Assembly (NCBI GenBank): GCA_020632595.1 | Contig: JACKFF010000006.1 | Location: 1,460 to 65,459 of the forward strand | Length of the DNA stretch: 64,000 nucleotides | Reading direction: 5' to 3' | From: Nitrospiraceae bacterium | Lineage (GTDB): Bacteria; Nitrospirota; Nitrospiria; Nitrospirales; UBA8639 | Part shown: piece after piece, positions 1-64,000 of the stretch | Layout: each line of letters begins with the position of its first letter | Numbering within the stretch: the first letter of the stretch is position 1 | Translations under genes and position numbers: made by a program | The notes under the pieces: model-generated | What the model was told of the DNA's origin: nothing | What the model saw: the letters and a program-made list of their open reading frames with translations, nothing else | The model's database searches: none

Positions 1-2
1 TG

Positions 3-524
3 TCGAATCAATTTAAAAAGATCATCGGGTATCTTCTCGTTGTTTTCCTGGTCATCGGATTTTTTGTGCTGTATCGCTATGTCCAGCCGACAGGGTATCA
101 CCTTCCAGATGACCCGCTTGCGTTGGAGGCGTTGGAATTGGTCAAAAATCACCGATCCCGGCAAGGTTATACGCTGGACGAAGCGGTTCAATTAATGGTG
201 GATGATTTGAAAACCAAAGGCATTCCGTTTCATGAAGGAGATTGGCAGGTGGCCGCACAGGGCGAAGATAAATATATGGTACGTAAAATTGTGCGGGAGA
301 AGGGTTCCATGGAGTGGATCGAGCGGGAATATGCCTGGAGAGTGGATAGCAAGGAAAAGTCGATTCGTGTAATCTCGTTAGCCGCCCAACAATTAATGCC
401 GTTTGAGAATTTGCCGCCACTTCCCCATGGCGATCAAATTTCATCCCTTCCAGGCATGATGCTGAAATTACCTGTTCTGAGCGCACTCGAAGAAGAGTCT
501 GCTAAGGACGTTCTTCTCATGTAA
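3..524 (+). CDS. hypothetical protein, probably N-terminally membrane anchored; frame is open to the window edge
   Basis: ORF 66..524. The same frame has no stop back to nt 3 and encodes a hydrophobic helix (IIGYLLVVFLVIGFFVLY), so the true start may lie upstream of the window. No family recognised. Confidence 0.45.
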   Translation, partial: SNQFKKIIGYLLVVFLVIGFFVLYRYVQPTGYHLPDDPLALEALELVKNHRSRQGYTLDEAVQLMVDDLKTKGIPFHEGDWQVAAQGEDKYMVRKIVREKGSMEWIEREYAWRVDSKEKSIRVISLAAQQLMPFENLPPLPHGDQISSLPGMMLKLPVLSALEEESAKDVLLM

Positions 525-637
525 AGAGCTTTCTGGGTCTACCTGGATGTCTCGGAGTTGCTGCGTGTGTTGTAGTGATTAGTCAGGGAAAGTGCTTGGT
601 AGGAAGGGAATTTTAAAATTCCAGAGTTTGTAGGATT

Positions 638-982
638 TTATAATTGCCTATTCTCAGTTGTTGGTGGGGCGACGTGAATGACGCCATCAACCACCTGTAC
701 TTCATAACACGGCACGTTCCAGCTCGGGCTCGGGTTTTTTTGGCAAACCCCGGTTTTGATATCAAATTTCCATCCGTGCCAGGGGCATTCGACGAAGTTG
801 CCCTCTACAAATCCTTCTCCCAGTGGCCCTCCGGCATGTGGACAGGTATTATCCAGGGCATAAACCACTCCTTCGACATTAAATAAGGCAATGCCGTGAT
901 CCTGGAGCTCAATGCTTTGACAAGTGCCTGGAGGGAGATCTTGAATCTTGGCAACTGGATGAAAGTTCAAGGGCATGGTCAT
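638..982 (-). CDS. small Rieske [2Fe-2S] ferredoxin (NirD-like size)
   Basis: CPHAGGPL and CPWHGWKF give the CxH / CxxH Rieske cluster ligands; 114 aa. Confidence 0.85.
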   Translation of the reverse strand: MTMPLNFHPVAKIQDLPPGTCQSIELQDHGIALFNVEGVVYALDNTCPHAGGPLGEGFVEGNFVECPWHGWKFDIKTGVCQKNPSPSWNVPCYEVQVVDGVIHVAPPTTENRQL

Positions 983-1124
983 CTCTAAGCGGCAAAAACC
1001 CCTAATATATCAACTTCTTCATGCCACAACAAGAGCCAAATGGTCTCTCTTGATTCTCTGGATTCGTCGGTGATATAGGAACAGGGTTTCCTCCAACCTG
1101 GCGAGGTCTCTAGAGTACGTTTGT

Positions 1125-1661
1125 ATGGAAATGACTCTCCTACTCAATGCTACCTACGAGCCATTGCGAGTTGTGCACTGGCAAAAAGCCATCAATTTGT
1201 TATGGCAAGGAAAAGTCGAAGTCCTTGAATTTTATGATCGGGATATTCGAGGGGTGTCCATTTCCTTTAAATTGCCTTCCGTGATGCGTCTTCTCAACAT
1301 GGTCAAGCTTCGTTCGAATCATCATGCGGTGAAATTTTCTCGTATTAATATTTTTACCCGTGACGGGTACACCTGCCAATATTGCTATACACGGTTTCGC
1401 ACCGAAGAATTGACGTTTGATCATGTGGTGCCAATTGCCAAAGGTGGGAAGAAAACATGGGAAAACATTGTGACGGCGTGTTGGCGATGTAATAACCGGA
1501 AAAGCGGGCGTGTTCCCCATGAGGCAGGCATGAAATTACTTAAGGAACCCGTCAAGCCAAAGTGGACTCCACGGCTGACCCTCATGATCGGCATCCGCCA
1601 CGCCCCGGAAAGTTGGCGGGATTACTTATACTGGAATGTGGAATTGGATGCGGATTCCTAA
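1125..1661 (+). CDS. HNH endonuclease family protein
   Basis: CQYC...FDHVVPIAKGGKKTWENIVTACWRCNNRK is an HNH/zinc-finger nuclease motif. Confidence 0.85.
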   Translation: MEMTLLLNATYEPLRVVHWQKAINLLWQGKVEVLEFYDRDIRGVSISFKLPSVMRLLNMVKLRSNHHAVKFSRINIFTRDGYTCQYCYTRFRTEELTFDHVVPIAKGGKKTWENIVTACWRCNNRKSGRVPHEAGMKLLKEPVKPKWTPRLTLMIGIRHAPESWRDYLYWNVELDADS

Positions 1662-1940
1662 ATCCTCCTTCTCTCCTGGGTCCTGATGGTTGTCAGCGGG
1701 GCTACATTTTCCTGGTTTCCGGTGATGGACTGCCTACATCGGAATTCCATGCTCTCATAAGAAGCGAATCCGACGCCTTTCTCGGGCCCGAGCAGGAATG
1801 GTGGGCAATGAGACGGGGCATCACTACGCTGTCTTTTTTTCCCCGATTCCCTGAAATGCTTATCCATGACCCGAATAGGCAGAACGCACAGGATTTATCT
1901 GCCAATCCGGGTCGAACGATTGAGAAATTACGCGTTTGCG

Positions 1941-2093
1941 CTAGGATACTTCGATGAGAGGAATCGGTGCCCGCTCGGCTTGTTTCCGTAGGCCACAATT
2001 GATACACCAGAAAACCAGAAGAGACATTCCTGATTCCATGTCGACTTCTCGATCGAGCAACATCGTTCCTTGGCATTTTTCACAGCGATACAT
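1941..2093 (-). CDS. candidate 50-aa zinc-ribbon protein (below the ORF-track size cutoff)
   Basis: Hand translation: MYRCEKCQGTMLLDREVDMESGMSLLVFWCINCGLRKQAERAPIPLIEVS. Two CxxC pairs lie 22 residues apart. AGGAG sits 8 nt upstream of the ATG (CAGGAGATTCATCTATG). Confidence 0.4.
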   Translation of the reverse strand: MYRCEKCQGTMLLDREVDMESGMSLLVFWCINCGLRKQAERAPIPLIEVS

Positions 2094-2517
2094 AGATGAA
2101 TCTCCTGTGGTTCTACCGGTCAGGCTACAGGAGTCGTCAGAATCAACAGGGAAGAAAGCTTACAGGCATTTGGCCGAGAAAATGAATGAGGACCAAAAAA
2201 AATGAATACAGCCTTGAGCACTGATTCTTCAGACGCGCTGACTCGGAGTGTGAATAAAAAATTGCATGGTCCTGAATGAAGGAATCCTAAAAAAGAGGGG
2301 CAATCTACCATAGGCAAAAAGGTAAAAGCTATGGAATTTAAGTGGGTAAATGAGAATAGATAAGACATCGTCCAGGTTTTAACTTAGTGAGGGAATGGAG
2401 TGAAGATTTGAGCTTCATCTGGCGGTTGATCCGGAAGGGTCTGGTAAGAGACCAAAGTCTGATTCTCACGAAAGTGATTTTGATGATGATTCGAAACCAA
2501 CACTGGTACGGGAGGTT

Positions 2518-3573
2518 ATGAGTTTGGATCTTCAGCCGGATTTTCAGCCCCCTGTTCCCGCAGAGCCCGAATGGGTTTCCTGGACTGATGAACAATTGTT
2601 GAATCTCCGGTTGTCCGATTTGAAGCTTCGCATTTCCGGAACCGAATTGGGTCAATGCGTTCGTCAGTTATACCGCGAATTGAAAGATCACGGGTTAGTG
2701 TTTCGCCCCCATGTCTGGTTGTCGGACGATTGGTATTCGCCTGATGGCACGCCGGGTCTTGCCGTGCCGTTCTATATGGGGCATCCGCGGTTAGCGAAGC
2801 TGGAACTTAATCAAATGTTGGAAGTGGAGGGCGGGACCCCGGAATGGTGTATGCGGATTCTTCGACACGAAACGGGCCATGCGATTGAGAATGCCTACCG
2901 CTTACGGCGGCGGCGCAGCCGGCAACAAATGTTCGGGCATACTTCGGTTCCGTATCCCGATTGTTATTTGCCAAAGCCCTATAGTAAAAGCTTTGTGTTG
3001 CATCTTGATATGTGGTATGCCCAGAGTCATCCGGACGAGGATTTTGCCGAAACCTTTGCCGTCTGGCTTACCCCGCACTCCCATTGGCGTGAACGTTATG
3101 CCGGATGGCCGGCACTAAAAAAACTGGAATATATGGACCGGCTTATGAAGGAGTTGGCGGGGGTTGCGCCGATTGTGACGACCAGGGAACAGGTGGACCC
3201 TATTCAGCGACTGCACAAAACGCTCCGGGAACATTATAAAGACAAGCGGGAACGGTATGGGCTGGACTACCCAAACTTTTATGATCGGGACTTGCGGCGT
3301 CTCTTTTCCGGGGATCCGGATCAATCCCCAAATCCGTCCGCGGAGAATTTTATCAGGAAATTCAGAAAAGAAGTTCGACGGAAAGTCGCTGCATGGACGG
3401 GAGAGTATCAATATACCATTGATCAAGTTTTACAAGATATGATGGCACATTGCCGTGAACGGAATTTGCGATTAGCTGTTCCTGAAGAGCAGGCCAAAGT
3501 GGACTTTACGATTTTATTGACGGTGCAAACGATGAACTATTTGCATGGTGGACGGCATCGGGTGGTGTTATGA
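2518..3573 (+). CDS. putative zinc-dependent metallopeptidase (HExxH)
   Basis: HETGHA motif. GGGAGG lies upstream of the ATG. The stop overlaps the next start (ATGA at 3570-3573). Resembles the 'putative zinc-binding metallopeptidase' family that often pairs with ATP-grasp genes (from memory). Confidence 0.65.
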   Translation: MSLDLQPDFQPPVPAEPEWVSWTDEQLLNLRLSDLKLRISGTELGQCVRQLYRELKDHGLVFRPHVWLSDDWYSPDGTPGLAVPFYMGHPRLAKLELNQMLEVEGGTPEWCMRILRHETGHAIENAYRLRRRRSRQQMFGHTSVPYPDCYLPKPYSKSFVLHLDMWYAQSHPDEDFAETFAVWLTPHSHWRERYAGWPALKKLEYMDRLMKELAGVAPIVTTREQVDPIQRLHKTLREHYKDKRERYGLDYPNFYDRDLRRLFSGDPDQSPNPSAENFIRKFRKEVRRKVAAWTGEYQYTIDQVLQDMMAHCRERNLRLAVPEEQAKVDFTILLTVQTMNYLHGGRHRVVL

Positions 3574-4592
3574 GAAAGCTTCGTGTCATGGCCCTTATGC
3601 ATCAGGATCTCGTGCCACCCGACGATGTGGAGCATGCCGATCTGGCTGAGGTTGAATGGAAAACCGAATTTGATGTGGTCTCCACTCTCCGGGATCTCGG
3701 CCATGAGGTTATGGCTGTCGGTGTCAGAGATGATTTAAGTGTTATTGATAAGCTGGTAACGGATTGGAAGCCGCACATTGCTTTCAATCTGCTGGAAGAA
3801 TTCAATGGCAATCCGGAGTTTGATCAAAATGTCGTGTCTTATTTGGAGCTTCTGGGAGTTCCTTATACCGGATGTAATCCCAAGGGGCTTGTGCTTACCC
3901 GGGATAAGGGCTGGTCAAAAAAAATTATGGCCTATCACGGCATCCGATGCCCGGAGTTTGTGGTCTATCCACTGGGGCGAGTGATCAAGTGGGCAGACGA
4001 GTTTCCCTTTCCGGTCATTGTCAAATCCATTAGTGAAGAAGCGTCCCTCGGCATTTCTCAGGCCTCTATCGTCCATGACGAAGACAAACTCAAAGAACGT
4101 GTTGAATTTGTGCATCAGAGTGTAGGCACAAGCGTCATTGTCGAGCGGTACATTGAAGGGCGGGAACTCTATGTGGGCGTGCTAGGTAATCGACGCTTAC
4201 AAGCCCTGCCGGTTTGGGAGTTGCACTTGAAAAATCTTCCTCCTGATGCGCTGCCGATTGCCACAGCCCGGGTGAAATGGAGTACGAAATATCAAAAAAA
4301 ATATGGGATTCAATCGGGTGAGGTTGAGGGTCTACATCCTAAGCTGGTGCGGCATATTCAACAAACGGCAAAACGGGTCTTTCATATTTTGGGCTTGAAC
4401 GGCTATGCCCGAATGGATTTCCGGTTGGATCCCCAGGAGCACCTGTATATATTGGAAGCCAATCCAAATGCTCAATTGGCGTATGGCGAAGATCTGGCTG
4501 AGTCGGCTGAACGAGCCGGTATTTCCTATGAAGCCCTGATTCAACGAATTCTGAATATCGGTCTGAGCTGGAAACCTGAAAGCCAACGGTAG
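3570..4592 (+). CDS. ATP-grasp enzyme, D-alanine--D-alanine ligase family
   Basis: Ddl-like layout: VIVKSISEEASLGI, ERYIEGRELYVGVLGN, YARMDFRL...LYILEANPN. Confidence 0.8.
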   Translation: MRKLRVMALMHQDLVPPDDVEHADLAEVEWKTEFDVVSTLRDLGHEVMAVGVRDDLSVIDKLVTDWKPHIAFNLLEEFNGNPEFDQNVVSYLELLGVPYTGCNPKGLVLTRDKGWSKKIMAYHGIRCPEFVVYPLGRVIKWADEFPFPVIVKSISEEASLGISQASIVHDEDKLKERVEFVHQSVGTSVIVERYIEGRELYVGVLGNRRLQALPVWELHLKNLPPDALPIATARVKWSTKYQKKYGIQSGEVEGLHPKLVRHIQQTAKRVFHILGLNGYARMDFRLDPQEHLYILEANPNAQLAYGEDLAESAERAGISYEALIQRILNIGLSWKPESQR

Positions 4593-4798
4593 CGGGGATT
4601 CTGAAAAAAACCTGCCCCAAGCAAAGACGAAAGGAAAGGCGAAAGGGCTGTCGGGCAGGACTGTCTTGTCTCTTGCTCTGAAAATCAGGCTGCAGAATAA
4701 TTTCCGTGAGTCCCTGGTTTATTTCTTAGAATGGCGCAATTTTCTAAGATTGCTGGGAAATTCGAGAAGGGATTCGTTTATCTGAGCGCAGAGGGTGG

Positions 4799-7324
4799 TC
4801 ATGAGTTTTTTAATCCTGCTTGCCAAGTGGCAAGCGCCAATAAAGGAAAGTAGTGAGAGTACAAATGGTATTTCAAATAGAAAACGTTGGGGAATCCGGT
4901 TCCAGTCATGAGTTCCTCGTCCCACTCTCCTTGCTGATTCTGATGGGTGAGCAGCCAGTCGATTCCACGATGAACGGGTTTTGAGGTTCGATCGCCAGCC
5001 GCCTCAAGTGCAAGCAGAGCCCAGGCTGTTTGTGAAGGGGTGCTTGATGCTGGAACAAATTCCTGTTTTTCATAGCTAGCACAGCTTTCCCCCCAACCCC
5101 CATCCTGGTTTTGGATTGAGCGTACCCATGTGGCGGCACGCTGGATGGCGGCGTTTGCAGCGGGGGAGCCACTTGCGCGAAGGCCACGCACGGCGAGGAA
5201 TGTCCCATAGGTATAATTTACGCCCCAGCGTCCATCCCAACTCCCATCGGCTTGTTGGTGGCCCAGGAGAAATTGGACGGCACGCGCGATTGCCTGGTGT
5301 TGGTATGTGTAATCACGCCGGCAGAGTGCCTCTAGCACCCGTCCGGTGATATCCGGACAGCTGGGATCAAGCATGGCATTGTGGTCTGCGAATGGGACCT
5401 TATTCAGCAGGGCCCAGTTGTTATCGACATCAAAGGCAGCCCAACCCCCGTCTGAGGATTGCATCCCTAATAACCAATTGATGGCACGACCTTCGGCGCG
5501 GGTCTGCCGGTCGGGATCGGAGGCCTTGGCATGTTGTAGGGCCAACAAGACCATGGCGGTGTCGTCGATATCCGGGTAGAGTTCATTCGCAAATTGGAAA
5601 GGCCATCCTCCAGGTTGCAAATCCGGTCGCTTGACCGACCAGTCTCCTTTGCGGCGAATCTCCTTGCTTAATAGCCAGTCGGCTGCCCGCTGCATGGCTT
5701 GCGGTTCACCAACACCGAGTTCTCCTAATGCAAACATTGAGATAGCGGTATCCCATACGGGGGACAAGCTTGGCTGAAACTGCAAAGCATCTTCTTTCTC
5801 AAGAATGAGTCCTTCAAGCTGCCCTAGTGTGTCAATGAAGTCCGGGTGGTCCCGCTCATAGCCCAGAGCATCCATCGCCATAAGGGCATACATCATTCCC
5901 GGAAAAATTGCTCCCAATCCATCCGTGAACCGCATGTGATCTAACATCCACTTCTCTGCTTCGCGTATCGCCTTAGCGCGAACATCCTTAAATCCCCGCT
6001 TTTCCCAGATTTTTAATATCTTGTCCACCTGATGAAACATGAGAGAAAAGGGATCTTTTCTCGGGAGCCTCAGTTTTCGATTGGGCACCATGAGTTCGTC
6101 AACGGTCCAATTCCCGGGCACGCTGCGTTGTACTCCGGACGCTTGAAGAATGGAAAGGGGGACGACGATGGCCCGACTCCACGATGAAATTTCATACAAG
6201 ACATTCCCAGGGATCAGGACAAGTTCGGGTGGAACGCTTGGAGTGTACTTTCTCGGGAAGAGACCGAACATGCTCAGGTTATTTTTCGTGTAGCTATTGG
6301 TGGCTTGAAGGCCTCCGAGGGCAAGAATGCGTTCACGCGCACGCTGCATAAGTGGTTGGTCGGGATCATAACCACCCACTCGAAGCGCGACGTATGCTCG
6401 GGTGGTGGCGTTAACTTCGGCCGGTCCTTCGGTATAAATGTTCCACCCACCATCTGAAAGTTGCCGGTCAAGGATGGTGCGTATGGCTTCCTTGACTTTT
6501 GTCTGAATTCTGGGCTCCCACGCCCCGTTCTCTGGTGGATAGAGCCAGAGTAAAAGCAACACATAGTCGGATTCCAATGTTGTGTCGGCGGTCAAGTCTC
6601 CCTGCCAAAACCCTTTCGGATTTTGTTTCGCGAGCAGTGCACGCGCAGAGGTTTGGGTGGGTTGGTATGCTTGTCGTTCGAGTTCCTCCACATGTGACTT
6701 AAAGGAAGCCAATTCCGCGATGGCGTCATGAGGCGGTGTGGGTATGGTGGTTGTGGACGTGTCTCTCATGGGTTCTCCTGATTGTGTGTGAGATTGGATC
6801 TCCAAAACAACAGTGGCTCGTTGCTCGCGCGTGGGTGGCGCTAATCCAAGGGCCTCACTGAACCAAAGCCCTTCGACAGCCAGCCGCCCCAAGAGGGAAC
6901 GAGTCGGATCGATGGTATTGGCCAGAAAAATGCTCTGACAATTTTGGTACCGCTCTCGAATGGGTTCAAGTAGGCGGGGATTGATGGAAAACGCCGCCAT
7001 GAGAATGGAGGCAATTTCTTCTCCACGAAGGGACCGATTATGGGCGGGATTGTCGATAATCTCATGGCTAAGAGCCATGCCTGGATGTTCCTCATGAATG
7101 GAGCTAGTGAGAAATTCTCCAACCTGTTTGCGTTCTAAATCCTGGATGAGTAATTCGATAAGCCCCGCGAGTAACTGTTCCTTTCCCTCAAAATGATAGA
7201 GTAAGCCACCTTTACTGATTCCGGCTTCTCGAGCGACATGCTCAAGCGTCAACGCACTGACGCCGTTTCGTCCCAGCAGGTCTATGGCGGTCTCAAGAAT
7301 CAAATGCCGTGTTGAAGTTAGCAT
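4799..7324 (-). CDS. shc: single uninterrupted ORF: TetR-family HTH domain (aa 1-185) followed in frame by squalene-hopene cyclase (aa 186-841)
   Basis: N-terminus LTLEHVAREAGISKGGLLYHF is a TetR HTH. The rest carries repeated QxxxGxW-type motifs (QADGSWDG, QNQDGGWG, QSSDGGWA) and the DIDDTAMV (DxDDTA) catalytic motif of SHC. Confidence 0.8.
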   Translation of the reverse strand: MLTSTRHLILETAIDLLGRNGVSALTLEHVAREAGISKGGLLYHFEGKEQLLAGLIELLIQDLERKQVGEFLTSSIHEEHPGMALSHEIIDNPAHNRSLRGEEIASILMAAFSINPRLLEPIRERYQNCQSIFLANTIDPTRSLLGRLAVEGLWFSEALGLAPPTREQRATVVLEIQSHTQSGEPMRDTSTTTIPTPPHDAIAELASFKSHVEELERQAYQPTQTSARALLAKQNPKGFWQGDLTADTTLESDYVLLLLWLYPPENGAWEPRIQTKVKEAIRTILDRQLSDGGWNIYTEGPAEVNATTRAYVALRVGGYDPDQPLMQRARERILALGGLQATNSYTKNNLSMFGLFPRKYTPSVPPELVLIPGNVLYEISSWSRAIVVPLSILQASGVQRSVPGNWTVDELMVPNRKLRLPRKDPFSLMFHQVDKILKIWEKRGFKDVRAKAIREAEKWMLDHMRFTDGLGAIFPGMMYALMAMDALGYERDHPDFIDTLGQLEGLILEKEDALQFQPSLSPVWDTAISMFALGELGVGEPQAMQRAADWLLSKEIRRKGDWSVKRPDLQPGGWPFQFANELYPDIDDTAMVLLALQHAKASDPDRQTRAEGRAINWLLGMQSSDGGWAAFDVDNNWALLNKVPFADHNAMLDPSCPDITGRVLEALCRRDYTYQHQAIARAVQFLLGHQQADGSWDGRWGVNYTYGTFLAVRGLRASGSPAANAAIQRAATWVRSIQNQDGGWGESCASYEKQEFVPASSTPSQTAWALLALEAAGDRTSKPVHRGIDWLLTHQNQQGEWDEELMTGTGFPNVFYLKYHLYSHYFPLLALATWQAGLKNS
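6767..6780 (-). promoter_or_regulatory. internal Shine-Dalgarno plus ATG at the TetR/SHC junction (CAGGAGAACCCATG)
   Basis: ATG at 6769..6767 is codon 186 of the long ORF, in frame. AGGAG lies 5 nt upstream. Initiation here would give a 655-aa SHC of normal length. Confidence 0.5.
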
Positions 7325-7355
7325 TGTTTTCTACTGTACCGTCTGGCTGGTTTAG

Positions 7356-7367
7356 TTTCAATTGAAA
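7356..7367. promoter_or_regulatory. perfect 12-bp palindrome TTTCAATTGAAA, candidate TetR operator
   Basis: Located 32-43 nt upstream of the TetR-domain start codon (7324, minus strand). Confidence 0.35.
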
Positions 7368-7594
7368 ATTTTGAATCTTACACATCATGAAGAGAGGACG
7401 ATCCTGACTGGATTTAAATTCCCGACAGGAAAAATTTTATGAAAATGGCATTTACGATGGCGGCCAGACCCTTTTCTCAGGTCAATAAAAAAGGAGGAAA
7501 CTTGAAATGAGGTTGGTCCACAAAATAACTGTCTTGGATTTCTGGGACTTCCTACCATTTGCCCGAGACTCAGAGGTGGGAGTTGTGGGGGAAG

Positions 7595-7948
7595 TTAATT
7601 GAAGGCCAGGAAACGGTCGCATCCGTCGATGATGTTTGAGAGAATAACCAAGCCGCAAAAAGTCACTTCTTTGCCATACCCGTCAGTTGAGATGTGGTGT
7701 TGTTGGCATCCATAGGCGCACACAAATAGTTTCAGTCCGTTCTTCGCCAACTCCGAAAATCTCGGGTCTTCTAGGTTTTTGACTCCCTCATCAATAAAAT
7801 ACAAATAGGTATCCACCTTATTAGCTAACGCGGTTTTGGAGAGGTGGTAGACTGTCTCTGCATTGGGATGTTCGGGTGAGGTTGAGAGCAGGAGGCCTAA
7901 TTTTTTGTTGGCGAGAGAAGGATTGGCTATATTAGTGGTGGATTCCAT
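7595..7948 (-). CDS. DsrE/DsrF (TusD)-like sulfur-relay family protein
   Basis: 117 aa. The pattern LLLSTSP...VDTYLYFIDEGV...LFVCAYGC resembles the DsrE fold with a conserved Cys. Assignment is from memory. Confidence 0.55.
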   Translation of the reverse strand: MESTTNIANPSLANKKLGLLLSTSPEHPNAETVYHLSKTALANKVDTYLYFIDEGVKNLEDPRFSELAKNGLKLFVCAYGCQQHHISTDGYGKEVTFCGLVILSNIIDGCDRFLAFN

Positions 7949-8114
7949 AGGAGAAACTGTCTGTATGATAAGGTTTTACGACTGTTTATAGGTGGAATGA
8001 GCTTGGCTGTCAAGCGAATACTCAGAAGGGATCCCTTGCTTGACGTCCTTTTTCCTCTGTCTTTATAATTTACTGATTTTCAAGAGAAATTTTCATCTCT
8101 GATTATTTTTGACG

Positions 8115-8618
8115 ATGGCAAATCTTACGCATTTTAATGAGTCCGGACGGGCTCGAATGGTGGATGTGACGGACAAGTCTCCAACCGAGCGTGTGGCGGT
8201 TGCAGAGGGGAAAGTGTTTGTCTTGCCGGAAACCCTTGAAAAAATTCTTGCAGGTCGAATTACGAAGGGTGATGTGCTGGCCGTGGCTCAGGTAGCCGGT
8301 GTGATGGGGGCCAAACGGACCCCGGATCTGATCCCAATGTGCCATCCCTTACTTCTCACAGGAGTGGATGTCGACTTCCAAGAAGACTCCCACCCTAATT
8401 CTGACGGACGGTGTGTTATTACGATTGTCGCAACGGTGAAAACCACTGGAAATACCGGAGTGGAAATGGAGGCCATGACAGCTGTTTCCGTGGCAGCTCT
8501 GACGATTTATGATATGTGTAAGGCCGTAGATAAAGGCATGGAGTTTGGAGAGATCGCCCTGGTTTCAAAATCCGGGGGAAAGTCAGGCACGTATGTCCGT
8601 GGTCGACAAAGCGGGTAG
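8115..8618 (+). CDS. moaC: cyclic pyranopterin monophosphate synthase MoaC
   Basis: [58 protein letters not shown]. An alternative TTG start lies at 8109. Confidence 0.9.
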
Positions 8619-8665
8619 GAACGATGATGACCATTCTTCGAGCTTGGTCATGGGAGTTTTAAATT

Positions 8666-8926
8666 GTGAAGATTAAATTATTCGGGATGTTGAAGACCAT
8701 GATTCCCGGTGGGAAGGATTTAGAAGTGGCCTTTTCCGAAGGTGAACAGGTTAAGGATCTGGTTCATGCCATACAGAGGGAATATCCTCAGGTTGGTGAA
8801 TTGCTCGAAAAGAAAAAAGTGCTGGTGTCGGTGAATCAAGAAATCGCTCATTGGGACACGGTGCTGGATACGGCTGATGAGGTCGCATTATTGCCTCCCT
8901 TTGCGGGAGGATCAGGCGAATTATGA
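8666..8926 (+). CDS. moaD: molybdopterin synthase sulfur carrier MoaD (ThiS/MoaD fold) with a 4-residue tail after the Gly-Gly
   Basis: 86 aa ending ...ALLPPFAGGSGEL, located between moaC and moaE. GTG start. Confidence 0.75.
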   Translation: MKIKLFGMLKTMIPGGKDLEVAFSEGEQVKDLVHAIQREYPQVGELLEKKKVLVSVNQEIAHWDTVLDTADEVALLPPFAGGSGEL

Positions 8927-8948
8927 TCTCAGGAGAAAGGGCAATCCA

Positions 8949-9392
8949 ATGGCTGTTGAATTAGAAGAAAGCATGCTGGTTCGGGTGCAACTGGAAAATT
9001 TTTCCATTGATGAAGAATTGGATCGAGTGCGGTCACGGTCCCGTCGAATCGGGGGAATTGCCATGTTTTTGGGTACGGCTCGTGATCGCTCCAAGGGTCG
9101 AGACGTGAGTTCCATGAGTTTTGATCACTACGAAGGGATGGCCCAGAAAAAGCTCAAAGAAATCCGAGAACAGGCACTTCGTGATTTTGCCATTATTGAG
9201 GCATTGGTCCTGCATCGCTATGGTCCCATTGAAATTGGTGAAAATATTGTGCTGATCATCGTTGGGGCTGAACATCGTGCTGATGCGTTTAAGGCTTGCC
9301 AATGGTGTATCGATGAACTCAAGAAAATTACTCCAATCTGGAAAATGGAAACGACGCCTGAAGGCGAAGTGTGGGTGGAGGAACACCCATAA
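8949..9392 (+). CDS. moaE: molybdopterin synthase catalytic subunit MoaE
   Basis: GGIAMFLGTARD...HYEGMA...VGAEHRADAFKACQWCIDELKKITPIWK. ATG at 8949 was chosen over the long ORF start at 8877, which overlaps moaD. Confidence 0.85.
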   Translation: MAVELEESMLVRVQLENFSIDEELDRVRSRSRRIGGIAMFLGTARDRSKGRDVSSMSFDHYEGMAQKKLKEIREQALRDFAIIEALVLHRYGPIEIGENIVLIIVGAEHRADAFKACQWCIDELKKITPIWKMETTPEGEVWVEEHP

Positions 9393-10453
9393 TGGATGGG
9401 GGGGGAGCCGTGACTCTGCCGGAAGCGGTTAAAGATGTCTGGGGACGTCCCTTGCGATCCTTGCGGGTGTCAGTGACCGATCGATGCAATTTACGTTGTC
9501 AGTACTGTATGCCTGAGGAAAATTATGTGTGGCTTCCTCGGGAAAATCTGTTGACATTCGAAGAAATCGCCTTCCTGACGAATTTATTTTCCAATCGGGG
9601 AATTGATCGAGTTCGTATTACCGGCGGCGAACCTCTATTACGCAATAATGTCGCGGAACTCATCAAAATGCTTCGTCAAAACTCTCGCATTCACGATATT
9701 GCGATGACCACCAATGGGGTGTTGTTGAGCGAGCAGGCGCAGGCTCTTTTCGATGCCGGGCTCCATCGGGTCACGGTGAGTCTGGATACATTGAAGCCCG
9801 CGCGGTTTAAAGCACTGACTCGACGCGATACTCTGGACAGAGTGTTGGAAGGCATTGCTTCAGTGGGACGGGTCGGGTTCAAAGGGTTGAAGCTGGATAC
9901 GGTCGCCATGAAGGGGTACAACGAGGATGAAATTATTCCCTTGATTGAATACGGCAAGCAGGTCAACGGAGAAGTTCGTTTTATTGAATATATGGATGTC
10001 GGTGGAGCCAATGACTGGTCGGCGGAAAAGGTCCTTTCCCGGAAAGAGATCTTGAAAATGGTCGGTGAGTATTATGGTTCCGTCGAGCCGGTGGAGGAGG
10101 TCAGTTCGGCTCCTGCGCAGCGATTCCAGCTATCAGATGGCACTATATTTGGTATTATCTCTTCCACTACCGTGCCTTTCTGTTCGACATGTGACCGGAG
10201 TCGTCTGACGGCTGACGGGATGTGGTATTTGTGCTTGTATGCCAAAACCGGTGTTGACCTTCGCAAGCTCCTTCGAATGGAACGATCACGAGAAGATATT
10301 CTCTCCATCATACAGGCTGTCTGGGAAAACCGAAAAGATCGGGGTGCGGAAGAACGCAAAGAGCTTGAACAGGTCAGCGGTCGTGGCCGGTACATTGATA
10401 TTGAGCGGTTGCGCCAAGATCCACATTTGGAAATGCATGCAAGGGGTGGCTGA
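9392..10453 (+). CDS. moaA: GTP 3',8-cyclase MoaA (radical SAM)
   Basis: CNLRCQYCMP radical-SAM cluster, a C-terminal CSTCDRSRLTADG cluster, and a TAATG overlap with the moaE stop. Confidence 0.9.
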   Translation: MDGGGAVTLPEAVKDVWGRPLRSLRVSVTDRCNLRCQYCMPEENYVWLPRENLLTFEEIAFLTNLFSNRGIDRVRITGGEPLLRNNVAELIKMLRQNSRIHDIAMTTNGVLLSEQAQALFDAGLHRVTVSLDTLKPARFKALTRRDTLDRVLEGIASVGRVGFKGLKLDTVAMKGYNEDEIIPLIEYGKQVNGEVRFIEYMDVGGANDWSAEKVLSRKEILKMVGEYYGSVEPVEEVSSAPAQRFQLSDGTIFGIISSTTVPFCSTCDRSRLTADGMWYLCLYAKTGVDLRKLLRMERSREDILSIIQAVWENRKDRGAEERKELEQVSGRGRYIDIERLRQDPHLEMHARGG

Positions 10454-10724
10454 TCCCCCGCGTTTTCTCCTTATTCCATGTCGGCTCCACCTGCTGCCAA
10501 TACACCCGAATGGTCTGGGTGGAAGAGTCGGCTACCTTAATCGATTCTTGCCGGGTCAACCTTCCTATGCTAATGTCGCGTCGTGATCGAAGACTGTGTC
10601 GGAGTTCATGATTCCTGGTTGTGTTCTTTCCCTGCCTTTTTCGCATTTTCTCTAGCTCAGCCAGATCTGTATCTAGGTTCGCGTGCGGTGCGTTTATGAG
10701 AGAAGCTTAAGGATAGACTGATTT

Positions 10725-11585
10725 ATGGGATGGTTTAAACGGAATAAAAACACGGATCCCGAAGGCACGTCCATTAAAATTGTGGAAGGGATGTGGGTTA
10801 AATGCGCAGTGTGTCGCGCCATTATTTTTAAACGCGAGGTTGAGCGAAATTTAAAAGTCTGCCCGAAATGCCAATACCATTTTCCGCTATCGGTTGGTGA
10901 GCGATTGGAATTGATCGTCGATCCAGGTTCATTCGAGGAATGGGATGAAGATTTAGTCCCAGTGGATCCCCTTCAATTTGTGGACACATTGCCGTACCGC
11001 AAGCGCATTCACAAGGCTCAAGAAAAAACGGGGAAGAAAGAAGCGATTTTGACCGGGCGATGTCAAATTGGCAGGAAACCCGTTGCGCTTGGCATTTTTG
11101 ACTTTTCATTCATGGGTGGGAGCATGGGATCGGTAGTCGGCGAGAAAATCTGTCGGGCAATCGACCACGCGCTGACGGGGCATATGCCATTTTTATTGGT
11201 CACGACTTCCGGTGGAGCACGAATGCAAGAGGGGACTTTGTCACTCATGCAAATGGCCAAAACGGCTTCAGCCTTGGCGAAACTACAAGAAGCTCGAATT
11301 CCCTTCGTTGTCCTGTTAACGGATCCGACGTTTGGCGGGGTCACTGCCAGTGTCGCGATGTTAGGGGATATCATTCTAGCGGAACCGAAGGCGCTGATTG
11401 GGTTTGCAGGCCCACGGGTCATAGAGCAAACGATCAAAGAGCATTTGCCTGAAGGCTTTCAACGTGCTGAGTTTTTGCTGGAACATGGCATGGTTGATCA
11501 TATCGTGGAACGAAAAAATCTTAAGCCAACCCTGGAAACGTTGCTTGCGCATTGTGTGACAGAAGTCTCTTCCCCTTCGGAGTAA
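10725..11585 (+). CDS. accD: acetyl-CoA carboxylase carboxyltransferase beta subunit
   Basis: Zinc ribbon CAVCRAIIF...CPKCQYHF, then GGSMGSVVGEK and GGARMQEG. Confidence 0.9.
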   Translation: MGWFKRNKNTDPEGTSIKIVEGMWVKCAVCRAIIFKREVERNLKVCPKCQYHFPLSVGERLELIVDPGSFEEWDEDLVPVDPLQFVDTLPYRKRIHKAQEKTGKKEAILTGRCQIGRKPVALGIFDFSFMGGSMGSVVGEKICRAIDHALTGHMPFLLVTTSGGARMQEGTLSLMQMAKTASALAKLQEARIPFVVLLTDPTFGGVTASVAMLGDIILAEPKALIGFAGPRVIEQTIKEHLPEGFQRAEFLLEHGMVDHIVERKNLKPTLETLLAHCVTEVSSPSE

Positions 11586-11684
11586 TCGCCGAAAGGGCTG
11601 GACTGCCTTGAGCCCCGGTGGATCCCAGCAGCCATGCCGATGGGATATTCCGTTCGTGGGGAAAGTCATACGTTGTAGTTATTA

Positions 11685-13025
11685 TTGATACGAAATCTCC
11701 TTCCCTTTATAGTCTCCCGCCCGGTTTCGATTCCTGTGGCTAGTTATCCAGAAACGCTTGACTATCTTTTCTCCTTGCACCGGTTTGGTATCAAGCTTGG
11801 CCTGGAAGCCATTACCGATATTCTTGCCAGGCTGGGGAATCCTCAGCGCCAATATCCCACCCTTCATATTGCCGGCACGAACGGGAAGGGTTCCTCCTCA
11901 GCCATGCTGGCCAGCATCCTTCAAGCGAACGGGTATCGGGTTGGTCTGTATACTTCCCCGCATTTGATTGATTTCCGGGAGCGCATACGTGTTCAGGGAA
12001 CAGACATTTCGGAAGAATGGGTCTGTGCCCTGACCGAGCAAATCCGGCGAATTGCCGATTCACTCGGAACACTGACATTTTTTGAATTTACGACCGCGCT
12101 GGCTTTTCTCCATTTTAAAAACCAACAAGTGGATATTGCGGTGGTGGAAGTCGGAATGGGCGGACAGTTTGATGCGACCAATGTGTTGAGCCCCATGGGG
12201 GCTTTGATAACAGGGATTAGTTTTGATCATGAGGCCTATTTGGGAGACTCTCTGCAGAAGATTGCAAGGGAGAAGGCCGGCATCATTACACAAAAGGCTC
12301 CGGTGGTTTTGGGACCCATGCCGGAAGAGATTCTCCAGATTTTTGAAATCCAGGCCAGGAAGTGGCAGGCACCATGCTTTCGGATGGGTCAGGAGTTTTT
12401 TCTTCTGGAAAACAGCGCAACGACGTTTACCTATCAAGGGCCGCGATGGACGCTTCCAGGACTACAGACGAATTTGCCAGGCCGGCATCAGATGGTGAAT
12501 GCGACGAATGCTCTGGCGGTATTGGAGATGGCTGTCGATAGCATATTCCCTATTTCACCGTCGGCCATCCGGACCGGTTTGCAAGACGTGAGATGGAGAG
12601 GTCGCTTAGAAATCGTGCAACGAAATCCATTTTTGCTTCTGGATGGCGCGCACAATCTTGCTGGGGCTCAGGTGTTATTTGACTTTCTTCACTCACAAAT
12701 TCATGATGGCGCGGGACGACAACTTATTTTGGTGGTTGGGATGATGCGCGACAAAAATCTTCGGGGATTTTTGCGTGTGTTGATTCCTCTTGTTGACCAC
12801 CTGATTCTCACCCAGCCACGGATGGAAAGGGCGGCGTCGGTAGATGAGCTCAGTCAGGCCGTCGATCGCGATGATCTGGTGCCGTGTCTACTTGCAGATT
12901 CATGGGAGGCTGTTTGCAGGGCCAAAGACATCGCGAAACCCGCAGATGTGATCTGTGTGACCGGGTCGTTATTCCTGGTTGGGGAGGTACTCAATCGGCT
13001 CACTCAGCCGGGTTCCCCAACGTGA
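11685..13025 (+). CDS. folC: bifunctional folylpolyglutamate synthase / dihydrofolate synthase
   Basis: HIAGTNGKGS P-loop and a Mur-ligase layout. accD-folC synteny is common. The TTG start at 11685 is uncertain. Confidence 0.85.
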   Translation: MIRNLLPFIVSRPVSIPVASYPETLDYLFSLHRFGIKLGLEAITDILARLGNPQRQYPTLHIAGTNGKGSSSAMLASILQANGYRVGLYTSPHLIDFRERIRVQGTDISEEWVCALTEQIRRIADSLGTLTFFEFTTALAFLHFKNQQVDIAVVEVGMGGQFDATNVLSPMGALITGISFDHEAYLGDSLQKIAREKAGIITQKAPVVLGPMPEEILQIFEIQARKWQAPCFRMGQEFFLLENSATTFTYQGPRWTLPGLQTNLPGRHQMVNATNALAVLEMAVDSIFPISPSAIRTGLQDVRWRGRLEIVQRNPFLLLDGAHNLAGAQVLFDFLHSQIHDGAGRQLILVVGMMRDKNLRGFLRVLIPLVDHLILTQPRMERAASVDELSQAVDRDDLVPCLLADSWEAVCRAKDIAKPADVICVTGSLFLVGEVLNRLTQPGSPT

Positions 13026-15319
13026 CGTGTGCGAGCCCGGGAGATAACCGGCGTGTTCATTGGCCCCGTTCCCATAAATTGTTGCTTGGTGTATTCATCT
13101 TTTTCACGATACTGTCAGCGGGAGACACCGTGTTCGGGCAACCGGATGGTCCCGCTGTGGAATCCGAGGAAGTCCCTGCTGCTTCCTCAGCTGGGAAGGG
13201 CTCTGCCGAACCAACTTCAGAGGGAGTTCCCGTCGCCATTAATGGCGACCGGATTGAATATGATAATAATCGGGAAGAATATCAAGCGACCGGGGCTGTG
13301 GATATCACACGCGGACCCATTCATCTCAATGCGGATGAAGCCACGCTACAAAAGCTTACGGGGCGTCTCACGGCGCGTGGGCATGTGCATTTACGAGATG
13401 AGAAGACCGATATCTGGTCGGAGGAGCTTGAACTCAATCTCAATACCGAAGCGGGTGTGATCATCAATGGTAGTATTTTTCTCAAGGAGCAGAATTCCTT
13501 TGTGACGGGCCGACGTCTCCAGCGGTTTTCTGAAACCCATTATCGGGTCAAGGAGGGTTCCTTTACCAATTGTGATGCGAAGAATGGCGAGATTCCAGCC
13601 TGGCGATTTAACTTTCATGATATGGATGTGGAATATGAGGACAGTTTGTTTGGTAAAGGCGTATGGTTCAATGTGAACGATGTGCCGGTGTTCCCGCTTC
13701 CCACCTTTCGATATCCGCTGGGCGCTTCTCGAAAAAGCGGATTCTTGTTTCCTACTACCGGGTACAATACTAATTTCGGTTACCAGTATCGGCAGGGGTA
13801 TTTTTGGGCCATCAATCCCAGCAATGATTTAACCATTTCCCCCCAAATCTTAACGGAGCGTGGAGGAGGCGCGGATCTGGAATATCGCTATGTGTGGAAT
13901 CGGCTCACAAAGGGAGAATGGTTGGTACGCTCGCTTTATGATACCCAGCAAAATCGTGGGCGGGCAGAAGTTCGAGGAGCTCATGTTCAGCAATTTAATC
14001 CTGATTTGTCCTTACGAATGCGCGCCAATTTTTCAAGTGATCGAACGGTTTTGCAGAATTTTAGCAGTTCCGGGACTCAACGGGCTTTACCCAGCCAAGA
14101 GTCTCATCTCACTATTTTGCAACGGCTTGATCATGGAGCGCTGTATTTTTCTGGTCAATATATTCAGCCGTTAAGCACCGGCGGGAGTACGACCTTTCAG
14201 CGTTTACCGGAAATCGGGCATCGCTTCGTGAATCCCAGTGTCTTGGGCAGTCCCATATCGCTGACTGCGGAAACGACCGCGGTGCAATTTCACAGGCAGA
14301 CGGGATTCGATGTCGGCCGTATCGATGTGATGCCGGGACTGTCAATGGAAGGGCTCCATCTGGGGCATGCATTGGGATTCCGTCCCCAGGTGAAATTTCG
14401 TGAAGTCGGGTATAGCCGAGGACTGACTGACAAATCAGCGCAACATCGTGAAACCTTTTGGGCCGGCGCTGAATTGTTCTCGAATGTCTCAAAACGGTTT
14501 TCCCTCGGCGATGGGAATTGGATCCGGCATTCTATACAACCGAATGTAATTTATGAGTATGTGCCACAGACAAAACAATCCGAATTAGTTCAGATCGATG
14601 CGGTGGATGATTTGATTCAAAAGAGCCTGGTGACCTATTCCTTGAGAAATCGTCTGAGCCAAATTGGTGGCGGGACGTCCAATGCCTGGTTGGATCTGTT
14701 CTTTGCCCAAAGTTATCATGTGGCCGATCCCCCGCCCTTCGCCTCCCGCTTTTCAGATATCTGGACACGGGGGGATTTTCATTCACCGGTCGATTCCTCA
14801 GCCTTCATCTCGGCCTTCAATCTGAGGGTTGATGCCTTTTACGATCCGAATAGGAAATATTTTTCTCAGATGAACACGGATGTGCTCATCCAAAGCCGGC
14901 AGACATGGTATATGACCGTTGGTCAGCGGTATACCAAAGCGGGGACGAGAGTGCGCCGTGGAGATATTTGGAATCCCGTGTCGTTTAATGAGGTGTTGGC
15001 TCCGGATGAGGAAATTCTCTATCTGACCACTGGTGGTGGAGTGCGTTTGCCGCATGGTGTGACCCTGGGCACCAAGTGGTATCATGACTTACGGACGGGA
15101 CAGACTGCGGAATGGGATGTGGTCGGGCTATACCAAAATCCTTGCCGATGTTTTTCCCTCGGGCTTACATATACAAGGCTTCCTGACCGCTCACAATTTG
15201 AATTTCTTATCAGTCTGACCGGGTTGTGGGGTACCCAAGGGCATGGGACGCAATTAATGAAGTTGATTTTGGGCCCCATCATGGCGGGAGAGCGTGGAAT
15301 TCCTTGGGACTATCGGTAA
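13022..15319 (+). CDS. lptD: LPS-assembly outer membrane protein LptD (OstA)
   Basis: OstA_N-like region (NGDRIEYDN...HLNADEATL...ARGHVHL) followed by a long beta-barrel-like C-terminus. GTG at 13022 overlaps the folC stop (GTGA) and precedes a signal-like segment LLLGVFIFFTILSAG. Confidence 0.8.
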   Translation: MTCASPGDNRRVHWPRSHKLLLGVFIFFTILSAGDTVFGQPDGPAVESEEVPAASSAGKGSAEPTSEGVPVAINGDRIEYDNNREEYQATGAVDITRGPIHLNADEATLQKLTGRLTARGHVHLRDEKTDIWSEELELNLNTEAGVIINGSIFLKEQNSFVTGRRLQRFSETHYRVKEGSFTNCDAKNGEIPAWRFNFHDMDVEYEDSLFGKGVWFNVNDVPVFPLPTFRYPLGASRKSGFLFPTTGYNTNFGYQYRQGYFWAINPSNDLTISPQILTERGGGADLEYRYVWNRLTKGEWLVRSLYDTQQNRGRAEVRGAHVQQFNPDLSLRMRANFSSDRTVLQNFSSSGTQRALPSQESHLTILQRLDHGALYFSGQYIQPLSTGGSTTFQRLPEIGHRFVNPSVLGSPISLTAETTAVQFHRQTGFDVGRIDVMPGLSMEGLHLGHALGFRPQVKFREVGYSRGLTDKSAQHRETFWAGAELFSNVSKRFSLGDGNWIRHSIQPNVIYEYVPQTKQSELVQIDAVDDLIQKSLVTYSLRNRLSQIGGGTSNAWLDLFFAQSYHVADPPPFASRFSDIWTRGDFHSPVDSSAFISAFNLRVDAFYDPNRKYFSQMNTDVLIQSRQTWYMTVGQRYTKAGTRVRRGDIWNPVSFNEVLAPDEEILYLTTGGGVRLPHGVTLGTKWYHDLRTGQTAEWDVVGLYQNPCRCFSLGLTYTRLPDRSQFEFLISLTGLWGTQGHGTQLMKLILGPIMAGERGIPWDYR

Positions 15320-15324
15320 CCGTC

Positions 15325-15969
15325 ATGCGGATTATGGCCATGCGCATGCGCGCGTTTCCGGTGATGGTGCTATGGGGCTTAGCCTTCTGGCCGCTTCATG
15401 TCTGGTCGCAAGAAGTCGTTACTGATCAGGTCACCATTACGTTGGCAAGAGGACAGTTGTTTGGCATCACGTCCGGCGAGGGAATTGCCAGGAGGGTGTT
15501 AGCGCCGGGGGAAGACGTACTGGTGGTTGAAAGCAAAGGTGTGACGGGATTTGTTCAGACAACCACACGGTTGCTTGGTTTTTCAGGTCGGTTGCAACGG
15601 TGGGTGGAAATGAATCTTTCCTCGGCCGAGGAAGTGATCACCGCCACGGTCACTCCCCAAATGATTATTGTTCAAGGTCGACAGGCGGCTTACGGTTTTC
15701 AAAGTGATCTGGGTCGTTGGAAACGGGAACCTTGGGGAGCCGGAGAGGTCTTGGTGAAGAGTATTGTGAATGACTATGTGGCCGTGCTCATTTCCAATCG
15801 ACGGGCCTTGGGGTTTTCTGCGTTGACCGGAGGGTTTTTCCCGCAAGATCTTCCATCCGGCAATACGATTGATCAGACGGAAGCCAATGCGAATATTGTA
15901 ATCATCCACCTGTCAGGACTGATGTTGGTATTCCGATCCGGATTGGCAATTTGGACGGTGTTGCCCTGA
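15325..15969 (+). CDS. hypothetical secreted protein
   Basis: ATG at 15325 gives MRIMAMRMRAFPVMVLWGLAFWPLHVWSQE, a signal-peptide-like start. No family recognised. Confidence 0.45.
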   Translation: MRIMAMRMRAFPVMVLWGLAFWPLHVWSQEVVTDQVTITLARGQLFGITSGEGIARRVLAPGEDVLVVESKGVTGFVQTTTRLLGFSGRLQRWVEMNLSSAEEVITATVTPQMIIVQGRQAAYGFQSDLGRWKREPWGAGEVLVKSIVNDYVAVLISNRRALGFSALTGGFFPQDLPSGNTIDQTEANANIVIIHLSGLMLVFRSGLAIWTVLP

Positions 15970-16197
15970 TTAATTGGAGGCAGGACTACTGGCTAATTCC
16001 TGGTGCTTGGTGACGCCCGGGTAATCCACCCCGATAGGCCTGTTTGAGCAATAATGGCTCCACCAGTCAATGACTTCCTGAAGAAAAGGATCTTCCGGAC
16101 CCGTTGCAAAGAGGTGACCATAGAGATAGCCGGTTTGGGTATCAAAGAGAATGAATATCGGCATGGGGGCGGGTTGTGGAAGATGTGGCGTGTCCAT
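15970..16197 (-). CDS. hypothetical small protein
   Basis: 75-aa ORF filling the gap on the opposite strand. No motif recognised. Confidence 0.25.
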   Translation of the reverse strand: MDTPHLPQPAPMPIFILFDTQTGYLYGHLFATGPEDPFLQEVIDWWSHYCSNRPIGVDYPGVTKHQELASSPASN

Positions 16198-16489
16198 GGG
16201 TCGTCGGGATCGTGCGTCAGAGGTTCCTTCCGTTTTTCTCTAGGTATTCTTGTCGGAACGTGTTGGATATTTCTTAAATATACCCTCGGATCAAAGGGCG
16301 GTGATCGTTCATGGGAAATTCAGCGTCTTATCGAGGTTTGACTAGACGAGGGGAAGGGACCCGGCAACGATTGGAGCAAATTAGTAGACAACTCTTGACC
16401 TTCCCCGTCAAATGGGGTAGCTATGTTCCTTTACCGCCCAACCTGGTCAACGGTATGGGCGTTTATCTGGGCTGAGAGGGAGGCTAATC

Positions 16490-17950
16490 ATGGAGGCATT
16501 CGATTCTGCTGGATCAGCTATCGCGAAACAGGTTGCCAGGATCCTGCTTGTTGAAGATGAAGTCGATGTGCGGGAGTCCATCAAGTTGCAGCTTGAGGAT
16601 GAGGGACATCAGGTTGTAGACACGGAATCCGGCGGCGATGCCTTGGTGCTGGCCGAGTCCTCCCAGTTCGATGTTGTCCTGACCGACGTGATGATCCCCG
16701 ACATTAACGGAATTGAGCTGGTTCAGCGCATTACGCAGCTTCCCAATCATCCGGTCATGATCGTCATGACGGGATATGGGTCGGTGGAGATGGCGGTGAA
16801 AGCGATTAAAGCCGGTGCCTTTGATTTTCTCTCTAAACCCTTTTCCATGGATGTGCTGAGTGCCACGCTTGCCAGTGCCATACGTGTTAAGTGTCTTCAG
16901 GACGAGAATGTCGAATTGAAAAAAACCGTCAGGGGCCAATTTAGTTTAGGAAAACTCATTAGCTCCAGTCAGGTGATGCAAGAAGTGTTTCAGCTGATCG
17001 ATTGCGTGGCGGATACCGATAGTACCGTGCTGATTTTAGGAGAAAGTGGAACCGGCAAAGAATTAATTGCCCAAACCATTCATTGTCATAGCACGCGGCG
17101 CCAGGGAAGCTTGATTCCTGTCAATTGCGGAGCGATTCCCGAGGCGTTATTAGAAAGTGAATTGTTCGGTCATGAGAAAGGTGCCTTTACCGGAGCGGTC
17201 GCATCACGAGTCGGACGATTTGAGTTGGCGACCGGGGGAACCATTTTCCTTGATGAAATCGGTGATCTGAGTCCTCCCCTCCAAGTCAAACTTCTTCGTG
17301 TCTTACAGGAGCGAACGTTTGAACGGGTAGGAGGTACTCGAACATATAAGTCGGATGCTCGTGTCATTGCCGCCACAAATCAGGACCTTGAATCCCTGGT
17401 GGCTGCGAAACAATTTCGGGAAGATTTATTTTATCGGTTAAATGTGGTGCCGGTTCTTGTCCCTCCTCTCCGGCATCGGGTCGAAGATATCCCCCTCTTA
17501 CTTCAGCATTTCATCACAATGTTCAATGATCGCCGAAAAGCGGAGCTCACCGGGGTGGCTGATGATGCCATGAGTCTCTTATGTGAATATCCCTGGCCGG
17601 GAAATGTTCGGGAACTTGGAAATATCGTTGAACGGATTGCGATCTTGAAACGGCGGGGGCTGATCGTCCCGGAAGATTTACCGGAAAAAATCCGGCGATT
17701 ACCCTCCTCTCATCTCCCAACCATGCCCGCGGCAATTCCTGTGGCCGGGATGGATCTCTCGAGGACGGTTGAGGAGTTTGAAAACCGGTTGATTCTTGAA
17801 GCGCTCGAGCGAACGAATTGGGTCAAAAGTAAAGCGGCTCGTCTCTTGCAAATCAATCGCACCACCCTCATTGAAAAGTTAAAAAAGAAATCCCTGGCCG
17901 AAGTGGTGGCACAACGTGCCACCCCATCCGAAGATCTGGCTGACGTGTAA
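16490..17950 (+). CDS. sigma54-dependent response regulator (REC-AAA+-Fis HTH, NtrC family)
   Basis: REC (LLVEDE...[15 protein letters not shown]...LSKPF), Walker A GESGTGKE, the sigma54-contact loop GAFTGA, and a C-terminal HTH ([15 protein letters not shown]). Confidence 0.9.
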
Positions 17951-18149
17951 CGATCGAGGACACCCGGCCTTTCCTACCCTGTGTTTGCCTTCCCATTTTG
18001 AACAAGCCTGAGGTTCTGACCATTCCGTCAACTCCTTGACGGCGGCAATTTTGTCCGTTCGTCGTCGTCCTGACAAAACTTCCTGGTTTTTCAACGAAAA
18101 CCCTGTGGTCGATTTTTTGTCATCGGCAAGAATGACTCCGGTCTAATTT

Positions 18150-20267
18150 TTGCTGAAGAGGTCTATCAGGTTGGAGCAGAAACCAAAAGTGAGGAAATGT
18201 ACTTGGATTGTGCTGTTCTGTGTGATCTGGCCCAGCGCAGTTTTGGGAGGCCCTTGTTCTGATTTTTCCTGGTATGTTTCCCGCGATATGGTTATGCCGG
18301 AGATTCTTCGAAAGGGGCAGGATGCCTTGCGGGCGGGACAACTCTTGGAAGCCAGAAAGATGTTTGCCACCTATCTGAATGAGCAGGAACATGGGCAGTT
18401 TGCAGAAGGGACCCGTTGGGTTCTGGCCTCTCTTCCTGATCCCTTGGATGAACCCGGGAGAGAAAAATTTCAACGCATCGAACGTCTCCAAGCGATGAAA
18501 ATGAATGATCCGGGGAGTGTGTATGTCCCATGGGCCGTGTGTGCCATGGGTAATGTGTATTGGGAGGCTGGATGGTTTTCAGAAGCCAGCGGAATATTCG
18601 AAGATTTTCTCCGGTCCTATCCCGATCATCCGTTAGCGGGTGGAGTCATGGTCGAAGCCGGGCTAGGGTATCTGAGCAATAAGCAATATTTGGAGGCGGC
18701 GCTGATTCTCAGACGAGTGGTGGAAGAACCCAAATGGAGTGGCCATCGCCTCAAGGCTGCATTAGGGTTGGCGGATGCTACGGCCATGGCGAAGGCTTGG
18801 AAGCAAGCGTATTACTGGTATCGGGTGGTCGAAGCCGAAAAGCCTGAACTCATTCGCGGGTCTGGAACTTCATCCTATCAGTATGGATTAACGGAACTTG
18901 CCGTTGGAAATCCCGACATGGCGATATCCAGATTTTTGCTGGCGGTGAATCTCCATCCGCATGAGGAGCCAGCCGGTATGGCTTTGAACCAGATATCAGA
19001 AAAGTTGTGGAAAGAAGGGCATGAATATCTAGCCTTGTATTTTGCCGATCAAGCCCGACAACGTTTTCCCGACCAGGAGCCCGGTCGACGGGGACAGGCC
19101 GCGCTCACCAGATGGGTCGTGGCGTTTGTCACCCGGGAGCACGCCAAGGAGGACTGGGTCAAGGTGTATCATCGGTTTGATGATTTGGAAATCTATCTCT
19201 CGCTCTCATGGGATTATGTACTGGAAACGGCCGATATGCTCAGTCATGCTCTGGAAAGGGATGTGGCTGATGAGGGCCTGTTGTGGATGGGGCAAGCCTA
19301 TCAGGCGCTTGGCGAATACGCTGATGCGGTTCAAGCCTATGCCCGCCTCATTGTCGTAACCCCGTCCGATGACAGGCGTCAGACAGGGCAGGATCGACTC
19401 GCCCGCTTGTTACAGCATCAGATTCGTTCTTTCTATGATTCGAAAGCCTGGGTGCCGCTACTCAAGTTTCACGCCGATTATCAAGATGCGTTTCAGCTGG
19501 TGCCCTTGGAACGGGAGCGTCTCTTCATGGTGGCGCAAGCCTATCAACAAGTGAAACTTCCGGCTGAAGCCTGGCATTGGTATGGCAAACTCTTAAAGGA
19601 GTATCCCGACAGTCCGCTTCGGGAAGACATTCGTCTGCAGCAGGTGGTAGTTGCTCAAGAGCAGGAAAACCGATCCTTGGTGCGAGAGGCGGGGGCGTCC
19701 TATCTCCGGGAGTTTCCTCATGGCCAGGGACGAGGGCGGGTGGAGACCATTCTTGCCTTGGAAGCTCTCACGGACAAACGGTATGAAGAGGCGATACAAG
19801 GTTTCTCGTCGGCTCTCCAGCATGTAGACGGTGCAGTAGAACAACGCTATGTGCTCCGGAATCGGGCACGCGCCTATCGAGCGCTCGGGCGGATGGAGTC
19901 CGTGGTGCAAGACCTCCGCCAGGTGGTGTCCATTCAACCCACGCAGGTTTCCGATGTCCTCCGTTTGGGGGATGCCATGTTTGATCATGGGGACTATGTC
20001 GAAGCTCAACATCAGTACGATCAAGCCCTGGCCTTTGATGCGCCGCCGGCCTTGCACACCTGGGCCAAATATCGGTTAGCGGCTTCGCTTGAATACATGG
20101 GGAAGTCCGATGAAGCGGCCACACTGCTTGCTGAAATCCGTCAATTACAAACCCGTTCTCCCGAATTGGAACATACCATTCGTTCGGCCGCCACGGCGGT
20201 GTTGGATGAAATGTCCTCGAAAGAAACGCCACCAACCAGGATACCCGATGCCCCAATTAAATCCTAA
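18150..20267 (+). CDS. TPR-repeat protein, probably exported
   Basis: Repeated TPR-like AxxxYxxAL/G helices throughout (e.g. MGQAYQALGEYADAVQAYARL, GDYVEAQHQYDQALAF) and a hydrophobic N-terminus (WIVLFCVIWPSAVLGG). Confidence 0.7.
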   Translation: MLKRSIRLEQKPKVRKCTWIVLFCVIWPSAVLGGPCSDFSWYVSRDMVMPEILRKGQDALRAGQLLEARKMFATYLNEQEHGQFAEGTRWVLASLPDPLDEPGREKFQRIERLQAMKMNDPGSVYVPWAVCAMGNVYWEAGWFSEASGIFEDFLRSYPDHPLAGGVMVEAGLGYLSNKQYLEAALILRRVVEEPKWSGHRLKAALGLADATAMAKAWKQAYYWYRVVEAEKPELIRGSGTSSYQYGLTELAVGNPDMAISRFLLAVNLHPHEEPAGMALNQISEKLWKEGHEYLALYFADQARQRFPDQEPGRRGQAALTRWVVAFVTREHAKEDWVKVYHRFDDLEIYLSLSWDYVLETADMLSHALERDVADEGLLWMGQAYQALGEYADAVQAYARLIVVTPSDDRRQTGQDRLARLLQHQIRSFYDSKAWVPLLKFHADYQDAFQLVPLERERLFMVAQAYQQVKLPAEAWHWYGKLLKEYPDSPLREDIRLQQVVVAQEQENRSLVREAGASYLREFPHGQGRGRVETILALEALTDKRYEEAIQGFSSALQHVDGAVEQRYVLRNRARAYRALGRMESVVQDLRQVVSIQPTQVSDVLRLGDAMFDHGDYVEAQHQYDQALAFDAPPALHTWAKYRLAASLEYMGKSDEAATLLAEIRQLQTRSPELEHTIRSAATAVLDEMSSKETPPTRIPDAPIKS

Positions 20268-20271
20268 ACCG

Positions 20272-21411
20272 ATGATCGCTTTGAGTTCAGGAAGGAACAA
20301 GGAATTGAGTTGGCCGACACTCGACTCTACCACCGAGCCGACGATCTCCAGTGAAACCCTCAGTCTGGCGCTAGAGGCCAAATATGCGGAAACGCAACGA
20401 TTGCATCATCATCTGCATCGTTTGGTGAAAAGTCTTCCGTTACCTGCCTTGCTCTATAACCGCAAGGGGAGGATTGTGACGGCCAATCATGAGGCCCATG
20501 TGCTGATGGGAGGAATCGATTGGAAAAAGATGAATTGGCACGTTCAGGATCTCTGGACAAACCTGGGATGGCCATCGGTTCCATTTTCAGAGTGGAAGTG
20601 GAAATCAGGCCGTGTGTCCTGTTGGGATTGTCCGTTAGGAGGCATGGATCAACCATCCAGTCTGACGGTTCGTTATCTCAAATACGAAGGTGACGCGCAC
20701 AGTGCACGAACCGAACAGATTGAACGTTTGGCGACCATAGGAGAACAGGTCGGGCGGCTGGCGCATGATATTCGGAATCCACTGGCGAGTATTGAATGGT
20801 TTGCCACACTTTTGGGGCGCGATGGTCCGTCCGGCAATGGACGTCGTGAGCTGGCGGATCAATTACTTCACACCATTCGTTCATTGGAGGGACTGGTCTC
20901 CAATCTCTTAACATCCACCACGCCATTGAAGGGAAATCGGCAGTGCGTGAACCTCTTGGAACTGTTGGATGATGTGGAGCTCCTGGCCACGTTTCCCCTC
21001 AGAATCAAACGGCTGACCATTCACCGGCAGCGAGAAATCTCACTTCTCGAGATTTTGGGTCACGAGCAGTTATTAAAACAGGCACTTTTGAATCTCCTCT
21101 TGAATGCGATTCAGGCTTCTCCGCTTGATGGTCATATTGAGATTCATTGCCGGCGGGACTCTCGGCCGGCGCCGGGAAGGGCCGCCTCCGCCATGGTCGA
21201 TGGGGTGGCATTGAGTATTCGAGATGAAGGATGCGGCATGTCCGAAGAAGACCTCACCAGGGTCTTTCAGCCATTTTATTCGAAACGCCAGGGAGGGACA
21301 GGCCTGGGACTCCCGATTGTGAAAGACATAATGCAGGTGCATCAAGGCGTGATTGAGATGGAAAGCCAGACCGGCAAAGGCACAACGGTCAAACTATTTT
21401 TTCCCCAATAA
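20272..21411 (+). CDS. soluble sensor histidine kinase (PAS-like N-terminus, HisKA, HATPase), FleS/FlrB-like
   Basis: H-box LAHDIRNPLASI, N-box LLLNAIQAS, G-boxes DEGCGM and GGTGLGLPIV. ATG at 20272 follows the upstream stop (20265-20267). No TM segments. Confidence 0.85.
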   Translation: MIALSSGRNKELSWPTLDSTTEPTISSETLSLALEAKYAETQRLHHHLHRLVKSLPLPALLYNRKGRIVTANHEAHVLMGGIDWKKMNWHVQDLWTNLGWPSVPFSEWKWKSGRVSCWDCPLGGMDQPSSLTVRYLKYEGDAHSARTEQIERLATIGEQVGRLAHDIRNPLASIEWFATLLGRDGPSGNGRRELADQLLHTIRSLEGLVSNLLTSTTPLKGNRQCVNLLELLDDVELLATFPLRIKRLTIHRQREISLLEILGHEQLLKQALLNLLLNAIQASPLDGHIEIHCRRDSRPAPGRAASAMVDGVALSIRDEGCGMSEEDLTRVFQPFYSKRQGGTGLGLPIVKDIMQVHQGVIEMESQTGKGTTVKLFFPQ

Positions 21412-21422
21412 AGGAGATTGGC

Positions 21423-22811
21423 ATGATCGATACCGAGGGTGGAGTGGGCCGGGGTATCCTGGTCGTTGAAGATGATGAACAGTTGCAATCGGCCTTGACT
21501 TACGCGTTGAGTCAGCACGGGTATGCCGTCACGGTTGCCAGAGATGGCTATGAGGGTTTGGAGCGGATGGAACGCGAGGCCCCATGGCTGGTGCTGACTG
21601 ATCTGAATTTGCCGGGCAAAGGAGGGATGGATTTTTTACGGGAAGTCCGAAGCCAGGGTTACCATATGCCGGTGGTGGTTATGACCGCGTATGGTGGAGT
21701 GGATGCCGCAGTCGAGGCTCTTAAATACGGGGCAACCGATTTTCTGCAAAAGCCATTTCCCCTTGATCGTCTTGAAAAATTAATCGACCAGTTAAAAGAT
21801 GCGCAGCCTGTGTCAGGGCTGGAGGTTCTGAGGGAACAGGAACGATGCCGCCGTGAAGAGCCGCGTGAAGGATTCCTGACCAGAGATCCGAAAGTGTTGA
21901 ACACCATCAGCATGTTGGAGATGGTGGCGGCCAGCCCGGCGACCATTTTGATTCAAGGCGAAAGCGGAACGGGAAAGGAAGTCCTGGCCCGGCATGTCCA
22001 TCGTCATAGTCCCCGGGCCTCTCAACCCTTTGTGGCGATCAATTGTGCCGCTCTGCCGGAAGGCCTCTTGGAAAGTGAATTATTTGGCTATGAAAAGGGG
22101 GCCTTTACCGGCGCGCTCGCGAGACGATGCGGCAAGTTTGAATTAGCTCACCAGGGAACATTGTTGTTGGATGAAATCGGGGAAATGAGTTTGGGATTAC
22201 AGGCCAAATTACTCAGGGTCCTTCAAGAACGTGAAGTGGATCGCCTTGGCTCCAGACAGCCGGTGCAGGTGGATGTGCGGGTGATTGCCACGACAAACCG
22301 GAATCTGGCACAGGAAGTACAGGCCGGACGGTTTCGTGAGGATGTGTATTACCGGCTGAGTGTCATGCCGTTTACTATCCCCCCTCTGCGTGATCGTCCC
22401 GAGGACGTTCAATTATTGGCCGAATATTTTGCCAACCGGTCATTGCGGCGAAACCGGCGCACGCTGTGCGAGATCTCTGAAGAAGCGATGTCCTATTTGA
22501 AACGGCGTCCATGGCGAGGAAACGTACGCGAACTGGAAAATGTGATTGAGCGGGGCGTGCTATTAGCCGGCAATGGGCCATTACTGATTGAACATTTTCA
22601 GTTTGAGGAGCCCGTGTTGTCGACCAATCATGCCAGTGCGCCGTGTGGGACTATCTGGGAAATGGAACGGGAACTTATTTTGAGAACTCTGGAGCGCCAT
22701 GATGGGAATCGGACCCACGCGGCCAGGACCTTGGGAATCAGTATTCGGACCCTACGGAATAAATTACGGGAATATCGACAGTTAAACGGGGGGCTTTCCT
22801 TGGGTATTTAA
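21423..22811 (+). CDS. sigma54-dependent response regulator, FleR/FlrC-like
   Basis: REC (LVVEDD...VLTDLNLPGKGG...LQKPF), [14 protein letters not shown], and an HTH (RTHAARTLGISIRTL). Sits directly downstream of the kinase and upstream of flgB. Confidence 0.9.
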   Translation: MIDTEGGVGRGILVVEDDEQLQSALTYALSQHGYAVTVARDGYEGLERMEREAPWLVLTDLNLPGKGGMDFLREVRSQGYHMPVVVMTAYGGVDAAVEALKYGATDFLQKPFPLDRLEKLIDQLKDAQPVSGLEVLREQERCRREEPREGFLTRDPKVLNTISMLEMVAASPATILIQGESGTGKEVLARHVHRHSPRASQPFVAINCAALPEGLLESELFGYEKGAFTGALARRCGKFELAHQGTLLLDEIGEMSLGLQAKLLRVLQEREVDRLGSRQPVQVDVRVIATTNRNLAQEVQAGRFREDVYYRLSVMPFTIPPLRDRPEDVQLLAEYFANRSLRRNRRTLCEISEEAMSYLKRRPWRGNVRELENVIERGVLLAGNGPLLIEHFQFEEPVLSTNHASAPCGTIWEMERELILRTLERHDGNRTHAARTLGISIRTLRNKLREYRQLNGGLSLGI

Positions 22812-22930
22812 AAGGAGGAAATGGAAGAACATCTGGATGCCTCGCGACTGCCGGCTGTCAGGAATGGCAGGAGTAGGGCGGAAAAATATGCCGATCCGGG
22901 AAAAAGTTTCCTTGCGGCCATGAACGACGT

Positions 22931-22994
22931 ACGGTGAGAGAGTTGAGGAGTACGAGGAAAAGCGGGAGGGTCTCTTTTTTCGCTTTACGGTTCA
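22931..22994 (+). repeat. possible member of the SD-like/anti-SD-like intergenic hairpin family (weak)
   Basis: ACGGTGAGAGAGTTGAGGAGTACGAGGAAAAGCG ... CGCTTTACGGTTCA, upstream of the flgB promoter. Confidence 0.3.
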
Positions 22995-23012
22995 TTTCTT
23001 GCCGGTACTTTC

Positions 23013-23027
23013 TGGCATTGGTGTTGC
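23013..23027 (+). promoter_or_regulatory. candidate sigma54 (-24/-12) promoter for flgB operon
   Basis: TGGCAT-N5(TGGTG)-TTGC with exact consensus spacing, ~100 nt upstream of the flgB ATG. Confidence 0.6.
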
Positions 23028-23124
23028 TGCCTTGCGGAAGGACGTGAGGGTTTTCTCGGACAGTCAGGAGGGGGATGCAGGTGCAGATACAGGAGTACAT
23101 GAAAATTGGAAAGGAGAGAAGGCT

Positions 23125-23541
23125 ATGATGATTTCCCCGTGGGATGAAGGCACGCGACTCTTTGAGCGGTCACTGGATGTCCGGAGCGGTATTCAGGAAA
23201 CGATTGCCTCCAACATGGCCAACGAAGAAACGCCGGGCTATAAGTCCAGGATCCTGCCCTTCCACGAAACCTTCAATGCGGTTCTTCGAGGGGATGGCCC
23301 ATTAGAGTCTGTCGTCACCAATCCGAAACATGTGCGCACGGCCTCAGAGGATTCCCGGATATTTCAGCACACCATCAAACAGGATGCCGGAGCCGGGTTA
23401 GACGAGAATACCGTGAATTTGGAAAAAGAAATGACCCTGATGGCGGAAAATACCTTAATGTATATGGCGGTCAGTCAATTCTTAAAAGGGCGCTTCGATG
23501 GGTGGAATGCGGCAATTGATGGAGGTAGTGGCGGTAGGTGA
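23125..23541 (+). CDS. flgB: flagellar basal-body rod protein FlgB
   Basis: IASNMANEETPGYK rod-protein N-terminal motif. AAGGAGAG lies upstream of ATG 23125. Confidence 0.9.
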   Translation: MMISPWDEGTRLFERSLDVRSGIQETIASNMANEETPGYKSRILPFHETFNAVLRGDGPLESVVTNPKHVRTASEDSRIFQHTIKQDAGAGLDENTVNLEKEMTLMAENTLMYMAVSQFLKGRFDGWNAAIDGGSGGR

Positions 23542-23669
23542 AGGTTTTTGAACTAGTGCTTCCTATTACGCCGATCCCAGTAAAGCCGAGTGAACCCGTG
23601 AAGCGTGAGGTTGGCCAAGATAAGAAGGATGAGAAGAGCTGAAATGGGTGCCGGAACAAGGAGGTTGAG

Positions 23670-24113
23670 ATGAATATTGATCGAGTGTTTTCGGTCGTCG
23701 GGTCTGCCTTGGATGCACAACGGCAGCGGCTAAATATCATTGCCAGTAACTTAGCCAATGCGGAATCCACCCGGACGCCGGAAGGAGGACCATACATCAG
23801 ACGTGATGTCGTGTTTCAAGCCTCACCGGCAGAGCGCCAGTTTTCCAATGTATTTGCCAATGCCTTTGGTGATCAGTCCGGACCAGCCGGCGTTCGGGTG
23901 ACGGATGTGATTCAAGACGAGCGACCGTTACGAACCATGTACGATCCCAGTCATCCCGATGCGGATGAACAGGGGTATGTACACCTTCCGAATGTGAATC
24001 CGATTGAGGAGATGGTGAATCTCATGTCGGCCACCCGGGCCTACGAGGCCAATCTCGCGGTGATGGAAACCGGCAAGACGATGACGCTTCGTGCATTAGA
24101 AATGAGTCGTTAA
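23670..24113 (+). CDS. flgC: flagellar basal-body rod protein FlgC
   Basis: IIASNLANAESTRTPEGGPY...VHLPNVNPIEEMVNLMSATRAYEAN. Confidence 0.9.
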   Translation: MNIDRVFSVVGSALDAQRQRLNIIASNLANAESTRTPEGGPYIRRDVVFQASPAERQFSNVFANAFGDQSGPAGVRVTDVIQDERPLRTMYDPSHPDADEQGYVHLPNVNPIEEMVNLMSATRAYEANLAVMETGKTMTLRALEMSR

Positions 24114-24147
24114 GACGTTTCAATTCTGAAGGAAGGAGAACGGGGAA

Positions 24148-24450
24148 ATGGACGATCTTCAGATTAAAGGCATTGAGGGTGTTTCGGAATCGTTTGGTGT
24201 CACCCCGCTGAAAGGACCCGCTAGCCAGGACAAGGGATTCAGCGATCTCTTGAAGAATGCGGTGGAGTCCGTCAATACAATGCAATATGAGGCCATGCGA
24301 TTGGAAGATGCGGTTGCCAAGGGAGAAAATGTCAACATTCATCAAGCGGTCATTGCCGGTGAAAAAGCCGGGTTATCGTTCAAACTCTTGATGCAGGTCA
24401 GAAATAAGGTGATTGATGCCTATCAGGAAGTTATGCGGATGCAAGTGTAA
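24148..24450 (+). CDS. fliE: flagellar hook-basal body complex protein FliE
   Basis: 100 aa. FSDLLKNAVESVN...IHQAVIAGEKAGLSFKLLMQVRNKVIDAYQEVMRMQV is a typical FliE C-terminus. Confidence 0.85.
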   Translation: MDDLQIKGIEGVSESFGVTPLKGPASQDKGFSDLLKNAVESVNTMQYEAMRLEDAVAKGENVNIHQAVIAGEKAGLSFKLLMQVRNKVIDAYQEVMRMQV

Positions 24451-24600
24451 GTCATGCTGGCCTTGAAACATGCTGGTTCCGACCATGGCGGAGACCTCAA
24501 TGAGAGGGCCGGCACCGGTCACATCACGTACGAGTTCTCGGTGTAAGAATGATGCCCACATTTCTTCAATCGCGAGCATTGAGCACAATCCGCCAATCCC

Positions 24601-26193
24601 ATGGACAGCCTTCTTAGTAATTTTCAAGCCTTAACCTTAACCCAGCGGATCGGCGTGGTCGTCGTCCTGGCTTTAGCCCTGGCGACCATTCCAATGTTGA
24701 TGGTGGTCGGAAGGGCCCCTGAATTGGTGGTGTTGTTTTCTCAGCTCAATCCCGATGATACGCGGGCAATTATTCAAGAACTGGGCAAGCAAGGCGCGGT
24801 CTATGAGGTGGGTGACGGCGGGAATACGATTAAAGTTCCTGCCGAACGGGTGCATGAATTGCGACTCCAGCTGGCCTCGTTAGGACTTCCTGAATCGGCT
24901 GGGGTGGGATTTGAAATTTTCGATCGAACCGGATTGGGCGTGACGCCTTTTACGCAACAAATGAATTACCGGCGGGCGCTTCAAGGAGAACTGGCGCGGA
25001 CCATCTCGCAATTATCCCAAGTTGAGCGGGTACGCGTGCATCTGGTGATGCCCGAGAAGCGCCTGTTTGCGACGGAACAAAAACCAGCCCAGGCTGCAGT
25101 CGTGCTAACGCTCAAGCGTGGGGCTCCTCTTGGCGGCACACAGGTTCAGGGGATCGTGCATTTAGTGGCCAGTAGCGTCGAGGGATTAGAGCCCGGCCAG
25201 GTGACGGTCGTGGACAATCACGGTCAGGTGCTCAGTCAAAACTCTGCGGATAGTGATGCCCAACTGACGGCTTCTCAAATTGAAACTCAACGACGGGTAG
25301 AACGGGATCTGGAGCAACGGGTGCAGACGATGTTGGATCAGGTCTTGGGCCGGGACAAGTCTGTGATTCGGGTCACTGCGCCGTTGGAATTCCGGCAGGT
25401 CGAAATCACCGAAGAAAGCTTTGACCCCAATAGCCAGGTGGTACGAAGTGAAAACCGGAGTCAGGAGAAGGTGCTGGAATCCGGTTCGACCCACGGGGGA
25501 CCGGGTGTTCCGGGTGTCAGGAGCAATGTCCCCAGTGAACTCAAGGCAGGAAACGGAACAGAACAAAAAGAAGCCAAACGAAAAAATGAAACCTTGAATT
25601 ATGAAGTCAATCGTAAAGTGAGCAAAATCATTGAACCGACCGGGGCGATTAAGCGGTTAAGTGTGGCGGTCTTAGTGGATGGGACCTATGAAACGGCTCA
25701 GGGAGCTGATGGACAGGCGACTGGGGATACCTCGGAAAAGAAATATGTGCCACGGCCTGAACAGGAAATCCAGAATCTGGTCCAAATTGTGAAAAAAGCG
25801 GTCGGATTCTCCGAGGAACGCGGGGATCAAATTGAAGTCATCAATGTGCCGTTTGAATCTCCCGCCGTCCTTGAAGGTGAAGAAAGTTTCACGGCGGGTG
25901 TGCAATCCTTCCTGGCCGCGTGGGGTGGTTTTCTGAAGCCCGTCCTCTTTTTCTTCCTGGGAGTGATGGTGCTGTGGTTCGTGGTTCGACCGATGGCGCT
26001 GAATCTCACCAAGCCCACCGCGGCAGCGGTGGTCCTGCCGCAGAAAGGGTTGCCGGCCACGGTGACCGAGTATGAAGCCGAAATTTCCGAAACCCCTCAG
26101 GAACAAGCCATTAAGCTGGCTGCAGATAATCCGGCCTCCGCCGCGCAAGTGATTCGAACCTGGATTAAAGAAGAACAAGGGGAAAAAGTTTAA
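24601..26193 (+). CDS. fliF: flagellar MS-ring protein FliF
   Basis: N-terminal TM, the LQGELARTISQL / VRVHLVMPE motif, and a second TM near the C-terminus. Confidence 0.9.
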   Translation: MDSLLSNFQALTLTQRIGVVVVLALALATIPMLMVVGRAPELVVLFSQLNPDDTRAIIQELGKQGAVYEVGDGGNTIKVPAERVHELRLQLASLGLPESAGVGFEIFDRTGLGVTPFTQQMNYRRALQGELARTISQLSQVERVRVHLVMPEKRLFATEQKPAQAAVVLTLKRGAPLGGTQVQGIVHLVASSVEGLEPGQVTVVDNHGQVLSQNSADSDAQLTASQIETQRRVERDLEQRVQTMLDQVLGRDKSVIRVTAPLEFRQVEITEESFDPNSQVVRSENRSQEKVLESGSTHGGPGVPGVRSNVPSELKAGNGTEQKEAKRKNETLNYEVNRKVSKIIEPTGAIKRLSVAVLVDGTYETAQGADGQATGDTSEKKYVPRPEQEIQNLVQIVKKAVGFSEERGDQIEVINVPFESPAVLEGEESFTAGVQSFLAAWGGFLKPVLFFFLGVMVLWFVVRPMALNLTKPTAAAVVLPQKGLPATVTEYEAEISETPQEQAIKLAADNPASAAQVIRTWIKEEQGEKV

Positions 26194-26196
26194 TCC

Positions 26197-27192
26197 GTGA
26201 ATAGTCAATTATCCGGATATGAGAAAGCGGCGATTTTGTTGCTTGCTATTGGGGAGAGTGCCGCGGTGGAAGTCTTGAAAGTCCTCGATCAAAAGGACAT
26301 CCGGCAAATCGGCGCCTATTTGGGAGCGTTGGTCAATGTGGGGCAGGATGAACATCGATTGGTGTTAAAAGAATTCCGGGAATTGGCCGGAACATCCGGT
26401 CTGTCGGTGGAAGGCAAAACCTATCTTTCAAAAATCCTCAATGCGGCACTGGGTAAAGATAAAGCCCGGCGTATTTTGAGTTCCCTGAATACGTCGGAGA
26501 ATGCCGGATTTGAAACCTTGAAATCCCTCGATGCAGCATCGATTGCGAACTTGTTGGCCATTGAACATCCTCAAACAGGCGCCTTGATTCTAGCCAATTT
26601 AGAATCTGATCACGCGGCTCAGATTTTGTCATTGCTCCCCGCAAATAAACGGGATGCCATCGTCTACCGGTTAGCCACCACAGAAGAAGTCTCGCCCAAT
26701 ATGTTGGACGAATTAAATTCTGTGCTTCAGGAGGAATTGCGTCTGGGGTCATCCAAAAATGCGGTGGCCGTGGGCGGGACCGGGCTGGTGGCCGAAATCC
26801 TGAATTCCGTGAAACGCAATGTGGAAGGGGAAATCCTGACCTCCCTGGAAAGCAAAAATCCGGAGATTGCCGAAGAAATCCGTGGGAAGATGTTTGTGTT
26901 TGAAGATCTGGAAAATGTCGATGATCGCGGAATGCAGGAATTGTTGCGTGAAGTCAGCAAAGAAGAATTATTGCTGGCTCTGAAGCCGATTGATGGCCCA
27001 CTCCGGGATAAATTCTTTAAGAATATGTCCAGTCGAGCGGCGGAATCTCTGAAGGAAGATATGGAGACGCGAGGCCCGGTCAAGCTGAGTGATGTGGAAA
27101 CCGCTCAGCAGAACATTATTAAAACCGTTCAGCGCCTGGCCGGTGAAGGCCGCGTAGCCTTGGGAGGAAAGGGTGAGGAGCAAATGGTCTAA
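26197..27192 (+). CDS. fliG: flagellar motor switch protein FliG
   Basis: GYEKAAILLLAIGE...MFVFEDL...SSRAAESLKEDME. GTG start. Confidence 0.9.
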   Translation: MNSQLSGYEKAAILLLAIGESAAVEVLKVLDQKDIRQIGAYLGALVNVGQDEHRLVLKEFRELAGTSGLSVEGKTYLSKILNAALGKDKARRILSSLNTSENAGFETLKSLDAASIANLLAIEHPQTGALILANLESDHAAQILSLLPANKRDAIVYRLATTEEVSPNMLDELNSVLQEELRLGSSKNAVAVGGTGLVAEILNSVKRNVEGEILTSLESKNPEIAEEIRGKMFVFEDLENVDDRGMQELLREVSKEELLLALKPIDGPLRDKFFKNMSSRAAESLKEDMETRGPVKLSDVETAQQNIIKTVQRLAGEGRVALGGKGEEQMV

Positions 27193-27811
27193 GGTGCGTT
27201 CGCTTATGGAACAGGATGACACAGTCAAGCGTTTTCAGATGGTGGAATTAGTCCACAAAAGTGCGAAGCAGCGGGCCGAGGAGGCTCAACCTCATGATTG
27301 CAGGGAACTCCAACAAGCTGCCTTTGAGCGGGGACGCCAGGCCGGAATCGCCGAGGGGCGTGCCCAGTGCCATGCCCAAGTGGAGGAGGAGATCAAAAAG
27401 ACCCTTCGATTAGCCAATCAAATTGGTCGGGCTCGGGTAATCGCGTTAGAAGAACAGGAACGGGATATTGTGGAGGTCGCGCTGGCGATTAGCAAAAAAA
27501 TTCTGCTACGGGAATGTGAGAACGATAAAGAGCTCGTGGTTCGACAAGTGCGTCAGGTGCTTGGACTGCTTCACGACAAAACGTTAGTGACGCTGAAAGT
27601 CCATCCGCAAGACTTCAAAATCCTAGAGCCCCTTCAACACACATTACGACCGGAGTGGGCCGATGGCGATCATCTGGCACTTGAAGCCTTTGATGACGTC
27701 GACCCGGGTGGATGCCTGGTTGAGCAGGCCGGCCTTTTGTTCGATGCCAGGCTGACTCAACAACTGGCACTTTTAGCCAGCGAATTCGGATTGGAAGCCC
27801 CCCGGTTATGA
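27173..27811 (+). CDS. fliH: flagellar assembly protein FliH
   Basis: Lies between fliG and fliI with start/stop overlaps. Charged coiled-coil N-terminus plus a FliH-like C-terminus (GGCLVE). Confidence 0.65.
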   Translation: MRSKWSKVRSLMEQDDTVKRFQMVELVHKSAKQRAEEAQPHDCRELQQAAFERGRQAGIAEGRAQCHAQVEEEIKKTLRLANQIGRARVIALEEQERDIVEVALAISKKILLRECENDKELVVRQVRQVLGLLHDKTLVTLKVHPQDFKILEPLQHTLRPEWADGDHLALEAFDDVDPGGCLVEQAGLLFDARLTQQLALLASEFGLEAPRL

Positions 27812-29151
27812 GTCTCTCCACGATTCAACAACGGTTGGACGACATTGTTCCGGTGACGATTACCGGACGCGTCGTCAAAGCCGTGGGGCTGACTCTGGAA
27901 GGCACCGGCTTGGGAGCTTCGGTCGGTCAACGATGCCATATCTTCAGTAAGCGAGGGCAGTCGATGGTGGAGGGAGAAGTCATCGGGTTTCGGGAGCAAC
28001 GTGTGGTGGTCATGCCGTTCGGAGCTGTACGCGGCATCGCCGCCGGAAACCTCATTCGCTACGATCCGACCTCTTCACGATTATTGGTCGGGCCTCAAAT
28101 GTTGGGTCGAGTCGTGGATGGACTCGGGGAGCCGTTGGATGGAAAAGGGCCGCTGTCCCGTAGCCGCCGCTATGCTCTCTATGCGCCCGCTCCGGCGCCC
28201 ATGCTCCGGGAGCGCATTACCATGCCCATGGATTTGGGCGTACGAGCTATCAATGCCCTGTTGACTTGCGGGGTCGGGCAAAAACTCGGGATTTTTGCCG
28301 GAAGTGGAGTCGGGAAAAGTGTCTTGATGGGAACGATGTGCCGGCACACATCTGCCGATGTGAATGTGATCGCACTGGTGGGTGAGCGAGGACGGGAAGT
28401 CCGGGAATTTCTGGAACGGGATCTGGGCCGGGAAGGGCTCCGCCGTTCGGTGGTGGTGGTGGCCACCTCGGATCAATCCCCGTTGGTGCGGGTCCGGGCA
28501 GCGTTTGTGGCCACCGCCATTGCCGAGTTTTTTCGGGATCAGGGCAATCAGGTGTTGCTCCTGGTTGATTCCCTAACCCGGTTGGCACATGCGCAACGGG
28601 AGGTGGGGCTGGCTGCCGGAGAACCGCCAACCACCAAAGGGTATCCGCCGTCTGTCTTTACGCTCTTTCCTCAAGTCTTAGAGCGGGTGGGGCCGGTGGG
28701 AACGGGATCCATAACCGGTCTGTATACGGTGCTTGTTGACGGTGACGATTTAAACGATCCCATTGCCGATTCTATCCGGTCTATTTTGGACGGACACATT
28801 GTGTTGACACGACGGTTGGCGATGCAAGGACACTTTCCCGCGATTGATGTCCTGCAAAGTGTGAGTCGGGTGATGTCGGATATCGCATCGACCACCCATC
28901 AGGATGCTGCCAGATTTCTGGTGCAGATGATGGCCGAATACCGGAATGCGGAAGACCTCATCAATTTGGGGGCGTATCAATTAGGGACGAATCCTCGACT
29001 CGATGCGGCGATCCACATGAAAGGGCCGATCGATGCTTTTCTCAGACAGCAACGCGAGGAAGGGGTGGGTATACCGGCAAGCTGCGAGGGTCTCGAATCG
29101 TTGGCACAACAGGGCCGGCGTCTTCTTGAAAGAAAGGGGAAAACCGTATGA
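27808..29151 (+). CDS. fliI: flagellum-specific ATPase FliI
   Basis: Walker A GSGVGKS, Walker B LLLVDSLTR, F1/T3SS ATPase fold. Confidence 0.95.
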   Translation: MSLSTIQQRLDDIVPVTITGRVVKAVGLTLEGTGLGASVGQRCHIFSKRGQSMVEGEVIGFREQRVVVMPFGAVRGIAAGNLIRYDPTSSRLLVGPQMLGRVVDGLGEPLDGKGPLSRSRRYALYAPAPAPMLRERITMPMDLGVRAINALLTCGVGQKLGIFAGSGVGKSVLMGTMCRHTSADVNVIALVGERGREVREFLERDLGREGLRRSVVVVATSDQSPLVRVRAAFVATAIAEFFRDQGNQVLLLVDSLTRLAHAQREVGLAAGEPPTTKGYPPSVFTLFPQVLERVGPVGTGSITGLYTVLVDGDDLNDPIADSIRSILDGHIVLTRRLAMQGHFPAIDVLQSVSRVMSDIASTTHQDAARFLVQMMAEYRNAEDLINLGAYQLGTNPRLDAAIHMKGPIDAFLRQQREEGVGIPASCEGLESLAQQGRRLLERKGKTV

Positions 29152-29594
29152 ATTGGACGACACTGCTCCGATTTCGAAAGCAAGTGGAAGACCTCGCCCG
29201 CGAAGAAGTGGTCTTGGCGGAGTGGGGAAAAAGTCAGATCGTCTCAAAACGGGATGACCTTATGCTTGAAATGGAAGTGGTGGCCACTGAATTGGACCAG
29301 CGCATACGAGAGGGTATCGACAATATGATTGCTGAGCAACGCTATCAGTGGCTGGATCAAATCAGTACGGCCATCGAACAACAAAGCCAACAGATTCAGA
29401 TTGCGGAAGCCAATCTCGTTGATTTACGGGCCACATTAAAAAAGGCCCATCATGCCAGACGTGTGGTGGAGTTGGTGATCGCCAAGAAGGAGCAAGTGGT
29501 TATGCAAAAAGTCGCCACACAGGAACAACAGATGCAGGAAGATGTGACGGCTCATGCTTATGCCACTTCGCAACTTGAAGAAATGATCCAATAG
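29148..29594 (+). CDS. fliJ: flagellar export chaperone FliJ
   Basis: 148-aa coiled-coil protein overlapping the fliI stop; canonical position. Confidence 0.65.
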   Translation: MNWTTLLRFRKQVEDLAREEVVLAEWGKSQIVSKRDDLMLEMEVVATELDQRIREGIDNMIAEQRYQWLDQISTAIEQQSQQIQIAEANLVDLRATLKKAHHARRVVELVIAKKEQVVMQKVATQEQQMQEDVTAHAYATSQLEEMIQ

Positions 29595-29605
29595 GGATTG
29601 GAAAT

Positions 29606-30448
29606 ATGTGGAAAAAAATGCCTGTTCAGCCTATGCATGATCTTGACCATCCACCCAACAATGCTGCTTTCAATATGGCTCGGGGTGAAAGTCTGCCGAG
29701 GATCGAAAGGAATAAGGAGGGGGCGGGAGCCATGAAGCATCTTTTAATCTCACACTATACGCCTCACAGCTTCCGTTTCCCGTTTCACGCTTCAGAGGCC
29801 CAGGAACGCGGCCGGCGGCAATTTTCAACACTTCTGAATAGAACAATGTTGCCTAGTCGAACACTCATTGTCTGGTGGGTGTTGGCCATGATCCTGTGGG
29901 CCACCACGGTCGGATCCGTTCAAGAAACCCCGGAGGTGGGAACAACGGATTCATTTGAAAATCAAGCAGTTGAAAAGCGGTTGAATGAGGAAGCGCCCAG
30001 TGCAGAAATTACATTATTGGAACAATTGCAGGCGCGTCTCAAAGAGGTGGAAGAGAGGGAACGTGGTTTGCAACTACGTGAAGAACGGCTCATGGCACTC
30101 CAGCAGGATTTAGAGGCGCTGGCTGCACGACAAACCAAAGAGGGTAAACGGCTAGAGGGGGAGGCCTCTTCGCTTGCAGAAGAACAACGTCGATATGTGG
30201 AACAGGATCCGGCGTTAATTCATTTAATTAAAATCTATGAATCCATGGATCCCGAAGAAGCGGCCTTGCGAATCGCAGAAATGCGGGAAGGCTTAGCCCT
30301 GGATATTTTGGCCGCCATCAAAGATAAAAAGGCCGCCGGCGTGTTAGCGGGCGTTGAACCCGTCAAAGCGGCCCGATTATCAGAAGGCCTCAGGCGATAT
30401 CGAGACATTAAATTGAACCAACGTAAGAACTCCAAGATGCAGAATTAA
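29606..30448 (+). CDS. MotE/FlbB-like flagellar protein (MgtE_N-type C-terminal domain)
   Basis: TM segment (LIVWWVLAMILWATT), a coiled coil, then IYESMDPEEAALRIAEM...AAIKDKKAAGVL. The start is uncertain; ATG 29732, preceded by AAGGAGG, is an alternative. Confidence 0.55.
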   Translation: MWKKMPVQPMHDLDHPPNNAAFNMARGESLPRIERNKEGAGAMKHLLISHYTPHSFRFPFHASEAQERGRRQFSTLLNRTMLPSRTLIVWWVLAMILWATTVGSVQETPEVGTTDSFENQAVEKRLNEEAPSAEITLLEQLQARLKEVEERERGLQLREERLMALQQDLEALAARQTKEGKRLEGEASSLAEEQRRYVEQDPALIHLIKIYESMDPEEAALRIAEMREGLALDILAAIKDKKAAGVLAGVEPVKAARLSEGLRRYRDIKLNQRKNSKMQN

Positions 30449-30451
30449 ACG

Positions 30452-32032
30452 ATGATGAATGCCGTGCCATTCCTTTTCGGACCTCTGGACAGTCCCCCAC
30501 ATATGACCGGTCAGGCCGGTGGAGTGAGGCTGGATCAGGGGAAGACTCCGGAAAACCCTTCCAATAATTCGTTCACCAAAATTTTTCGTAGCCAGACGGC
30601 CGCGGGCTCTTTACTGAATAGTGTATCCACGACGAGGTCAGGGGAGGATGGAGGACGAGGGTTGAACCTTGATTGGCTTGTCGGCACTCAGGCTGTATCG
30701 GGTGACACCCTCCCGTTCCTGTATCTGGCGAACCTTTTGGAGAACAATGGGCAAGGGGGACTCGAAGAAGGTGCCGTAGTGGGAAAACCTTCGATTCCCT
30801 TGAGGGCAGAAGGCGTAAATGGAAACAGCACAGGGGCTCAGGTGGAGAGCCAAACGGCGCTGTTCGGACTCTTGCCCGGGGATGGATCTCAGGATGGGTC
30901 GGTGGTCAATGCGGTTGTGACGCCCCAGGCATTCCTCCACGGAAAACCCGGAGGAGAGATAGGACAACCTGCGGTATTCGGCAGTCAGGCAGGCTTGCCC
31001 CTCTTGGCGGGCGCCTCTTCAAGTCAGACAGCAGTGGTGGGGAGCACGCCCGCCGGTCAGAGTGCGGCTCCTCTCGTTACCAAGGTCGATGCGGAACGGG
31101 GCCTCCAAAATGCCATGGCAGCGGTTGCTGGGAAGTCGGTAACAGAATCTCACGCGAATCAGCTGAATACAGTGGACCGCGCCTTGAGCCCTGTTCAAGA
31201 TACTGGGCCTCGTTTGCTGCAAATTCCTCCATCACCGATAGGGCCTCAGCAGGAGTCAGTCAAGCTTGCGAACACTCCAGTCAATCAGGCGTTCCCGGTT
31301 CTAGAACCTTTTGAAGAAACGCCCGCAGGTATTGCCGATGCGGCTCAATTGAGTCAGAACCGATTGAAATATGTGAGCGGGGTTTCGTCCGTTCTGAGTG
31401 AATCGCCCGCGAACGGGAAGGAAGTCTTGATCGGGATTCCCCCAGACCTTCTTGGTGATCCCAATGTGGCATTGTCAGGCGATCGTTCAAGAGATGGTCT
31501 TGAGGCAACAGGGAAAGCCGAGGGAGTCGATCCCAATTCCGGACAGGGGCTCAGTAATGGCCTGGGCAATCCAACCCATTCTCAGTCAGGCTTTCAGCAG
31601 TCCTCGTCCTCTTCCTCACCTGGCTCGACTGCACGGATGGCGGAAGAGCGTGTCCCGGATCTTCCCGGCCCCGCGCTTCAACGCCTCCAAATGGAGGTGC
31701 AACTTTCCGAAACCAATCGAGTGCAGATTGAGGTGGGCGTGCAGCACCGGCAGGTCTATGCCAGCTTGTTAATGGATCAAGCCACTTTGAAAAATCTGGC
31801 GATCCAATTTGTTCCACAATTGGAAGAGCAACTGACCCAGGGCGAGATGGAGTTGCAGGAATTTTCCGCGGAAGTCCGCGATCACCAGAATGGTCAGGAA
31901 TCAGACACACGTTCGGATGGGGCGGGAACGCAAGCGAGCCATCGGGGTATGCCTTCCCTCCGTCAAACACCAGGCTCGCTCTCCCATAGGGCCGGGCGGG
32001 CTGAGGAACAGGGATTCCACTTGGTGGCGTAA
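30452..32032 (+). CDS. fliK: flagellar hook-length control protein FliK
   Basis: Long low-complexity Pro/Ser/Gly/Gln-rich N-terminus and a C-terminal Flg_hook-like block (LQMEVQLSETNRVQIEVGVQHRQVYASLLMDQ...). Sits before flgD. Confidence 0.7.
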   Translation: MMNAVPFLFGPLDSPPHMTGQAGGVRLDQGKTPENPSNNSFTKIFRSQTAAGSLLNSVSTTRSGEDGGRGLNLDWLVGTQAVSGDTLPFLYLANLLENNGQGGLEEGAVVGKPSIPLRAEGVNGNSTGAQVESQTALFGLLPGDGSQDGSVVNAVVTPQAFLHGKPGGEIGQPAVFGSQAGLPLLAGASSSQTAVVGSTPAGQSAAPLVTKVDAERGLQNAMAAVAGKSVTESHANQLNTVDRALSPVQDTGPRLLQIPPSPIGPQQESVKLANTPVNQAFPVLEPFEETPAGIADAAQLSQNRLKYVSGVSSVLSESPANGKEVLIGIPPDLLGDPNVALSGDRSRDGLEATGKAEGVDPNSGQGLSNGLGNPTHSQSGFQQSSSSSSPGSTARMAEERVPDLPGPALQRLQMEVQLSETNRVQIEVGVQHRQVYASLLMDQATLKNLAIQFVPQLEEQLTQGEMELQEFSAEVRDHQNGQESDTRSDGAGTQASHRGMPSLRQTPGSLSHRAGRAEEQGFHLVA

Positions 32033-32090
32033 AGAAGATGCCATGATGCCCTCGTGTAAAGAAGGTTGGAAAAAATAGGAGCCTGACATT

Positions 32091-32759
32091 ATGGAAGTTA
32101 CGCCGACACAATCAGGAACGAATGCCACGGCCACAGGCGGTGCCAATGTGCAGGCGGCGGTTTCGGCCCTTGGCTCGGATGTCTTTCTTCGCTTGTTAGT
32201 CACGCAGTTGCAAAGCCAGGATCCCACCAACCCGGTCCAAAATGAGGATTTTGTGGCGCAGTTGGCGCAGTTCACCACCCTGGAGCAGGCTACGAGTACG
32301 AATAAACTCCTGGAAAAATTGATCGGCCAGGATACCCAACGGACACAATTAGATCTGGTGAATTTGATTGGACGGACGGTCGTTACGCAGGGCGATACCA
32401 TCAGTATTGCCGGGGATGAACAGCCCACGCTGAGCTTTGCCTTAAGCGGAGAGGCCAGGTCGGTCATCATCAAGGTGTTGGACTCGGACCAGCACGTGGT
32501 CCGGACATTGGAGTCCACAGATGTTCAAAAGGCCGGGACCAATCAGGTTCAATGGGATGGGTTGAATGATTCGGGGGACCGGGTGCCGGAAGGCGTCTAC
32601 CAGTTCATTGTGAAGGCCGAAGACGCCAATAAACAGCCTGTCCCGAATTTCACGTTCGCTCGTGAACGCGTTATGACGATTGCCTTTGGAGCGGAGAGTC
32701 CGGTCGTCCTGCAAAGTGGAAAAAGCTTACACACAGAGGACATTCTTTCAATTCTTTGA
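32091..32759 (+). CDS. flgD: flagellar hook capping protein FlgD
   Basis: FLRLLVTQLQSQDPTNPVQNEDFVAQLAQFTTLEQ plus a FlgD Ig-like C-terminus (VQWDGLNDSGDRVPEGVY). Confidence 0.9.
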   Translation: MEVTPTQSGTNATATGGANVQAAVSALGSDVFLRLLVTQLQSQDPTNPVQNEDFVAQLAQFTTLEQATSTNKLLEKLIGQDTQRTQLDLVNLIGRTVVTQGDTISIAGDEQPTLSFALSGEARSVIIKVLDSDQHVVRTLESTDVQKAGTNQVQWDGLNDSGDRVPEGVYQFIVKAEDANKQPVPNFTFARERVMTIAFGAESPVVLQSGKSLHTEDILSIL

Positions 32760-32823
32760 AGTGAACGGTGGTAGGGAAAAACAGCATCAGATAGGTCAAT
32801 CGAGAAACAAGGAGTACACGCCA

Positions 32824-34164
32824 ATGGGAATTACCTCAGCATTTTTTGCCGCGACAAGTGGAATTAACGCGACCAGCCGGGCGCTCAGTGAGATTGGGAA
32901 CAATATCGCTAATGCGCAAACAATCGGCTATAAGAGCCGGTCGGTCTCGTTTGGTGATCTCTTTGGAGCCACGATAGGCGGTGGAGGGACGAGCACGGCT
33001 TTAGTGGAAGGTCGTGGTGTGCGGGTGTTGGGAATCGATCCGAGCTTTACGCAAGGATCGCTTCAGACAACGTCCAATGCCTTGGACCTGGCCATTGATG
33101 GTGACGGATTTTTTCGGGTGAGTGATGCCACCGGAAATATTTTCTACTCCCGTGCTGGCCAGTTTGATATCGATTCACAAGGAAACCTGGTCAATCCAGC
33201 CGGTCTACGGTTACAGGGAGACCAAGCGGATGATACGGGACTTCTAACCGGGAGTATTGGCAATTTAACGTTAACCACCAGCACTCAACCAGGGGTCCAA
33301 ACATCGGAGATCACGATGTCTGGACGTCTGGCAGCCAATGCTCCAATCAACGCATACACCACGGCACAGGTTCTCGATCCTCAATCCAATAGTGGGTTGT
33401 TTCCAGGAAGTACCTCTGTTCGGGTTTTTGACTCTCAGGGGACGGGGCATGACTTAACGGTGTATTTTGCTAAAACAGCTAATAATACTTGGGATTATAA
33501 TGTGATTGCACCAGACTCGGAGGTGACCGTCCCAGTCGGAGATAACAATCCCACTACAGGCAATGCCTTAGTGGCCCAGGGAACTCTGACTTATACCACG
33601 GACGGATTTCTGTCATCAGAAAGTGATCCTACGGGGCATGACATTACATTTACGGGTGGAGTTGGCGCGCCACAGAGAATCATTTTTGATTTTGGGACCA
33701 GTATTACCGAAGGGGGAGCTGGAACAGATGGCCTATTACAACAGGGTGAGAGTTTGAATAACAAGGCGTTGATTCTCGACACCCTATCTCAAGACGGGTA
33801 TGGCCCGGGATCACTTGCGGGAACTTCCATTGGTGAGGATGGGGTGATCACAGGCCGATTCGATAATGGAACCACCCGGACATTGGGACAGGTTCGACTC
33901 ACCCGGTTTATTAATCCTGATGGCTTGCAACCGATTGGACGAAATTTGTTTATTCAATCCGGTGATTCAGGAACACCCTTGGACGGGGTGCCTGGCACGG
34001 GGGCATTTGGCAAGGTATCGGCAAGCACGCTTGAAGCATCCAATGTGGATTTAGGTGAAGAATTAGTCAATATGATTACCATGCAGCGTGGCTTTCAGGC
34101 GAATTCACGAATCATCACCACCACCAACGATCTACTTGGAGAACTGGTGAATCTGGCCCGTTAG
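32824..34164 (+). CDS. flgE: flagellar hook protein FlgE
   Basis: N-terminus ALSEIGNNIANAQTIGYK and C-terminus LEASNVDLGEELVNMITMQRGFQANSR. ATG 32824 was chosen; the ORF-track start overlaps flgD. Confidence 0.9.
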   Translation: MGITSAFFAATSGINATSRALSEIGNNIANAQTIGYKSRSVSFGDLFGATIGGGGTSTALVEGRGVRVLGIDPSFTQGSLQTTSNALDLAIDGDGFFRVSDATGNIFYSRAGQFDIDSQGNLVNPAGLRLQGDQADDTGLLTGSIGNLTLTTSTQPGVQTSEITMSGRLAANAPINAYTTAQVLDPQSNSGLFPGSTSVRVFDSQGTGHDLTVYFAKTANNTWDYNVIAPDSEVTVPVGDNNPTTGNALVAQGTLTYTTDGFLSSESDPTGHDITFTGGVGAPQRIIFDFGTSITEGGAGTDGLLQQGESLNNKALILDTLSQDGYGPGSLAGTSIGEDGVITGRFDNGTTRTLGQVRLTRFINPDGLQPIGRNLFIQSGDSGTPLDGVPGTGAFGKVSASTLEASNVDLGEELVNMITMQRGFQANSRIITTTNDLLGELVNLAR

Positions 34165-34192
34165 ATGCTGGCCGAGCAGGTGATTGCTCAAG

Positions 34193-34226
34193 CCCCCAGG
34201 CAGGTGTTCCTGCCTGGGGGCTTTTT
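34193..34226 (+). terminator. rho-independent terminator after flgE
   Basis: Perfect 12-bp stem CCCCCAGGCAGG / CCTGCCTGGGGG with a 4-nt loop, followed by CTTTTT. Confidence 0.85.
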
Positions 34227-34266
34227 CGTTCCTTAGTAGAAGGTTGAATAATCATGTCTCCTGAAC

Positions 34267-34436
34267 CATGAGGGGTAAGGCGTGAACCGAAAAATTTCGT
34301 TTCTTGCTCATGGCTCTTCGCGCTTCACATGTTCAGCATCCACGAGGAAAGATGCCCGTTGAACAATGTCATTCATGACGGAACAATTCTCGATCCCTGT
34401 TTTATTCCTCATGTCTGACCTCCCTCCCTTTACGAC
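34267..34436 (+). repeat. intergenic hairpin-family sequences downstream of the flgE terminator
   Basis: CATGAGGGGTAAGGCGTGAA ... CTTCGCGCTTCACATG, and further on CTGACCTCCCTCCCTTTAC. Confidence 0.4.
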
Positions 34437-34622
34437 TTAGCGTCTCAGGTTCCCATAGACGGACCTGTCAAAGGTTCCCGCGAATTGCCAGGAAAATGAC
34501 GAAAAGGAAGGTCTCATGTTGTTGCAGAGCCCAAGAGATGTCAGGCGCGACTGCGGAGGAAACATATGCAGATTCAGTGTATTCCAGGATTAGCCGCAGC
34601 GTGTCTACGTAGAAACGTGGAG

Positions 34623-34637
34623 TGGCACAAAGGTTGC
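34623..34637 (+). promoter_or_regulatory. sigma54 (-24/-12) promoter for fliL operon
   Basis: TGGCAC-N5(AAAGG)-TTGC, an exact consensus, 58 nt upstream of the fliL ATG (34695). Confidence 0.7.
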
Positions 34638-34694
34638 TGACTTGGGAGGGGGAACGTGAAGGTCCAAAAATTTTTTAGCGTGTGAGGTTGAAGG

Positions 34695-35189
34695 ATGGCT
34701 GAAGAGGATGACAAAGGGGAAACTCCCGTTAAAGCCGGGGCCGGAAAAAAAATGTTGTTGATTGTTATCGCGGGCGTTCTTCTTCTCGGTGGAGGGGGAG
34801 GCGCAGCCTGGTATTTTATGAGTGGCCAGGAGGAGAAGCCGGCTGTGTCCGATGAGCATGCCAAAGCCGAGACCGTTCATGAAGAGCCCGGGCCGGTGAT
34901 GGAGTTAGAGCCCTTTCTTCTAAATTTAGCGGATCGGGAGGAGCTGCGATTTTTAAAAGTAAGCATTAAACTCGAGTTGGACCGGCCTGAAGAAAAAACG
35001 GATTATCAACACAAAATCCCGGCCATTCGCGACGCGTTGCTGGTGTTACTGAGTAGCAAAGAGTCGCAATTACTCAGAACAGTGAACGGGAAGCGCCGGG
35101 TGCGAGAAGAAATTATGACGCGGGTGAACGGCGTCATGAGTAAAGGGAAAGTGGCCAATGTGTATTTTACTGATTTTATTATTCAGTAG
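34695..35189 (+). CDS. fliL: flagellar basal body-associated protein FliL
   Basis: Single TM (LLIVIAGVLLLGGGG) and the FLLNLAD...FLKVSIKLEL...VYFTDFIIQ FliL signature. Confidence 0.85.
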   Translation: MAEEDDKGETPVKAGAGKKMLLIVIAGVLLLGGGGGAAWYFMSGQEEKPAVSDEHAKAETVHEEPGPVMELEPFLLNLADREELRFLKVSIKLELDRPEEKTDYQHKIPAIRDALLVLLSSKESQLLRTVNGKRRVREEIMTRVNGVMSKGKVANVYFTDFIIQ

Positions 35190-35281
35190 GGCCTGAGGAG
35201 AAAGACGGAAGAGTCCGGAGTCAGGAATCAGAAAGAGGAGAGAAGAGGCAGCAGGGCTGTTTCTTTGTGCCGCGTCCCAAC

Positions 35282-36271
35282 ATGGAAAAAATTCTTAGTC
35301 AGGATGAAGTTGATGCCCTCCTACGGGGCGTGTCCGACGGCGGCGTGGATACGGAACCTGAAGACCCGGTAGGTGCCGAGCTACAGGATGGACCGGTTCC
35401 GTATGATTTGGGAAATCAGGAATGGGTCGTTCGCGGGCGAATGCCGACCCTGGATGTGATCCATCAGCAATTTTCGCGTGGGTTCCGCCTCTCTTTAAGT
35501 GACGTACTTCGAAAAACCGCCGAGGTGACGGTCACGAACCAAACGGTAATGAAGTTCGGAGAGTTCACCAAACGTCTTCCCATCCCGGCCTACCTCCAGA
35601 TTATCTCCATGGAGCCTCTTCGCGGCTTAGCGATGATCGCCACGGATGCGGCGACGGTGTATTTGCTGGTTGATCATTTTTTCGGGGGAGCCGGCCAGAC
35701 CCATGTGAAACCGGAAGGGCAGGATTTTACCATCATTGAGCAGCGCGTGATGAAGAAGGTCATGCTGATGGGATTGGGGAATCTTCAAAAAGCCTGGGAC
35801 CCTGTCCAAAAACTTCTCATCAATGCGGTTCGTGTAGAAATGAATCCTCAGTTGGCGGCCATTGTGTTGCCGGCGGATATCGTCATTGTGGTCACCTTGG
35901 GCATCGAATTAGGCAATTCGGTAGGGGATCTCCATCTCTGTCTGCCCTATGCGATGTTGGAACCGATTCGAGAACGTCTGCAGGTGAGTTTCCAGGGAGA
36001 CTCGTTTGAAACGGATCATGGATGGTTGAAACGATTTTCAGCCAGGCTGAAGGAGGCCTATGTCACCCTGTCCGTGTGTTTGGGAGAAACGGAAATCTCG
36101 GTGGAGGAATTGATGCAATTTTCACCGGGAGATGTGGTCACGTTGAATCAAGGGACCACCCAGCTGCTTACAGCCACGGTGGAAGGGGTGCCAAAGTTTC
36201 TTGGTTCACCGGGAACGACAAAGGGCATGCAATCATTTCAGATTAAGGACATCATTCTGACGAGGGAGTAA
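35282..36271 (+). CDS. fliM: flagellar motor switch protein FliM
   Basis: N-terminal CheY-P binding peptide ILSQDEVDALL. A GTG at 35267 is an alternative start. Confidence 0.9.
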   Translation: MEKILSQDEVDALLRGVSDGGVDTEPEDPVGAELQDGPVPYDLGNQEWVVRGRMPTLDVIHQQFSRGFRLSLSDVLRKTAEVTVTNQTVMKFGEFTKRLPIPAYLQIISMEPLRGLAMIATDAATVYLLVDHFFGGAGQTHVKPEGQDFTIIEQRVMKKVMLMGLGNLQKAWDPVQKLLINAVRVEMNPQLAAIVLPADIVIVVTLGIELGNSVGDLHLCLPYAMLEPIRERLQVSFQGDSFETDHGWLKRFSARLKEAYVTLSVCLGETEISVEELMQFSPGDVVTLNQGTTQLLTATVEGVPKFLGSPGTTKGMQSFQIKDIILTRE

Positions 36272-36334
36272 GACCCGGTGAACGGGATTAGGTGCCGGCC
36301 AGTTACTGATTGTGGAAAAACCCGGAGATGAACG

Positions 36335-36760
36335 ATGAGTGAAGAGGACAACATCGACATGGACACGTTTGATGCTGAGAAGGAAATGATGGAGGCGTTA
36401 GCGCAGGAAGCCGCTGCGAAAGAGCAGAACGCTGCCGCGAAAAAACAGGAGGTGGCGGCGAGTACCAGCAGTCACCCGCCACAATTAAATACGTCTCACG
36501 ATCAGAACTTAAATCGTATCCTGGATATTCCGTTGGTGCTCTCGGCGCAATTGGGCAATACTCGCATGCTGATTAAGGACTTATTGCAGTTAGGACCGGG
36601 TTCCATTGTTGAATTGGATAAACTCGCCGGTGAACCGTTGGAAGTGTTGGTGAATGAACGGTTAGTCGCTCGTGGTGAGGTGGTGATGGTCAACGAAAAA
36701 TTCGGCATCCGTCTCACCGATGTGATTAGCCCGACCGAGCGTGTGAATAAACTTCGATAA
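36335..36760 (+). CDS. fliN: flagellar motor switch protein FliN
   Basis: SpoA-type C-terminus LDIPLVLSAQLG...GSIVELDKLAGEPLEVLVNERLVARGEVVMVNEKFGIRL. Confidence 0.9.
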   Translation: MSEEDNIDMDTFDAEKEMMEALAQEAAAKEQNAAAKKQEVAASTSSHPPQLNTSHDQNLNRILDIPLVLSAQLGNTRMLIKDLLQLGPGSIVELDKLAGEPLEVLVNERLVARGEVVMVNEKFGIRLTDVISPTERVNKLR

Positions 36761-36768
36761 AAACCTAA

Positions 36769-36877
36769 GAGGTGAGGAATGAGGAGTAATGTGTGAGGAG
36801 TAGGATAAAAAAGGAATATGGTCCAAGACGATGGAGGAATCCGTTGTCCTTCCTCCTCATTGTTCACTCCTTACTTT
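36769..36877 (+). repeat. intergenic hairpin element (fliN/fliO spacer)
   Basis: Purine arm GAGGTGAGGAATGAGGAGTAATGTGTGAGGAGTAGGA; pyrimidine arm GTCCTTCCTCCTCATTGTTCACTCCTTACTTT. Confidence 0.6.
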
Positions 36878-36890
36878 CTAGGAAGACGAT

Positions 36891-37325
36891 ATGGACCTTA
36901 CCCATGAAGCGCTGAAAATGGCGGGCACCCTGGCCCTGGTAGTCCTGGTCCTTCTTGGAGGTTTAGCCTGGGTTCGCCGCGCGTTCGGGGAATTGCCCGG
37001 AAGGAGTGGTGATCCGGTGATGCGCATTTTAGGCGGACTCCGGGTCGGAACGGGAAAGCACATCATGCTCGTGGAGGTGGCCGGAGAGGTGTTGGTGTTG
37101 GGGACGACAGCCCGGGAGATGACGTTGCTGACGACCGTTGCGGATGCCGGCCGGATTGATCGGCTCCGCTCTATAGGGAATCCGCTCGTCGGGCCGCTAG
37201 GCAGCTGGTTGGGACAATGGACCAGGCAGGCATTTGAGAAGTCCGAGCGAGAAGCGGTGACCTCCGGACCGTCCATCCGAATGTCCAAACGCGTTGCACA
37301 GGTGAGGGGAGACGAGAAGTCGTGA
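36891..37325 (+). CDS. fliO: flagellar biosynthesis protein FliO
   Basis: N-terminal TM, then a ...LRVGTGKHIMLVEVAGEVLVLGTT block typical of FliO. GTGA overlap with fliP. Confidence 0.65.
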   Translation: MDLTHEALKMAGTLALVVLVLLGGLAWVRRAFGELPGRSGDPVMRILGGLRVGTGKHIMLVEVAGEVLVLGTTAREMTLLTTVADAGRIDRLRSIGNPLVGPLGSWLGQWTRQAFEKSEREAVTSGPSIRMSKRVAQVRGDEKS

Positions 37326-38101
37326 GACATCCCTTTTGGGGGTTTCGGGGAGGACATGAGTGTTGGCGACTGTTCGGTATGAGTCTGGTCCTGGGGCTGC
37401 CGACCTCGGCTTTTGCCCAGGCCCCCAAGGATCCGGCAATCAGTTTACAGGTATCCGGATTGGACGGAACCGAACCATGGACGTTCGGGCTTCGTATCCT
37501 TTTTCTCCTGACGGCATTAACTCTTGCGCCGGCCCTGTTGATGTTGGTAACGGCATTTACACGCGTCGTGATTGTTCTGGGTCTTCTTCGGCAGGCGTTG
37601 GGGACCATGCATGCACCACCGAATCAGGTGATGATTGGATTGGCCATGTTTTTGACCCTGTTTATTATGATGCCGGTATGGGAGCAGATTCGGGTTGAGG
37701 CTCTTAATCCGCTCTTGGAACAGCAGGTGACACAGGAAGTGGCGCTTGATCGGGCCAAGATTCCGTTAAGAACGTTCATGCTGAAACAAGTACGGGAAAA
37801 GGATTTAACCCTGTTTGTGGAGATGGCGAAAGTTCCTCACCCTCAGACGCCCGATGATGTCCCGTTCCATGTCCTGGTGCCGGCGTTTGTTACCAGTGAA
37901 TTGCGCACCGCGTTTCAAATTGGCTTTCTCATTTATGTGCCTTTTCTTGTCATCGATATGATTGTCGCCAGCATTTTAATGTCCATGGGTATGATGATGC
38001 TGCCACCGATCATGATTTCATTACCGTTTAAATTGGTGTTGTTTGTGTTGGCTGATGGATGGTTTTTGGTCGTGGGAGCGCTGATGAATAGTTTTCAATA
38101 A
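37322..38101 (+). CDS. fliP: flagellar export apparatus protein FliP
   Basis: LTALTLAPALLMLVTAFTRVVIVLGLLRQALG...FLIYVPFLVIDMIVASILMSMGMMMLPP. Confidence 0.9.
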   Translation: MRHPFWGFRGGHECWRLFGMSLVLGLPTSAFAQAPKDPAISLQVSGLDGTEPWTFGLRILFLLTALTLAPALLMLVTAFTRVVIVLGLLRQALGTMHAPPNQVMIGLAMFLTLFIMMPVWEQIRVEALNPLLEQQVTQEVALDRAKIPLRTFMLKQVREKDLTLFVEMAKVPHPQTPDDVPFHVLVPAFVTSELRTAFQIGFLIYVPFLVIDMIVASILMSMGMMMLPPIMISLPFKLVLFVLADGWFLVVGALMNSFQ

Positions 38102-38230
38102 CGTGGGGAGGAAGGCGTAGAGCGTGAGGAGCAAGTAGTAAATAGTAAGAAGTGTATCGAATGCCGGGGGGCAACGATCCGGTTCTTTGTCTGTCTTCTT
38201 CCTGCTCACATTTCACGCCTTACCTTTGAC
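38102..38230 (+). repeat. intergenic hairpin element (fliP/fliQ spacer)
   Basis: 38110-38138 GGAAGGCGTAGAGCGTGAGGAGCAAGTAG against 38195-38225 CTTCTTCCTGCTCACATTTCACGCCTTACC. About 22 of 30 positions pair in a hand alignment. Confidence 0.65.
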
Positions 38231-38261
38231 ATTCCATGGCAAGACTGAAAGGGATAAGGAG

Positions 38262-38531
38262 ATGACAACTGAAAGTGTCCTGAGCATCGGTCAGGAGGCG
38301 ATTCAAACAATCCTGCTTGTGGCGGGCCCAATGTTGGGTCTCAGCCTTCTGGTCGGACTCTGCGTGAGTGCCTTCCAAGCCATGACACAAATTAACGAAA
38401 TGACCCTCACCTTTTTGCCAAAGGTGGCCACTATGTTTGTAGTGCTCTTGGTCACATTTCCCTGGATGGTGGAAATCCTCGTGGGATTCATGACGGGGGT
38501 ATGGGCCAGGATACCCGAGTTTGCCCAATAA
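38262..38531 (+). CDS. fliQ: flagellar export apparatus protein FliQ
   Basis: 89 aa from ATG 38262: LLVAGPMLGLSLLVGLCVSAFQAMTQINEMTLTFLPK. Confidence 0.9.
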   Translation: MTTESVLSIGQEAIQTILLVAGPMLGLSLLVGLCVSAFQAMTQINEMTLTFLPKVATMFVVLLVTFPWMVEILVGFMTGVWARIPEFAQ

Positions 38532-38579
38532 TCGAAGGAGTGGGCCTGCGGCATGAATCAGAAAGATGTCCGGTAACCG

Positions 38580-39365
38580 GTGTTGCAATGGGATATGGCG
38601 ATACAGCAGGTGTGGCAATTTGTGGTTGTGCTCGTGCGCACCGCCGTTATCTTGTCGGCGTTACCGTTGCTGGGGGGCCAGTCCGTACCGAGTCGTATCA
38701 AGATCGGCATGGCGGTGATCATCGCCATCCTGTTGATGCCCATCGTGACGTTTACCCTTCCTCCCAATTGGTTGGAACCTGGAAATCTGGTGATCGTCTT
38801 GGGTGCCGAATTGCTTGTCGGTCTGGTCTTAGGTTTGGCCCTGCGATTACTCATGACCGCGGTGGAACTGGCGGGAAGTGTGATGGGCTTTCAAGTGGGG
38901 TTTGCCATGGCCGGAGTGTTGGACCCTGTCACGCAAGTGGAAACCCCGGTGTTCGGGCAATTACTGACCATTCTGGCCACCCTTCTGTACTTTCAAGTCG
39001 ATGGGCATCATTTGGTGTTGTTGGCGTTGGGCAGTAGTTTTCTGTTGATCCCCCCTTTTGGCGCCCATTTAAGCGCCCCCCTCCTGAGCGATGTGACCCA
39101 AGTGATTCAACGCACCTATGACACGGGGATGAAACTGGCCTTTCCTGTGATGGGGGCCACCTTTTTGGTTCATTTCATCATGGGGATTCTTGGCCGCCTG
39201 GTTCCCCAGATGAATGTGATGCTCACCAGTTTTCCCATTACGATTGCGGTCGGGTTGTTGGTGTTAGGCCTGGGCTTGCCCTTCATCGCCTTGGTTTTTC
39301 AAGACTCCATTGTCGGGATGGAAACGGTCCTGTGGGACTTACTACAGGAATTAGGGCATGGCTGA
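38580..39365 (+). CDS. fliR: flagellar export apparatus protein FliR
   Basis: Polytopic membrane protein in the fliR position. GTG 38580; ATG 38595 is an alternative start. Confidence 0.85.
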   Translation: MLQWDMAIQQVWQFVVVLVRTAVILSALPLLGGQSVPSRIKIGMAVIIAILLMPIVTFTLPPNWLEPGNLVIVLGAELLVGLVLGLALRLLMTAVELAGSVMGFQVGFAMAGVLDPVTQVETPVFGQLLTILATLLYFQVDGHHLVLLALGSSFLLIPPFGAHLSAPLLSDVTQVIQRTYDTGMKLAFPVMGATFLVHFIMGILGRLVPQMNVMLTSFPITIAVGLLVLGLGLPFIALVFQDSIVGMETVLWDLLQELGHG

Positions 39366-40434
39366 GAATAAAGACGGGGCGGATAAATCCGAGCAACCGA
39401 GTCCGAAGCGTTTAGCGGAGGCTCGTCGCAAAGGCCAAGTGCCGATGACCCGGGAATTGCCTTCGTTGTTTGTGTTGTTGGGCGGGGTTGGGCTGCTGTC
39501 TCTGTGGGCGCCTCACGCCTTTGTCCAATTTTTTGATCATTACCGACAGTGGTTGGCCCAGGCCGGAACCCTTCATTTAGATGCGCAGTCGACACATGCC
39601 TTGTTGTTAAATATTGCCTATCAGGCTTTTGTTCCCCTCATTCCGTTCGGGCTCCTGGTCGGGGTATTCGCCTTTCTCGCCGTTATCCTTCAAACGGGAC
39701 CGCTGTGGATTGAAGAGGCCTTACAACCCAAGCCCTCCAAATTGAATCCCTCCAATGGGTTGAAGCGCATTTTTTCCTGGAAAGGCGTCGTCGACCTTTT
39801 AAAGTCCTTGCTCAAATTAGCAGGGGTGAGTGGCATTGCCTATCTGATTCTGTCTCATAACCTGCTCGCCATTGTTCAACTTCCCCTCCTGGAGTTAACG
39901 GAGGCGGTTGGGGGCGTGTGGGGTCTCCTGGAGAATATTACATGGTCGGTCGGAGGGTCCCTGCTCCTGTTGGCGATCATCGATTTCGTCTATCAGCGGT
40001 GGCAGCATATTGAAGATCACAAGATGACGAAACAGGAAGTAAAAGACGAGTCAAAGGATGTGGAAGGTGATCCGCAGATTCGATCCCGCCGGCTCAGTTT
40101 ACAACGGGAACGCGCCCGACAACGAATGTTGCAGGCGGTGCCTAAAGCCGATGTGGTGATTACCAACCCTACGCACGTGGCGGTGGCACTCAGGTATGAA
40201 ACAGGAAAAATGGACGCTCCGGTGGTGGTGGCGAAGGGCGCCGGATTTATGGCGGAGAAGATTAAGCAAATCGCGCGTCATGCGAACGTGCCGATTATTG
40301 AAAACCGGAGTTTGGCTCGAGGTCTGTATAAGGCGGTGAAAATCGGCCAAGAAGTGCCTAGTGCGTTGTATCAGGCGGCCGCCGAGGTGTTGGCCTACGT
40401 GTATCGCCTGAAGAAAATGCATGGGGGAGATTGA
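39358..40434 (+). CDS. flhB: flagellar export switch protein FlhB
   Basis: SEQPSPKRLAEARRKGQVP N-terminus and the NPTH autocleavage site (VVITNPTHVAVAL). Confidence 0.9.
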   Translation: MAENKDGADKSEQPSPKRLAEARRKGQVPMTRELPSLFVLLGGVGLLSLWAPHAFVQFFDHYRQWLAQAGTLHLDAQSTHALLLNIAYQAFVPLIPFGLLVGVFAFLAVILQTGPLWIEEALQPKPSKLNPSNGLKRIFSWKGVVDLLKSLLKLAGVSGIAYLILSHNLLAIVQLPLLELTEAVGGVWGLLENITWSVGGSLLLLAIIDFVYQRWQHIEDHKMTKQEVKDESKDVEGDPQIRSRRLSLQRERARQRMLQAVPKADVVITNPTHVAVALRYETGKMDAPVVVAKGAGFMAEKIKQIARHANVPIIENRSLARGLYKAVKIGQEVPSALYQAAAEVLAYVYRLKKMHGGD

Positions 40435-40556
40435 AGACGTGAAGCGTGAAAAGTGAAAAGGAAGACGAAAAAAATCAAAAGGAATCAGAAAAAAAACAGA
40501 CTTTTTCCATTTCTTCTTCACTGGTGTCTTCTCGATTTTCACTTTTGGCTTTCCAC
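40435..40556 (+). repeat. intergenic hairpin element (flhB/flhA spacer)
   Basis: AGACGTGA directly after the stop. GAAAAGTGAAAAGGAAGAC (40448-40466) pairs with GTCTTCTCGATTTTCACTTTT (40526-40546). Confidence 0.6.
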
Positions 40557-40639
40557 CCCTGACATAGCAAGAGTGTTAGCAGAGTCCGATGGAGGCAGTT
40601 GGGCAATCTTTGTGAGAGCGGTAACCGATCAGGGCACGC

Positions 40640-42748
40640 ATGGCATTTGATTCTCAAAAATTACGAGACGAACTGACTCCCGCGCATTATGGGGATGTTC
40701 TTTTGCCGATCGGGGTGGTGGGGATGCTCCTCCTCATGCTCTTACCCCTTCCCTCATTTCTGTTGGACCTTTTTTTATCCTTCAGTATTACGCTGGCTGT
40801 CTTGATTTTACTCGTGACCATGCATGCCGGGCGTCCTGCAGAATTTTCCGTCTTCCCCTCGGTGGTGTTACTCACCACGTTGTTCCGGCTTGCACTGAAC
40901 ATTGCTTCGACGAGGGCCATTCTCATGCATGGAAACGAAGGCCCCGCTGCCGCCGGGCAGGTCATTGCCGTGTTCGGGGAGTTTGTGGTCGGGGGGAATT
41001 ATGCGGTGGGCATTGTGGTTTTCTCCATTCTGGTCATTATCAATTTCGTCGTGATCACGAAGGGGGCCACCCGTATTGCGGAAGTTGCCGCGCGGTTTAC
41101 CCTGGATGCGATGCCCGGCCGGCAAATGAGTATCGATGCGGATCTGAATGCGGGAATCATTGACGAAGGCGAGGCCCGGAAACGCCGGGAGGCCATTTCA
41201 CAGGAAGCCGATTTTTACGGATCGATGGACGGTGCCAGTAAGTTTGTCCGGGGCGATGCGATTGCCGCGCTGCTCATTATCTTCATCAACGTCATCGGGG
41301 GGTTGGGCATCGGCGTGCTGGAGCATGGGATGTCCATCATTGAAGCTGCCAAACGCTTCACCCTGCTGACCGTCGGGGACGCCATTGTGGCTCAAATCCC
41401 TGCCCTGATTATGTCGACGGCCGCCGGTATTATCGTGACGAGGGTTTCGACCAAAACCAGCCTTGGACGTGATTTAACCGACCAAATCTTTTTTAATCCC
41501 CATCTTGTGGCTGCCGTGGCGGGCATGTTGTTCTTTTTAGGATTTCTTCCCGGGCTGCCGCATGTCGCGTTTTTAATGTTGGGAACCATGACAGCCGGTC
41601 TTGCCTATGTGTTGTGGAATCAGAAGCAGGAGGCCGCTCGGCTAAAAAATCTTCCCAAGAAAAAAGATCCGGCGACCTCTTCCGGCACGGAATCGGTCGA
41701 TTCCGTGACTCCTCCTGACCTTCTGGAATTGCATGTCGGTTATGGGCTTGTGCCGTTTGTTGATCAAGCTCAGGGAGGAGAGTTGCTGGAACGGATTCGG
41801 GCTATCCGGCGCCAAACGGCTCTTGATATGGGATTTGTCGTACCCGCCGTGCATATTCGGGATAATCTCCAGCTCAAACCCCATGAGTATAATATTTTGT
41901 TGAAGGGGATTCAGGTCGCCAAGGGAGAATTGGTGCCCCGGCATTTATTGGCCATCAATCCCGGTCATGCCAAAAAGGGCCTGCAAGGAAAGCCGGGAAA
42001 AGATCCGTGTTTCGGATTGCCGGCCGTCTGGATTGCTCCGACAGAAAAAGAGCGTGCTCAAATGGATGGCTATACGGTCGTTGATGGCCCGGCCATTATT
42101 GCCACGCATATGACCGAATTTATTAAAACGAATGGGCATGAATTGCTGGGTCGGCAAGAGGTCCAGAATTTGCTGGATAACCTCGCTAAGACGTATCCCA
42201 AGGTGGTGGATGACTTGATTCCGACTCAAATATCGTTAGGAGCGGTGGTGAGAATCCTCAAGAATCTCTTACGGGAACGAGTGTCGATCCGTGATTTGCG
42301 GACCATTCTGGAGACTGTTGCGGATTACACCACTCAGAGTAAGGATCCTGACACCCTGACCGAATATGCTCGGCAAAATTTATCCAGAACGATTTCGTCC
42401 CAATACGCCAATCCCGACGGATTGCTGCAGGTGATTAGTCTGGATCCGGTACTGGATCGCCGCTTGATGGAGGCGATGCGGCCGAGTGGAAATGGAGAGC
42501 AGGGTGGGTTGCCTCCCAGTTTGTTGAATCAGGTGATTGTGTCGGTCCGTCAGGCCATTGAGCGAGTCGTGAGTCAAGGATATCAACCCGTGCTGTTATG
42601 TTCCCAGTCGATTCGATCCCAACTGTATCGCTTAGTCTCGCCGGGCGTGCATGCCCTGGCGGTCCTTTCGCCGAATGAGTTGGACCCTAAAACTCAAATT
42701 CAAGCTATTGAAGTTGTGAGGATGCCACATGAAGCTGAAACGGTTTGA
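40640..42748 (+). CDS. flhA: flagellar export gate protein FlhA
   Basis: FPSVVLLTTLFRLALNIASTR, EVAARFTLDAMPGRQMSIDADL, FYGSMDGASKFVRGDA. Confidence 0.95.
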   Translation: MAFDSQKLRDELTPAHYGDVLLPIGVVGMLLLMLLPLPSFLLDLFLSFSITLAVLILLVTMHAGRPAEFSVFPSVVLLTTLFRLALNIASTRAILMHGNEGPAAAGQVIAVFGEFVVGGNYAVGIVVFSILVIINFVVITKGATRIAEVAARFTLDAMPGRQMSIDADLNAGIIDEGEARKRREAISQEADFYGSMDGASKFVRGDAIAALLIIFINVIGGLGIGVLEHGMSIIEAAKRFTLLTVGDAIVAQIPALIMSTAAGIIVTRVSTKTSLGRDLTDQIFFNPHLVAAVAGMLFFLGFLPGLPHVAFLMLGTMTAGLAYVLWNQKQEAARLKNLPKKKDPATSSGTESVDSVTPPDLLELHVGYGLVPFVDQAQGGELLERIRAIRRQTALDMGFVVPAVHIRDNLQLKPHEYNILLKGIQVAKGELVPRHLLAINPGHAKKGLQGKPGKDPCFGLPAVWIAPTEKERAQMDGYTVVDGPAIIATHMTEFIKTNGHELLGRQEVQNLLDNLAKTYPKVVDDLIPTQISLGAVVRILKNLLRERVSIRDLRTILETVADYTTQSKDPDTLTEYARQNLSRTISSQYANPDGLLQVISLDPVLDRRLMEAMRPSGNGEQGGLPPSLLNQVIVSVRQAIERVVSQGYQPVLLCSQSIRSQLYRLVSPGVHALAVLSPNELDPKTQIQAIEVVRMPHEAETV

Positions 42749-44063
42749 GGCCCTTTCATTACAAGAAGCTCTCCAAGCGGTCAAAGCCGAACTGGGACCT
42801 GAGGCGGTCATCGTTTCGTCGCGTCGTATTCAAAAAGGGGGAGGCTTGTTCGGTCTGCTTAGTCAGTCCGTCATTGAGGTCACCGCGGCGGTGGATCGTT
42901 CGGCCCAGGCGGAGGAAGGTCCTGCCGCACGCGTTGATCGCTCCCTTCAGAACCTTTTGGCCAAACGTGTTGTGCCTGAGGAGCCGGTTCGTCAACGGGG
43001 ACAGCCCAAAACGGATGCCAGTTTTTCGGAAGCTCTCCAGGTGGCGACGGTGCTCGATCCCGTGACTCAGAACCTTCATGAGATGCGCCAGGAAATTCAA
43101 CGGTTGCGGGAGGAGCAACAAGATCCTGAACGGGTGTTAGGGCCCTTGCGACAAGAATTAGAAGGCTTGCGGATTGTGGTGGGACAAGTCTTGGGAAGTC
43201 AGATGGACAAACGTGTTGAGGGGTTACCCGGAGACGTGATGGACGTCTACCAGTCCATGGTGAGTCAGGGCGTGACTCCTCAGACAGCGCATCATCTGCT
43301 TCGTGCGGTAGTGGAAACGCTCGGGACTGCCGGGGTGGGAAATCGGGAAGCCATGAAAAGTCTGTTATGGGAACGGATGGAGGAGACCGTAGCCGTCTCG
43401 GGTCCATCAATTTCCAAGCATTATGGCCAAAAAGTGATGATGATGGTTGGGCCGACAGGCGTGGGGAAAACGACGACCATTGCCAAGCTGGCAGGGTTGG
43501 CCCGACAACAGGATGAGCATCGGCGAACCGTGTTGATTACCTTGGATACGTATCGTGTGGCAGCGGTGGAGCAACTCCGGGTGTTTGCAAAAATTTTAAA
43601 AATTCCTTTGGAGGTGGCCGTATCCCACAAGGATTTTATGGAATGCATGGGACGCCATCAGCATGCCGATTTGCTGTTGATCGACACGGCGGGGCGAAGC
43701 CCAAAGGATCAAGCCGGGTATGACGAATTACTCGCGATCACCAGAGGACAATTACACGTCGAAACGCATCTGGTGTTAGCCGCTCCGATGGCCGAGTCGG
43801 TGCAGATGGACGCCATTCGCCGCTATCAATCGGTTCCTATCCATAAGCTCATCATCACGAAACTGGATGAGGTCTCGAGCGGGGGCGGTCTGTATAACGT
43901 CTTGTCACAGACGGGACTGCCGGTTTCGTATCTCTCTGCCGGACAGCGTGTGCCTGAAGACTTAGAAATCGCCACCCGGACACGCCTCATCGAATTGGCT
44001 TGGGGCCACTCACCAGGCCAGGTCCTTCAAGAACGTGTGCCGGTCACGGGGGTGGCGCACTAA
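42729..44063 (+). CDS. flhF: flagellar SRP-type GTPase FlhF
   Basis: GPTGVGKTTTIAKLA, DTYRVAAVEQL, LIDTAGRS, TKLDE. Confidence 0.85.
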   Translation: MKLKRFEALSLQEALQAVKAELGPEAVIVSSRRIQKGGGLFGLLSQSVIEVTAAVDRSAQAEEGPAARVDRSLQNLLAKRVVPEEPVRQRGQPKTDASFSEALQVATVLDPVTQNLHEMRQEIQRLREEQQDPERVLGPLRQELEGLRIVVGQVLGSQMDKRVEGLPGDVMDVYQSMVSQGVTPQTAHHLLRAVVETLGTAGVGNREAMKSLLWERMEETVAVSGPSISKHYGQKVMMMVGPTGVGKTTTIAKLAGLARQQDEHRRTVLITLDTYRVAAVEQLRVFAKILKIPLEVAVSHKDFMECMGRHQHADLLLIDTAGRSPKDQAGYDELLAITRGQLHVETHLVLAAPMAESVQMDAIRRYQSVPIHKLIITKLDEVSSGGGLYNVLSQTGLPVSYLSAGQRVPEDLEIATRTRLIELAWGHSPGQVLQERVPVTGVAH

Positions 44064-44995
44064 TGGCCGGGTCATTATCCACACCGGTTCTGGTGCCCGG
44101 CGTTCCGGCCCAACGACCACTGGATCAAGCCAGTGGATTGCGTGCAGCCATGACCTCCAACCCACAGGATCCTTCACGGATTCAGGTGATTGCGGTCAGT
44201 TCCGGAAAAGGCGGAGTAGGAAAAAGTAATGTCGTCGCGAATTTAGCGGTGGCTGCAGCCCGGCAGGGACGGAAGGTGTTGATCATGGATGCGGATCTGG
44301 CCTTAGGAAACGTCGACATCCTCCTGGGCCTCACTCCGCAGTATACGATTGAGGATGTTCTCTCCGGGCAGCGAGGGTTGAAGGACGTCCTCGTGACCGG
44401 GCCCGAAGGTATTCGCCTGTTGCCGGCGACCTCCGGAGGCCAGGCATTTACTCAGCTGACGCATGAGCAGCAACTTCATTTGCAATCGGCGTTCCTTCAG
44501 TTGGCGTCTCCGCCGGATTTGCTGCTTATTGATTGTGCGGCAGGGATTTCGGCCAATGTGCTGTACTTCAGTGTAGTGGCCCACGAAACACTGGTAGTGG
44601 TATCGCCCGACCCGACGTCTCTGACGGATGCGTATGCCCTGGTCAAAATTCTTTCCACCCGTTATCACTTACGCACATTCCGCATGCTGGTCAATAAAGT
44701 GAAGCATACTCAGGAAGGCAAAGATGTGTTTCGGAAGTTGAGTCTGGTGACGGATCGGTTTTTAAATATTTCGCTCGATTACCTCGGCTGTGTTCCCGCA
44801 GACGATTATGTGACCATGGCCGTGGCCCAACAACGCGCGGTGTGCGATGTCTATCCCCGCGCCCCGGCGAGTCGAGCCTTTTCTTCGTTGGTGAAGACCC
44901 TCAATGATTGGAGAGGAGATAGTTCCTGGCATGGGGGCTTTCAACTCTTCGGTCCTGCAGCTTTGGGAGCCACTCGAACTGTGACGGAAGGATAA
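44063..44995 (+). CDS. flhG: MinD/ParA-type ATPase FlhG (FleN)
   Basis: Deviant Walker A SGKGGVGKS, then DADLALGN. ATG 44063 overlaps the flhF stop (TAATG). Confidence 0.85.
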   Translation: MAGSLSTPVLVPGVPAQRPLDQASGLRAAMTSNPQDPSRIQVIAVSSGKGGVGKSNVVANLAVAAARQGRKVLIMDADLALGNVDILLGLTPQYTIEDVLSGQRGLKDVLVTGPEGIRLLPATSGGQAFTQLTHEQQLHLQSAFLQLASPPDLLLIDCAAGISANVLYFSVVAHETLVVVSPDPTSLTDAYALVKILSTRYHLRTFRMLVNKVKHTQEGKDVFRKLSLVTDRFLNISLDYLGCVPADDYVTMAVAQQRAVCDVYPRAPASRAFSSLVKTLNDWRGDSSWHGGFQLFGPAALGATRTVTEG

Positions 44996-44998
44996 CCT

Positions 44999-45793
44999 AT
45001 GAAACGTGGCGCGGTAACAACGGTTTCAGAGAGCCCGGTTTCGGAGAAACCGGCATCGTTGAATCCGACGAAACTTTCGCTTTCCACCCAGGAGCGTGAG
45101 ACGTTGGTTCAGGAGTTTTTGCCGGTAATTAAATACATGGCTATGCGAATGGCCATGCGAGCGTCGAGTGGGCTCAATGTGGAAGATCTCATGAGTGCCG
45201 GAATGGTTGGGCTTCTGGATGCTCTGACGAAATTCGATCCTTCACGAGAAATAAAATTTCGTACCTATGCCGAGTTTCGTATTCGTGGAGCGATGCTTGA
45301 TGAAATCCGGGCGATGGACTGGGTCCCGCGGTCTCTTCGGGAACGCATCGGGAAAATTCAGCATGCAGCCAATGAATGGACGAAACGCAAAGGGCGGCCA
45401 CCGACGGAGGATGAGCTCGCAGAATCCTTAGGCATGGAGGCTCAGGAGGTGGACGAGACTCTTCTGCAAGCCAAGGGAGCCGTCGTGTTAAGTCTCGATG
45501 ATTTGGGCTCCAATGATGAAGACTCACATCCCATTTTGGATGCACTGGCGGATCGGGACCAACCTTCGCCGTTGGAGACGTTGGTGTCGGAGGATGCCCG
45601 CCAGGCGTTGGTCGATGCCATTGAACGATTGCCGGAGCGTCAACGGCTGGTGTTAACCCTCTATTATTTTGAAGAACTGACCATGAAAGAAATAGGAGTC
45701 GTGTTGCACGTCACGGAATCCCGAATTTGTCAATTACATGCCCAAGCCATGATTCGTCTGAAGGCCCTTCTTCATACTCGGCTCGGTCCGTAG
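44999..45793 (+). CDS. fliA: flagellar sigma factor FliA (sigma28)
   Basis: Region 2 (LMSAGMVGLLDALTKFDP...FRTYAEFRIRGAMLDEIR) and region 4 (LVLTLYYFEELTMKEIGVVLHVTESRICQLH). Confidence 0.9.
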   Translation: MKRGAVTTVSESPVSEKPASLNPTKLSLSTQERETLVQEFLPVIKYMAMRMAMRASSGLNVEDLMSAGMVGLLDALTKFDPSREIKFRTYAEFRIRGAMLDEIRAMDWVPRSLRERIGKIQHAANEWTKRKGRPPTEDELAESLGMEAQEVDETLLQAKGAVVLSLDDLGSNDEDSHPILDALADRDQPSPLETLVSEDARQALVDAIERLPERQRLVLTLYYFEELTMKEIGVVLHVTESRICQLHAQAMIRLKALLHTRLGP

Positions 45794-45799
45794 ATATGC

Positions 45800-45850
45800 C
45801 TGAGAGAGACGGCGTAAGCCCTCAGGCGAAGGTGGCGTTTTTTTTTCGGC
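45800..45850 (+). terminator. possible terminator after fliA
   Basis: GCCTGAG...CTCAGGC stem followed ~10 nt later by a T9 run. Geometry is non-canonical. Confidence 0.3.
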
Positions 45851-45902
45851 ATGTCCGACATCTTTGATCGGGCATTGAACTTCAGTTCATGACCAATACG
45901 CG

Positions 45903-45978
45903 CCGTGTGAGGCATGAGTATGGTGAGATAGGGAGGTCTGCTTTTCCTTGAATTTCCAGACACCTCCGTTTTCCTTGC
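45903..45978 (+). repeat. intergenic hairpin element (downstream of fliA)
   Basis: CGTGTGAGGCATGAGTATGGTGAGATAGGGAGGTCTG ... CAGACACCTCCGTTTTCCTTGC. Confidence 0.5.
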
Positions 45979-46000
45979 TACACAACTCTCGAATATCTCT

Positions 46001-47224
46001 GTGGGTTCAATGAAGCAGATGCCGACGGAAAAGGTCCTCGAAATGAACACGCCTCCCGGCGATCCCCTGTATACCATTCTCATTGTGGATGATGAAACGG
46101 TTGTGCGGATGGTTGCCAAGAAGCGTTTGGCCAAACTGCCCTGTCGATTATTAGAGGCAGGTAGCGGGGAAGAGGCGCTAGTCATCCTGGATCACGAGCC
46201 GGTGGATCTCATCCTGTCGGATTGGGTCATGCCCGGTCTTGATGGTCCCGGACTTTGTGAAGCGATTAAACAGGATGAACGCTATCGCACGATCCATTTT
46301 ATCCTGATGACGGCATTGGACCATCCGACACAAATTGCCGAAGGGCTCAGCCGGGGAGCCGACGACTTTCTTTCCAAAACCGATTCCGATCATGAAATTG
46401 TCGCCAGAGTGTGCGCGGGGCTTCGAGCGCGACAGTTGATGACGTATGTGGAAAAGTCTAATCGGTTGTTATCACAAAAGCAGGCCGAATTAGATTCTGA
46501 GCTCCGTTCGGCCTCCACCTTTGTGCGTAGTCTGCTTCCCCGGACCGGGGAAGTGATTCCTGGAGTGCGGGTGGAGTGGGAATTTTTGCCGTCTTCGCAT
46601 TTGGGGGGAGATTTCTTTCAGATCGCCCGATGGGGGGACGACCATCTCGGTCTTATGGTGTTGGATATGTCGGGTCATGGAATCGGGCCGGCGTTGCGGG
46701 CCGTATCGTTATCTCTGCTTTTCAAGGGAGACCACATGCAACAATTGTTTCCCTCCTACGATCCAGGTGAGATTCTGACGAGTCTGAACCAACAATATCC
46801 CATGAGCGATGACGGGGAGTACTTCACGATCTGGATTGGGGTATGGCAATGCTCCACCCGCCTCCTTCGATATGCGAGTGCGGGGCATCCCGGTTCCATT
46901 ATTGTGAAAACCGACCGGTCCTCGATGGTGTTAGGCGAAAAATCCTGGCCCATTGGTTTTTCGCGTAACGAAGTGTATGGAACTAATTCCATCTCCGTGA
47001 AGCCGGGGGACCGGATGTATCTCTATAGTGATGGGATTTATGAGGTGATGAATCCTCAGGAAGAGATCTGGGGGAAAAAAAGACTTCGGAAGGCCCTTGA
47101 GGCGGTTGCCGGCCAGCCGATGCAGTCGGGATTATCCCGTATTATCGAGCAGAGCCGGGCATGGAATGCCAAAGGCGGGTTTGAGGATGACGTTGCGTTA
47201 CTTGGAGTGGAGTTTTATACGTGA
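46001..47224 (+). CDS. response-regulator receiver fused to PP2C (SpoIIE/RsbU-type) phosphatase
   Basis: REC (ILIVDDE...ILSDWVMPGLDG...LSKT), then a PP2C block (GGDFFQI...VLDMSGHGIGPAL...YLYSDGIYE...EDDVALLGVEF). Confidence 0.85.
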   Translation: MGSMKQMPTEKVLEMNTPPGDPLYTILIVDDETVVRMVAKKRLAKLPCRLLEAGSGEEALVILDHEPVDLILSDWVMPGLDGPGLCEAIKQDERYRTIHFILMTALDHPTQIAEGLSRGADDFLSKTDSDHEIVARVCAGLRARQLMTYVEKSNRLLSQKQAELDSELRSASTFVRSLLPRTGEVIPGVRVEWEFLPSSHLGGDFFQIARWGDDHLGLMVLDMSGHGIGPALRAVSLSLLFKGDHMQQLFPSYDPGEILTSLNQQYPMSDDGEYFTIWIGVWQCSTRLLRYASAGHPGSIIVKTDRSSMVLGEKSWPIGFSRNEVYGTNSISVKPGDRMYLYSDGIYEVMNPQEEIWGKKRLRKALEAVAGQPMQSGLSRIIEQSRAWNAKGGFEDDVALLGVEFYT

Positions 47225-47293
47225 GGCCATAGCAGCAAGATACCCCTTTAGCCGGAAGATTCACCTCTCATGTTCTACCCTGACACCTCACGC
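47219..47293 (+). repeat. intergenic hairpin element (REC-PP2C / REC-kinase spacer)
   Basis: The stop codon is embedded in ACGTGAGGCC. Pyrimidine arm TTCACCTCTCATGTTCTACCCTGACACCTCACGC. Confidence 0.5.
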
Positions 47294-47308
47294 TTGGCGG
47301 TTGTCGAA

Positions 47309-48286
47309 ATGGCAGGTATGACAAACACTGTCTCCCGAATCCTCTTAGTAGACGATGATGCGTCAAATCTGGATGTTCTAGTCGAATGTCTGAAGGATGA
47401 ACCCTATGAACTTGTTCAGGCCCAGAATGGGGAAGAGGCCTTAACGCATTTGCGAAAGGATGGCCAAGAATTTCATGCCATGGTGTTGGATCGAATGATG
47501 CCGGGGATGAATGGTCTTGATCTTTTGGGGCATCTGAAAGCTGATGAGCGGCTTCAATGGCTTCCGGTTGTGATGCAAACCGCAGCCGGATCTCCCCAAG
47601 AAATAGGCGAAGGGATTGAAGCGGGAGTCTTTTTTTATCTCATTAAGCCCTTTGACCAGCGGCTCCTTTTGCGGATTGTCAACGCCGCGGTTGAGGAGGG
47701 ATTGAAATGGAAACGGATATGCCGAAATCTGCACCAACAGTCTCAGATTGTTGAATTGTTGCAGCAAGGCCGTTTTCACGTTCGTACCATGGAAGAGGCG
47801 TATGATCTGGCATTCCTATTGGGGCGAGCTTGCCCCAATGCAGAAAAAGTTGTGTTCGGGCTAAATGAACTCTTGGCGAATGGCGTGGAGCATGGAAATT
47901 TGGGAATCGGGTTCGATGAAAAAACGGTCCTGCAGGCAAAGGGAACATGGGAGAAAGAAATTCAACATCGGTCTGGGCTGCCTGAGTATGTCCATAAGGT
48001 GGTCGACGTGTTGTTTGAACGGTGTCAGGATTGCATCCAGATCACCATCACGGACCAAGGTTCGGGTTTCGACTGGCGGAAGTATGAACAGATCAACCCG
48101 GACCGAATTTTGGAAAGTCACGGAAGGGGTATTGCGATGGCCAAGGCCCTAAGTTTCTCACGGATCGAGTATCGAGGGAAAGGCAATCAGGTCGTGTGTG
48201 TCATCAAGACTGACTCCCCGATCGGTGATGAAGGGAACTCTTTCGCATCTGAACCGATGGCCGTTCACAAATCGAATCGGGCGTGA
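47309..48286 (+). CDS. response-regulator receiver fused to an RsbW/SpoIIAB-like HATPase (anti-sigma-type serine kinase) domain
   Basis: REC (ILLVDDD...VLDRMMPGMNG...LIKPF), then ELLANGVEHGN...ITITDQGSGFD...HGRGIAMAK. ATG 47309 or 47318. Confidence 0.75.
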   Translation: MAGMTNTVSRILLVDDDASNLDVLVECLKDEPYELVQAQNGEEALTHLRKDGQEFHAMVLDRMMPGMNGLDLLGHLKADERLQWLPVVMQTAAGSPQEIGEGIEAGVFFYLIKPFDQRLLLRIVNAAVEEGLKWKRICRNLHQQSQIVELLQQGRFHVRTMEEAYDLAFLLGRACPNAEKVVFGLNELLANGVEHGNLGIGFDEKTVLQAKGTWEKEIQHRSGLPEYVHKVVDVLFERCQDCIQITITDQGSGFDWRKYEQINPDRILESHGRGIAMAKALSFSRIEYRGKGNQVVCVIKTDSPIGDEGNSFASEPMAVHKSNRA

Positions 48287-48358
48287 GGAGTCATACGTGA
48301 GGGAAAAGCGAATTTGCCCTCTCCAAAAATTTCCCTCCGTATCCTTACTCCTCCCTAC
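48279..48358 (+). repeat. intergenic hairpin element (after the REC-kinase gene)
   Basis: The stop is embedded in GGCGTGAGGAGTCATACGTGAGGGAAAAGCG. Pyrimidine arm TTCCCTCCGTATCCTTACTCCTCCCTAC. Confidence 0.6.
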
Positions 48359-48548
48359 AGGTTGTGGGCATCATGAGAAAAAATGAGTCTGTCTAAAGTA
48401 AGTTTCATTGGTCTCCGAAAGGGATCGTTGTCTCCTGTTTATCTCTTGATAGGTCGTAGGGATTACCCTGGGAATCGTAGCGTCAGATTAGACAGGAAGG
48501 GACGTTGGAAGGTTTACGGTTTTTTTTTACGAAAGATGAGAGGGTAAC

Positions 48549-48845
48549 ATGGAAGAATGCCAAGTCACGTCAAGGAGTCCTGATGAGCCGGTACTCAGGC
48601 CCCAAGGCGACCTCACCATTTTTGAAGCGGCACAATTTCACGCCGATTTAATGTCCTTGAATCAACAAAAGGGGCCTCTCGTGATTGATTTAAGCGGGGT
48701 GGACCGTATGGATTCCTCCTGTGTGCAGCTGATGGTCGCAGCGACCCGCTCCGGGCGGGTGACGGTGCGGGGGTATTCCAACCGTATTCGTGACAAGTTT
48801 GAGCAAATTGGATTTGCACAGTTTCTTCCACCCCAGGAATCGTAA
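48549..48845 (+). CDS. STAS-domain anti-sigma-factor antagonist
   Basis: 98 aa. GDLTIFEAAQF...LVIDLSGVDRMDSSCVQLMVAA is a SpoIIAA-like pattern with Ser after the D-x-x-D/S position. Confidence 0.8.
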   Translation: MEECQVTSRSPDEPVLRPQGDLTIFEAAQFHADLMSLNQQKGPLVIDLSGVDRMDSSCVQLMVAATRSGRVTVRGYSNRIRDKFEQIGFAQFLPPQES

Positions 48846-48903
48846 CGCAAAAACATTAAATAATGCAGTCGGTATTCAACGAGATTCAAGAATGAGGTGA
48901 TGT

Positions 48904-50040
48904 GTGAATGGTGATTGGATGGTATGGATGGGTGTAGTGGTGGCCGGAACCGGAATTGGATATGTCTTGGGCGCCAGGAGCAGGCAGACACGAATCCACC
49001 GGCTGGAACAGCAACTGCAGGAAAGTATTCAGGCTCAGCGCCGTTGGATAGAGAACTGGAAGGCCTTTTGCCAGTGTCTGGCACCGGTGTTTCCGGTATT
49101 TGTGGCACAGATCAAGGCGGTCATTCAAGAAACAGGACAAGCGGCCGACGGATTGATTCAGCGGTTTCAGGCGATTTCACGAAATGCCAGGGAGCAGGTA
49201 GAGGAAACCGAAGCGTTGTTACATATGGCAGATGGGCATGGCGGGAAAGATGACTTTACCGTCGATCGGATCCTACATGACACGCAAAAGACCATCGAAA
49301 TGTTTGTCAAGCAAGTCACACAGACGACCACCGTGACGCTCGCCACGGTGAGTGTGATGGAGCAGGCATTAGAAACCACCTCTCGAATTTCAGAGGTGGT
49401 GGAGGAAGTCGAATTTATTGCCGATCAAACCCGACTCTTAGCGCTCAATGCGGCGATTGAAGCCGCTCGAGCGGGAGAGCATGGCCGGGGGTTTGCCGTG
49501 GTGGCCGACGAAGTGACGAAGTTGGCCAATCGGTCTGCCCAGGCCTCAGAGCAGATTCGTACTCTCGCGACGACGGTGAAAGGCACAACCGAATCGGCCA
49601 TGTCGGAACTCCAGGTGTTGGCGTCGTTAGACTTATCGGAAACGGTAGAAGCTCAGAACCAGGTTTTGGAGATGATTAAGATTATGGGTCAAAAAAATGA
49701 GACCTTAAAAAAGAGCGTTGGTCACAATTCGGGGCGAACCAAAGAACTGGGCAAGGATATCGGACATATTGTGATGTCCATGCAATTTCAAGATATTACC
49801 CGTCAAAAATTAGAGCATGTCTACCAGCCCTTGGAGCGCATTCATGCGCCGCTTCAAGCGGTGGCAGACGATACTGACGGTATAGATATGATGCCGAAGG
49901 TGCTCGAAGAAATCCGGAATCTCGAGCACACCTACACCATGGAGTCTGAACGACTCACGATGCAGTCTGCGCGTTCGGGTCAAGGGACGGTGATGGTCGG
50001 AACCGGCTCGGATGAAGGAGATAACATCACGTTATTCTAA
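48904..50040 (+). CDS. short methyl-accepting chemotaxis protein (one N-terminal TM, no large sensor domain)
   Basis: Signalling hairpin [42 protein letters not shown]. Confidence 0.85.
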
Positions 50041-50102
50041 AGACGTGAGGGGTGAAGGGGCAGGCGTGAGGTGTAATTTTCCACCGTACATCCTTCCGTT
50101 AC
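50041..50102 (+). repeat. intergenic hairpin element (after the short MCP)
   Basis: AGACGTGAGGGGTGAAGGGGCAGGCGTGAGGTGTAA ... CCACCGTACATCCTTCCGTTAC. Confidence 0.45.
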
Positions 50103-50194
50103 TGAATTATGAAAAACTGGGAGGAGTTCGCGGGTTCCATGCTGATCGTACAGCGTCAACAGAGAAATTCACAGAACCAAAGTGAGGTAAAGCT

Positions 50195-50566
50195 ATGGGC
50201 AAGACAGTTTTAGTGGTGGACGATTCCGTCTCGATGCGTCAGATGGTGAGCTTTACGCTGACCGGTGCCGGCTACGAAGTGGTCGAGGCTGGAGACGGAA
50301 AAGAAGCCGTGGATAAACTCAATGGAGGGGCGAAGCCCAGTTTGGTGATTACGGATCTGAATATGCCGAATATGGATGGAATTTCTTTGATTAAGGCGGT
50401 ACGGGGCATGGCTGCCCATAAGTTTACCCCGATTCTTATGTTAACCACCGAGTCCTCTGATGACAAAAAGAAAGAAGGGCAAAGTGCTGGAGCGACGGGG
50501 TGGGTTGTCAAACCGTTCAATCCAGAACAAATGTTAGCCACGATTAAGAAAGTTCTTCCCGGCTAA
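50195..50566 (+). CDS. cheY: chemotaxis response regulator CheY
   Basis: 123 aa. VLVVDDS...VITDLNMPNMDG...VVKPF. Confidence 0.9.
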   Translation: MGKTVLVVDDSVSMRQMVSFTLTGAGYEVVEAGDGKEAVDKLNGGAKPSLVITDLNMPNMDGISLIKAVRGMAAHKFTPILMLTTESSDDKKKEGQSAGATGWVVKPFNPEQMLATIKKVLPG

Positions 50567-50569
50567 GAA

Positions 50570-50697
50570 AAGGTGACGAGTGTGGAGTCTGGAGTGAGAT
50601 TAGAGAAGCAAAACAAAAGAGTCAGGAGAAATCGTATTGTTGCCCCTTACCCCCTGCCTCCATTGAATTGAAGCGTAAGGGGGTGATGAGTGAATGC
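50570..50697 (+). repeat. intergenic hairpin-family sequences (after cheY, before the four-helix-bundle pseudogene)
   Basis: AAGGTGACGAGTGTGGAGTCTGGAGTGAG ... CCCCTTACCCCCTGCCTC ... GCGTAAGGGGGTGATGAGTGAA. CCCCTTAC (50643-50650) pairs with GTAAGGGG (50674-50681). Confidence 0.45.
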
Positions 50698-50982
50698 AGA
50701 AATCCCTAAAGGGTTAAAAAAATCGGGAAGGGAGTTAGTCCCTATGGTCTTCTTTAGACTCACGCAAGGCTTCCCATCTCATGAACCATATTGATTAACC
50801 GGTCCAATTGGCAGATCGGCCTCGGTATACCGGCAAAGATTGCTGAAGGGGCTGCGAGGCAAACCCAAAAAGAGTTCATGCTGTTTCTCCATATTTCCCG
50901 GGGATCGTTGAGCGAGGTAATGACGTTGATCGAGTTGCACGTGGTGTACGATATTTCCCCCAAGAAGCATGACAGACGATAG
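50678..50982 (+). pseudogene. four-helix-bundle protein (23S rRNA intervening-sequence protein family), apparently frameshifted
   Basis: The C-terminal part (50791..50982) reads GIPAKIAEGAARQTQKEFMLFLHISRGSLSEVMTLIEL, matching the IPxNIAEG...KEF..FL.IA.GSL.E family signature. The N-terminal part (..LVPMVFFRLTQGFPSHEPY*) lies in another frame and ends at 50792-50794. Confidence 0.5.
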
Positions 50983-51090
50983 AGGGCCAACGCCATTTTA
51001 CCGGGAAGACGATCACGGGACTCATTAAACAATTCAAGTATATATACGCTGTAACGCTACACAAGTAAGAGCGAACAAGGGAAGCCATCT

Positions 51091-51160
51091 ACGGTGAAAC
51101 GGTGAGGAAGAAGAGGCAGGCACTGCTTACTCCTTATCCTTCACTCCTTACCAAAAGGAG
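51091..51160 (+). repeat. intergenic hairpin element immediately upstream of cheA, overlapping its SD
   Basis: ACGGTGAAACGGTGAGGAAGAAGAGGCAGG ... CTTACTCCTTATCCTTCACTCCTTACC. CTCCTT (51144-51149) can alternatively pair with the cheA SD AAGGAG (51155-51160). Confidence 0.6.
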
Positions 51161-51168
51161 TTTATTCA

Positions 51169-53274
51169 ATGGCAGTTGATCTTTCACGGTTTCAAGAGTC
51201 ATTTTTTACTGAATCCGCAGAACATGTCGAAACCATCGAATCCGGTTTGTTGGCGTTAGAGCAACGTCCGAACGACCTGGACTTATTGAACCGAATTTTT
51301 CGGGGCGCTCATTCGATTAAAGGCAATGCGGGGATGTTTCATTTTACGGCCATTGCCGAGTTGACTCACAAAATGGAAAACATTCTGGATGACCTCCGGA
51401 ATGAAAAAATGCCGGTGACCCCTCACATCATCGATGTGCTGTTACGGGCGCTGGACGGATTAAAAAACCTTTTGGATGCGGCGCAGGGAGGTGAGGCAGC
51501 AGATGAGGCGGCCATTCACGTCCTAGAAGGTGAGCTGGATGCCTGTCAGAAAGGAAGGCCCGCTTCTGCACAGGAGGGGGCTTTTGCTGAAACCGGTCCC
51601 CAGGCTTTTCCACTTCAAGCCGCCACGTGGCGAAGGGTCCAGATTGATTGGAGTGCCTTGCCGGAATTATTTCAACGAGGGATGGATCCCGCCCAGATTT
51701 TCAAGGAACTGCATGAGTTGGGTATGGTGAAGACGCTGCATGTGCGAACCGACGGTCTTCCGGCTTTGGATGCACTCGATCCAGAACGGTGTTATCTCGG
51801 TTGGAGGGTGGAATTGGAAACGGATGCTCCTATCGCCCAGATCGAGGAGGTGTTTGCGTTTGTCCGAGATGGGAGCGAGTTAGCCATCATCGATTGCGCA
51901 CCGAAAAAACCGGAACCCTATAAACGGGTGGGGGATATTCTGGTGGAAGAAGGCGTGGTGACTCCGGAGCAAATCGCCGAAAGCCTGGCCAAGCAAAAGC
52001 CTCTTGGCGAAATTCTGGTGGAAGAGAAAAAGGCGTCTCCCCAACAAGTCCATCAAGCGCTGCAGAAGCAGCAGCAATTGAAAAAAAATGAGGTGGCATC
52101 TATTCGGGTCGATACGGAAAAGATCGATAAATTAATCAATCTGGTGGGGGAATTGGTGATTACGCAATCGATGATTACCGACCTGAGTGAGAAGTTTACC
52201 CTCGCGCAGCTCCCGGTTCTCCAGGAACGGATAACCCAATTGGAACGTAATACCCGGGAGATACAAGAACGGGTCATGTCCATTCGAATGATGCCGATCG
52301 GAAGTGCCTTCCACCGATTCCCGCGGTTGGTTCGGGATCTCGCAGGGAAAAGCGGCAAGCAGATTCAATTGGTCATGTCAGGAGAGGAAACCGAGTTGGA
52401 TAAAACGCTGATCGAGGCGATTGGCGACCCGCTCACCCATCTGGTTCGCAATTCAGCCGATCATGGGTTGGAGTTACCCGAAGAACGGGTGGCTCAAGGC
52501 AAACCGGAACGAGGAACCATTCGTCTCCATGCGTATCACGATGGCGGCAATATTTGTATTGCCGTGGAGGATGACGGGCGAGGGCTGAACCGGGAAAAGA
52601 TCATTAAAAAAGCCATCGAAAAAGGGATCATTGCCGATGGCAGCAATATGTCGGATGAAGCCGTGTATCAACTGATTTTTCGGCCTGGATTTTCCACGGC
52701 AGAGACCATCACCGATGTGTCAGGTCGAGGGGTGGGGATGGATGTGGTGAAGCGGAATATCGAGGGTCTTGGCGGGTCAGTGGACATTCAGAGCACGATG
52801 GGAAAAGGTTCTCGCCTCACGCTGAAATTGCCGCTTACGCTGGCCATTATTGACGGGATGACCGTCCGGGTCGGTCAGGATAACTACATTATCCCGCTTA
52901 TTGCGGTCACCGAATCCATTCGCCCTAAACCCAATGAGTTGCAACGGATTGTGGGAAAAGGCGAGGTGGTCAATCTTCGTGGAGAATGGGTGCCGGTGGT
53001 CAAGCTCTATGAGGCGTTTGCCCTCACGCCAGACTTTACCGATCCCTCGCAGGCTTTGTTGGTGATCGTGGAAACCGATGGCCGGCGATTGGCCGTGCTC
53101 GTGGATGAACTGACGGGGCAACAACAAGTGGTCATTAAGAGTTTGGAACAAAATTATCGCAAGGTCGAGGCTATTTCCGGAGCCACCATTCTGGGGGACG
53201 GACAGGTCGCGTTGATTTTGGATGTGCCGGGATTGGCCAAATTGGCACGGGTTGGCCACATTGCGGCGGCATAA
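51169..53274 (+). CDS. cheA: chemotaxis histidine kinase CheA
   Basis: HPt FRGAHSIKGNAGMF, dimerisation and HATPase domains (HLVRNSADHG, DDGRGL, GRGVGMDVV), and a CheW-like C-terminus. Confidence 0.95.
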   Translation: MAVDLSRFQESFFTESAEHVETIESGLLALEQRPNDLDLLNRIFRGAHSIKGNAGMFHFTAIAELTHKMENILDDLRNEKMPVTPHIIDVLLRALDGLKNLLDAAQGGEAADEAAIHVLEGELDACQKGRPASAQEGAFAETGPQAFPLQAATWRRVQIDWSALPELFQRGMDPAQIFKELHELGMVKTLHVRTDGLPALDALDPERCYLGWRVELETDAPIAQIEEVFAFVRDGSELAIIDCAPKKPEPYKRVGDILVEEGVVTPEQIAESLAKQKPLGEILVEEKKASPQQVHQALQKQQQLKKNEVASIRVDTEKIDKLINLVGELVITQSMITDLSEKFTLAQLPVLQERITQLERNTREIQERVMSIRMMPIGSAFHRFPRLVRDLAGKSGKQIQLVMSGEETELDKTLIEAIGDPLTHLVRNSADHGLELPEERVAQGKPERGTIRLHAYHDGGNICIAVEDDGRGLNREKIIKKAIEKGIIADGSNMSDEAVYQLIFRPGFSTAETITDVSGRGVGMDVVKRNIEGLGGSVDIQSTMGKGSRLTLKLPLTLAIIDGMTVRVGQDNYIIPLIAVTESIRPKPNELQRIVGKGEVVNLRGEWVPVVKLYEAFALTPDFTDPSQALLVIVETDGRRLAVLVDELTGQQQVVIKSLEQNYRKVEAISGATILGDGQVALILDVPGLAKLARVGHIAAA

Positions 53275-53365
53275 GGAAGAAGTGGAAGGTTAGGAATGAG
53301 GAGTAAGGAGGTAAAGAAACGGGAAAAGAAAGAATCGGATCAAATGCTTTCTTGCGCCCTACTCC
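53273..53365 (+). repeat. intergenic hairpin-family sequence (cheA/cheW spacer), purine arm dominant
   Basis: AAGGAAGAAGTGGAAGGTTAGGAATGAGGAGTAAGGAGGTAAAG ... GCTTTCTTGCGCCCTACTCC. Confidence 0.45.
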
Positions 53366-53417
53366 GGCCGAGGTAATGCAGGTTGATAACCACAATACAT
53401 GACAAAGGAGCTAAATA

Positions 53418-53957
53418 ATGACCACCGCAACGGCTGAACCGACAGAACAACGCTCGATTCGAACGACGTATGCCAGCGACGATCAACAATATCTGACCTT
53501 CAATCTGGCGGATGAATATTACGGAGTGGATATTCTGAAAGTACAGGAGATTAAGGGATACACCACGGTGACCAGGATCCCCAATACCCCTGACTTTCTT
53601 AAAGGGGTGCTCAATCTTCGGGGCACAATTGTGCCCATTGTGGATCTTCGCATGAAATTCGGCATGGGGGTGACCGAACCCACGTCGTTCACCGTGGTGG
53701 TTGTGGTCAATGTCCGGAATCGTGTGATGGGCTTTCTGGTTGATGCGGTGTCTGATGTGTTGGATATGAATGCCAAGGATATTCAGGCCCCTCCGGACAT
53801 GGGCACCTCGGTCGATGTCACGTTTATCGCCGGCATCGGTAATGCCCAGGATCGCTTAGTGACCCTGTTGGATATTGATCGGGTTCTCACGGAGGAGGAA
53901 GTCGTCGTCGTGGAAAACATTCAAGACTTGGAAGAAAAACCTGAGGTCCATGACTGA
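53418..53957 (+). CDS. cheW: chemotaxis coupling protein CheW
   Basis: YLTFNLADEYYGVDILKVQEIKGY...NLRGTIVPIVDLR. Confidence 0.9.
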   Translation: MTTATAEPTEQRSIRTTYASDDQQYLTFNLADEYYGVDILKVQEIKGYTTVTRIPNTPDFLKGVLNLRGTIVPIVDLRMKFGMGVTEPTSFTVVVVVNVRNRVMGFLVDAVSDVLDMNAKDIQAPPDMGTSVDVTFIAGIGNAQDRLVTLLDIDRVLTEEEVVVVENIQDLEEKPEVHD

Positions 53958-54034
53958 CCGGAAACTAAAGGGACCATGGATGGTCTGGGACACCGGCGGG
54001 GAACAACAACTTTAAAGAAGCCAGCGAGGACTCT

Positions 54035-56272
54035 ATGAACAGGATGGTGAACACAAATTTCAGTTTGGGGATTGCAACCAAGTTGGTGGTGTTGTTCGCC
54101 ATCTTTGGCATAGTGCCGATGGCCGCGGTGGGGTATTTAGGGGCTTCCGCTACGGGGGAAATGGAAACAGCCGCCGGACTGCGCGTGCAAGCGATGGCTG
54201 AGACCATTGGAGATAAAATCGACCGTAATTTATTCGAACGGTATGGGGATCCTCAATCCTTTGGTCTTAATAGGATCGTGGGTGAGCGCTACCATTGGTA
54301 CAGCAAGGAGAATAATGCGATAGCGAGTGCCATGAATCAATATGTCGCGACTTCCGGAATTTATTATTTGACGATATTGGTAGATCCTGCTGGAGATGTC
54401 ATGGCTGTGAACTCAAAGGATGCCAAAGGGAATCCGATCGACACCACGGCAATTTATTCAAAAAAATATACGGACGCTCCCTGGTTTAAGGCGGTGGAAG
54501 CGAAAGAATTTACCACAAGACAACCCTTTACGAGCCCCGGCAATGATACGGCGACCGGGACCTACATTGAAGACGTTCATGTCGATGAAGATGTGAAGTC
54601 GGTGTATTTGGGAGATGACGGGTTGACCTTGGGTTTTTCTGCTCCGGTGTATGTGGATGGCGATTTGATCGGGTATTGGACCAATCGGGTCAAATTTTCT
54701 TTGGTGGAAGAAATCGTGCAATCCGCTTATCAAGAGCTTAAAGGGGCCGGATGGATGGGGTCGGAAATTTCTCTGCTCGGAGATAAGGGGCAGGTCATCG
54801 TGGATTTTGATCCCTCCAATCAAGGCACAGAGGACATGACCCATGATTTTGAAAAGACGTTGTTTAAACTCAATCTGGCAGACAATGGAGTAGAAACGGC
54901 AAAATTCGCCGTTGCTGGAAAAACAGGCTATCAATTAGCCCTCCATGATGAGAAGAACATCTGGCAAATGGGTGGCTATACCCATCTGAAAGGCGCCTTA
55001 GGCTATCCGGGTATGAATTGGTCTGTCCTGGTGAGAGTTCCTAAAGCCGAAGCCACTGCTGCGGCCATTGCATTTAATCGAGATTTAACCATTACCGCCA
55101 TTATTTGTCTGGTTCTGATTTTGGTCGTTGGATTGTGGGTTGGTCGTCGTGGTGCAAATAATCTGGTTCAAATTAGCGAAGTGGCTCAACGGGCGGCCGA
55201 TGGAGATTTGAGTCGGCGGGTCACCGTGATGTCCAATGATGAATTGGGAACCATGGGCAAGGCGATGAATGTCATGTTGGATAATTTGGTGAGAGTGGTA
55301 TCGGAAGTCCGCCAGGCTGCGGAACATGTCTCTATCGCATCAGGTGAAATCACCCAAGGTAATGAAGATCTCTCGCAACGCACCTCGGCTCAGGCAGGCG
55401 CCTTGGAGGAGACCAGCGCGTCGATGGAAGAGATGACGTCCACCATCAAGCAAAATGCCGATAACGCCAAGCAGGCCAACCAATTAGCGGTGGCCGCCCG
55501 GGAAGTGGCAGAGAAGGGGGGCGCGGTCACGGACAAGGCTGTGGTGGCCATGGATGAGATTAATAAGAGCAGCAAGAAGATCGCGGATATTATTAACGTG
55601 ATCGACGAAATCGCGTTTCAGACAAACCTTTTGGCACTCAATGCTGCCGTGGAAGCTGCACGCGCAGGTGAACAAGGCCGGGGTTTTGCTGTGGTGGCCT
55701 CGGAAGTGCGAAATCTGGCACAACGTTCGGCCTCGGCTGCCAAGGAGATCAAGACACTGATCAATGAATCGGTGCAAAAAGTTGGTGACGGCAGCGAGTT
55801 AGTGAATCGCTCGGGCCAGACGCTGGGCGAGATTGTGAATTCGGTTAAACGAGTCACGGATATTATTTCGGAAATCAGTGCGGCCTCCCAGGAGCAGGCT
55901 GCGGGGATCGATCAGGTGAACAAGTCGGTGATGCAGATGGATCAGGGCACGCAGCAGAATGCGGCCTTGGTAGAGGAAGCTACGTCGGCTTCCCAATCCA
56001 TGAAGCAGCAAGCGACTGAACTGTTGAATCAAGTCGCATTTTTTAAATTAGAAGATACAGAACAAAAACGGGTTGCAGGGACACAACCCGGATCGGGAGC
56101 CAAGGTTGCGCTTTCAAGTGGCAATAATTCCTCCGCCATGAGTAAGCCTTTACATTCAGTGAAGGGTGTCCTCCCTCCAAAGGCCACGGCGAAGACTCAA
56201 CCGGTTGGCGTGGGCAGTTCGAATGGCCATGACCGCCGTCAACGTCAGGATGATTTTTTTGAAGAGTTTTAG
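54035..56272 (+). CDS. methyl-accepting chemotaxis protein with a ~300-aa periplasmic (Cache-like?) domain and HAMP
   Basis: Two TMs, HAMP ([19 protein letters not shown]), the signalling domain, and a C-terminal DDFFEEF. Confidence 0.9.
55379..56047 (+). repeat. 669-nt signalling-domain block, copy 1 (paralogous to 57367-58035)
   Basis: Encoded peptides are almost identical ([55 protein letters not shown]...). DNA differs mostly at synonymous sites. Confidence 0.9.
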
Positions 56273-56410
56273 AAGACGTGACGGGTCAATCGTGAGGGGA
56301 GAGACGAAATGACAGAAAAGAGGGAGCCTGATGGCGTTGCCTTTTCGGGCATCCCGGCCGGTTGGTAGGGGGGATCCATCCTACGCCTTACGGTTCACCC
56401 CTTACGCGGG
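56273..56410 (+). repeat. intergenic hairpin element (between the two large MCP genes)
   Basis: AAGACGTGACGGGTCAATCGTGAGGGGAGAGACG ... CATCCTACGCCTTACGGTTCACCCCTTACGCGGG. Confidence 0.6.
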
Positions 56411-56460
56411 ACATTGAGGCAGGCAAGTTTGTTTATTTATCAAATAAGATAGGAGGTCGC

Positions 56461-58269
56461 ATGGGTAAAGTATGGAACTCAATAGGCATCGGTCCAAAGG
56501 TGGTGATGACTATTATGGTGGTCTTTTCAAGTTTACTTGCAGGGGGAGCGTATTTGCTCGGACAGCAATTGCATTCCGATCTTGAACGGGTCTTGTCCGA
56601 TCAGGCGTATATTGTTCAAAAGCAAATTGAGGTCACTCGTGCCTATGTGACCAAAGAGTTTGTGGTGAAAGCCAAGGCGGCTGGGATGAATACCGGGGTT
56701 GACCATAGTGCTCCCGATACGGTTCCCTTTCCGGCCACATTTGCTCGTGAAACCTCTGAAATATTGGCTGAGGAAGGCGTGTTTAATGCCAGGATCGTGA
56801 GTCTCTCGCCCCTGAATCCCAAAAATGCTCCGCAAGATTCCTTTGAGAAAGACGCCCTAGCTGCCCTGGCTGCCGGCCAAAAAGAATTTACCAGAAACGA
56901 TACCGTGAATGGGAAAATGATGTTCCGCCGTGCGACCCAGGATTTGGCGACGGTCCAAGCCTGCATCGGCTGTCATGAGGGCAAAAAAATCGGGGAAATG
57001 CTGGGAGCTGTATCGGTACAGATTCCCATGGATGGTCCCGCTGCCCAATTACAAGGGAATCTCAGTAATATGTATATGGGGATTCTGGCCGTGGGCTTGT
57101 TGATGATGGGGCTGTTGTATCTGATGATTGCGAAGTTGGTGGTCAAGCCGATGAAGAGTCTGGAGTCCATGGCGGAGCGAGCCAAGGAAGGAGATCTCAC
57201 CGGTCGGGCCAGCGTGAACAGTCAGGATGAAATCGGTCGAACCAGTGAATCGTTTAATATGATGTTTGACCGGGTGAGTGAAGTCATTGGGTCTGTCAAA
57301 ACAGCTGTTTCCGGCATTACGACCGGGACTTCCGAGATAAATGCAGGAACCTCCGATCTTGCCGGGCGAACCTCGGCGCAAGCAGGAGCCCTGGAAGAAA
57401 CCAGTGCGTCCATGGAAGAGATGACCTCTACCATTAAACAGAATGCGGATAACGCCAAACAGGCGAACCAATTGGCGGTGGCCGCCCGGGAAGTGGCGGA
57501 GAAGGGTGGCGCGGTCACGGACAAGGCCGTGGAGGCCATGGATGAAATCAATAAGAGCAGCAAGAAGATCGCGGATATTATTAATGTGATCGACGAAATC
57601 GCGTTTCAAACGAATCTCTTAGCTTTGAATGCAGCGGTGGAAGCGGCACGGGCGGGCGAGCAGGGACGAGGTTTTGCGGTAGTGGCTTCGGAAGTGCGAA
57701 ATCTGGCGCAACGTTCTGCCACGGCGGCCAAGGAGATTAAGACGCTGATCAACGAATCGGTGCAAAAAGTTGGCGGTGGCAGTGAGTTGGTCAATCGCTC
57801 GGGCCAGACGCTGGCCGAAATTGTGAACTCGGTCAAACGGGTCACGGATATTATTTCAGAAATCAGTGCGGCTTCCCAGGAGCAGGCGGCGGGGATTGAT
57901 CAAGTGAACAAGGCGGTGATGCAGATGGACCAAGGCACACAACAAAATGCGGCCTTGGTGGAACAGGCGACTTCAGCGTCCCAATCGATGGCGCAACAAG
58001 CTGAGGATCTGTTGCGGCAGGTCGAGTTTTTCAAGGTCCAGACTGAGTTCGGGACTCAACGTTCTGAGCCTATGGCAAAAACCGGCTCATCCGTTCACGC
58101 TCAATCGACGAGCGGAACGGGGTCTCAATATTCTCGTGCGGCCTCGTCTATGACTGGTAAAGCTCAGGGAAAGCATTTCCCCACTAAAAAAGAGGTCGCT
58201 GTGGGTGTTGGGAGTTCGGGGTCCAACGGGCATAAAAAGCCAGGGGATGATTTTTTTGAAGAATTTTAG
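56461..58269 (+). CDS. methyl-accepting chemotaxis protein whose periplasmic domain is a Tll0287/DUF3365-like c-type heme module
   Basis: TM1, a ~190-aa periplasmic region with CIGCH (CxxCH) followed by [10 protein letters not shown]2, HAMP ([18 protein letters not shown]), the signalling domain, and a DDFFEEF tail. Confidence 0.85.
57367..58035 (+). repeat. 669-nt signalling-domain block, copy 2
   Basis: See 55379-56047. Confidence 0.9.
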
Positions 58270-58416
58270 AAGACTGTTCATAACTTGGACCTGGCGAAAA
58301 GGGGAAATCATGACTCCCACTTCAACGCCTGTGAAATTCTCTCCTAAAGTTGGATCCATTTTTCCCGAAAACCTGGGGAGGATTCTATGAGTGTTTATTA
58401 ACATTGTGTTTAAACC

Positions 58417-58449
58417 AGGTTATGGAAGAAATGCTGGATGTTCCATAAC
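58417..58449. promoter_or_regulatory. 10-bp perfect inverted repeat GGTTATGGAA-N13-TTCCATAACC upstream of the first stand-alone heme protein gene
   Basis: Read directly; ~50 nt upstream of ATG 58498. Confidence 0.35.
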
Positions 58450-58497
58450 CATGTCGGACTCATCTGCATGATGTTTCCCTATACTTACAGGAGGAGG

Positions 58498-59043
58498 ATG
58501 ATTATGAGGAGATGGACTGTATTTTCACTAATGTTTGTCATGTTAGGTCTTGGCTTTGCCTTGGTTGCGCCGCTAGGTCTAGCCGCAGACGCGGCTAAGG
58601 AAATGGCGGCCAAGTACATCTTGGCTACCTCTAAGGCTGCCAGAACCGTGTATGTCAAGGGGATTATGGCCGACGCGACCAAAGGTGGAATGAAACCGTC
58701 TGAAGATTGGGTGAAGGATGACCACGGCATGATGCTGCCGGCTCAGTTCGTGAAAGAACTCGGGAAAGAAATAAAGGAGTTTGATTTGTCTTTGGTTGGG
58801 ACCGATCCCTTGTATGCCTCCAATGCCGCGAAAAGTGCCAAGGAAAAGGACATGCTCGCGGAATTAGCCAAAGGAAAAGAAAAAGTATTAGTGGCGGAAG
58901 ATGGCGGAGTGACGGTCGGTATGTCGGCCGATTATGCTATCGCGGACATTTGTGCTGATTGCCATAACTCACACCCAAAAACCACCAAAAAAGATTGGAA
59001 GAAGGGTGATTTTATGGGAGCCATTGTGGTGCGACTGAGATAA
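58498..59043 (+). CDS. periplasmic Tll0287/DUF3365-like c-type heme protein
   Basis: Signal peptide (WTVFSLMFVMLGLGFALVAPLGLAADA), CADCH heme-binding motif, then GAIVVRL. GGAGGAGG precedes the start (ATG 58498 or 58504). Confidence 0.7.
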   Translation: MIMRRWTVFSLMFVMLGLGFALVAPLGLAADAAKEMAAKYILATSKAARTVYVKGIMADATKGGMKPSEDWVKDDHGMMLPAQFVKELGKEIKEFDLSLVGTDPLYASNAAKSAKEKDMLAELAKGKEKVLVAEDGGVTVGMSADYAIADICADCHNSHPKTTKKDWKKGDFMGAIVVRLR

Positions 59044-59108
59044 TAAAGTTTTAAGATCATTTTCTTGAGAGAGGCTGGGAGGGCTTAGATGCTTTCCTCG
59101 CCTTTCTC
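58931..59108 (+). repeat. direct repeat A (3' end of the heme-protein gene plus downstream hairpin)
   Basis: Aligns by eye at ~80% with 61514-61697, including a long identical core AAAAAAGATTGGAAGAAGGGTGATTTTATGGGAGCCATTGT. Confidence 0.8.
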
Positions 59109-59725
59109 CTCTTCTTCCTTTCCTTATATCCTAAAAAATCTCGGGCTGAAATTCCCCGGGTATGGGTGTGCCTAGTGGGTAAAGGATTGAACCTATGGTC
59201 TTTTGTTTAACCCCTCAATTTTCCCCCTTGATCTAAAATATAATCTGTCAGGCAGTTTCCCTTTAGTTGAACGAGAGACTGCGCCCATTAAGTTCCATAC
59301 CCGGCCAGAGGATCGAACGGAAGTCTTCGCATTGGGGATATATTTCGAGCCAATATTCTGGATTTCTTTCCAACCAGCTATACCATTGAGGTCAGCGAGA
59401 GGCAGGAAAGTTCAGGCGATCATCAAAATCCTGCAGCCACTCGGTATATAAGAATTTGAACGACCCGGCCGGAATGCCATTGGGCGGAAACTTATACACC
59501 CGGTGCAGGCAAAATCCCTACCTCTTGCGAAAGCGAAACCAATCAGACCGTCCCAATCTTGCCTCCATACAAGACAAGGAGTATCCGTTCCCGCTAATCA
59601 AAGGAAGGAGGTGATGCAGGGAATTCTTATTGGCAAGAGGGGGGGAATCGTCATATACTCTCGTTCTATTCGTTTTCTTTTGTTCTCGTGTGTCGCTTGT
59701 CTCACTTTCAAAACAAGGAGGTTCT

Positions 59726-60466
59726 ATGAGCCGAAAGAAATTTCTCTCTGCAGTTTTTTTCCTGATTGCTCTCCTCGCGCCTGTCATAGTATTTGCAGGG
59801 GCCGATGTGGTTGAAACAGGCCGCCTCCTGGCTATTCTGCTTGACGCCGGGCGTGGGGCAGTCGCGGCCAACCAGCCCCTGATCAATGATGCGAGCAAGG
59901 GAGACAAGGGGTTCACGCCTGATGTGTTTGCCCAGCAACTCGCGGAGAAATTTAAGGCCCGAGCCAGCGTGGATTTGGGTAATCTGAAAGGGAGCGGCGT
60001 TCCCGAGATGGCGCAAAAGCTGCTGCTGGAACTCGTTGAAGCCGCAAAAAAGACGGTCGCCAACAACCAGGATAAAATCAATAAGCCCGGTGTCGCGTAT
60101 AAGGGCTTTACACCGGCCCATTTCGGGACGCAGACCGCTACTTTGTTCAGCGAAAAAAGCGGTATTTACATGAAACAAACGACAACAGATGCGTTACTCC
60201 GAAATCCGAAGAATAAGGCAGATGACTTTGAGTCCGGGATGATGAAAAAATTCGGCGATTCCGCTTATCCACGCCAGGGGGACAAGATCGCGAGCGAGAC
60301 AACCGACGGAGCCGTGCGTGTGATGTTGCCCTTGTTCTATGGGAAAGGTTGCATGGGTTGCCACGGTGGTCCCAAAGGTGAAATGGATGTTTCCGGCTAC
60401 AAAAAAGAAGGGGCCAAGGAAGGCGACCTTGGAGGGGCAGTCAGCGTGAAGCTTCCCGCCAAATAA
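59726..60466 (+). CDS. periplasmic Tll0287/DUF3365-like c-type heme protein (second paralog)
   Basis: Signal peptide (FLSAVFFLIALLAPVIVFAGA), CMGCH motif, then GGAVSVKLP. AAGGAGG lies upstream of ATG 59726. Confidence 0.7.
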   Translation: MSRKKFLSAVFFLIALLAPVIVFAGADVVETGRLLAILLDAGRGAVAANQPLINDASKGDKGFTPDVFAQQLAEKFKARASVDLGNLKGSGVPEMAQKLLLELVEAAKKTVANNQDKINKPGVAYKGFTPAHFGTQTATLFSEKSGIYMKQTTTDALLRNPKNKADDFESGMMKKFGDSAYPRQGDKIASETTDGAVRVMLPLFYGKGCMGCHGGPKGEMDVSGYKKEGAKEGDLGGAVSVKLPAK

Positions 60467-60525
60467 GCAAATCCTATTATTAAATCCTAAGTGCCCGGGA
60501 GGAACTAATTTAAGATTTTTTGTGG

Positions 60526-60554
60526 GCTTCCGGAAGTCTGAGTGCTTCCGGAAG
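60526..60554. promoter_or_regulatory. two copies of GCTTCCGGAAG (contains the 10-bp palindrome CTTCCGGAAG), 18 nt apart, upstream of cld
   Basis: 60526-60536 and 60544-60554, ~145 nt upstream of ATG 60697. Confidence 0.4.
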
Positions 60555-60696
60555 CAAGTGGGAACACCTTCGAATTTATGAGAGCCAAAAATCTTTCTTA
60601 GGTGGGGATTCTGAAGGATTGTCAGCAAATCCCTTACCCCAAAGAACCCATGACTCTCCATAAATAAATAAGGAAAATAAATAAGGAGAAAAATGT

Positions 60697-61461
60697 ATGC
60701 GCGCCTTAGCATCCCTGTTGTTCATTGCGGTTTTGACTGTTGTGTCCTTTGGCTTGACATGGGCGGCCGATGCCCCTATTTTTGGCACCTTTGCCCTGTT
60801 TGAGGTGGATAAAGATTGGGGAAATTTGTCGGTGGAAGAAAGGCAAAAAGGAGGGGAGGAGGCGAAAGCCCTGTTGGAATCAATCAAAAATCAGGTCACC
60901 GTGGATGGCTATTGGACCTATGGGTTGACAACGGAATCTCATTTTATGCTTCGGCTGCATTCCGCCGACCTCAAAGCCAATCAGCAATTAATGACTCAAC
61001 TCCGGAGTACTCGCCTCGGCCGACATTTGAATTTGGAATACACCGTCAGTGGAGTGACCAAAAGTTTAAATTATGCGCCGGATTTTCCGGAATTGTTGGA
61101 AAAGTTGAAAGCAGCGAAATACAAAGGAGATCCGTCGACATATGCAATTATGATCCCGGTTCGGAAAAATGCCGAATGGTGGAATCTGCCTAAAGAAGAA
61201 CGTGTGGCGCTGATGAAAGAGCATACCATTCCCACTGTGGCCTATTTAGAAACAGTCAAACGGAAATTGTACCATTCCACCGGGATTTCAGACGTGGATT
61301 TTTTAACATATTTTGAAACAAATAGTTTGATTGAATTCAATGATCTGGTCATTGCGTTGCGGATGGTTCGGGAGGATAGCTTCAATGTTCAGCTCGGAGA
61401 GCCGACGATCATTGGCACACTGAAAAACTGGAATGAGATTGTGGATCTCCTTATGAAATAG
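60697..61461 (+). CDS. cld: chlorite dismutase (Nitrospira-type, periplasmic)
   Basis: Signal peptide ending TWA/AD. YAIMIPVRKNAEWWNLPKEERVALMKEHT...TVKRKLYHSTGISDVDFLTYFET matches the remembered N. defluvii Cld. The proximal His (EHT) and the distal Arg 13 residues later (VKRK) are present. Confidence 0.85.
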   Translation: MRALASLLFIAVLTVVSFGLTWAADAPIFGTFALFEVDKDWGNLSVEERQKGGEEAKALLESIKNQVTVDGYWTYGLTTESHFMLRLHSADLKANQQLMTQLRSTRLGRHLNLEYTVSGVTKSLNYAPDFPELLEKLKAAKYKGDPSTYAIMIPVRKNAEWWNLPKEERVALMKEHTIPTVAYLETVKRKLYHSTGISDVDFLTYFETNSLIEFNDLVIALRMVREDSFNVQLGEPTIIGTLKNWNEIVDLLMK

Positions 61462-61513
61462 ATGGGTCCCAGTTCGATCAGATGGATTCATGGTTTTGAA
61501 TAATCATTTTGGG

Positions 61514-61630
61514 GATTATATTGCCTGAAGGTGACAATTGTGCCGATTGCCATAACAAACACCCCAAAACTACCAAAAAAGATTGGAAGAAGGGTGATTT
61601 TATGGGAGCCATTGTTGTCAGACTGAAATA
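61514..61630 (+). pseudogene. remnant of a Tll0287-like heme-protein gene (C-terminal ~35 codons only)
   Basis: Reads ..GDNCADCHNKHPKTTKKDWKKGDFMGAIVVRLK*, a copy of the C-terminus of the 58498..59043 gene. No upstream coding continuation. Confidence 0.65.
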
Positions 61631-61697
61631 ATTTCGTTTTACGACCAATCGTCTTGAGAAAGGGCGGGGAGGGTATCACAACCTTCCTCGCCTTTTT
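61514..61697 (+). repeat. direct repeat B (partner of 58931-59108)
   Basis: See repeat A. Confidence 0.8.
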
Positions 61698-61699
61698 TT
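61663..61699 (+). terminator. rho-independent terminator
   Basis: GGCGGGGAGG / CCTTCCTCGCC stem (one bulge, two G-U pairs), 9-nt loop, T7 tail. Confidence 0.6.
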
Positions 61700-61749
61700 A
61701 TTCCCACCCCTGGGCTTCCCTTTTTTTTAAAAAAATTCCCTCCGGTCCT

Positions 61750-61776
61750 TAAATTCGATCATAGGTGTGCCGATAA
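61750..61776 (+). promoter_or_regulatory. sigma28 (FliA) promoter for cheR-cheD-cheB
   Basis: TAAA-N15-GCCGATAA, an exact match to the class-3 flagellar promoter consensus. ~390 nt upstream of the cheR ATG. Confidence 0.7.
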
Positions 61777-61802
61777 CTTGAAATGGAAAAGGAAAAAGAA
61801 TT

Positions 61803-61854
61803 GAGGCTGAAGGGTGAGTGGTAAAGCGAATAGTCCATCGTTTCACGCCTCACG
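61803..61854 (+). repeat. hairpin element in the cheR leader (1)
   Basis: GAGGCTGAAGGGTGAGTGGTAAAGCG ... CGTTTCACGCCTCACG. Confidence 0.5.
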
Positions 61855-62045
61855 AAGAAATCTGTTTCTTGCATCCATTCCGGATTTTTTCACTTCATTG
61901 AGCCCCTGGAACGGAAATCTTCCAGCGGAAATATGGCTATCGAAAATATTTTATGGGAGTGGGTTTTTGTCGGAATGACCACGGCCTATGGTCTTTCCCT
62001 TTGACGTCCTATGTAGTCTATGGGTTGTGGTTTCTATTGGTTCCA

Positions 62046-62133
62046 GGAAGGGTGAGTAGCAAGGCGTAAAGGGGATGTGCGGTGTTTTTTTCACGACTCC
62101 TTCCTGTTCACTCCTCACTATCAATCCCTTTAC
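62046..62133 (+). repeat. hairpin element in the cheR leader (2)
   Basis: GGAAGGGTGAGTAGCAAGGCGTAAAGGGGATGTG ... CACGACTCCTTCCTGTTCACTCCTCACTATCAATCCCTTTAC. Confidence 0.55.
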
Positions 62134-62168
62134 TTTTTGTTTTGGATCAATTGACGATAAAGGACAAT

Positions 62169-63008
62169 ATGATGACGGCAACGTTGACTGATAATGAATT
62201 TGAACAGTTTAAACACTTAATTTATCAGCAGGTCGGTATTACGCTCGATGCCCCAAAAAAAACGCTCTTAGTTTCTCGTTTGGGGAAACGGCTTCGGGAT
62301 CTTCACCTTTCCTCGTATCAGGCGTATTACGACTGTGTGAGCGGGAAAGGCGGGGAAGAAGAGTTGATGAAGTTGTTGGATCTTGTGTCAACGAATAAAA
62401 CTGATTTTTATCGGGAGCCTGTGCATTTTGATTTTCTCCGCGACCAGGTTCTTTCAGAGGTGCAATCGGCCAAGACCTTGAGAATTTGGTCTTCCGCGTC
62501 CTCTTCCGGGGAAGAACCCTATACGATTGCCATGACCCTGTCTGATGGCATTGCCGATATTAATCGATGGGACATCAAAATTCTCGCCTCCGATATTTCT
62601 ACGCGGGTATTGGCAAAGGCTTCCTCGGGTATCTATGAGGAAGAGCGGGTGAGTCAACTTCCCATTGATTTGGTGAAACGACATTTTCTCCGTGGGAAAG
62701 GCCCGCAAGCGGGAAAGCTGCAGGTGCGCCCTCAGATCGCGCGTCTTGTGGCCTTTCGACGGATAAATTTGATGGACCCGACCTTTCCTATACGGAGTCA
62801 ATTGGATGTAATCTTTTGTCGGAATGTTATGATTTATTTTGATCGTCCCACGCAAGCCAAACTCATGGAGAAGTTTTTCCGATATCTCCGCCCTGGTGGA
62901 TATTTGTTTATCGGACATTCAGAAAGTTTGCAGTGGATCGACCATCAATTTACATATCTGCGCCCGACCATTTATCAAAAACCGATCAGCGTGAAAAGTG
63001 AGGCGTAG
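62169..63008 (+). CDS. cheR: chemotaxis methyltransferase CheR
   Basis: FEQFKHLIYQQVGI...TDFYREP...IWSSASSSGEEPYTIAM...IFCRNVMIYFD. Confidence 0.9.
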   Translation: MMTATLTDNEFEQFKHLIYQQVGITLDAPKKTLLVSRLGKRLRDLHLSSYQAYYDCVSGKGGEEELMKLLDLVSTNKTDFYREPVHFDFLRDQVLSEVQSAKTLRIWSSASSSGEEPYTIAMTLSDGIADINRWDIKILASDISTRVLAKASSGIYEEERVSQLPIDLVKRHFLRGKGPQAGKLQVRPQIARLVAFRRINLMDPTFPIRSQLDVIFCRNVMIYFDRPTQAKLMEKFFRYLRPGGYLFIGHSESLQWIDHQFTYLRPTIYQKPISVKSEA

Positions 63009-63098
63009 GGGAGAGGGCAAAGGGGAGAGTGGTTAGGCGTGGAGGATCGGAAGCACTCATCACTTTTCTCATGCTCCTGACTGTTCACTCCTTACTTT
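62997..63098 (+). repeat. intergenic hairpin element (cheR/cheD spacer)
   Basis: The stop is embedded in GTGAGGCGTAGGGGAGAGGG...GGTTAGGCGTGGAGG. The pyrimidine arm ends TGTTCACTCCTTACTTT, a 17-mer identical to 36861-36877. Confidence 0.6.
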
Positions 63099-63107
63099 AA
63101 GGAAATT

Positions 63108-63716
63108 ATGTCATCTACAGGATTGATGGAATTTGGGCATATTCGGCGAATGCAGGATACCCGCTTCCCCTACGAAGTGGCCGTCATTCTCCCAGGTGAA
63201 TATTTTGTAAGCCGGGAGCCCAAAGTCGTCTATACGGTATTAGGTTCCTGTATCTCAGTGTGTCTGCGAGATCCAGAAGCCGGCGTGGGAGGGATGAATC
63301 ATTTCATGTTAGCAGCTCCTTCCAATATTGAAGGACACGATAATTGGGCAGATTCGGGACGATACGGGAGCTTTGCCATGGAAATGCTGATGAACGATAT
63401 TTTCAAGCGCGGCGGAAAAAAAGACCGCCTCGAAGCGAAAGTCTTTGGCGGGGGAAAGATTTATGATGGCACCATCGATATTGGGGCCCAAAATGCCGCT
63501 TGGGCTCTCGCCTTTTTGGAACAGGAGGGTCTGTCGCCTATTAAAGCCGATGTCGGAGATGTCTGTCCTCGGAAGGTGTACTATTTCACCGATTCGGGAA
63601 AAGTGCTCATGAAAAAACTCGACCGTGTCGTGGCGAGTGCGATTGCGCAGGAGGAGGGGCAGTATCGGAAGAAACTTCAACATGCTCCTGTGCAGTCGGA
63701 CGTCACACTTTTTTGA
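63108..63716 (+). CDS. cheD: chemoreceptor glutamine deamidase CheD
   Basis: TVLGSCISVCLRDPEAGVGGMNHFMLA...KVFGGG. Confidence 0.9.
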   Translation: MSSTGLMEFGHIRRMQDTRFPYEVAVILPGEYFVSREPKVVYTVLGSCISVCLRDPEAGVGGMNHFMLAAPSNIEGHDNWADSGRYGSFAMEMLMNDIFKRGGKKDRLEAKVFGGGKIYDGTIDIGAQNAAWALAFLEQEGLSPIKADVGDVCPRKVYYFTDSGKVLMKKLDRVVASAIAQEEGQYRKKLQHAPVQSDVTLF

Positions 63717-63724
63717 GGAAACAC

Positions 63725-64000
<276 letters not shown>

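What the first reader, a model, noticed from the sequence alone, without database searches (positions are those of the whole stretch)
46001..48845. Split, doubly REC-gated partner-switching module between fliA and the che genes
Three consecutive genes encode REC-PP2C phosphatase, REC-RsbW-like serine kinase and a STAS antagonist. They lie immediately after the sigma28 gene and before MCP-cheY-cheA. In Pseudomonas the HptB-HsbR-HsbA system (as I recall) uses one REC-PP2C-kinase protein and a STAS protein that sequesters the anti-sigma28 factor FlgM. Here the phosphatase and kinase are separate proteins, each with its own receiver. Two phosphorylation inputs, possibly from the adjacent CheA or another HPt donor, could therefore set STAS phosphorylation independently. 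No flgM is present in the window, so the output target is not visible.
Basis: partly seen in the sequence, partly recalled or inferred. Interest (0 to 1): 0.65.

Follow-up and report, generated by a model that had tools for sequence, protein, structure and literature searches.

The report
Split receiver-gated partner switch in Nitrospira
Beside the flagellar sigma-factor gene of a Nitrospira-like bacterium sit two response regulators, a protein phosphatase and a protein kinase, that most likely set the phosphorylation of small STAS switch proteins to link sensing to motility; it is a split variant of a known switch, and its usual STAS partner lies just outside the window.

Summary
The three genes exist as described: REC-PP2C (46010-47224), REC plus RsbW-like kinase (47318-48286) and a STAS protein (48549-48845), between fliA and MCP-cheY-cheA. 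The catalytic and phospho-acceptor residues are conserved. The gene order is kept in all Nitrospirales loci with enough flank.

The trio is probably not self-contained.
- The STAS gene is separated from the kinase gene by 262 bp that carry a conserved sigma-28-type promoter.
- It is the first gene of the che operon.
- It belongs to a divergent class of STAS proteins found inside che operons (CheS-like position). Its best annotated relatives sit in che operons that show no kinase or phosphatase gene in the stretch read.
- A canonical STAS (115 aa) lies about 2.5 kb beyond the window end, next to an HD-GYP gene and a hybrid histidine kinase with an HPt domain. It is related to the STAS proteins that flank this kinase/phosphatase pair in Proteobacteria.

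The kinase belongs to the Rec-Bergerat response regulators that were first characterised recently (LvrC, TciR). Fusions with PP2C occur in every domain order.

Best reading: a split HptB-HsbR-HsbA-like relay. Its target (c-di-GMP turnover, sigma-28 or CheA) is unproven. New variant of a known kind; moderate interest.

The parts
44999..45793 (+). fliA (sigma-28), last gene of the flhA-flhF-flhG-fliA block, directly upstream of the module
   Evidence: TIGR02479 FliA_WhiG 1.2e-78, above its cutoff; Sigma70 r2/r3/r4; precedes the pair in all Nitrospirales loci with upstream flank
46010..47224 (+). REC-PP2C response regulator (serine phosphatase of the RssB-of-Pseudomonas/RsbY type); the ORF opens at GTG 46001
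   Evidence: Pfam Response_reg + SpoIIE; best solved relatives are P. aeruginosa RssB 3es2/3eq2; catalytic Asp and REC Asp conserved
47318..48286 (+). REC + RsbW-like (Bergerat-fold) serine kinase/anti-sigma-type response regulator of the LvrC/TciR family; the ORF opens at ATG 47270
   Evidence: Pfam Response_reg + HATPase_c_2; N, G1 and G2 boxes invariant; Foldseek top hit 9QIH LvrC at E 1e-11, SpoIIAB at TM 0.55-0.58; alignment to 9qih
48287..48548 (+). 262-bp spacer between the kinase gene and the STAS gene; variable in relatives except for one promoter-like block; holds no STAS remnant
   Evidence: Alignment of 10 relatives; tblastn with canonical STAS proteins finds nothing here; no Rfam hit
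48394..48421 (+). Sigma-28-type promoter candidate TAAAGT-N-TCCGAAAG for the STAS-MCP-cheY-cheA operon
   Evidence: The block TCTAAAGTA...TCCGA(A/T)AG is the main conserved stretch of the spacer in 10 of 10 relatives; one of 4 matches to TAAA-N14-17-CCGA[TA]A in the window against 1.1 expected. On its own the match is not significant
48549..48845 (+). STAS-A: 98-aa STAS-only protein of a che-operon class (motif MDSSCVQL), first gene of che operon 1
   Evidence: Pfam STAS/STAS_2; always directly upstream of the short MCP; outlier versus canonical STAS groups; 50 bits to a che-operon STAS of Pseudomonas sp. HR96 against 22 bits to the organism's own canonical STAS
48904..50040 (+). Short MCP (378 aa): hydrophobic N-terminus, no sensor or HAMP domain detected, always paired with STAS-A
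   Evidence: MCPsignal 4e-27, no other significant domain; 28% identical over residues 63-378 to the short MCP of the HR96 che operon
50195..50566 (+). cheY of che operon 1
   Evidence: Response_reg 3e-26; 89-99% identical across Nitrospirales loci
51169..53274 (+). cheA (Hpt, dimerisation, HATPase_c, CheW domains); the histidine kinase gene nearest to the pair (another, HisKA-type, lies at 20089-21411)
   Evidence: Pfam; 41% identical over full length to cheA of the HR96 che operon
53418..53957 (+). cheW
   Evidence: Gene calls with the CheW family on identical contigs
54035..58269 (+). Two MCP genes (54035-56272, and 56461-58269 with a Tll0287-like sensor domain)
   Evidence: Pfam; gene calls
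61750..61776 (+). Perfect sigma-28 consensus promoter TAAA-N15-GCCGATAA upstream of cheR-cheD-cheB
   Evidence: One exact match against 0.00 expected
62172..64000 (+). cheR (62172-63008), cheD (63108-63716) and the start of cheB (from about 63838). The supercluster continues beyond the window with cheR2, canonical STAS-115 (about 66454-66801 in window-equivalent coordinates), HD-GYP, hybrid HK-REC-HPt, HTH, cheY2, cheZ and cheA2
   Evidence: Pfam; contig L089 is 98.6% identical to window 56426-64000 and extends it; STAS-115 sequence

Best explanation
The two response regulators form an antagonistic pair of serine kinase and serine phosphatase. They amount to an HsbR/CrsR-type partner-switching regulator split into two proteins, each gated by its own receiver domain. 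The pair belongs to a larger conserved Nitrospirales supercluster: flagellar genes-fliA | REC-PP2C, REC-kinase | che operon 1 | (PilZ)-STAS-115, HD-GYP, hybrid HK-REC-HPt | cheY2-cheZ-cheA2.

Inferred mechanism.
1. A phosphorelay phosphorylates the two receivers. The most likely donor is the hybrid kinase with its HPt domain; CheA is an alternative.
2. This shifts the balance between kinase and phosphatase activity.
3. That balance sets the serine-phosphorylation state of the canonical STAS-115, which lies just outside the window.
4. STAS-115 then switches partners. Candidates are the neighbouring HD-GYP c-di-GMP phosphodiesterase and the RsbW-like domain of the kinase, which may hold a sigma factor. 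This would couple the signal to the choice between motile and sessile life.

The STAS gene inside the window (STAS-A) is primarily a CheS-like accessory of the sigma-28-driven che operon. It may be a second substrate.

Shown here: domains, catalytic residues, gene order, family relations and the promoter motif. Inferred: every phosphorylation and every binding step.
For: (1) Both enzymes look active and both receivers look phosphorylatable.

(2) The kinase and PP2C are functionally linked. They are adjacent in all Nitrospirales loci and in gammaproteobacterial loci. Fusions exist in all orders: REC-PP2C-REC-kinase (P0244), REC-kinase-REC-PP2C (P0265), REC-kinase-PP2C (seven representative proteins; also in alphaproteobacterial loci) and PP2C-REC-kinase (P0292).

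(3) In Proteobacteria the pair or fusion is flanked by a canonical STAS. Several loci also carry a hybrid HK-REC-HPt and a c-di-GMP enzyme (REC-GGDEF-EAL in L049, L051, L070; hybrid HK-HPt in L063). An Azospirillum plasmid shows a large 'response regulator' gene of unchecked domains, a TciR-like regulator and a diguanylate cyclase.

(4) The window organism has the same set, STAS-115 + HD-GYP + hybrid HK-REC-HPt, about 2.5 kb past the window end. The block is conserved in four further Nitrospirales genomes. In L025 it follows the kinase gene directly, and the pair is intact although STAS-A and the short MCP are absent.

(5) STAS-115 groups with the proteobacterial partner STAS proteins (48-60 bits). 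STAS-A does not (10-23 bits).

(6) STAS-A has its own conserved sigma-28-type promoter. It resembles che-operon STAS genes where no kinase or phosphatase gene is annotated in the stretch read.

(7) Family members elsewhere are paired with histidine kinases (L029-L032, L028 and L040). LvrC is phosphorylated by the kinase LvrB (PMC13269768).

(8) Precedents: HptB-HsbR-HsbA (PMC8256260, PMC6482189) and CrsR-CrsA inside the Shewanella che1 locus (PMC9855816).
Against: - No experiment or interaction prediction links the kinase to either STAS.
- STAS-115 lies about 18 kb from the kinase gene, with a whole che operon in between. STAS-A lies 262 bp away.
- STAS-A keeps Ser56/Ser57 in 120-121 of 121 homologues. 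Its proteobacterial che-operon relatives lack the serine (MDAAGVQL, VDLSFVQL). This fits STAS-A being phosphorylated.
- Some Nitrospirales carry a third STAS (with HDOD) directly after the kinase gene, so the network may be branched.
- L025 is a single metagenome-assembled genome.
- The phosphodonor is unknown. The REC sequences do not discriminate between donors.
- The structure model of the kinase is of modest quality (pLDDT 64).
Confidence: 0.5

Rival explanations
1. The three window genes are a self-contained partner switch. STAS-A is the substrate of the kinase and phosphatase. When unphosphorylated it sequesters FlgM, as HsbA does, and so frees sigma-28.
For: The genes are adjacent. STAS-A Ser56/57 are conserved and Ser56 aligns at the expected phospho-site. 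fliA lies directly upstream. HsbA is a precedent (PMC6482189). STAS-A is the only STAS near the pair in the window clade and in the L029 clade.
Against: STAS-A has its own promoter and heads the che operon. It is unrelated in sequence to the STAS proteins that accompany this pair elsewhere and resembles che-operon STAS genes with no kinase or phosphatase annotated nearby. A canonical STAS exists nearby. The pair persists in L025 without STAS-A. No flgM could be examined.
Confidence: 0.15
2. The REC-kinase works mainly as a receiver-regulated anti-sigma factor, as proposed for LvrC. Its target is sigma-28, encoded directly upstream. A STAS protein relieves the block. Because STAS-A would be sigma-28-dependent, this gives positive feedback like that of the sigB operon.
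For: The fold and sequence are of the RsbW/SpoIIAB type. LvrC and TciR are proposed anti-sigma regulators (PMC13269768, PMC12826045). The gene follows fliA in all Nitrospirales and in L040; L028 has a second copy right after fliA. FliA scores as a relative of SigB/F/G. Promoter before STAS-A.
Against: Outside Nitrospirales only 1 of about 50 loci has fliA nearby; histidine kinases and c-di-GMP genes are the usual neighbours. The strictly conserved kinase motifs and the PP2C partner argue that phosphorylation of a substrate matters. No sigma binding has been shown for any family member.
Confidence: 0.2
3. The Che pathway is the input, as suggested for Shewanella Che1 and CrsR. CheA of operon 1 (or CheA2) phosphorylates one or both receivers, so the module is an output branch of chemosensing.
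For: The window shows no other histidine kinase gene near the pair (the only other one, at 20089-21411, lies 25 kb upstream). The module sits at the end of che clusters in gammaproteobacterial genomes (L053, L056, L070). crsR-crsA lie in the che1 locus (PMC9855816).
Against: Dedicated HisKA kinases sit next to the pair in several Nitrospirales clades (L028, L029-L032). A hybrid HK-HPt sits next to STAS-115 in all genomes examined. The REC domains are no closer to CheY (27-29%) than to each other (33%).
Confidence: 0.2

Closest known systems
HptB-HsbR-HsbA (with HsbD) of Pseudomonas aeruginosa
   Same: A receiver-controlled PP2C phosphatase and RsbW-like kinase act on a STAS protein. Input comes through an HPt domain. 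The system is linked to flagellar sigma-28 control and, from memory, to a c-di-GMP enzyme (PMC8256260, PMC6482189). The Nitrospira supercluster holds all of these domain types.
   Different: HsbR is one REC-PP2C-kinase protein with a single receiver; here there are two proteins and two receivers. The HPt is part of a hybrid kinase. The c-di-GMP enzyme is an HD-GYP, not a cyclase. The canonical STAS is 18 kb away and a second, che-type STAS lies next to the pair.
CrsR-CrsA in the che1 locus of Shewanella oneidensis
   Same: A partner-switching regulator and its STAS are encoded inside a chemosensory gene cluster that has cheR, cheD and cheB (PMC9855816).
   Different: CrsR is a single three-domain protein that sequesters RpoS.
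LvrC (Leptospira interrogans LIC11110, PDB 9QIH) and TciR (Vogesella indigofera)
   Same: The same two-domain architecture: REC plus an RsbW-like Bergerat domain of about 300 aa. LvrC is the top structural hit (E 1e-11) and the best relevant sequence hit in the PDB. The TciR paper lists Nitrospira among taxa with such proteins (PMC12826045).
   Different: LvrC and TciR are each paired with a histidine kinase and have no known STAS or PP2C partner. The TciR authors report that V. indigofera lacks an RsbV homologue. Here the partner is a REC-PP2C and STAS genes are close by. Identity to LvrC is only about 18-19%.
RssB of Pseudomonas (PA2798) / RsbY of Bacillus cereus (REC-PP2C regulators)
   Same: REC + PP2C architecture. 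P. aeruginosa RssB structures are the best solved relatives of the phosphatase domain. The NCBIfam RR_RssB_Pseudo model aligns over residues 23-381.
   Different: The score (109 bits) is far below the equivalog cutoff of 700, so it is not an orthologue.
CheS of Sinorhizobium meliloti and other STAS genes in che operons
   Same: A small STAS-only protein encoded beside cheY and cheA, near a short MCP. CheS binds CheA and sharpens signalling (PMC12654446, PMC4214558). The best annotated relatives of STAS-A lie in such operons.
   Different: No CheS sequence was available, so homology to CheS itself was not tested. STAS-A keeps the phospho-serine position, which its two plasmid relatives lack.
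SypE-SypA of Vibrio fischeri
   Same: A response regulator with opposing RsbW-like kinase and PP2C phosphatase activities controls a STAS protein whose output is not a sigma factor (cited in PMC12826045 and PMC8256260).
   Different: A single kinase-REC-PP2C protein, located in a polysaccharide locus.

Membership tests
Partner-switching system (RsbU/RsbW/RsbV type) | PP2C/SpoIIE phosphatase with intact metal-binding aspartates | tested here: met
   SpoIIE 1.2e-36; D201, D219, D341, D393 and D394 kept in 29-30 of 30
Partner-switching system (RsbU/RsbW/RsbV type) | RsbW/SpoIIAB-type GHKL serine kinase with N, G1 and G2 boxes | tested here: met
   HATPase_c_2 at 32.9 bits, above the 27.4 cutoff; motifs invariant; SpoIIAB structural matches at TM 0.55-0.58
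Partner-switching system (RsbU/RsbW/RsbV type) | STAS antagonist with a phosphorylatable serine, phosphorylated by the kinase | tested here: inconclusive
   STAS-A has the serine but is of a divergent che-operon class. The canonical STAS-115 with VDSSALG lies outside the window. Phosphorylation itself cannot be tested here.
Partner-switching system (RsbU/RsbW/RsbV type) | A sigma factor or other target sequestered by the kinase or by the STAS protein | not testable with these tools
   Only adjacency is seen: fliA upstream of the pair, HD-GYP next to STAS-115
HsbR/CrsR-type three-domain regulators | One polypeptide REC-PP2C-kinase with a single receiver | tested here: not met
   Two separate genes, each with its own REC; a 93-nt gap lies between them
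HptB-HsbR-HsbA pathway | HPt-domain phosphodonor | tested here: inconclusive
   A hybrid HK-REC-HPt is encoded in the same supercluster beyond the window; transfer is untested
HptB-HsbR-HsbA pathway | STAS protein binds FlgM | not testable with these tools
   No flgM in the window; the rest of the genome could not be searched
Rec-Bergerat response regulators (LvrC/TciR) | N-terminal REC with a complete phospho-acceptor site plus a C-terminal RsbW-like Bergerat domain, about 300 aa | tested here: met
   322 aa. The family is large: 899 clusters (50% identity) at E<=1e-30, most about 300 aa
Rec-Bergerat response regulators (LvrC/TciR) | Cognate histidine kinase encoded next to it | tested here: not met
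   None adjacent in the window. Present in relatives: L029-L032, L028, L040 and L039, L042, L046, L054, L055
Che-operon STAS proteins (CheS-like) | Small STAS-only protein encoded within a che operon beside cheY/cheA | tested here: met
   First gene of STAS-MCP-cheY-cheA. Relatives lie in che operons of Pseudomonas sp. HR96 and Shinella
Che-operon STAS proteins (CheS-like) | Binds CheA and modulates CheY phosphotransfer | not testable with these tools
   Known for S. meliloti CheS only (PMC4214558)

The most novel reading that the evidence does not exclude
The kinase/phosphatase pair controls two or three different STAS proteins at once. One of them, STAS-A, is a CheS-like protein that has kept a phospho-serine and docks on CheA or on the sensor-less short MCP. 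A two-component phosphorelay would then gate chemotaxis signalling directly through serine phosphorylation. In parallel the Rec-Bergerat kinase would hold sigma-28. This would be a branched partner switch joining flagellar gene expression, chemoreceptor-array output and c-di-GMP turnover. It would also give the first substrates for the LvrC/TciR family.
Probability: 0.2. Interest if true: 0.75.

Novelty: new variant of a known kind. Interest (0 to 1): 0.5.

Why it matters
Rec-Bergerat response regulators (REC plus an RsbW-like domain) form a large family: about 900 clusters at 50% identity. Their first functional and structural studies appeared only in 2025-26 (TciR, LvrC). Both papers leave the target unknown, and LvrC controls virulence genes in Leptospira.

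The comparative picture here makes a concrete, testable prediction for the family. Its recurrent genomic partners are REC-PP2C phosphatases (including fusions), canonical STAS proteins, hybrid kinases with HPt domains and c-di-GMP enzymes. The family would therefore act as receiver-gated STAS kinases in partner-switching relays.

For Nitrospira, a key nitrite oxidiser in wastewater flocs and biofilms, the locus is a candidate control point for the choice between swimming and attachment.

The work also shows that a STAS gene next to a kinase need not be its partner. Che operons carry their own class of STAS proteins.

Tried and rejected
- Looked for a remnant of a canonical STAS gene in the 262-bp spacer and elsewhere in the window; none found.
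- A plain sigma-28 consensus scan with mismatches was not above chance. Only conservation across relatives made the site before STAS-A credible.
- The sigma-54 motif scan was at chance level. The generic promoter/terminator scan was uninformative.
- RNA folding gave no clear terminator after fliA (z -1.07). A structure after the kinase gene has no T-run.
- Rfam gave nothing in the window, nor in 45700-51300 with permissive settings.
- Sequencing-run search found only DNA metagenomes (biofloc, activated sludge), so operon structure could not be read from RNA.
- REC-domain identities (33% between the two, 27-29% to CheY) do not point to a donor.
- The AlphaFold2 model of the kinase reached only pLDDT 64, so it was used for fold assignment only. 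A fused kinase-STAS model was considered and dropped, because the tools report no interface measure.
- Literature: Dogra et al. 2012 on CheS is not held. Nothing on flgM in Nitrospira. A 'SenB' search was empty; 9QIH is LvrC.
- The word-indexed search with STAS-A reached only very close homologues (apparently all Nitrospirales), so distant relatives had to be found through annotated plasmids.


Full report
**Observation.**
The three ORFs are real and carry the stated domains.
- 46001/46010-47224: REC + SpoIIE/PP2C.
- 47270/47318-48286: REC + HATPase_c_2, the RsbW-like kinase domain.
- 48549-48845: a 98-aa STAS-only protein.

They follow fliA at 44999-45793 (FliA_WhiG model above its cutoff). 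They precede a short MCP, cheY, cheA, cheW and two MCP genes.

The window comes from a marine- or wastewater-type Nitrospira. The kinase is 88% identical to that of Ca. Nitrospira neomarina and 89-91% identical to Nitrospira genomes assembled from metagenomes. The DNA is found in biofloc and activated-sludge metagenomes.

Upstream lies a flagellar gene block: a FleQ-like activator, a histidine kinase with a sigma-54 activator, then flgB to fliR, flhB, flhA, flhF, flhG and fliA. No FlgM family member is among the ORFs scanned.

**Are the enzymes functional?**
- In 14 kinase homologues the REC acidic pocket (D28-30), acceptor D74, T104 and K126 are invariant. So are the N-box (E200, N204, H208-G-N), G1 (D262-Q-G-x-G-F) and G2 (S283-H-G-R-G).
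- In 30 phosphatase sequences the PP2C metal ligands D201, D219, D341, D393 and D394 are kept in 29-30, and REC D71 in 27.
- The phosphatase domain's best solved relatives are P. aeruginosa RssB structures.
- The kinase model (pLDDT 64) matches LvrC of Leptospira best (9QIH, E 1e-11). Its C-terminal half matches SpoIIAB (TM 0.55-0.58).

**The kinase belongs to a large family that was studied only recently.**
- An exhaustive search finds 899 clusters (50% identity) at E<=1e-30. Most are about 300 aa, that is REC plus kinase only. The 'split' form is therefore the common one.
- Two members have been studied. TciR of Vogesella indigofera is paired with the kinase TciK. Its authors state that no protein of this architecture had been characterised and list Nitrospira among the carriers (PMC12826045). 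LvrC of Leptospira is phosphorylated by LvrB and is proposed to be a receiver-regulated anti-sigma factor whose sigma factor is unknown (PMC13269768).
- Many family genes in my sample are followed by a HisKA-type sensor kinase.

**The link between kinase and phosphatase.**
- The two genes are adjacent in all 28 Nitrospirales loci and in gammaproteobacterial loci.
- Fusion proteins exist in every order: REC-PP2C-REC-kinase, REC-kinase-REC-PP2C, REC-kinase-PP2C and PP2C-REC-kinase. The REC-kinase-PP2C form also occurs in Magnetospirillum and Rhodospirillaceae loci.
- Both receivers are retained even in some fusions. This supports the 'doubly gated' description.

**Two kinds of STAS.**
Collecting all STAS ORFs from 86 loci separates two classes.
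- STAS-A is the window type, with motif GDLTIFEA...MDSSCVQL.VAATRSGR.
- The other class is canonical, with the motif DS(A/S)(G/A)LG.

STAS-A always lies directly upstream of the short 378-aa MCP. It is very conserved; Ser56 and Ser57 are kept in 120-121 of 121.

Canonical STAS genes are what flank the kinase/phosphatase pair or fusion in Alpha- and Gammaproteobacteria. In nine Nitrospirales loci one follows the kinase gene directly. In five of these it is followed by, or fused to, an HDOD domain, and in L025 it is followed by an HD-GYP.

The window has no canonical STAS and no remnant of one.

In a similarity matrix STAS-A is an outlier, at 10-23 bits to every canonical group. The canonical groups score 31-95 bits with one another.

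**STAS-A belongs to the che operon.**
- The 262-bp spacer between the kinase gene and STAS-A is poorly conserved, except for the block TCTAAAGTA-(spacer)-TCCGA(A/T)AG. This block is present in 10 of 10 relatives.
- It fits the sigma-28 consensus with a spacer one base longer than standard. The perfect consensus occurs at 61750-61776 before cheR.
- A relaxed pattern hits four times in the window against 1.1 expected. Three hits lie on the + strand in front of chemotaxis genes.
- The best annotated relatives of STAS-A sit in che operons. One is on a Pseudomonas sp. HR96 plasmid: MCP-cheY-STAS-cheA-MCP-cheW-cheR-cheD-cheB (50 bits, 33% identity). Its short MCP and cheA also match those of the window (28% and 41%). 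The other is on a Shinella plasmid: STAS-cheY-cheA-cheW. Neither stretch shows a kinase or phosphatase gene in its annotation.
- STAS-A scores only 22 bits against the organism's own canonical STAS.
- This position recalls CheS of S. meliloti, a STAS-only protein that binds CheA (PMC12654446, PMC4214558).
- One caveat: the two plasmid relatives lack the serine (MDAAGVQL, VDLSFVQL), whereas Nitrospirales keep DSS.

**What lies beyond the window.**
A contig that is 98.6% identical to window 56426-64000 continues the sequence. In order it carries:
- cheB and cheR2;
- a canonical STAS of 115 aa with VDSSALG (window-equivalent coordinates about 66454-66801);
- an HD-GYP protein (DUF3391 + HD_5);
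- a 1001-aa hybrid kinase (PAS-HisKA-HATPase-REC-HPt);
- a small HTH gene, then cheY2, cheZ and cheA2.

The same block, often preceded by a PilZ gene, is found in four other Nitrospirales genomes. One is the genome of locus L024, where it lies directly downstream of that locus.

In L025 this block follows the kinase gene directly. Che operon 1 with STAS-A is absent there, yet both regulators are intact.

In gammaproteobacterial loci the pair is embedded in this order: hybrid HK-REC-HPt, STAS, REC-GGDEF-EAL, STAS, REC-PP2C, REC-kinase. In Magnetospirillum the fusion is followed by a hybrid HK-REC-HPt. An Azospirillum plasmid shows a large 'response regulator' gene whose domains I did not check, a TciR-like regulator and a diguanylate cyclase.

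The recurring set is therefore kinase, phosphatase, canonical STAS, hybrid HK-HPt and a c-di-GMP enzyme. In this organism the set is present but is interrupted by a che operon.

**Mechanism (inferred).**
The pair is best read as a split HsbR/CrsR-like regulator within an HptB-HsbR-HsbA-like relay (PMC8256260, PMC6482189). It also has a precedent in the che1-embedded CrsR-CrsA system (PMC9855816).
1. Phosphoryl groups from the hybrid kinase's HPt domain, or from CheA, set the kinase/phosphatase balance through two receivers.
2. The balance fixes the phosphorylation state of STAS-115, and perhaps of STAS-A.
3. The output could be the HD-GYP enzyme, a sigma factor held by the RsbW-like domain (sigma-28 is the obvious candidate), or CheA.

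None of these steps is shown.

Several Nitrospirales clades carry a HisKA kinase next to the pair (L028, L029-L032). This argues for a conventional kinase rather than CheA as donor, but does not exclude CheA.

**Verdict.**
The split, doubly gated kinase/phosphatase pair next to fliA is real and conserved. The in-window STAS is more likely a che-operon protein than the dedicated antagonist. The system extends beyond the window.
- It is a new variant of a known kind.
- Its main value is that it suggests substrates and partners for the barely characterised LvrC/TciR family.

Noticed in passing
window 50744-50937 (+), in the 600-bp cheY-cheA gap: Remnant, with stop codons in the reading frame upstream of it, of a small protein with the motif NQ.RRAA.SIP.NIAEG. 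From memory it resembles the four-helix-bundle '23S rRNA intervening-sequence' proteins. Intact genes of 119-140 aa occupy the same position in L018, L021, L029 and L031.
   Followed up: partly
window 4799-7324 (-): A single 841-aa ORF joins TetR_N/TetR_C domains to a squalene-hopene cyclase. It is either a true fusion or two genes in the same frame with no stop between them.
   Followed up: no
window 58438-61461: A chlorite-dismutase-like gene (60697-61461) and two Tll0287-like (sensor-domain) genes sit inside the chemotaxis supercluster. One MCP (56461-58269) and, in L028, a histidine kinase next to a second REC-kinase use the same Tll0287-like sensor domain.
   Followed up: partly
window 58345-58370 and 61750-61776; L089 15469-15495: Further sigma-28-type promoters lie in front of a Tll0287-like gene, of cheR-cheD-cheB (a perfect consensus), and, beyond the window, of HTH-cheY2-cheZ-cheA2. 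This outlines a FliA regulon in the organism.
   Followed up: partly
window 48904-50040: The 378-aa MCP has only a hydrophobic N-terminus and the signalling domain; no sensor or HAMP domain was detected. It is always paired with STAS-A. A similar short MCP accompanies the che-operon STAS on the Pseudomonas sp. HR96 plasmid.
   Followed up: partly
L018 1644-2876 and L031 11127-12371; L017, L021, L026: In one Nitrospirales subclade a canonical STAS directly after the kinase gene is fused to, or followed by, an HDOD-domain protein. L026's copy has MDRAG, with no serine.
   Followed up: partly
L087, L088, L096, L097 (about 150-200 bp upstream of STAS-115): A PilZ-domain gene precedes the STAS-115/HD-GYP/hybrid kinase block in L088, L096 and L097. 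It is absent in L087 and in the window organism (L089), where cheB or cheR2 precedes the STAS directly.
   Followed up: no
L035, L041, L047, L048, L061, L069, L071, L073, L077, L083, L085: Nitrospira and Nitrospiraceae genomes carry further REC-kinase genes (43-50% identity to the window protein) in unrelated contexts, for example after an FKBP isomerase gene. They may be paralogues; whether they share a genome with a fliA-linked copy was not checked.
   Followed up: no

Follow-up and report, generated by a model that had tools for sequence, protein, structure and literature searches.

The closest described systems to the elements reported here are the intervening sequences (IVSs) of 23S rRNA. 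The IVS of Coxiella burnetii contains tandem heptamers of variable copy number and a terminal stem of 28 bp, and its first repeat is where RNase III cuts (PMC4990558). A heptamer hairpin is likewise cut by RNase III in the 5' untranslated region of Haemophilus influenzae hmw where, according to the abstract of the report, cleavage of the hmw1A hairpin alters expression (PMC12721329). Intergenic heptamer arrays have also been described in Xanthomonas, with about 70 inverted GGGAATC pairs per genome, and as the cyanobacterial STRR and Beggiatoaceae TAACTGA repeats (PMC4692102; PMC4679880). A full-text search of the published literature for the repeat sequences of the present locus found no relevant paper.

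The DNA analyzed (the window) is a 64,000-nucleotide stretch of contig JACKFF010000006.1 from a Nitrospiraceae bacterium. At least eight hairpins of 70 to 145 nt were found to occupy spacers in its Nitrospirales flagellar/chemotaxis (fla/che) cluster. Alignment of the heptamer arrays from six 3' arms and several 5' arms revealed a common anatomy in which a purine array of tandem heptamers (GTRAGGN) stands opposite a pyrimidine array (NCCTYAC), with a loop between. The purine array preceded the pyrimidine array in a ratio of 20:0 when at least three units were required and 53:1 when at least two were required. Among 129 units from the window and nine orthologous Nitrospirales loci, GCCTTAC (14) and GCCTCAC (13) were the commonest. 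The 5' arms are purine-rich, resemble a Shine-Dalgarno (SD) sequence and start at stop codons or 0 to 10 nt past them. The elements and associated features are as follows (window coordinates).

36766 to 36877, plus strand: fliN-fliO hairpin, a purine heptamer array, a loop and a pyrimidine array with the exact 17-mer discussed below at its end (MFE -47.2, z -4.1)
38101 to 38226, plus strand: fliP-fliQ hairpin, beginning at the fliP stop codon (MFE -49.8, z -3.5)
40433 to 40570, plus strand: flhB-flhA hairpin built on the variant GTGAARN; its 5' motif AAGACGTGA lies at the stop codon; missing from three relatives
48280 to 48360, plus strand: hairpin 3' of a response-regulator gene, the TGA of which falls within the first GTGAGG unit
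50039 to 50110, plus strand: decayed element in the MCP-cheY spacer, a purine array with a AAGACGTGA start; a clear hairpin stands here in L208
50566 to 50700, plus strand: purine arrays 3' of the cheY stop, the upstream flank of an IVS-protein cassette
50791 to 50982, plus strand: decayed 23S-rRNA-intervening-sequence/four-helix-bundle protein gene (PF05635, TIGR02436)
51091 to 51154, plus strand: short purine arm and pyrimidine array (3 to 4 units) upstream of cheA, assigned as the downstream cassette flank
51143 to 51161, plus strand: predicted local 7-bp hairpin ACUCCUU/AAGGAGU burying the cheA SD (-7.3 kcal/mol)
53272 to 53340, plus strand: purine array of a decayed element in the cheA-cheW spacer; a well-formed hairpin stands here in L211 and L208
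56272 to 56310, plus strand: 5' half-element in an MCP-MCP spacer, opening with AAGACGTGA at the stop codon
62040 to 62121, plus strand: hairpin upstream of cheR, with a two-mismatch copy of the 17-mer
63009 to 63098, plus strand: cheR-cheD hairpin with the exact 17-mer at its end and a last unit that pairs with the cheD SD
63719 to 63822, plus strand: cheD-cheB hairpin (GTAAGGT GTAAGGC GTGAGGA ... GCCTCAC TGTTTAC TCTTTAC)

The eight hairpins had predicted folding energies of -21 to -50 kcal/mol and 23 to 49 predicted pairs per stem, and in four of the eight the sense strand folded better by 10 to 14 kcal/mol. Many copies were only about 71% complementary and folded no better than shuffled sequences. 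Stem mismatches showed no significant sense-strand bias of G-U over A-C, either in the window (20 versus 13, p = 0.30) or in the cassette flanks described below, where the ratio was flat (101 versus 90), and selection at the RNA level therefore lacks a positive sign in these counts. The elements clustered in the fla/che half of the window, and its housekeeping part (1 to 22 kb) had none. An Rfam scan of the whole window found no family, rRNA included, and every copy lies between protein-coding genes. We considered whether the elements were intrinsic terminators, defined by a T run behind a short G+C-rich stem; none was called as such, and terminator-like sites occurred at chance level. In contrast to REP/RAYT elements, which are palindromes of 20 to 40 nt with a GTAG head and an associated RAYT transposase, those described here are 70 to 145 nt long and built of heptamers, and no transposase gene is present within the window.

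The arrays proved to be linked to genes for the four-helix-bundle protein known from 23S rRNA IVSs. The decayed open reading frame (ORF) at 50791 to 50982 matched PF05635 (E value of 7e-11) and TIGR02436 (E value of 1.6e-10), and the related loci L208, L209 and L211 have an intact four-helix-bundle gene at this position, between cheY and cheA. The segment at 51091 to 51154 is the downstream flank of a decayed IVS-type cassette between these two genes. This copy is the only element of the window with a PF05635/TIGR02436 ORF, the other hairpins being ORF-less. Arrays also flank each of the phmmer/HMM matches in L110, L043, L122 and L027, and AAGACGTGA, which occurs four times in the window against 0.5 expected and three times at a stop codon with which an element starts, also opens the IVP cassettes of L208, L124, L147 and L201. 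We scored 67 flanked cassettes among 80 metagenomic loci that had been picked solely for the four-helix-bundle protein. Period-7 arrays were present in 32 of 67 upstream flanks and 27 of 67 downstream flanks, against 4 of 178 control segments, and among 147 flanks the period was 7 in 44 and 8 in 11. The upstream and downstream arrays were mutual reverse complements. When scored by local alignment, 61 of the 67 cassettes had at least 16 Watson-Crick pairs between their flanks (median of 27, versus 17 in mismatched-locus controls); RNAduplex on 150-nt flanks was uninformative, the shuffled background being too high. The four-helix-bundle genes and their neighbors were co-oriented in ratios of 47:9 and 44:14 and lay about 65 nt apart. 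The shared termini and layout suggest that the ORF-less hairpins derive from ORF-bearing cassettes, rather than the other way round or by simple co-occurrence.

Like the 23S IVSs of Coxiella burnetii and Leptospira, these cassettes have a decay-prone ORF of the same (S23p/four-helix-bundle) family in the loop, a long stem formed by terminal inverted repeats, tandem heptamers of varying copy number on the 5' side, and a sense insertion in a transcribed region. They differ in occupying an operon spacer in mRNA rather than a 23S rRNA helix (9, 25 or 45), in that most copies are ORF-less, and in the heptamer itself, GTRAGGN instead of GACAGAT; RNase III excision, moreover, is only predicted here. 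In hmw1A, too, a long purine/pyrimidine hairpin in the mRNA leader directly 5' of the gene has a heptamer array, (ATCTTTC)n, as one of its arms, but this hairpin belongs to a single phase-variable locus, its other arm is G-rich and non-repeat, and the abstract of that report mentions no associated protein gene (PMC12721329). Published intergenic heptamer arrays resemble those described here in being tandem, numerous in a genome, distributed across phyla and sometimes arranged as convergent pairs that could form stem-loops. Their units differ, however, the reports make no link to a four-helix-bundle protein ("S23" has 0 occurrences in PMC4692102), and the Beggiatoaceae TAACTGA arrays are mostly direct repeats beside start codons.

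The hairpins showed presence/absence polymorphism and decay between relatives. The flhB-flhA spacer was 205/211 nt (205 nt in the window) versus 8, 17 and 5 nt in three relatives, and the fliP-fliQ spacer was 160/143 nt versus 23/68/45 nt. Hairpin arms differed even where FliP was 96% identical, in contrast to a spacer free of elements, which had hardly changed. Fold z-scores of the orthologous spacers ranged from -4.6 to +2.2.

Taking these data together, we consider it reasonably probable that the hairpins are ORF-less relatives of IVS cassettes that are transcribed as long hairpins and are probable RNase III substrates. Such an element consists of two inverted heptamer arrays, (GTRAGGN)n on the 5' side, often started by AAGACGTGA at the upstream stop, and a complementary (NCCTYAC)n on the 3' side, separated by a variable loop. 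The ORF-less elements would be versions of the cassette in which the arrays enclose the TIGR02436 four-helix-bundle protein gene. They lie within operons in the sense orientation, differ in presence between related genomes and have arms that evolve rapidly and decay. Once transcribed, the fresher copies would form imperfect double-stranded stems of 20 to 45 bp, which are probably sites where RNase III cuts or segments the polycistronic mRNA. We propose RNase III because of the analogy with the rRNA IVSs and the H. influenzae hmw heptamer hairpin, from which cleavage of the stems is predicted. An effect on expression, and mobility of the elements, we infer.

Hairpins that sequester an SD sequence, and translational coupling through RNA structure, are known, and the sequence-only reading of this DNA had proposed a three-partner switch in which the pyrimidine arm mimics the 3' tail of 16S rRNA and pairs alternately with the purine arm or the downstream SD, upstream termination thereby setting the next initiation. 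The sequence features that it described were all confirmed. The 17-mer TGTTCACTCCTTACTTT is exact at 36861 to 36877 and 63082 to 63098, with a two-mismatch copy at 62105 to 62121 and a further variant at 51140; 0.10 copies were expected by chance, and at least three matches were obtained in 0 of 100 shuffles. At cheA (ATG at 51169), CTCCTT (51144 to 51149) can pair with AAGGAG (51155 to 51160), and at cheD (ATG at 63108), CCTTA/CTT/TAAGG is present at 63090 to 63102. Both local hairpins appear in the MFE structures, at -7.3 and -3.6 kcal/mol, respectively, and that of cheA is identical in a close relative, L051. The run GAGGAGTAAGGAGGT reported after cheA is present 24 nt past the cheA stop, although its start is at 53298 and not 53299. 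The placing of purine arms right after stop codons was borne out in that SD-like arms begin at or just past stops, but no real gene ends beside the purine arm upstream of cheA, the nearest stop, 110 nt upstream, belonging to the decayed ORF and that of cheY being 525 nt upstream.

The mechanism built on these features fared less well. The arm is the final units of a pyrimidine heptamer array and not an anti-SD mimic, and mimicry is no trait of the family: the anti-SD core CCTCC was absent from all 37 arrays, CTCC was present in five of them, and TCCTTAC accounted for 2 of the 129 units. Related cassettes elsewhere have unrelated heptamers (for example GTGAATA, AGTACCC and GGTTGAT). In a search of the retrieved loci for a 16S 3' end, GATCACCTCCTT had no match. 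With in silico folding, the cheA and cheD SDs stayed paired with or without the purine arm masked, the probability of being unpaired being 0.02 to 0.04 at the two sites (0.02 at cheA in either case), and SD pairing and purine-arm pairing coexisted at both sites rather than being mutually exclusive. In favor of a switch, masking the purine arm cut the predicted SD accessibility at fliO (0.58 to 0.16) and at cheB (0.42 to 0.09), where the predicted SD-arm pairing was partial. No such pairing was predicted at fliQ, flhA, STAS and cheR, where the arms lie 36 to 190 nt from the start, and in only four of eight cases was a start codon within 20 nt of the arm. Nor is the arrangement conserved: the pairing is missing in L208 to L211, since L208 and L209 share the same cheA SD without any pyrimidine arm before it and the cheA SD is GAGG in L210 and L211; the cheD arm of relatives is 45 to 55 nt away from the start codon, and orthologous spacers either lack the hairpins or contain decayed ones. 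The three-partner switch is thus unsupported, the comparative data do not favor a conserved ribosome-sensing switch, and we regard this explanation as quite improbable. The short cheA and cheD hairpins resemble known SD-sequestering hairpins in being predicted to bury the SD; unlike those, their partner is an incidental repeat unit, the pairing is not conserved in orthologs, and the upstream arm neither opens nor closes it. A pyrimidine unit that happens to abut an AAGGAG-type SD, as at cheA and cheD, probably damps initiation, which we read as a local by-product and not a designed switch. The order of the arrays, in which the purine array is always the distal one (20:0 and 53:1), led us to reject a role for the purine arm as the ribosome-binding site of the downstream gene. 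It might serve the enclosed ORF in this way in some cassettes (L110, L208, L209 and L211); its distance from the start of that ORF varies from 0 to about 110 nt.

Other explanations were also weighed against the proposal of IVS-derived, RNase III-sensitive hairpins. The repeats could be selfish or slippage-generated at the DNA level only, with neither a function nor an effect as RNA, as their presence/absence, quick arm turnover, many decayed copies and lack of G-U/A-C strand bias would allow, and abundant intergenic heptamer arrays, inverted pairs included, have precedents (PMC4692102; PMC4679880). Against this, elements inside operons are necessarily transcribed, half of the eight fold distinctly better on the sense strand, the invariant purine-then-pyrimidine order and the sense-oriented enclosed gene indicate a constraint tied to transcription, and RNase III cleaves comparable heptamer stems in two systems studied experimentally; we consider a purely DNA-level origin unlikely. 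Alternatively, the GGA-rich purine arm might titrate or recruit a CsrA-type protein, a heptamer-binding cold-shock protein or the pentameric four-helix-bundle protein itself. The purine arms do contain many A(N)GGA motifs, which half-elements leave unpaired (53272 to 53340 and 35189 to 35260), the fla/che part of the window is enriched for the elements, the four-helix-bundle protein is homologous to the nucleic-acid-binding DGR protein Avd, and cold-shock proteins bind heptamer repeats (reviewed in PMC4679880). Protein binding nevertheless seems very improbable to us, given that neither csrA nor fliW is present in the window, that the GGA motifs of full elements sit mostly in stems and not in loops, that the heptamers of related cassettes have no GGA, and that the family also occurs beside non-motility genes. 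REP-like 3' hairpins protect upstream cistrons, and SD-like runs of the STAB-SD type hold 30S subunits and block 5' decay. The intercistronic position, the stable stems of the best copies and the SD-like runs without start codons right after stops would suit an mRNA stabilizer of either type. This explanation is very improbable, as stability is not conserved across orthologs, the SD-like motifs are mostly paired and terminator-like features are lacking.

The preferred reading of the hairpins as IVS relatives joins three subjects that tend to be handled separately: the 23S rRNA IVSs with their orphan protein, the abundant intergenic heptamer repeats, and long intercistronic operon hairpins. More tentatively, the array-bracketed four-helix-bundle genes may constitute one widespread cassette class that colonizes transcribed spacers, both rRNA helices and operon spacers of many phyla, and leaves behind ORF-less hairpins that would explain at least part of the STRR-type repeats; this broader possibility we consider less likely than not. 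Under it, the pentameric protein may recognize the heptamer array of its own cassette, and stem processing by RNase III may belong to the life cycle of the element. If the link is general, the TIGR02436 four-helix-bundle family gains a testable genomic context, IVS-type elements would probably not be confined to rRNA, and RNase III sites are predicted inside the flagellar/chemotaxis operons of nitrite-oxidizing Nitrospirales. For annotation, SD-like purine runs that follow stop codons in such genomes should be taken as repeat arms and not as ribosome-binding sites.

The intergenic heptamers are arranged head to tail in many copies across lineages, and of 119 loci drawn from many phyla about 80 contained arrays. 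In other Nitrospirota, the family also occurred in murG-murC, peptidase-HSP20, proB and uvrA contexts, which weakened the idea of a motility-specific regulon. The same che spacers keep elements across genera, and this persistence, together with the concentration in the fla/che cluster, could reflect some function.

The observation underlying the sequence-only reading is real. Exact copies of the pyrimidine-arm sequence TGTTCACTCCTTACTTT were confirmed at 36861-36877 and 63082-63098, with a third copy carrying two mismatches at 62105-62121; 0.10 matches were expected by chance, and three matches occurred in 0 of 100 shuffles. The cheA leader (CTCCTT 51144-51149, AAGGAG 51155-51160, ATG 51169) and the cheD leader (CCTTA-CTT-TAAGG 63090-63102, ATG 63108) were likewise as described, and Pfam bore out the names FliN, FliO, FliP, FliQ, CheY, CheA, CheW, CheR and CheD. 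By its FliP and CheW homologues the window belongs to Nitrospirales (phylum Nitrospirota). The Shine-Dalgarno (SD)-like GAGGAGTAAGGAGGT was found 24 nt past the cheA stop, but its start had been placed one base off and is at 53298.

Alignment of the arms showed that at least six copies of the 3' arm form one family, as do the 5' arms. The hairpins are built of tandem heptamers, GTRAGGN on the 5' (purine) arm and the complementary NCCTYAC on the 3' (pyrimidine) arm, with a loop of variable length between them.

Heptamer hairpins in the window
36766-36877, full copy
38101-38226, full copy
40433-40570, full copy
48280-48360, full copy
51091-51154, full copy, upstream of cheA
62040-62121, full copy
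63009-63098, full copy
63719-63822, full copy
50039-, decayed or half copy (start)
53272-, decayed or half copy (start)
56272-, decayed or half copy (start)

Folding energies ranged from -21 to -50 kcal/mol, with z-scores of -4.1 and -3.5 for the best two hairpins and +0.2 to -1.3 for the rest. The elements frequently begin with AAGACGTGA, which overlies the upstream stop codon and occurs four times against 0.5 expected, three of the four at element starts. Read directly from the sequence, every unit variant contains a stop codon (TAA in GTAAGGA, TGA in GTGAGGA, TAG in GTTAGGA), so that three units close all three frames; with these three common variants no frame stays open through the leading arm, in whichever direction it is read. 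None of the window elements has the features of an intrinsic terminator, and Rfam holds no family for them. By contrast, a perfect 15-bp G+C-rich inverted repeat at 34190-34223 encloses a 4-nt loop, has TTTTT directly after it and resembles a classical terminator; it lies 26 nt past the gene ending at 34164, ahead of a 530-nt spacer that precedes fliL. Two MCP paralogues have nearly identical 30-mer ends (56248-56277 and 58245-58274) that extend past the stop as far as AAGAC. Of these, the first runs on as the element start AAGACGTGA, while the second halts at AAGACTG and may mark a site that is empty or truncated.

The pyrimidine arm had been proposed to mimic the anti-SD and to act in a three-partner switch linking upstream termination to downstream initiation. 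A census of the window and nine orthologous loci retrieved through proteins gave 37 arrays and 129 units, among which GCCTTAC occurred 14 times, GCCTCAC 13, TCCTCAC 9 and TCCTTAC only twice. CCTCC was found in 0 of 37 arrays and CTCC in 5 of 37, which argues against mimicry; what stays constant in the unit is YAC (GTR on the opposite arm), not the anti-SD core. In silico, the cheA and cheD SDs were paired (P unpaired 0.02-0.04) whether the purine arm was free or masked, since it is a spare unit that pairs with them, contrary to a switch. Masking lowered SD accessibility at fliO (0.58 to 0.16) and cheB (0.42 to 0.09), which in silico leaves room for competition at these two genes. A ribosome terminating beside the cheA purine arm was also part of the model, but no real gene ends there, and for only four of eight arms is there a start codon within 20 nt of the arm's end. 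The cheA SD hairpin is common only to the window and the very close relative L051. Among fetched loci from other genomes, L208 and L209 keep the AAGGAG SD upstream of cheA with the pyrimidine arm missing, the cheA SD is GAGG in L210 and L211, and the cheD arms of L208 and L211 lie 45-55 nt from the start.

The spacers themselves turn over rapidly. Between flhB and flhA lie 205 nt in the window and 211 nt in L203, compared with 8, 17 and 5 nt in L204-L206; L207 has 128 nt there, with a different heptamer. The fliP-fliQ spacer measures 160 and 143 nt versus 23, 68 and 45 nt across orthologous loci. Even where FliP is 96% identical, the arms vary in sequence and in how many units they have, whereas the fliM-fliN spacer, which lacks an element, has hardly changed. 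For orthologous spacers, fold z-scores ran from -4.6 to +2.2. Judged by sequence comparison, this is the pattern of elements that insert and then decay, and not that of a riboregulator being maintained. The anti-SD mimic and termination-sensing switch are unsupported, and the local SD hairpins predicted for cheA and cheD are best regarded as incidental. The fliQ-fliR spacer, about 50 nt and empty in the window, carries further insertions in two relatives, where it measures 249 nt (L204, 7073-7323) and 190 nt (L207, 7180-7371).

A short ORF (50791-50982) that ends 110 nt before the cheA hairpin matched PF05635 (23S rRNA intervening sequence [IVS] protein; E value of 7e-11) and TIGR02436 (four helix bundle protein). 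All its homologues in the fetched loci (L110, L043, L122 and L027) were bracketed by the arrays in the order purine array, ORF and pyrimidine array, after which come the downstream gene's SD and ATG. Between cheY and cheA, the four-helix-bundle gene is intact in L208, L209 and L211, from three related Nitrospirales genomes, and decayed in the window and L210.

The cheY-cheA cassette region
50566-51169, window
7373-7714, L208
7359-7742, L209
7322-7639, L211

The hairpin at 51091-51154 therefore corresponds to the downstream flank of the cassette. The start of the enclosed ORF abuts the purine array in L110, L208, L209 and L211. This Avd-like gene holds a fixed place across Nitrospirales genera, an oddity for a supposedly selfish ORF within a chemotaxis operon.

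Eighty metagenomic loci were then fetched on the sole criterion of encoding a four-helix-bundle protein. Period-7 arrays lay within 150 nt upstream of 32 of 67 genes and downstream of 27 of 67, compared with 4 of 178 control segments; a stricter score over 147 flanks gave period 7 in 44 and period 8 in 11. The heptamer varied by locus (GTGAATA, CAGGAAT, GGTTGAT, AGTACCC, GTGAGTG, GTGAGGC and others), with the downstream array the reverse complement of the upstream one. These genes are embedded in operons, as judged from shared orientation with their neighbors (47:9 upstream, 44:14 downstream) and median gaps of 63 and 67 nt. From its sequence, the cheA arm is part of a hairpin of heptamer repeats like those of IVS cassettes, and since the other window hairpins share the array type and the AAGACGTGA start, they are read as ORF-less relatives.

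The Coxiella burnetii 23S rRNA IVS encodes the same protein family in a decaying ORF, and has a 28-bp terminal stem and two to three tandem heptamers, their number strain-dependent, with an RNase III cut at the first repeat (PMC4990558); its heptamer is GACAGAT, whereas that of the window is GTRAGGN. In H. influenzae, RNase III cuts a long 5'-UTR hairpin in which one arm is a heptamer array, and this alters expression (PMC12721329). By analogy, the fresher window copies are probably RNase III substrates in polycistronic mRNA, a cleavage that we infer. Xanthomonas is rich in heptamer arrays arranged as inverted pairs, and heptamer arrays are also present in cyanobacteria and Beggiatoaceae, all with no known function (PMC4692102; PMC4679880). 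The literature searched neither tied non-rRNA four-helix-bundle genes to inverted heptamer arrays nor described ORF-less copies in operon spacers, an absence that is not proof of novelty.

A scan for CTCCT-N5-TTCACTCCTTAC in one genome per species returned at least 119 stretches. Among the matches listed, Nitrospirota were numerous, alongside Desulfobacterota, Gemmatimonadota, Planctomycetia, Nitrospinota, Betaproteobacteria, Acidobacteria, Selenomonadaceae and others; about 80 of 119 had strict arrays of at least three units, usually as purine array, loop and pyrimidine array. Over all loci with arrays, purine preceded pyrimidine on either strand by 20:0 (at least three units) and 53:1 (at least two units), an order uninformative on transcription direction because the reverse complement preserves it. 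In other Nitrospirota the elements occupy flagellar and chemotaxis spacers, probably at orthologous positions, and also lie between murG and murC and adjoining proB, HSP20 and uvrA; the same che spacers carry them repeatedly across genera. Within the window they are restricted to 35-64 kb, the housekeeping part having none. Four of eight elements fold 10-14 kcal/mol better in sense than in antisense, and G-U pairs showed no significant excess over A-C in window stems (20 versus 13) and none in cassette flanks (101 versus 90). Sense-strand folding, recurrence in che spacers, restriction to 35-64 kb and strict array order leave room for a function, whether in processing, in binding a protein or in serving the enclosed ORF.

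About 12 spacers in 1-22000 (moaC/E/A, accD, folC-like, lptD, squalene-hopene cyclase) held no heptamer hairpin, and the fla/che part at 35000-64000 held at least ten. In the former, the longest ORF (4799-7324, minus strand) joins TetR_N/TetR_C domains to squalene-hopene cyclase and is probably a product of naive ORF calling that ran two neighboring genes together, rather than a fusion. Other repeats were also seen. The two adjacent MCP genes, which are tandem paralogues, have a 300-nt repeat between their signalling domains (55379-55678 and 57367-57666, 86% identity). Following two Tll0287-like/chlorite-dismutase-like gene ends are a 115-nt direct repeat (58945-59059 and 61533-61647, 87%) and a second of 33 nt (59073-59105 and 61663-61695), each copy followed by a pyrimidine-rich run, so the 3' gene end and its downstream region were apparently duplicated.

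Follow-up and report, generated by a model that had tools for sequence, protein, structure and literature searches.

Within a flagellar and chemotaxis gene cluster of a Nitrospiraceae bacterium we identified a gene that very probably encodes a chemoreceptor in which a heme-Cache sensor is combined with a methyl-accepting chemotaxis protein (MCP), an assignment that its domain layout allows us to make with high confidence. The gene lies in a window of 64,000 nucleotides, i.e. the whole stretch of DNA that was analyzed (contig JACKFF010000006.1 of assembly GCA_020632595.1), and its features are collected with those of its neighbors in Table 1. The original prediction for this gene, a chemoreceptor with a periplasmic c-heme-type sensor of the Tll0287/DUF3365 kind, which would imply that gases, redox state or small ligands are sensed outside the cytoplasm, is borne out by the sequence profile, the invariance of the motif, the topology, the predicted fold and the structural neighbors, all of which agree. 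The orthologous group is new within a known class of receptors: NO binding, the domain family itself and its occurrence in fusion with MCPs have all been described before, and there is no new sensing principle. Three points are modestly new: the gene is consistently located in the core che operon of the Nitrospirales, it has a conserved partner gene for a secreted heme-Cache protein likewise without the axial cysteine, and its product has a clade-invariant histidine, His82. A literature search found no paper on this receptor specifically in Nitrospira.

Gene, topology and signaling parts

The open reading frame begins at a TTG codon at position 56362; we take the ATG at 56461 as the credible start because it has an AGGAGG just upstream and yields a protein of 602 aa (plus stop), which matches the length of the Nitrospirales orthologs. 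In this protein a first transmembrane helix (TM1) is followed by a periplasmic loop, a second helix (TM2), a HAMP domain and an MCP signaling domain. Hydropathy predicts a loop of 168 aa (aa 35-202), with lysine residues flanking TM1 and TM2 on their cytoplasmic sides, a topology that would place the sensor outside the cytoplasm, as maturation of a c-type heme needs. The module between the two helices had been described as one of about 190 aa with a single CxxCH; the single motif stands, and the length is corrected to 168 aa.

The cytoplasmic part gives an ungapped match over about 340 aa to NCBIfam models of the Tar/Tsr type, and a motif scan located four sites, at aa 308, 315, 469 and 497, that fit the methylation consensus [ASTG]2-x2-[EQ]2-x2-[ASTG]2. 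An extreme C-terminus of the xFEEF type is present in 42 of the 47 orthologs that could be read to the stop; variants are FFEEY (locus L017) and FFDQF (L018/L019), and the motif is absent from the orthologs L044, L052, L053 and L056. The paralogous MCP encoded immediately upstream likewise ends in FFEEF, and its signaling domain shares 86% DNA identity over 649 nt with that of the heme MCP. The conserved place in the che operon, the xFEEF terminus, the methylation-consensus sites and the Tar/Tsr-length cytoplasmic part together fit a receptor that serves the main flagellar pathway and to which CheR would be tethered by the terminal pentapeptide.

Table 1. Features of the heme-Cache receptor gene and its neighbors, in positions of the window
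Feature	Coordinates	Strand	Evidence
Heme-Cache methyl-accepting chemotaxis protein (assigned)	56461..58269	+	ORF; Pfam Tll0287-like, HAMP and MCPsignal; orthologs 596-605 aa
Ribosome-binding site AGGAGG, about 4-5 nt 5' of the ATG	56451..56456	+	read directly from the sequence
TM1, about aa 12-34	56494..56562	+	Kyte-Doolittle scan; helical in AF2 model
Periplasmic sCache_heme (Tll0287-like/DUF3365) sensor, predicted, aa 35-202	56563..57066	+	PF11845; AF2 pLDDT 95.6; Foldseek top match 5B82
His82, hairpin before PATF helix; candidate distal-pocket residue	56704..56706	+	invariant in 51 Nitrospirales orthologs
Pro91 (PATF motif), at the site of Tll0287 axial Cys68	56731..56733	+	profile alignment to 5B82; Pro in 97/99 relatives
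CIGCH, predicted c-heme attachment motif (Cys168, Cys171, putative proximal His172), aa 168-172	56962..56976	+	invariant in relatives and orthologs; AF2 helix 166-171
TM2, about aa 203-227	57067..57141	+	hydropathy; AF2 model
HAMP domain, aa 223-273	57127..57279	+	PF00672 E=1.8e-11
MCP signaling domain, aa 337-491, with conserved hairpin tip	57469..57933	+	PF00015 E=1.9e-56
Low-complexity flexible linker, aa 530-597 (about 68 aa)	58048..58251	+	composition; poorly conserved among orthologs
C-terminal pentapeptide FFEEF (xFEEF), likely CheR/CheB tether	58252..58266	+	conserved at ortholog C-termini
cheA (51169-53274) and cheW (53418-53957), upstream, same operon	51169..53957	+	Pfam; synteny in about 35 loci
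Paralogous MCP encoded upstream (745 aa); its large periplasmic domain is weakly dCache-like	54035..56272	+	Pfam
sa1, secreted stand-alone heme-Cache protein, 181 aa, signal peptide, CADCH	58498..59043	+	PF11845 E=6e-11
sa2, second secreted stand-alone heme-Cache protein, 246 aa, CMGCH	59726..60466	+	PF11845 E=2e-20
Chlorite dismutase-family protein with signal peptide, part of inserted segment	60697..61461	+	PF06778 E=7e-33
cheR (62082-63008) and cheD (63108-63716), adaptation enzymes, same cluster	62082..63716	+	Pfam

Fold and heme site of the sensor

The Pfam model PF11845 (Tll0287-like) matches aa 41-189 of the full protein with E=3.5e-16 and 60 bits against a cut-off of 24.1. The isolated loop, searched with the E-value limit raised to 10, matches this family alone (E=1.7e-18), with no match to 4HB, dCache or cofactor-free sCache domains. 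An AlphaFold2 model of the sensor, built on a 100-sequence alignment, reached a pLDDT of 95.6 and has a long N-terminal helix and an α/β core in a single-Cache arrangement; strands 152-162 and 180-189, the last two, are separated by a short helix (166-171) that carries the CxxCH. As this is the insertion point described for the sCache_heme domains, the fold supports the family assignment. A Foldseek comparison with the PDB returned Tll0287 (5B82, E=9e-6) as the best match and the single-Cache domain of WalK as the second, together with GSU0935 (3B42, E=1.3e-3, probability 0.99), GSU0582 (3B47, E=0.08) and many Cache, CHASE4, TlpC, DctB, CitA and DcuS sensors. The model thus predicts a periplasmic domain of single-Cache fold into which a short helix bearing the CxxCH is inserted. 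The profile search with PF11845 and the comparison of a modeled domain with Tll0287 were the checks suggested along with the original prediction, and both came out in its favor, PF11845 being the sole family matched and Tll0287 the top structural match. Its statement that the receptor has no Cache domain has to be given up, as the Tll0287-like family is now classed as single-Cache (bioRxiv 10.64898/2026.02.01.703092) and Foldseek gives Cache sensors after Tll0287.

At the level of sequence these relationships are distant. A single-sequence phmmer search of the PDB with the N-terminal 246 aa (the sensor and both TM helices) gave nothing meaningful, and it took a 19-sequence profile to reach Tll0287 (5B82, E=1.4e-9); GSU0582 and GSU0935 were found at E<=1 neither with this profile nor with a diverged relative as query. 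The best genome matches of the sensor are to metagenome-assembled genomes and isolates of Nitrospirales/Nitrospira at 92-96% amino acid identity. A word-indexed homolog search recovered only close, mostly truncated relatives, and its profile version was swamped by stand-alone Nitrospira proteins resembling sa2, whereas an exhaustive search of 1.84 billion representatives yielded 3636 clusters at E<=1e-3. Among the 148 new representatives drawn from the best 150 of these 3636 clusters, 58 carry an MCP signaling domain and others resemble histidine kinases or GGDEF proteins. This picture can be set beside the analysis of the whole DUF3365/Tll0287 family in the preprint of Deshpande, Xing, Gumerov, Crane and Zhulin (bioRxiv 10.64898/2026.02.01.703092), which moved DUF3365 from PAS to Cache under the name sCache_heme, found the CxxCH conserved in at least 99% of its members, described fusions to histidine kinases, MCPs (frequently) and GGDEF/EAL domains, and noted an enrichment in Nitrospirota and several other phyla. 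It also assigned GSU0582 and GSU0935 to the family; that co-membership is the preprint's, and in our analysis it appears as structural similarity, beyond the reach of sequence profiles.

Cys168 and Cys171 are the sole cysteines of the 602-aa receptor and lie in its one CxxCH. Together with His172 they are invariant in the 100 aligned relatives and in the 51 Nitrospirales orthologs, which range from 38 to 96% identity, an invariance that, in these alignments, is far beyond chance. We predict a c-type heme that has thioether bonds to Cys168 and Cys171 and His172 as its putative proximal ligand. Two near relatives from the representative search (P0012 and P0013) lack a CxxCH and, with nothing else specific pointing that way, could suggest that the domain of this lineage binds no heme and is an ordinary small-molecule Cache domain or a mere dimerization module; given the conservation of the motif in all 51 orthologs that cover it and throughout the family, and the periplasmic location that maturation of a c-heme requires, we consider this extremely improbable.

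In the 100-sequence alignment Gly182 is also invariant, and Arg60, Pro91, Ser114, Arg156 and Asp179 are nearly so. Tll0287 of Thermosynechococcus, the best match among both solved structures and profiles, shares with the receptor the FRR motif, the CxxCH and a following G-D-x-x-G. It differs in being a stand-alone protein whose heme is ligated by Cys68 and His145, whereas here the domain is fused to a receptor and Cys68 aligns with Pro91, so that the receptor falls outside the Tll0287-type Cys/His subgroup ('Cluster 1'). Because Pro91 replaces the axial cysteine, the distal side of the heme is probably open or occupied by a labile ligand only. One candidate for such a position is His82, which is invariant within the clade at a site where only 18% of the wider family, about 25-30% identical to the Nitrospirales receptor, have histidine. 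A small hairpin immediately precedes the helix that begins with the residue replacing the cysteine ligand of Tll0287; His82 is at the tip of this hairpin and could from there line or ligate the distal side. Arg111 and Arg157 are likewise invariant among the 51 orthologs, as are Arg60, Arg156 and Tyr62, which are conserved family-wide. As to methionines, the helix 35-75 of the sensor has none, and position 94, a Met in 31% of the relatives, is Phe or Ala in the Nitrospirales orthologs and Phe in this receptor; Met154 and Met180 are frequent among the orthologs.

Genomic neighborhood and a secreted partner

The window holds a flagellar/chemotaxis cluster with flgE, fliM, fliP, fliR, flhB, flhA, flhF, a MinD-like gene and fliA, along with genes for two response-regulator proteins, a soluble MCP, cheA, cheW, two MCPs, cheR and cheD. 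The heme MCP is kept in about 50 species-level genomes. In about 35 of the species-level genomes the order is cheA-cheW-MCP1(dCache-like)-hemeMCP-sa1-cheR-cheD, and more distant Nitrospira (43-47% identity) retain cheW-hemeMCP-cheR-cheD without sa1. A scan of the 53-64 kb region for promoters and terminators returned no more sites than shuffled sequence did.

The gene sa1 lies directly 3' of the heme MCP in about 35 Nitrospirales loci. The axial cysteine of Tll0287 has no counterpart in sa1 or sa2, and in 34 orthologs of sa1 the mature part has no cysteine beyond the CxxCH. By contrast with sa1, sa2 belongs to an inserted segment and is found at this place in a single locus (L019). As the same segment encodes a chlorite dismutase-family protein, we considered a functional module of heme-Cache and chlorite dismutase proteins and dropped it, because sa2-like proteins in other Nitrospira adjoin a two-component system of the OmpR type and not chlorite dismutase.

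The heme MCP and sa1, kept as a pair in about 35 species with the axial cysteine in neither protein, could work together in the periplasm as a sensing unit of two parts, peculiar to one clade of the Nitrospirales; sa1 would then be a redox relay or a ligand-loaded co-receptor through which the state of the receptor heme is set. We regard this as a speculative and rather improbable arrangement; if true, nitrite oxidizers would gain taxis towards partners that produce NO or nitrite, e.g. ammonia oxidizers.

Candidate signals and their transmission

The nearest functional precedent is a receptor of Pseudomonas azotoformans with a Cache_heme-HAMP arrangement, which belongs to the signaling type ('Cluster 2'). 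Like it, the Nitrospirales receptor matches the family profile, carries the CxxCH helix before the last strand of a single-Cache fold, is periplasmic between two TM helices followed by HAMP, and has no axial cysteine; unlike it, with its HAMP docking to a Ser/Thr kinase, it has a full MCP signaling domain that would feed CheA. A signaling-type member without the axial cysteine bound NO tightly, with a koff of 6e-4 s-1, formed no stable O2 complex and autoxidized rapidly (10.64898/2026.02.01.703092), and NO binding altered the cytoplasmic output of a signaling-type receptor (10.64898/2026.05.25.727664).

On this analogy we tentatively propose, giving the scheme as a whole somewhat less than an even chance, a c-heme Cache chemoreceptor that senses NO at its distal side and acts through CheA/CheW. 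NO would bind to the distal side of the heme, possibly with a change in the oxidation state of the iron, and modify how the heme is coordinated and how the Cache domain packs onto its long N-terminal helix. This rearrangement would be relayed via TM2 and HAMP to the Tar/Tsr-length signaling domain, which would control CheA/CheW, encoded just upstream, and through them flagellar rotation, with adaptation by means of the four methylation-consensus sites, CheR recruited by the C-terminal xFEEF, and CheD. That NO is the physiological signal we hold to be a plausible but still doubtful part of this scheme. In support of the scheme as a whole we count the missing axial cysteine, as in the NO-binding signaling type, the binding of NO by GSU0582 and GSU0935 (PMC8396549), and the flagellar/che context; the NO assignment is extrapolated from a single non-MCP Pseudomonas protein that is at best about 25-30% identical. 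Sensing of NO by ferrous heme would be harder in an aerobic nitrite oxidizer, where the heme would autoxidize, as that of the Pseudomonas protein does quickly; and if His82 were the distal ligand, the result would be a bis-His low-spin heme, which is more typical of redox proteins.

MCPs with periplasmic c-type hemes have been characterized before, although the original prediction knew of none: DcrA of Desulfovibrio and GSU0582 and GSU0935 of Geobacter, for which redox-linked switching of spin state or ligand and binding of NO and CO have been described (PMC8396549), to which the 2026 preprints add signaling-type members that bind NO. The heme MCPs characterized so far have been interpreted as redox or O2 sensors (PMC8396549), an interpretation that stands against NO, and the function of the Geobacter pair has also been described as still unknown (10.64898/2026.05.25.727664). 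GSU0582 and GSU0935 of Geobacter sulfurreducens, whose sensors are known from crystal structures (3B47, 3B42), share with the Nitrospirales receptor the order TM, heme sensor, TM, HAMP and MCP. Their hemes, high-spin when oxidized and low-spin when reduced, have midpoint potentials of -156 and -251 mV (PMC8396549), low values from an anaerobic metal reducer, whereas the present host is an aerobic nitrifier; the Geobacter proteins have in addition a distal Met (Met60 in GSU0935) and a swapped-dimer arrangement. DcrA of Desulfovibrio vulgaris, historically the first example and connected with O2/redox sensing, is an MCP with a covalent periplasmic heme, as predicted here, and differs in having a cytoplasmic PAS domain, which the Nitrospirales receptor does not have.

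These precedents raise an alternative, which we judge unlikely but worth serious consideration, that the receptor gauges redox potential (energy taxis), its heme iron being oxidized or reduced by periplasmic carriers or, indirectly, by O2 or the nitrite/nitrate couple. Signaling would then consist in a switch of spin state or distal ligand, of the kind suggested for GSU0582/GSU0935 and DcrA, with sa1 as a possible redox mediator. Apart from being the reading given to the only characterized MCPs with such a sensor, it is consistent with the structural match to GSU0935, the conserved adjacent secreted heme protein sa1, and the invariant His82 and frequent Met154 and Met180, any of which could be switchable distal ligands. 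Set against this, Met60 of GSU0935 cannot be mapped onto the receptor, as the GSU domains are out of range of the sequence profiles; position 94, so often Met among the relatives, is Phe or Ala here; and in the 2026 biochemistry it is the stand-alone Cys/His type, a member of which behaves as a redox protein, that is given redox roles, and not the signaling type (10.64898/2026.02.01.703092).

The original prediction raised nitrite or another small anion as a possible signal, in keeping with the lifestyle of the host, a presumptive nitrite oxidizer of the Nitrospirales: nitrite might bind to the ferric heme on a distal side lined by positive charges and so attract the cell to its substrate. The location of the gene in the main che operon and the invariance of Arg60, Arg111, Arg156, Arg157, Tyr62 and His82 among the orthologs would suit such a sensor, but Arg60, Arg156 and Tyr62 are conserved also in family members from non-nitrifiers, where their role is more likely to anchor the heme propionates or to maintain the fold, and as a receptor for nitrite the dCache-like MCP encoded upstream would be no less suitable. 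Nitrite binding has been reported for no member of the family, and neither preprint mentions such a test (10.64898/2026.02.01.703092, 10.64898/2026.05.25.727664). With the conserved Arg and Tyr residues being family-wide, support for nitrite binding goes no further than the organism's lifestyle, and a nitrite receptor seems to us distinctly improbable.

Nitrospira are often microaerophilic, and an aerotaxis sensor that binds O2 reversibly at ferrous heme would suit such an organism. DcrA has indeed been proposed to sense O2 or redox (PMC8396549), but the family members that were tested form superoxide in place of a stable oxy complex (10.64898/2026.02.01.703092), which makes reversible O2 binding a very unlikely basis for signaling by this receptor.

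Were NO the signal, it could, speculatively, serve a nitrite oxidizer as a cue to nearby ammonia oxidizers or denitrifiers, or act as a repellent toxin. The conserved heme receptor in the core che operon of many Nitrospirales offers a concrete and testable candidate for NO or redox taxis. Such taxis could explain how Nitrospira find ammonia oxidizers and stay beside them.

Stand-alone heme-Cache proteins without the axial cysteine

In the secreted stand-alone heme-Cache proteins encoded downstream of the heme MCP, sa1 and sa2, we found a proline at the position of the axial cysteine of Thermosynechococcus Tll0287, and the mature proteins contain no cysteine other than those of the heme-attachment motif CxxCH. 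Both features recur in all 34 of the 34 sa1 orthologues, in which the motif DH..MLPAQF is likewise invariant (34/34). Stand-alone members of the family have been generalised as being of the Cys/His redox type (bioRxiv 10.64898/2026.02.01.703092); sa1 and sa2 are stand-alone yet lack the axial cysteine, and thus constitute an exception to this generalisation. In other Nitrospira (loci L071-L073) the genes for close relatives of sa2, 253 aa in length, are immediately preceded by those for a HAMP histidine kinase and an OmpR-type response regulator, and also adjoin PepSY and DUF2231 genes. The juxtaposition with the response regulator and kinase hints that some stand-alone heme-Cache proteins might partner with two-component systems.

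A probable insertion and a possible partner-switching module in the flagellar/chemotaxis cluster

The sa2 gene and the neighboring chlorite dismutase-family gene, cld, lie in a 2.59-kb segment enclosed by a direct repeat, whose first copy comprises the 3' end of sa1 and about 60 nt beyond it, and whose second copy matches the first in two parts, at 87% and 73% identity. Downstream of cld there is a 33-aa remnant of the sa1 tail with 88% amino acid identity, and such a remnant also occurs after cld in loci L019, L026 and L031. In the majority of related genomes sa1 is followed directly by cheR with nothing in between, and the GC content of the window drops to 0.43-0.46 at 60.5-62.5 kb. Taken together, the flanking repeat, the sa1-tail remnant, the direct sa1-cheR order elsewhere and the lower GC suggest that the sa2-cld pair was inserted into the che operon. 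In the same cluster, one of two response-regulator fusion genes joins this domain to a SpoIIE-type phosphatase and the other to a HATPase_c_2 (anti-sigma-kinase-like) domain; from this domain composition the pair looks like a partner-switching module.

Features of the cluster, with positions in the window
Feature	Position	Remark
Two response-regulator fusion genes	46001-48286	between fliA and che genes
Upstream MCP	54035-56272
Heme MCP	56461-58269
sa1	58498-59043
Direct repeat (~160 nt), copy 1	58945-59105	repeat flanks 59726-61461
sa2	59726-60466
Direct repeat (~160 nt), copy 2	61533-61695

Tandem receptors and possible sensor exchange

Over 649 nt of the signalling domain the genes of the upstream MCP and the heme MCP are 86% identical in DNA sequence, and both proteins terminate in DDFFEEF. 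The two receptors have unrelated sensor domains. The periplasmic domain of the upstream MCP spans about 300 aa, its sole match being a sub-threshold one to dCache_1 (E=0.004), and we rate this protein no lower than the heme MCP as a candidate nitrite receptor. Heme MCP orthologues in L023, L024, L042, L043, L048 and L055 are longer (768-945 aa), with an additional 200-340 aa separating the sensor/HAMP region from the signalling domain. Two fairly close relatives with 36% sensor identity, P0012 (an MCP of 634 aa) and P0013 (470 aa), have no CxxCH anywhere and may have arisen from the heme-Cache domain by loss of the heme.

Relative to the window, the L031 heme MCP is 89% identical in both the signalling domain and the fast-evolving C-terminal linker, but only 52-66% identical across TM1, sensor and HAMP, while other loci with 64-67% sensor identity show linker identities of 26-34%. 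On this comparison the L031 gene is a mosaic. The identity of sa1 is 93% in L031 and 80% in L012, though the neighboring genes in the latter are 91-97% identical. This regionally uneven receptor identity, together with the sa1 values, suggests that recombination between Nitrospirales lineages swaps sensor modules.
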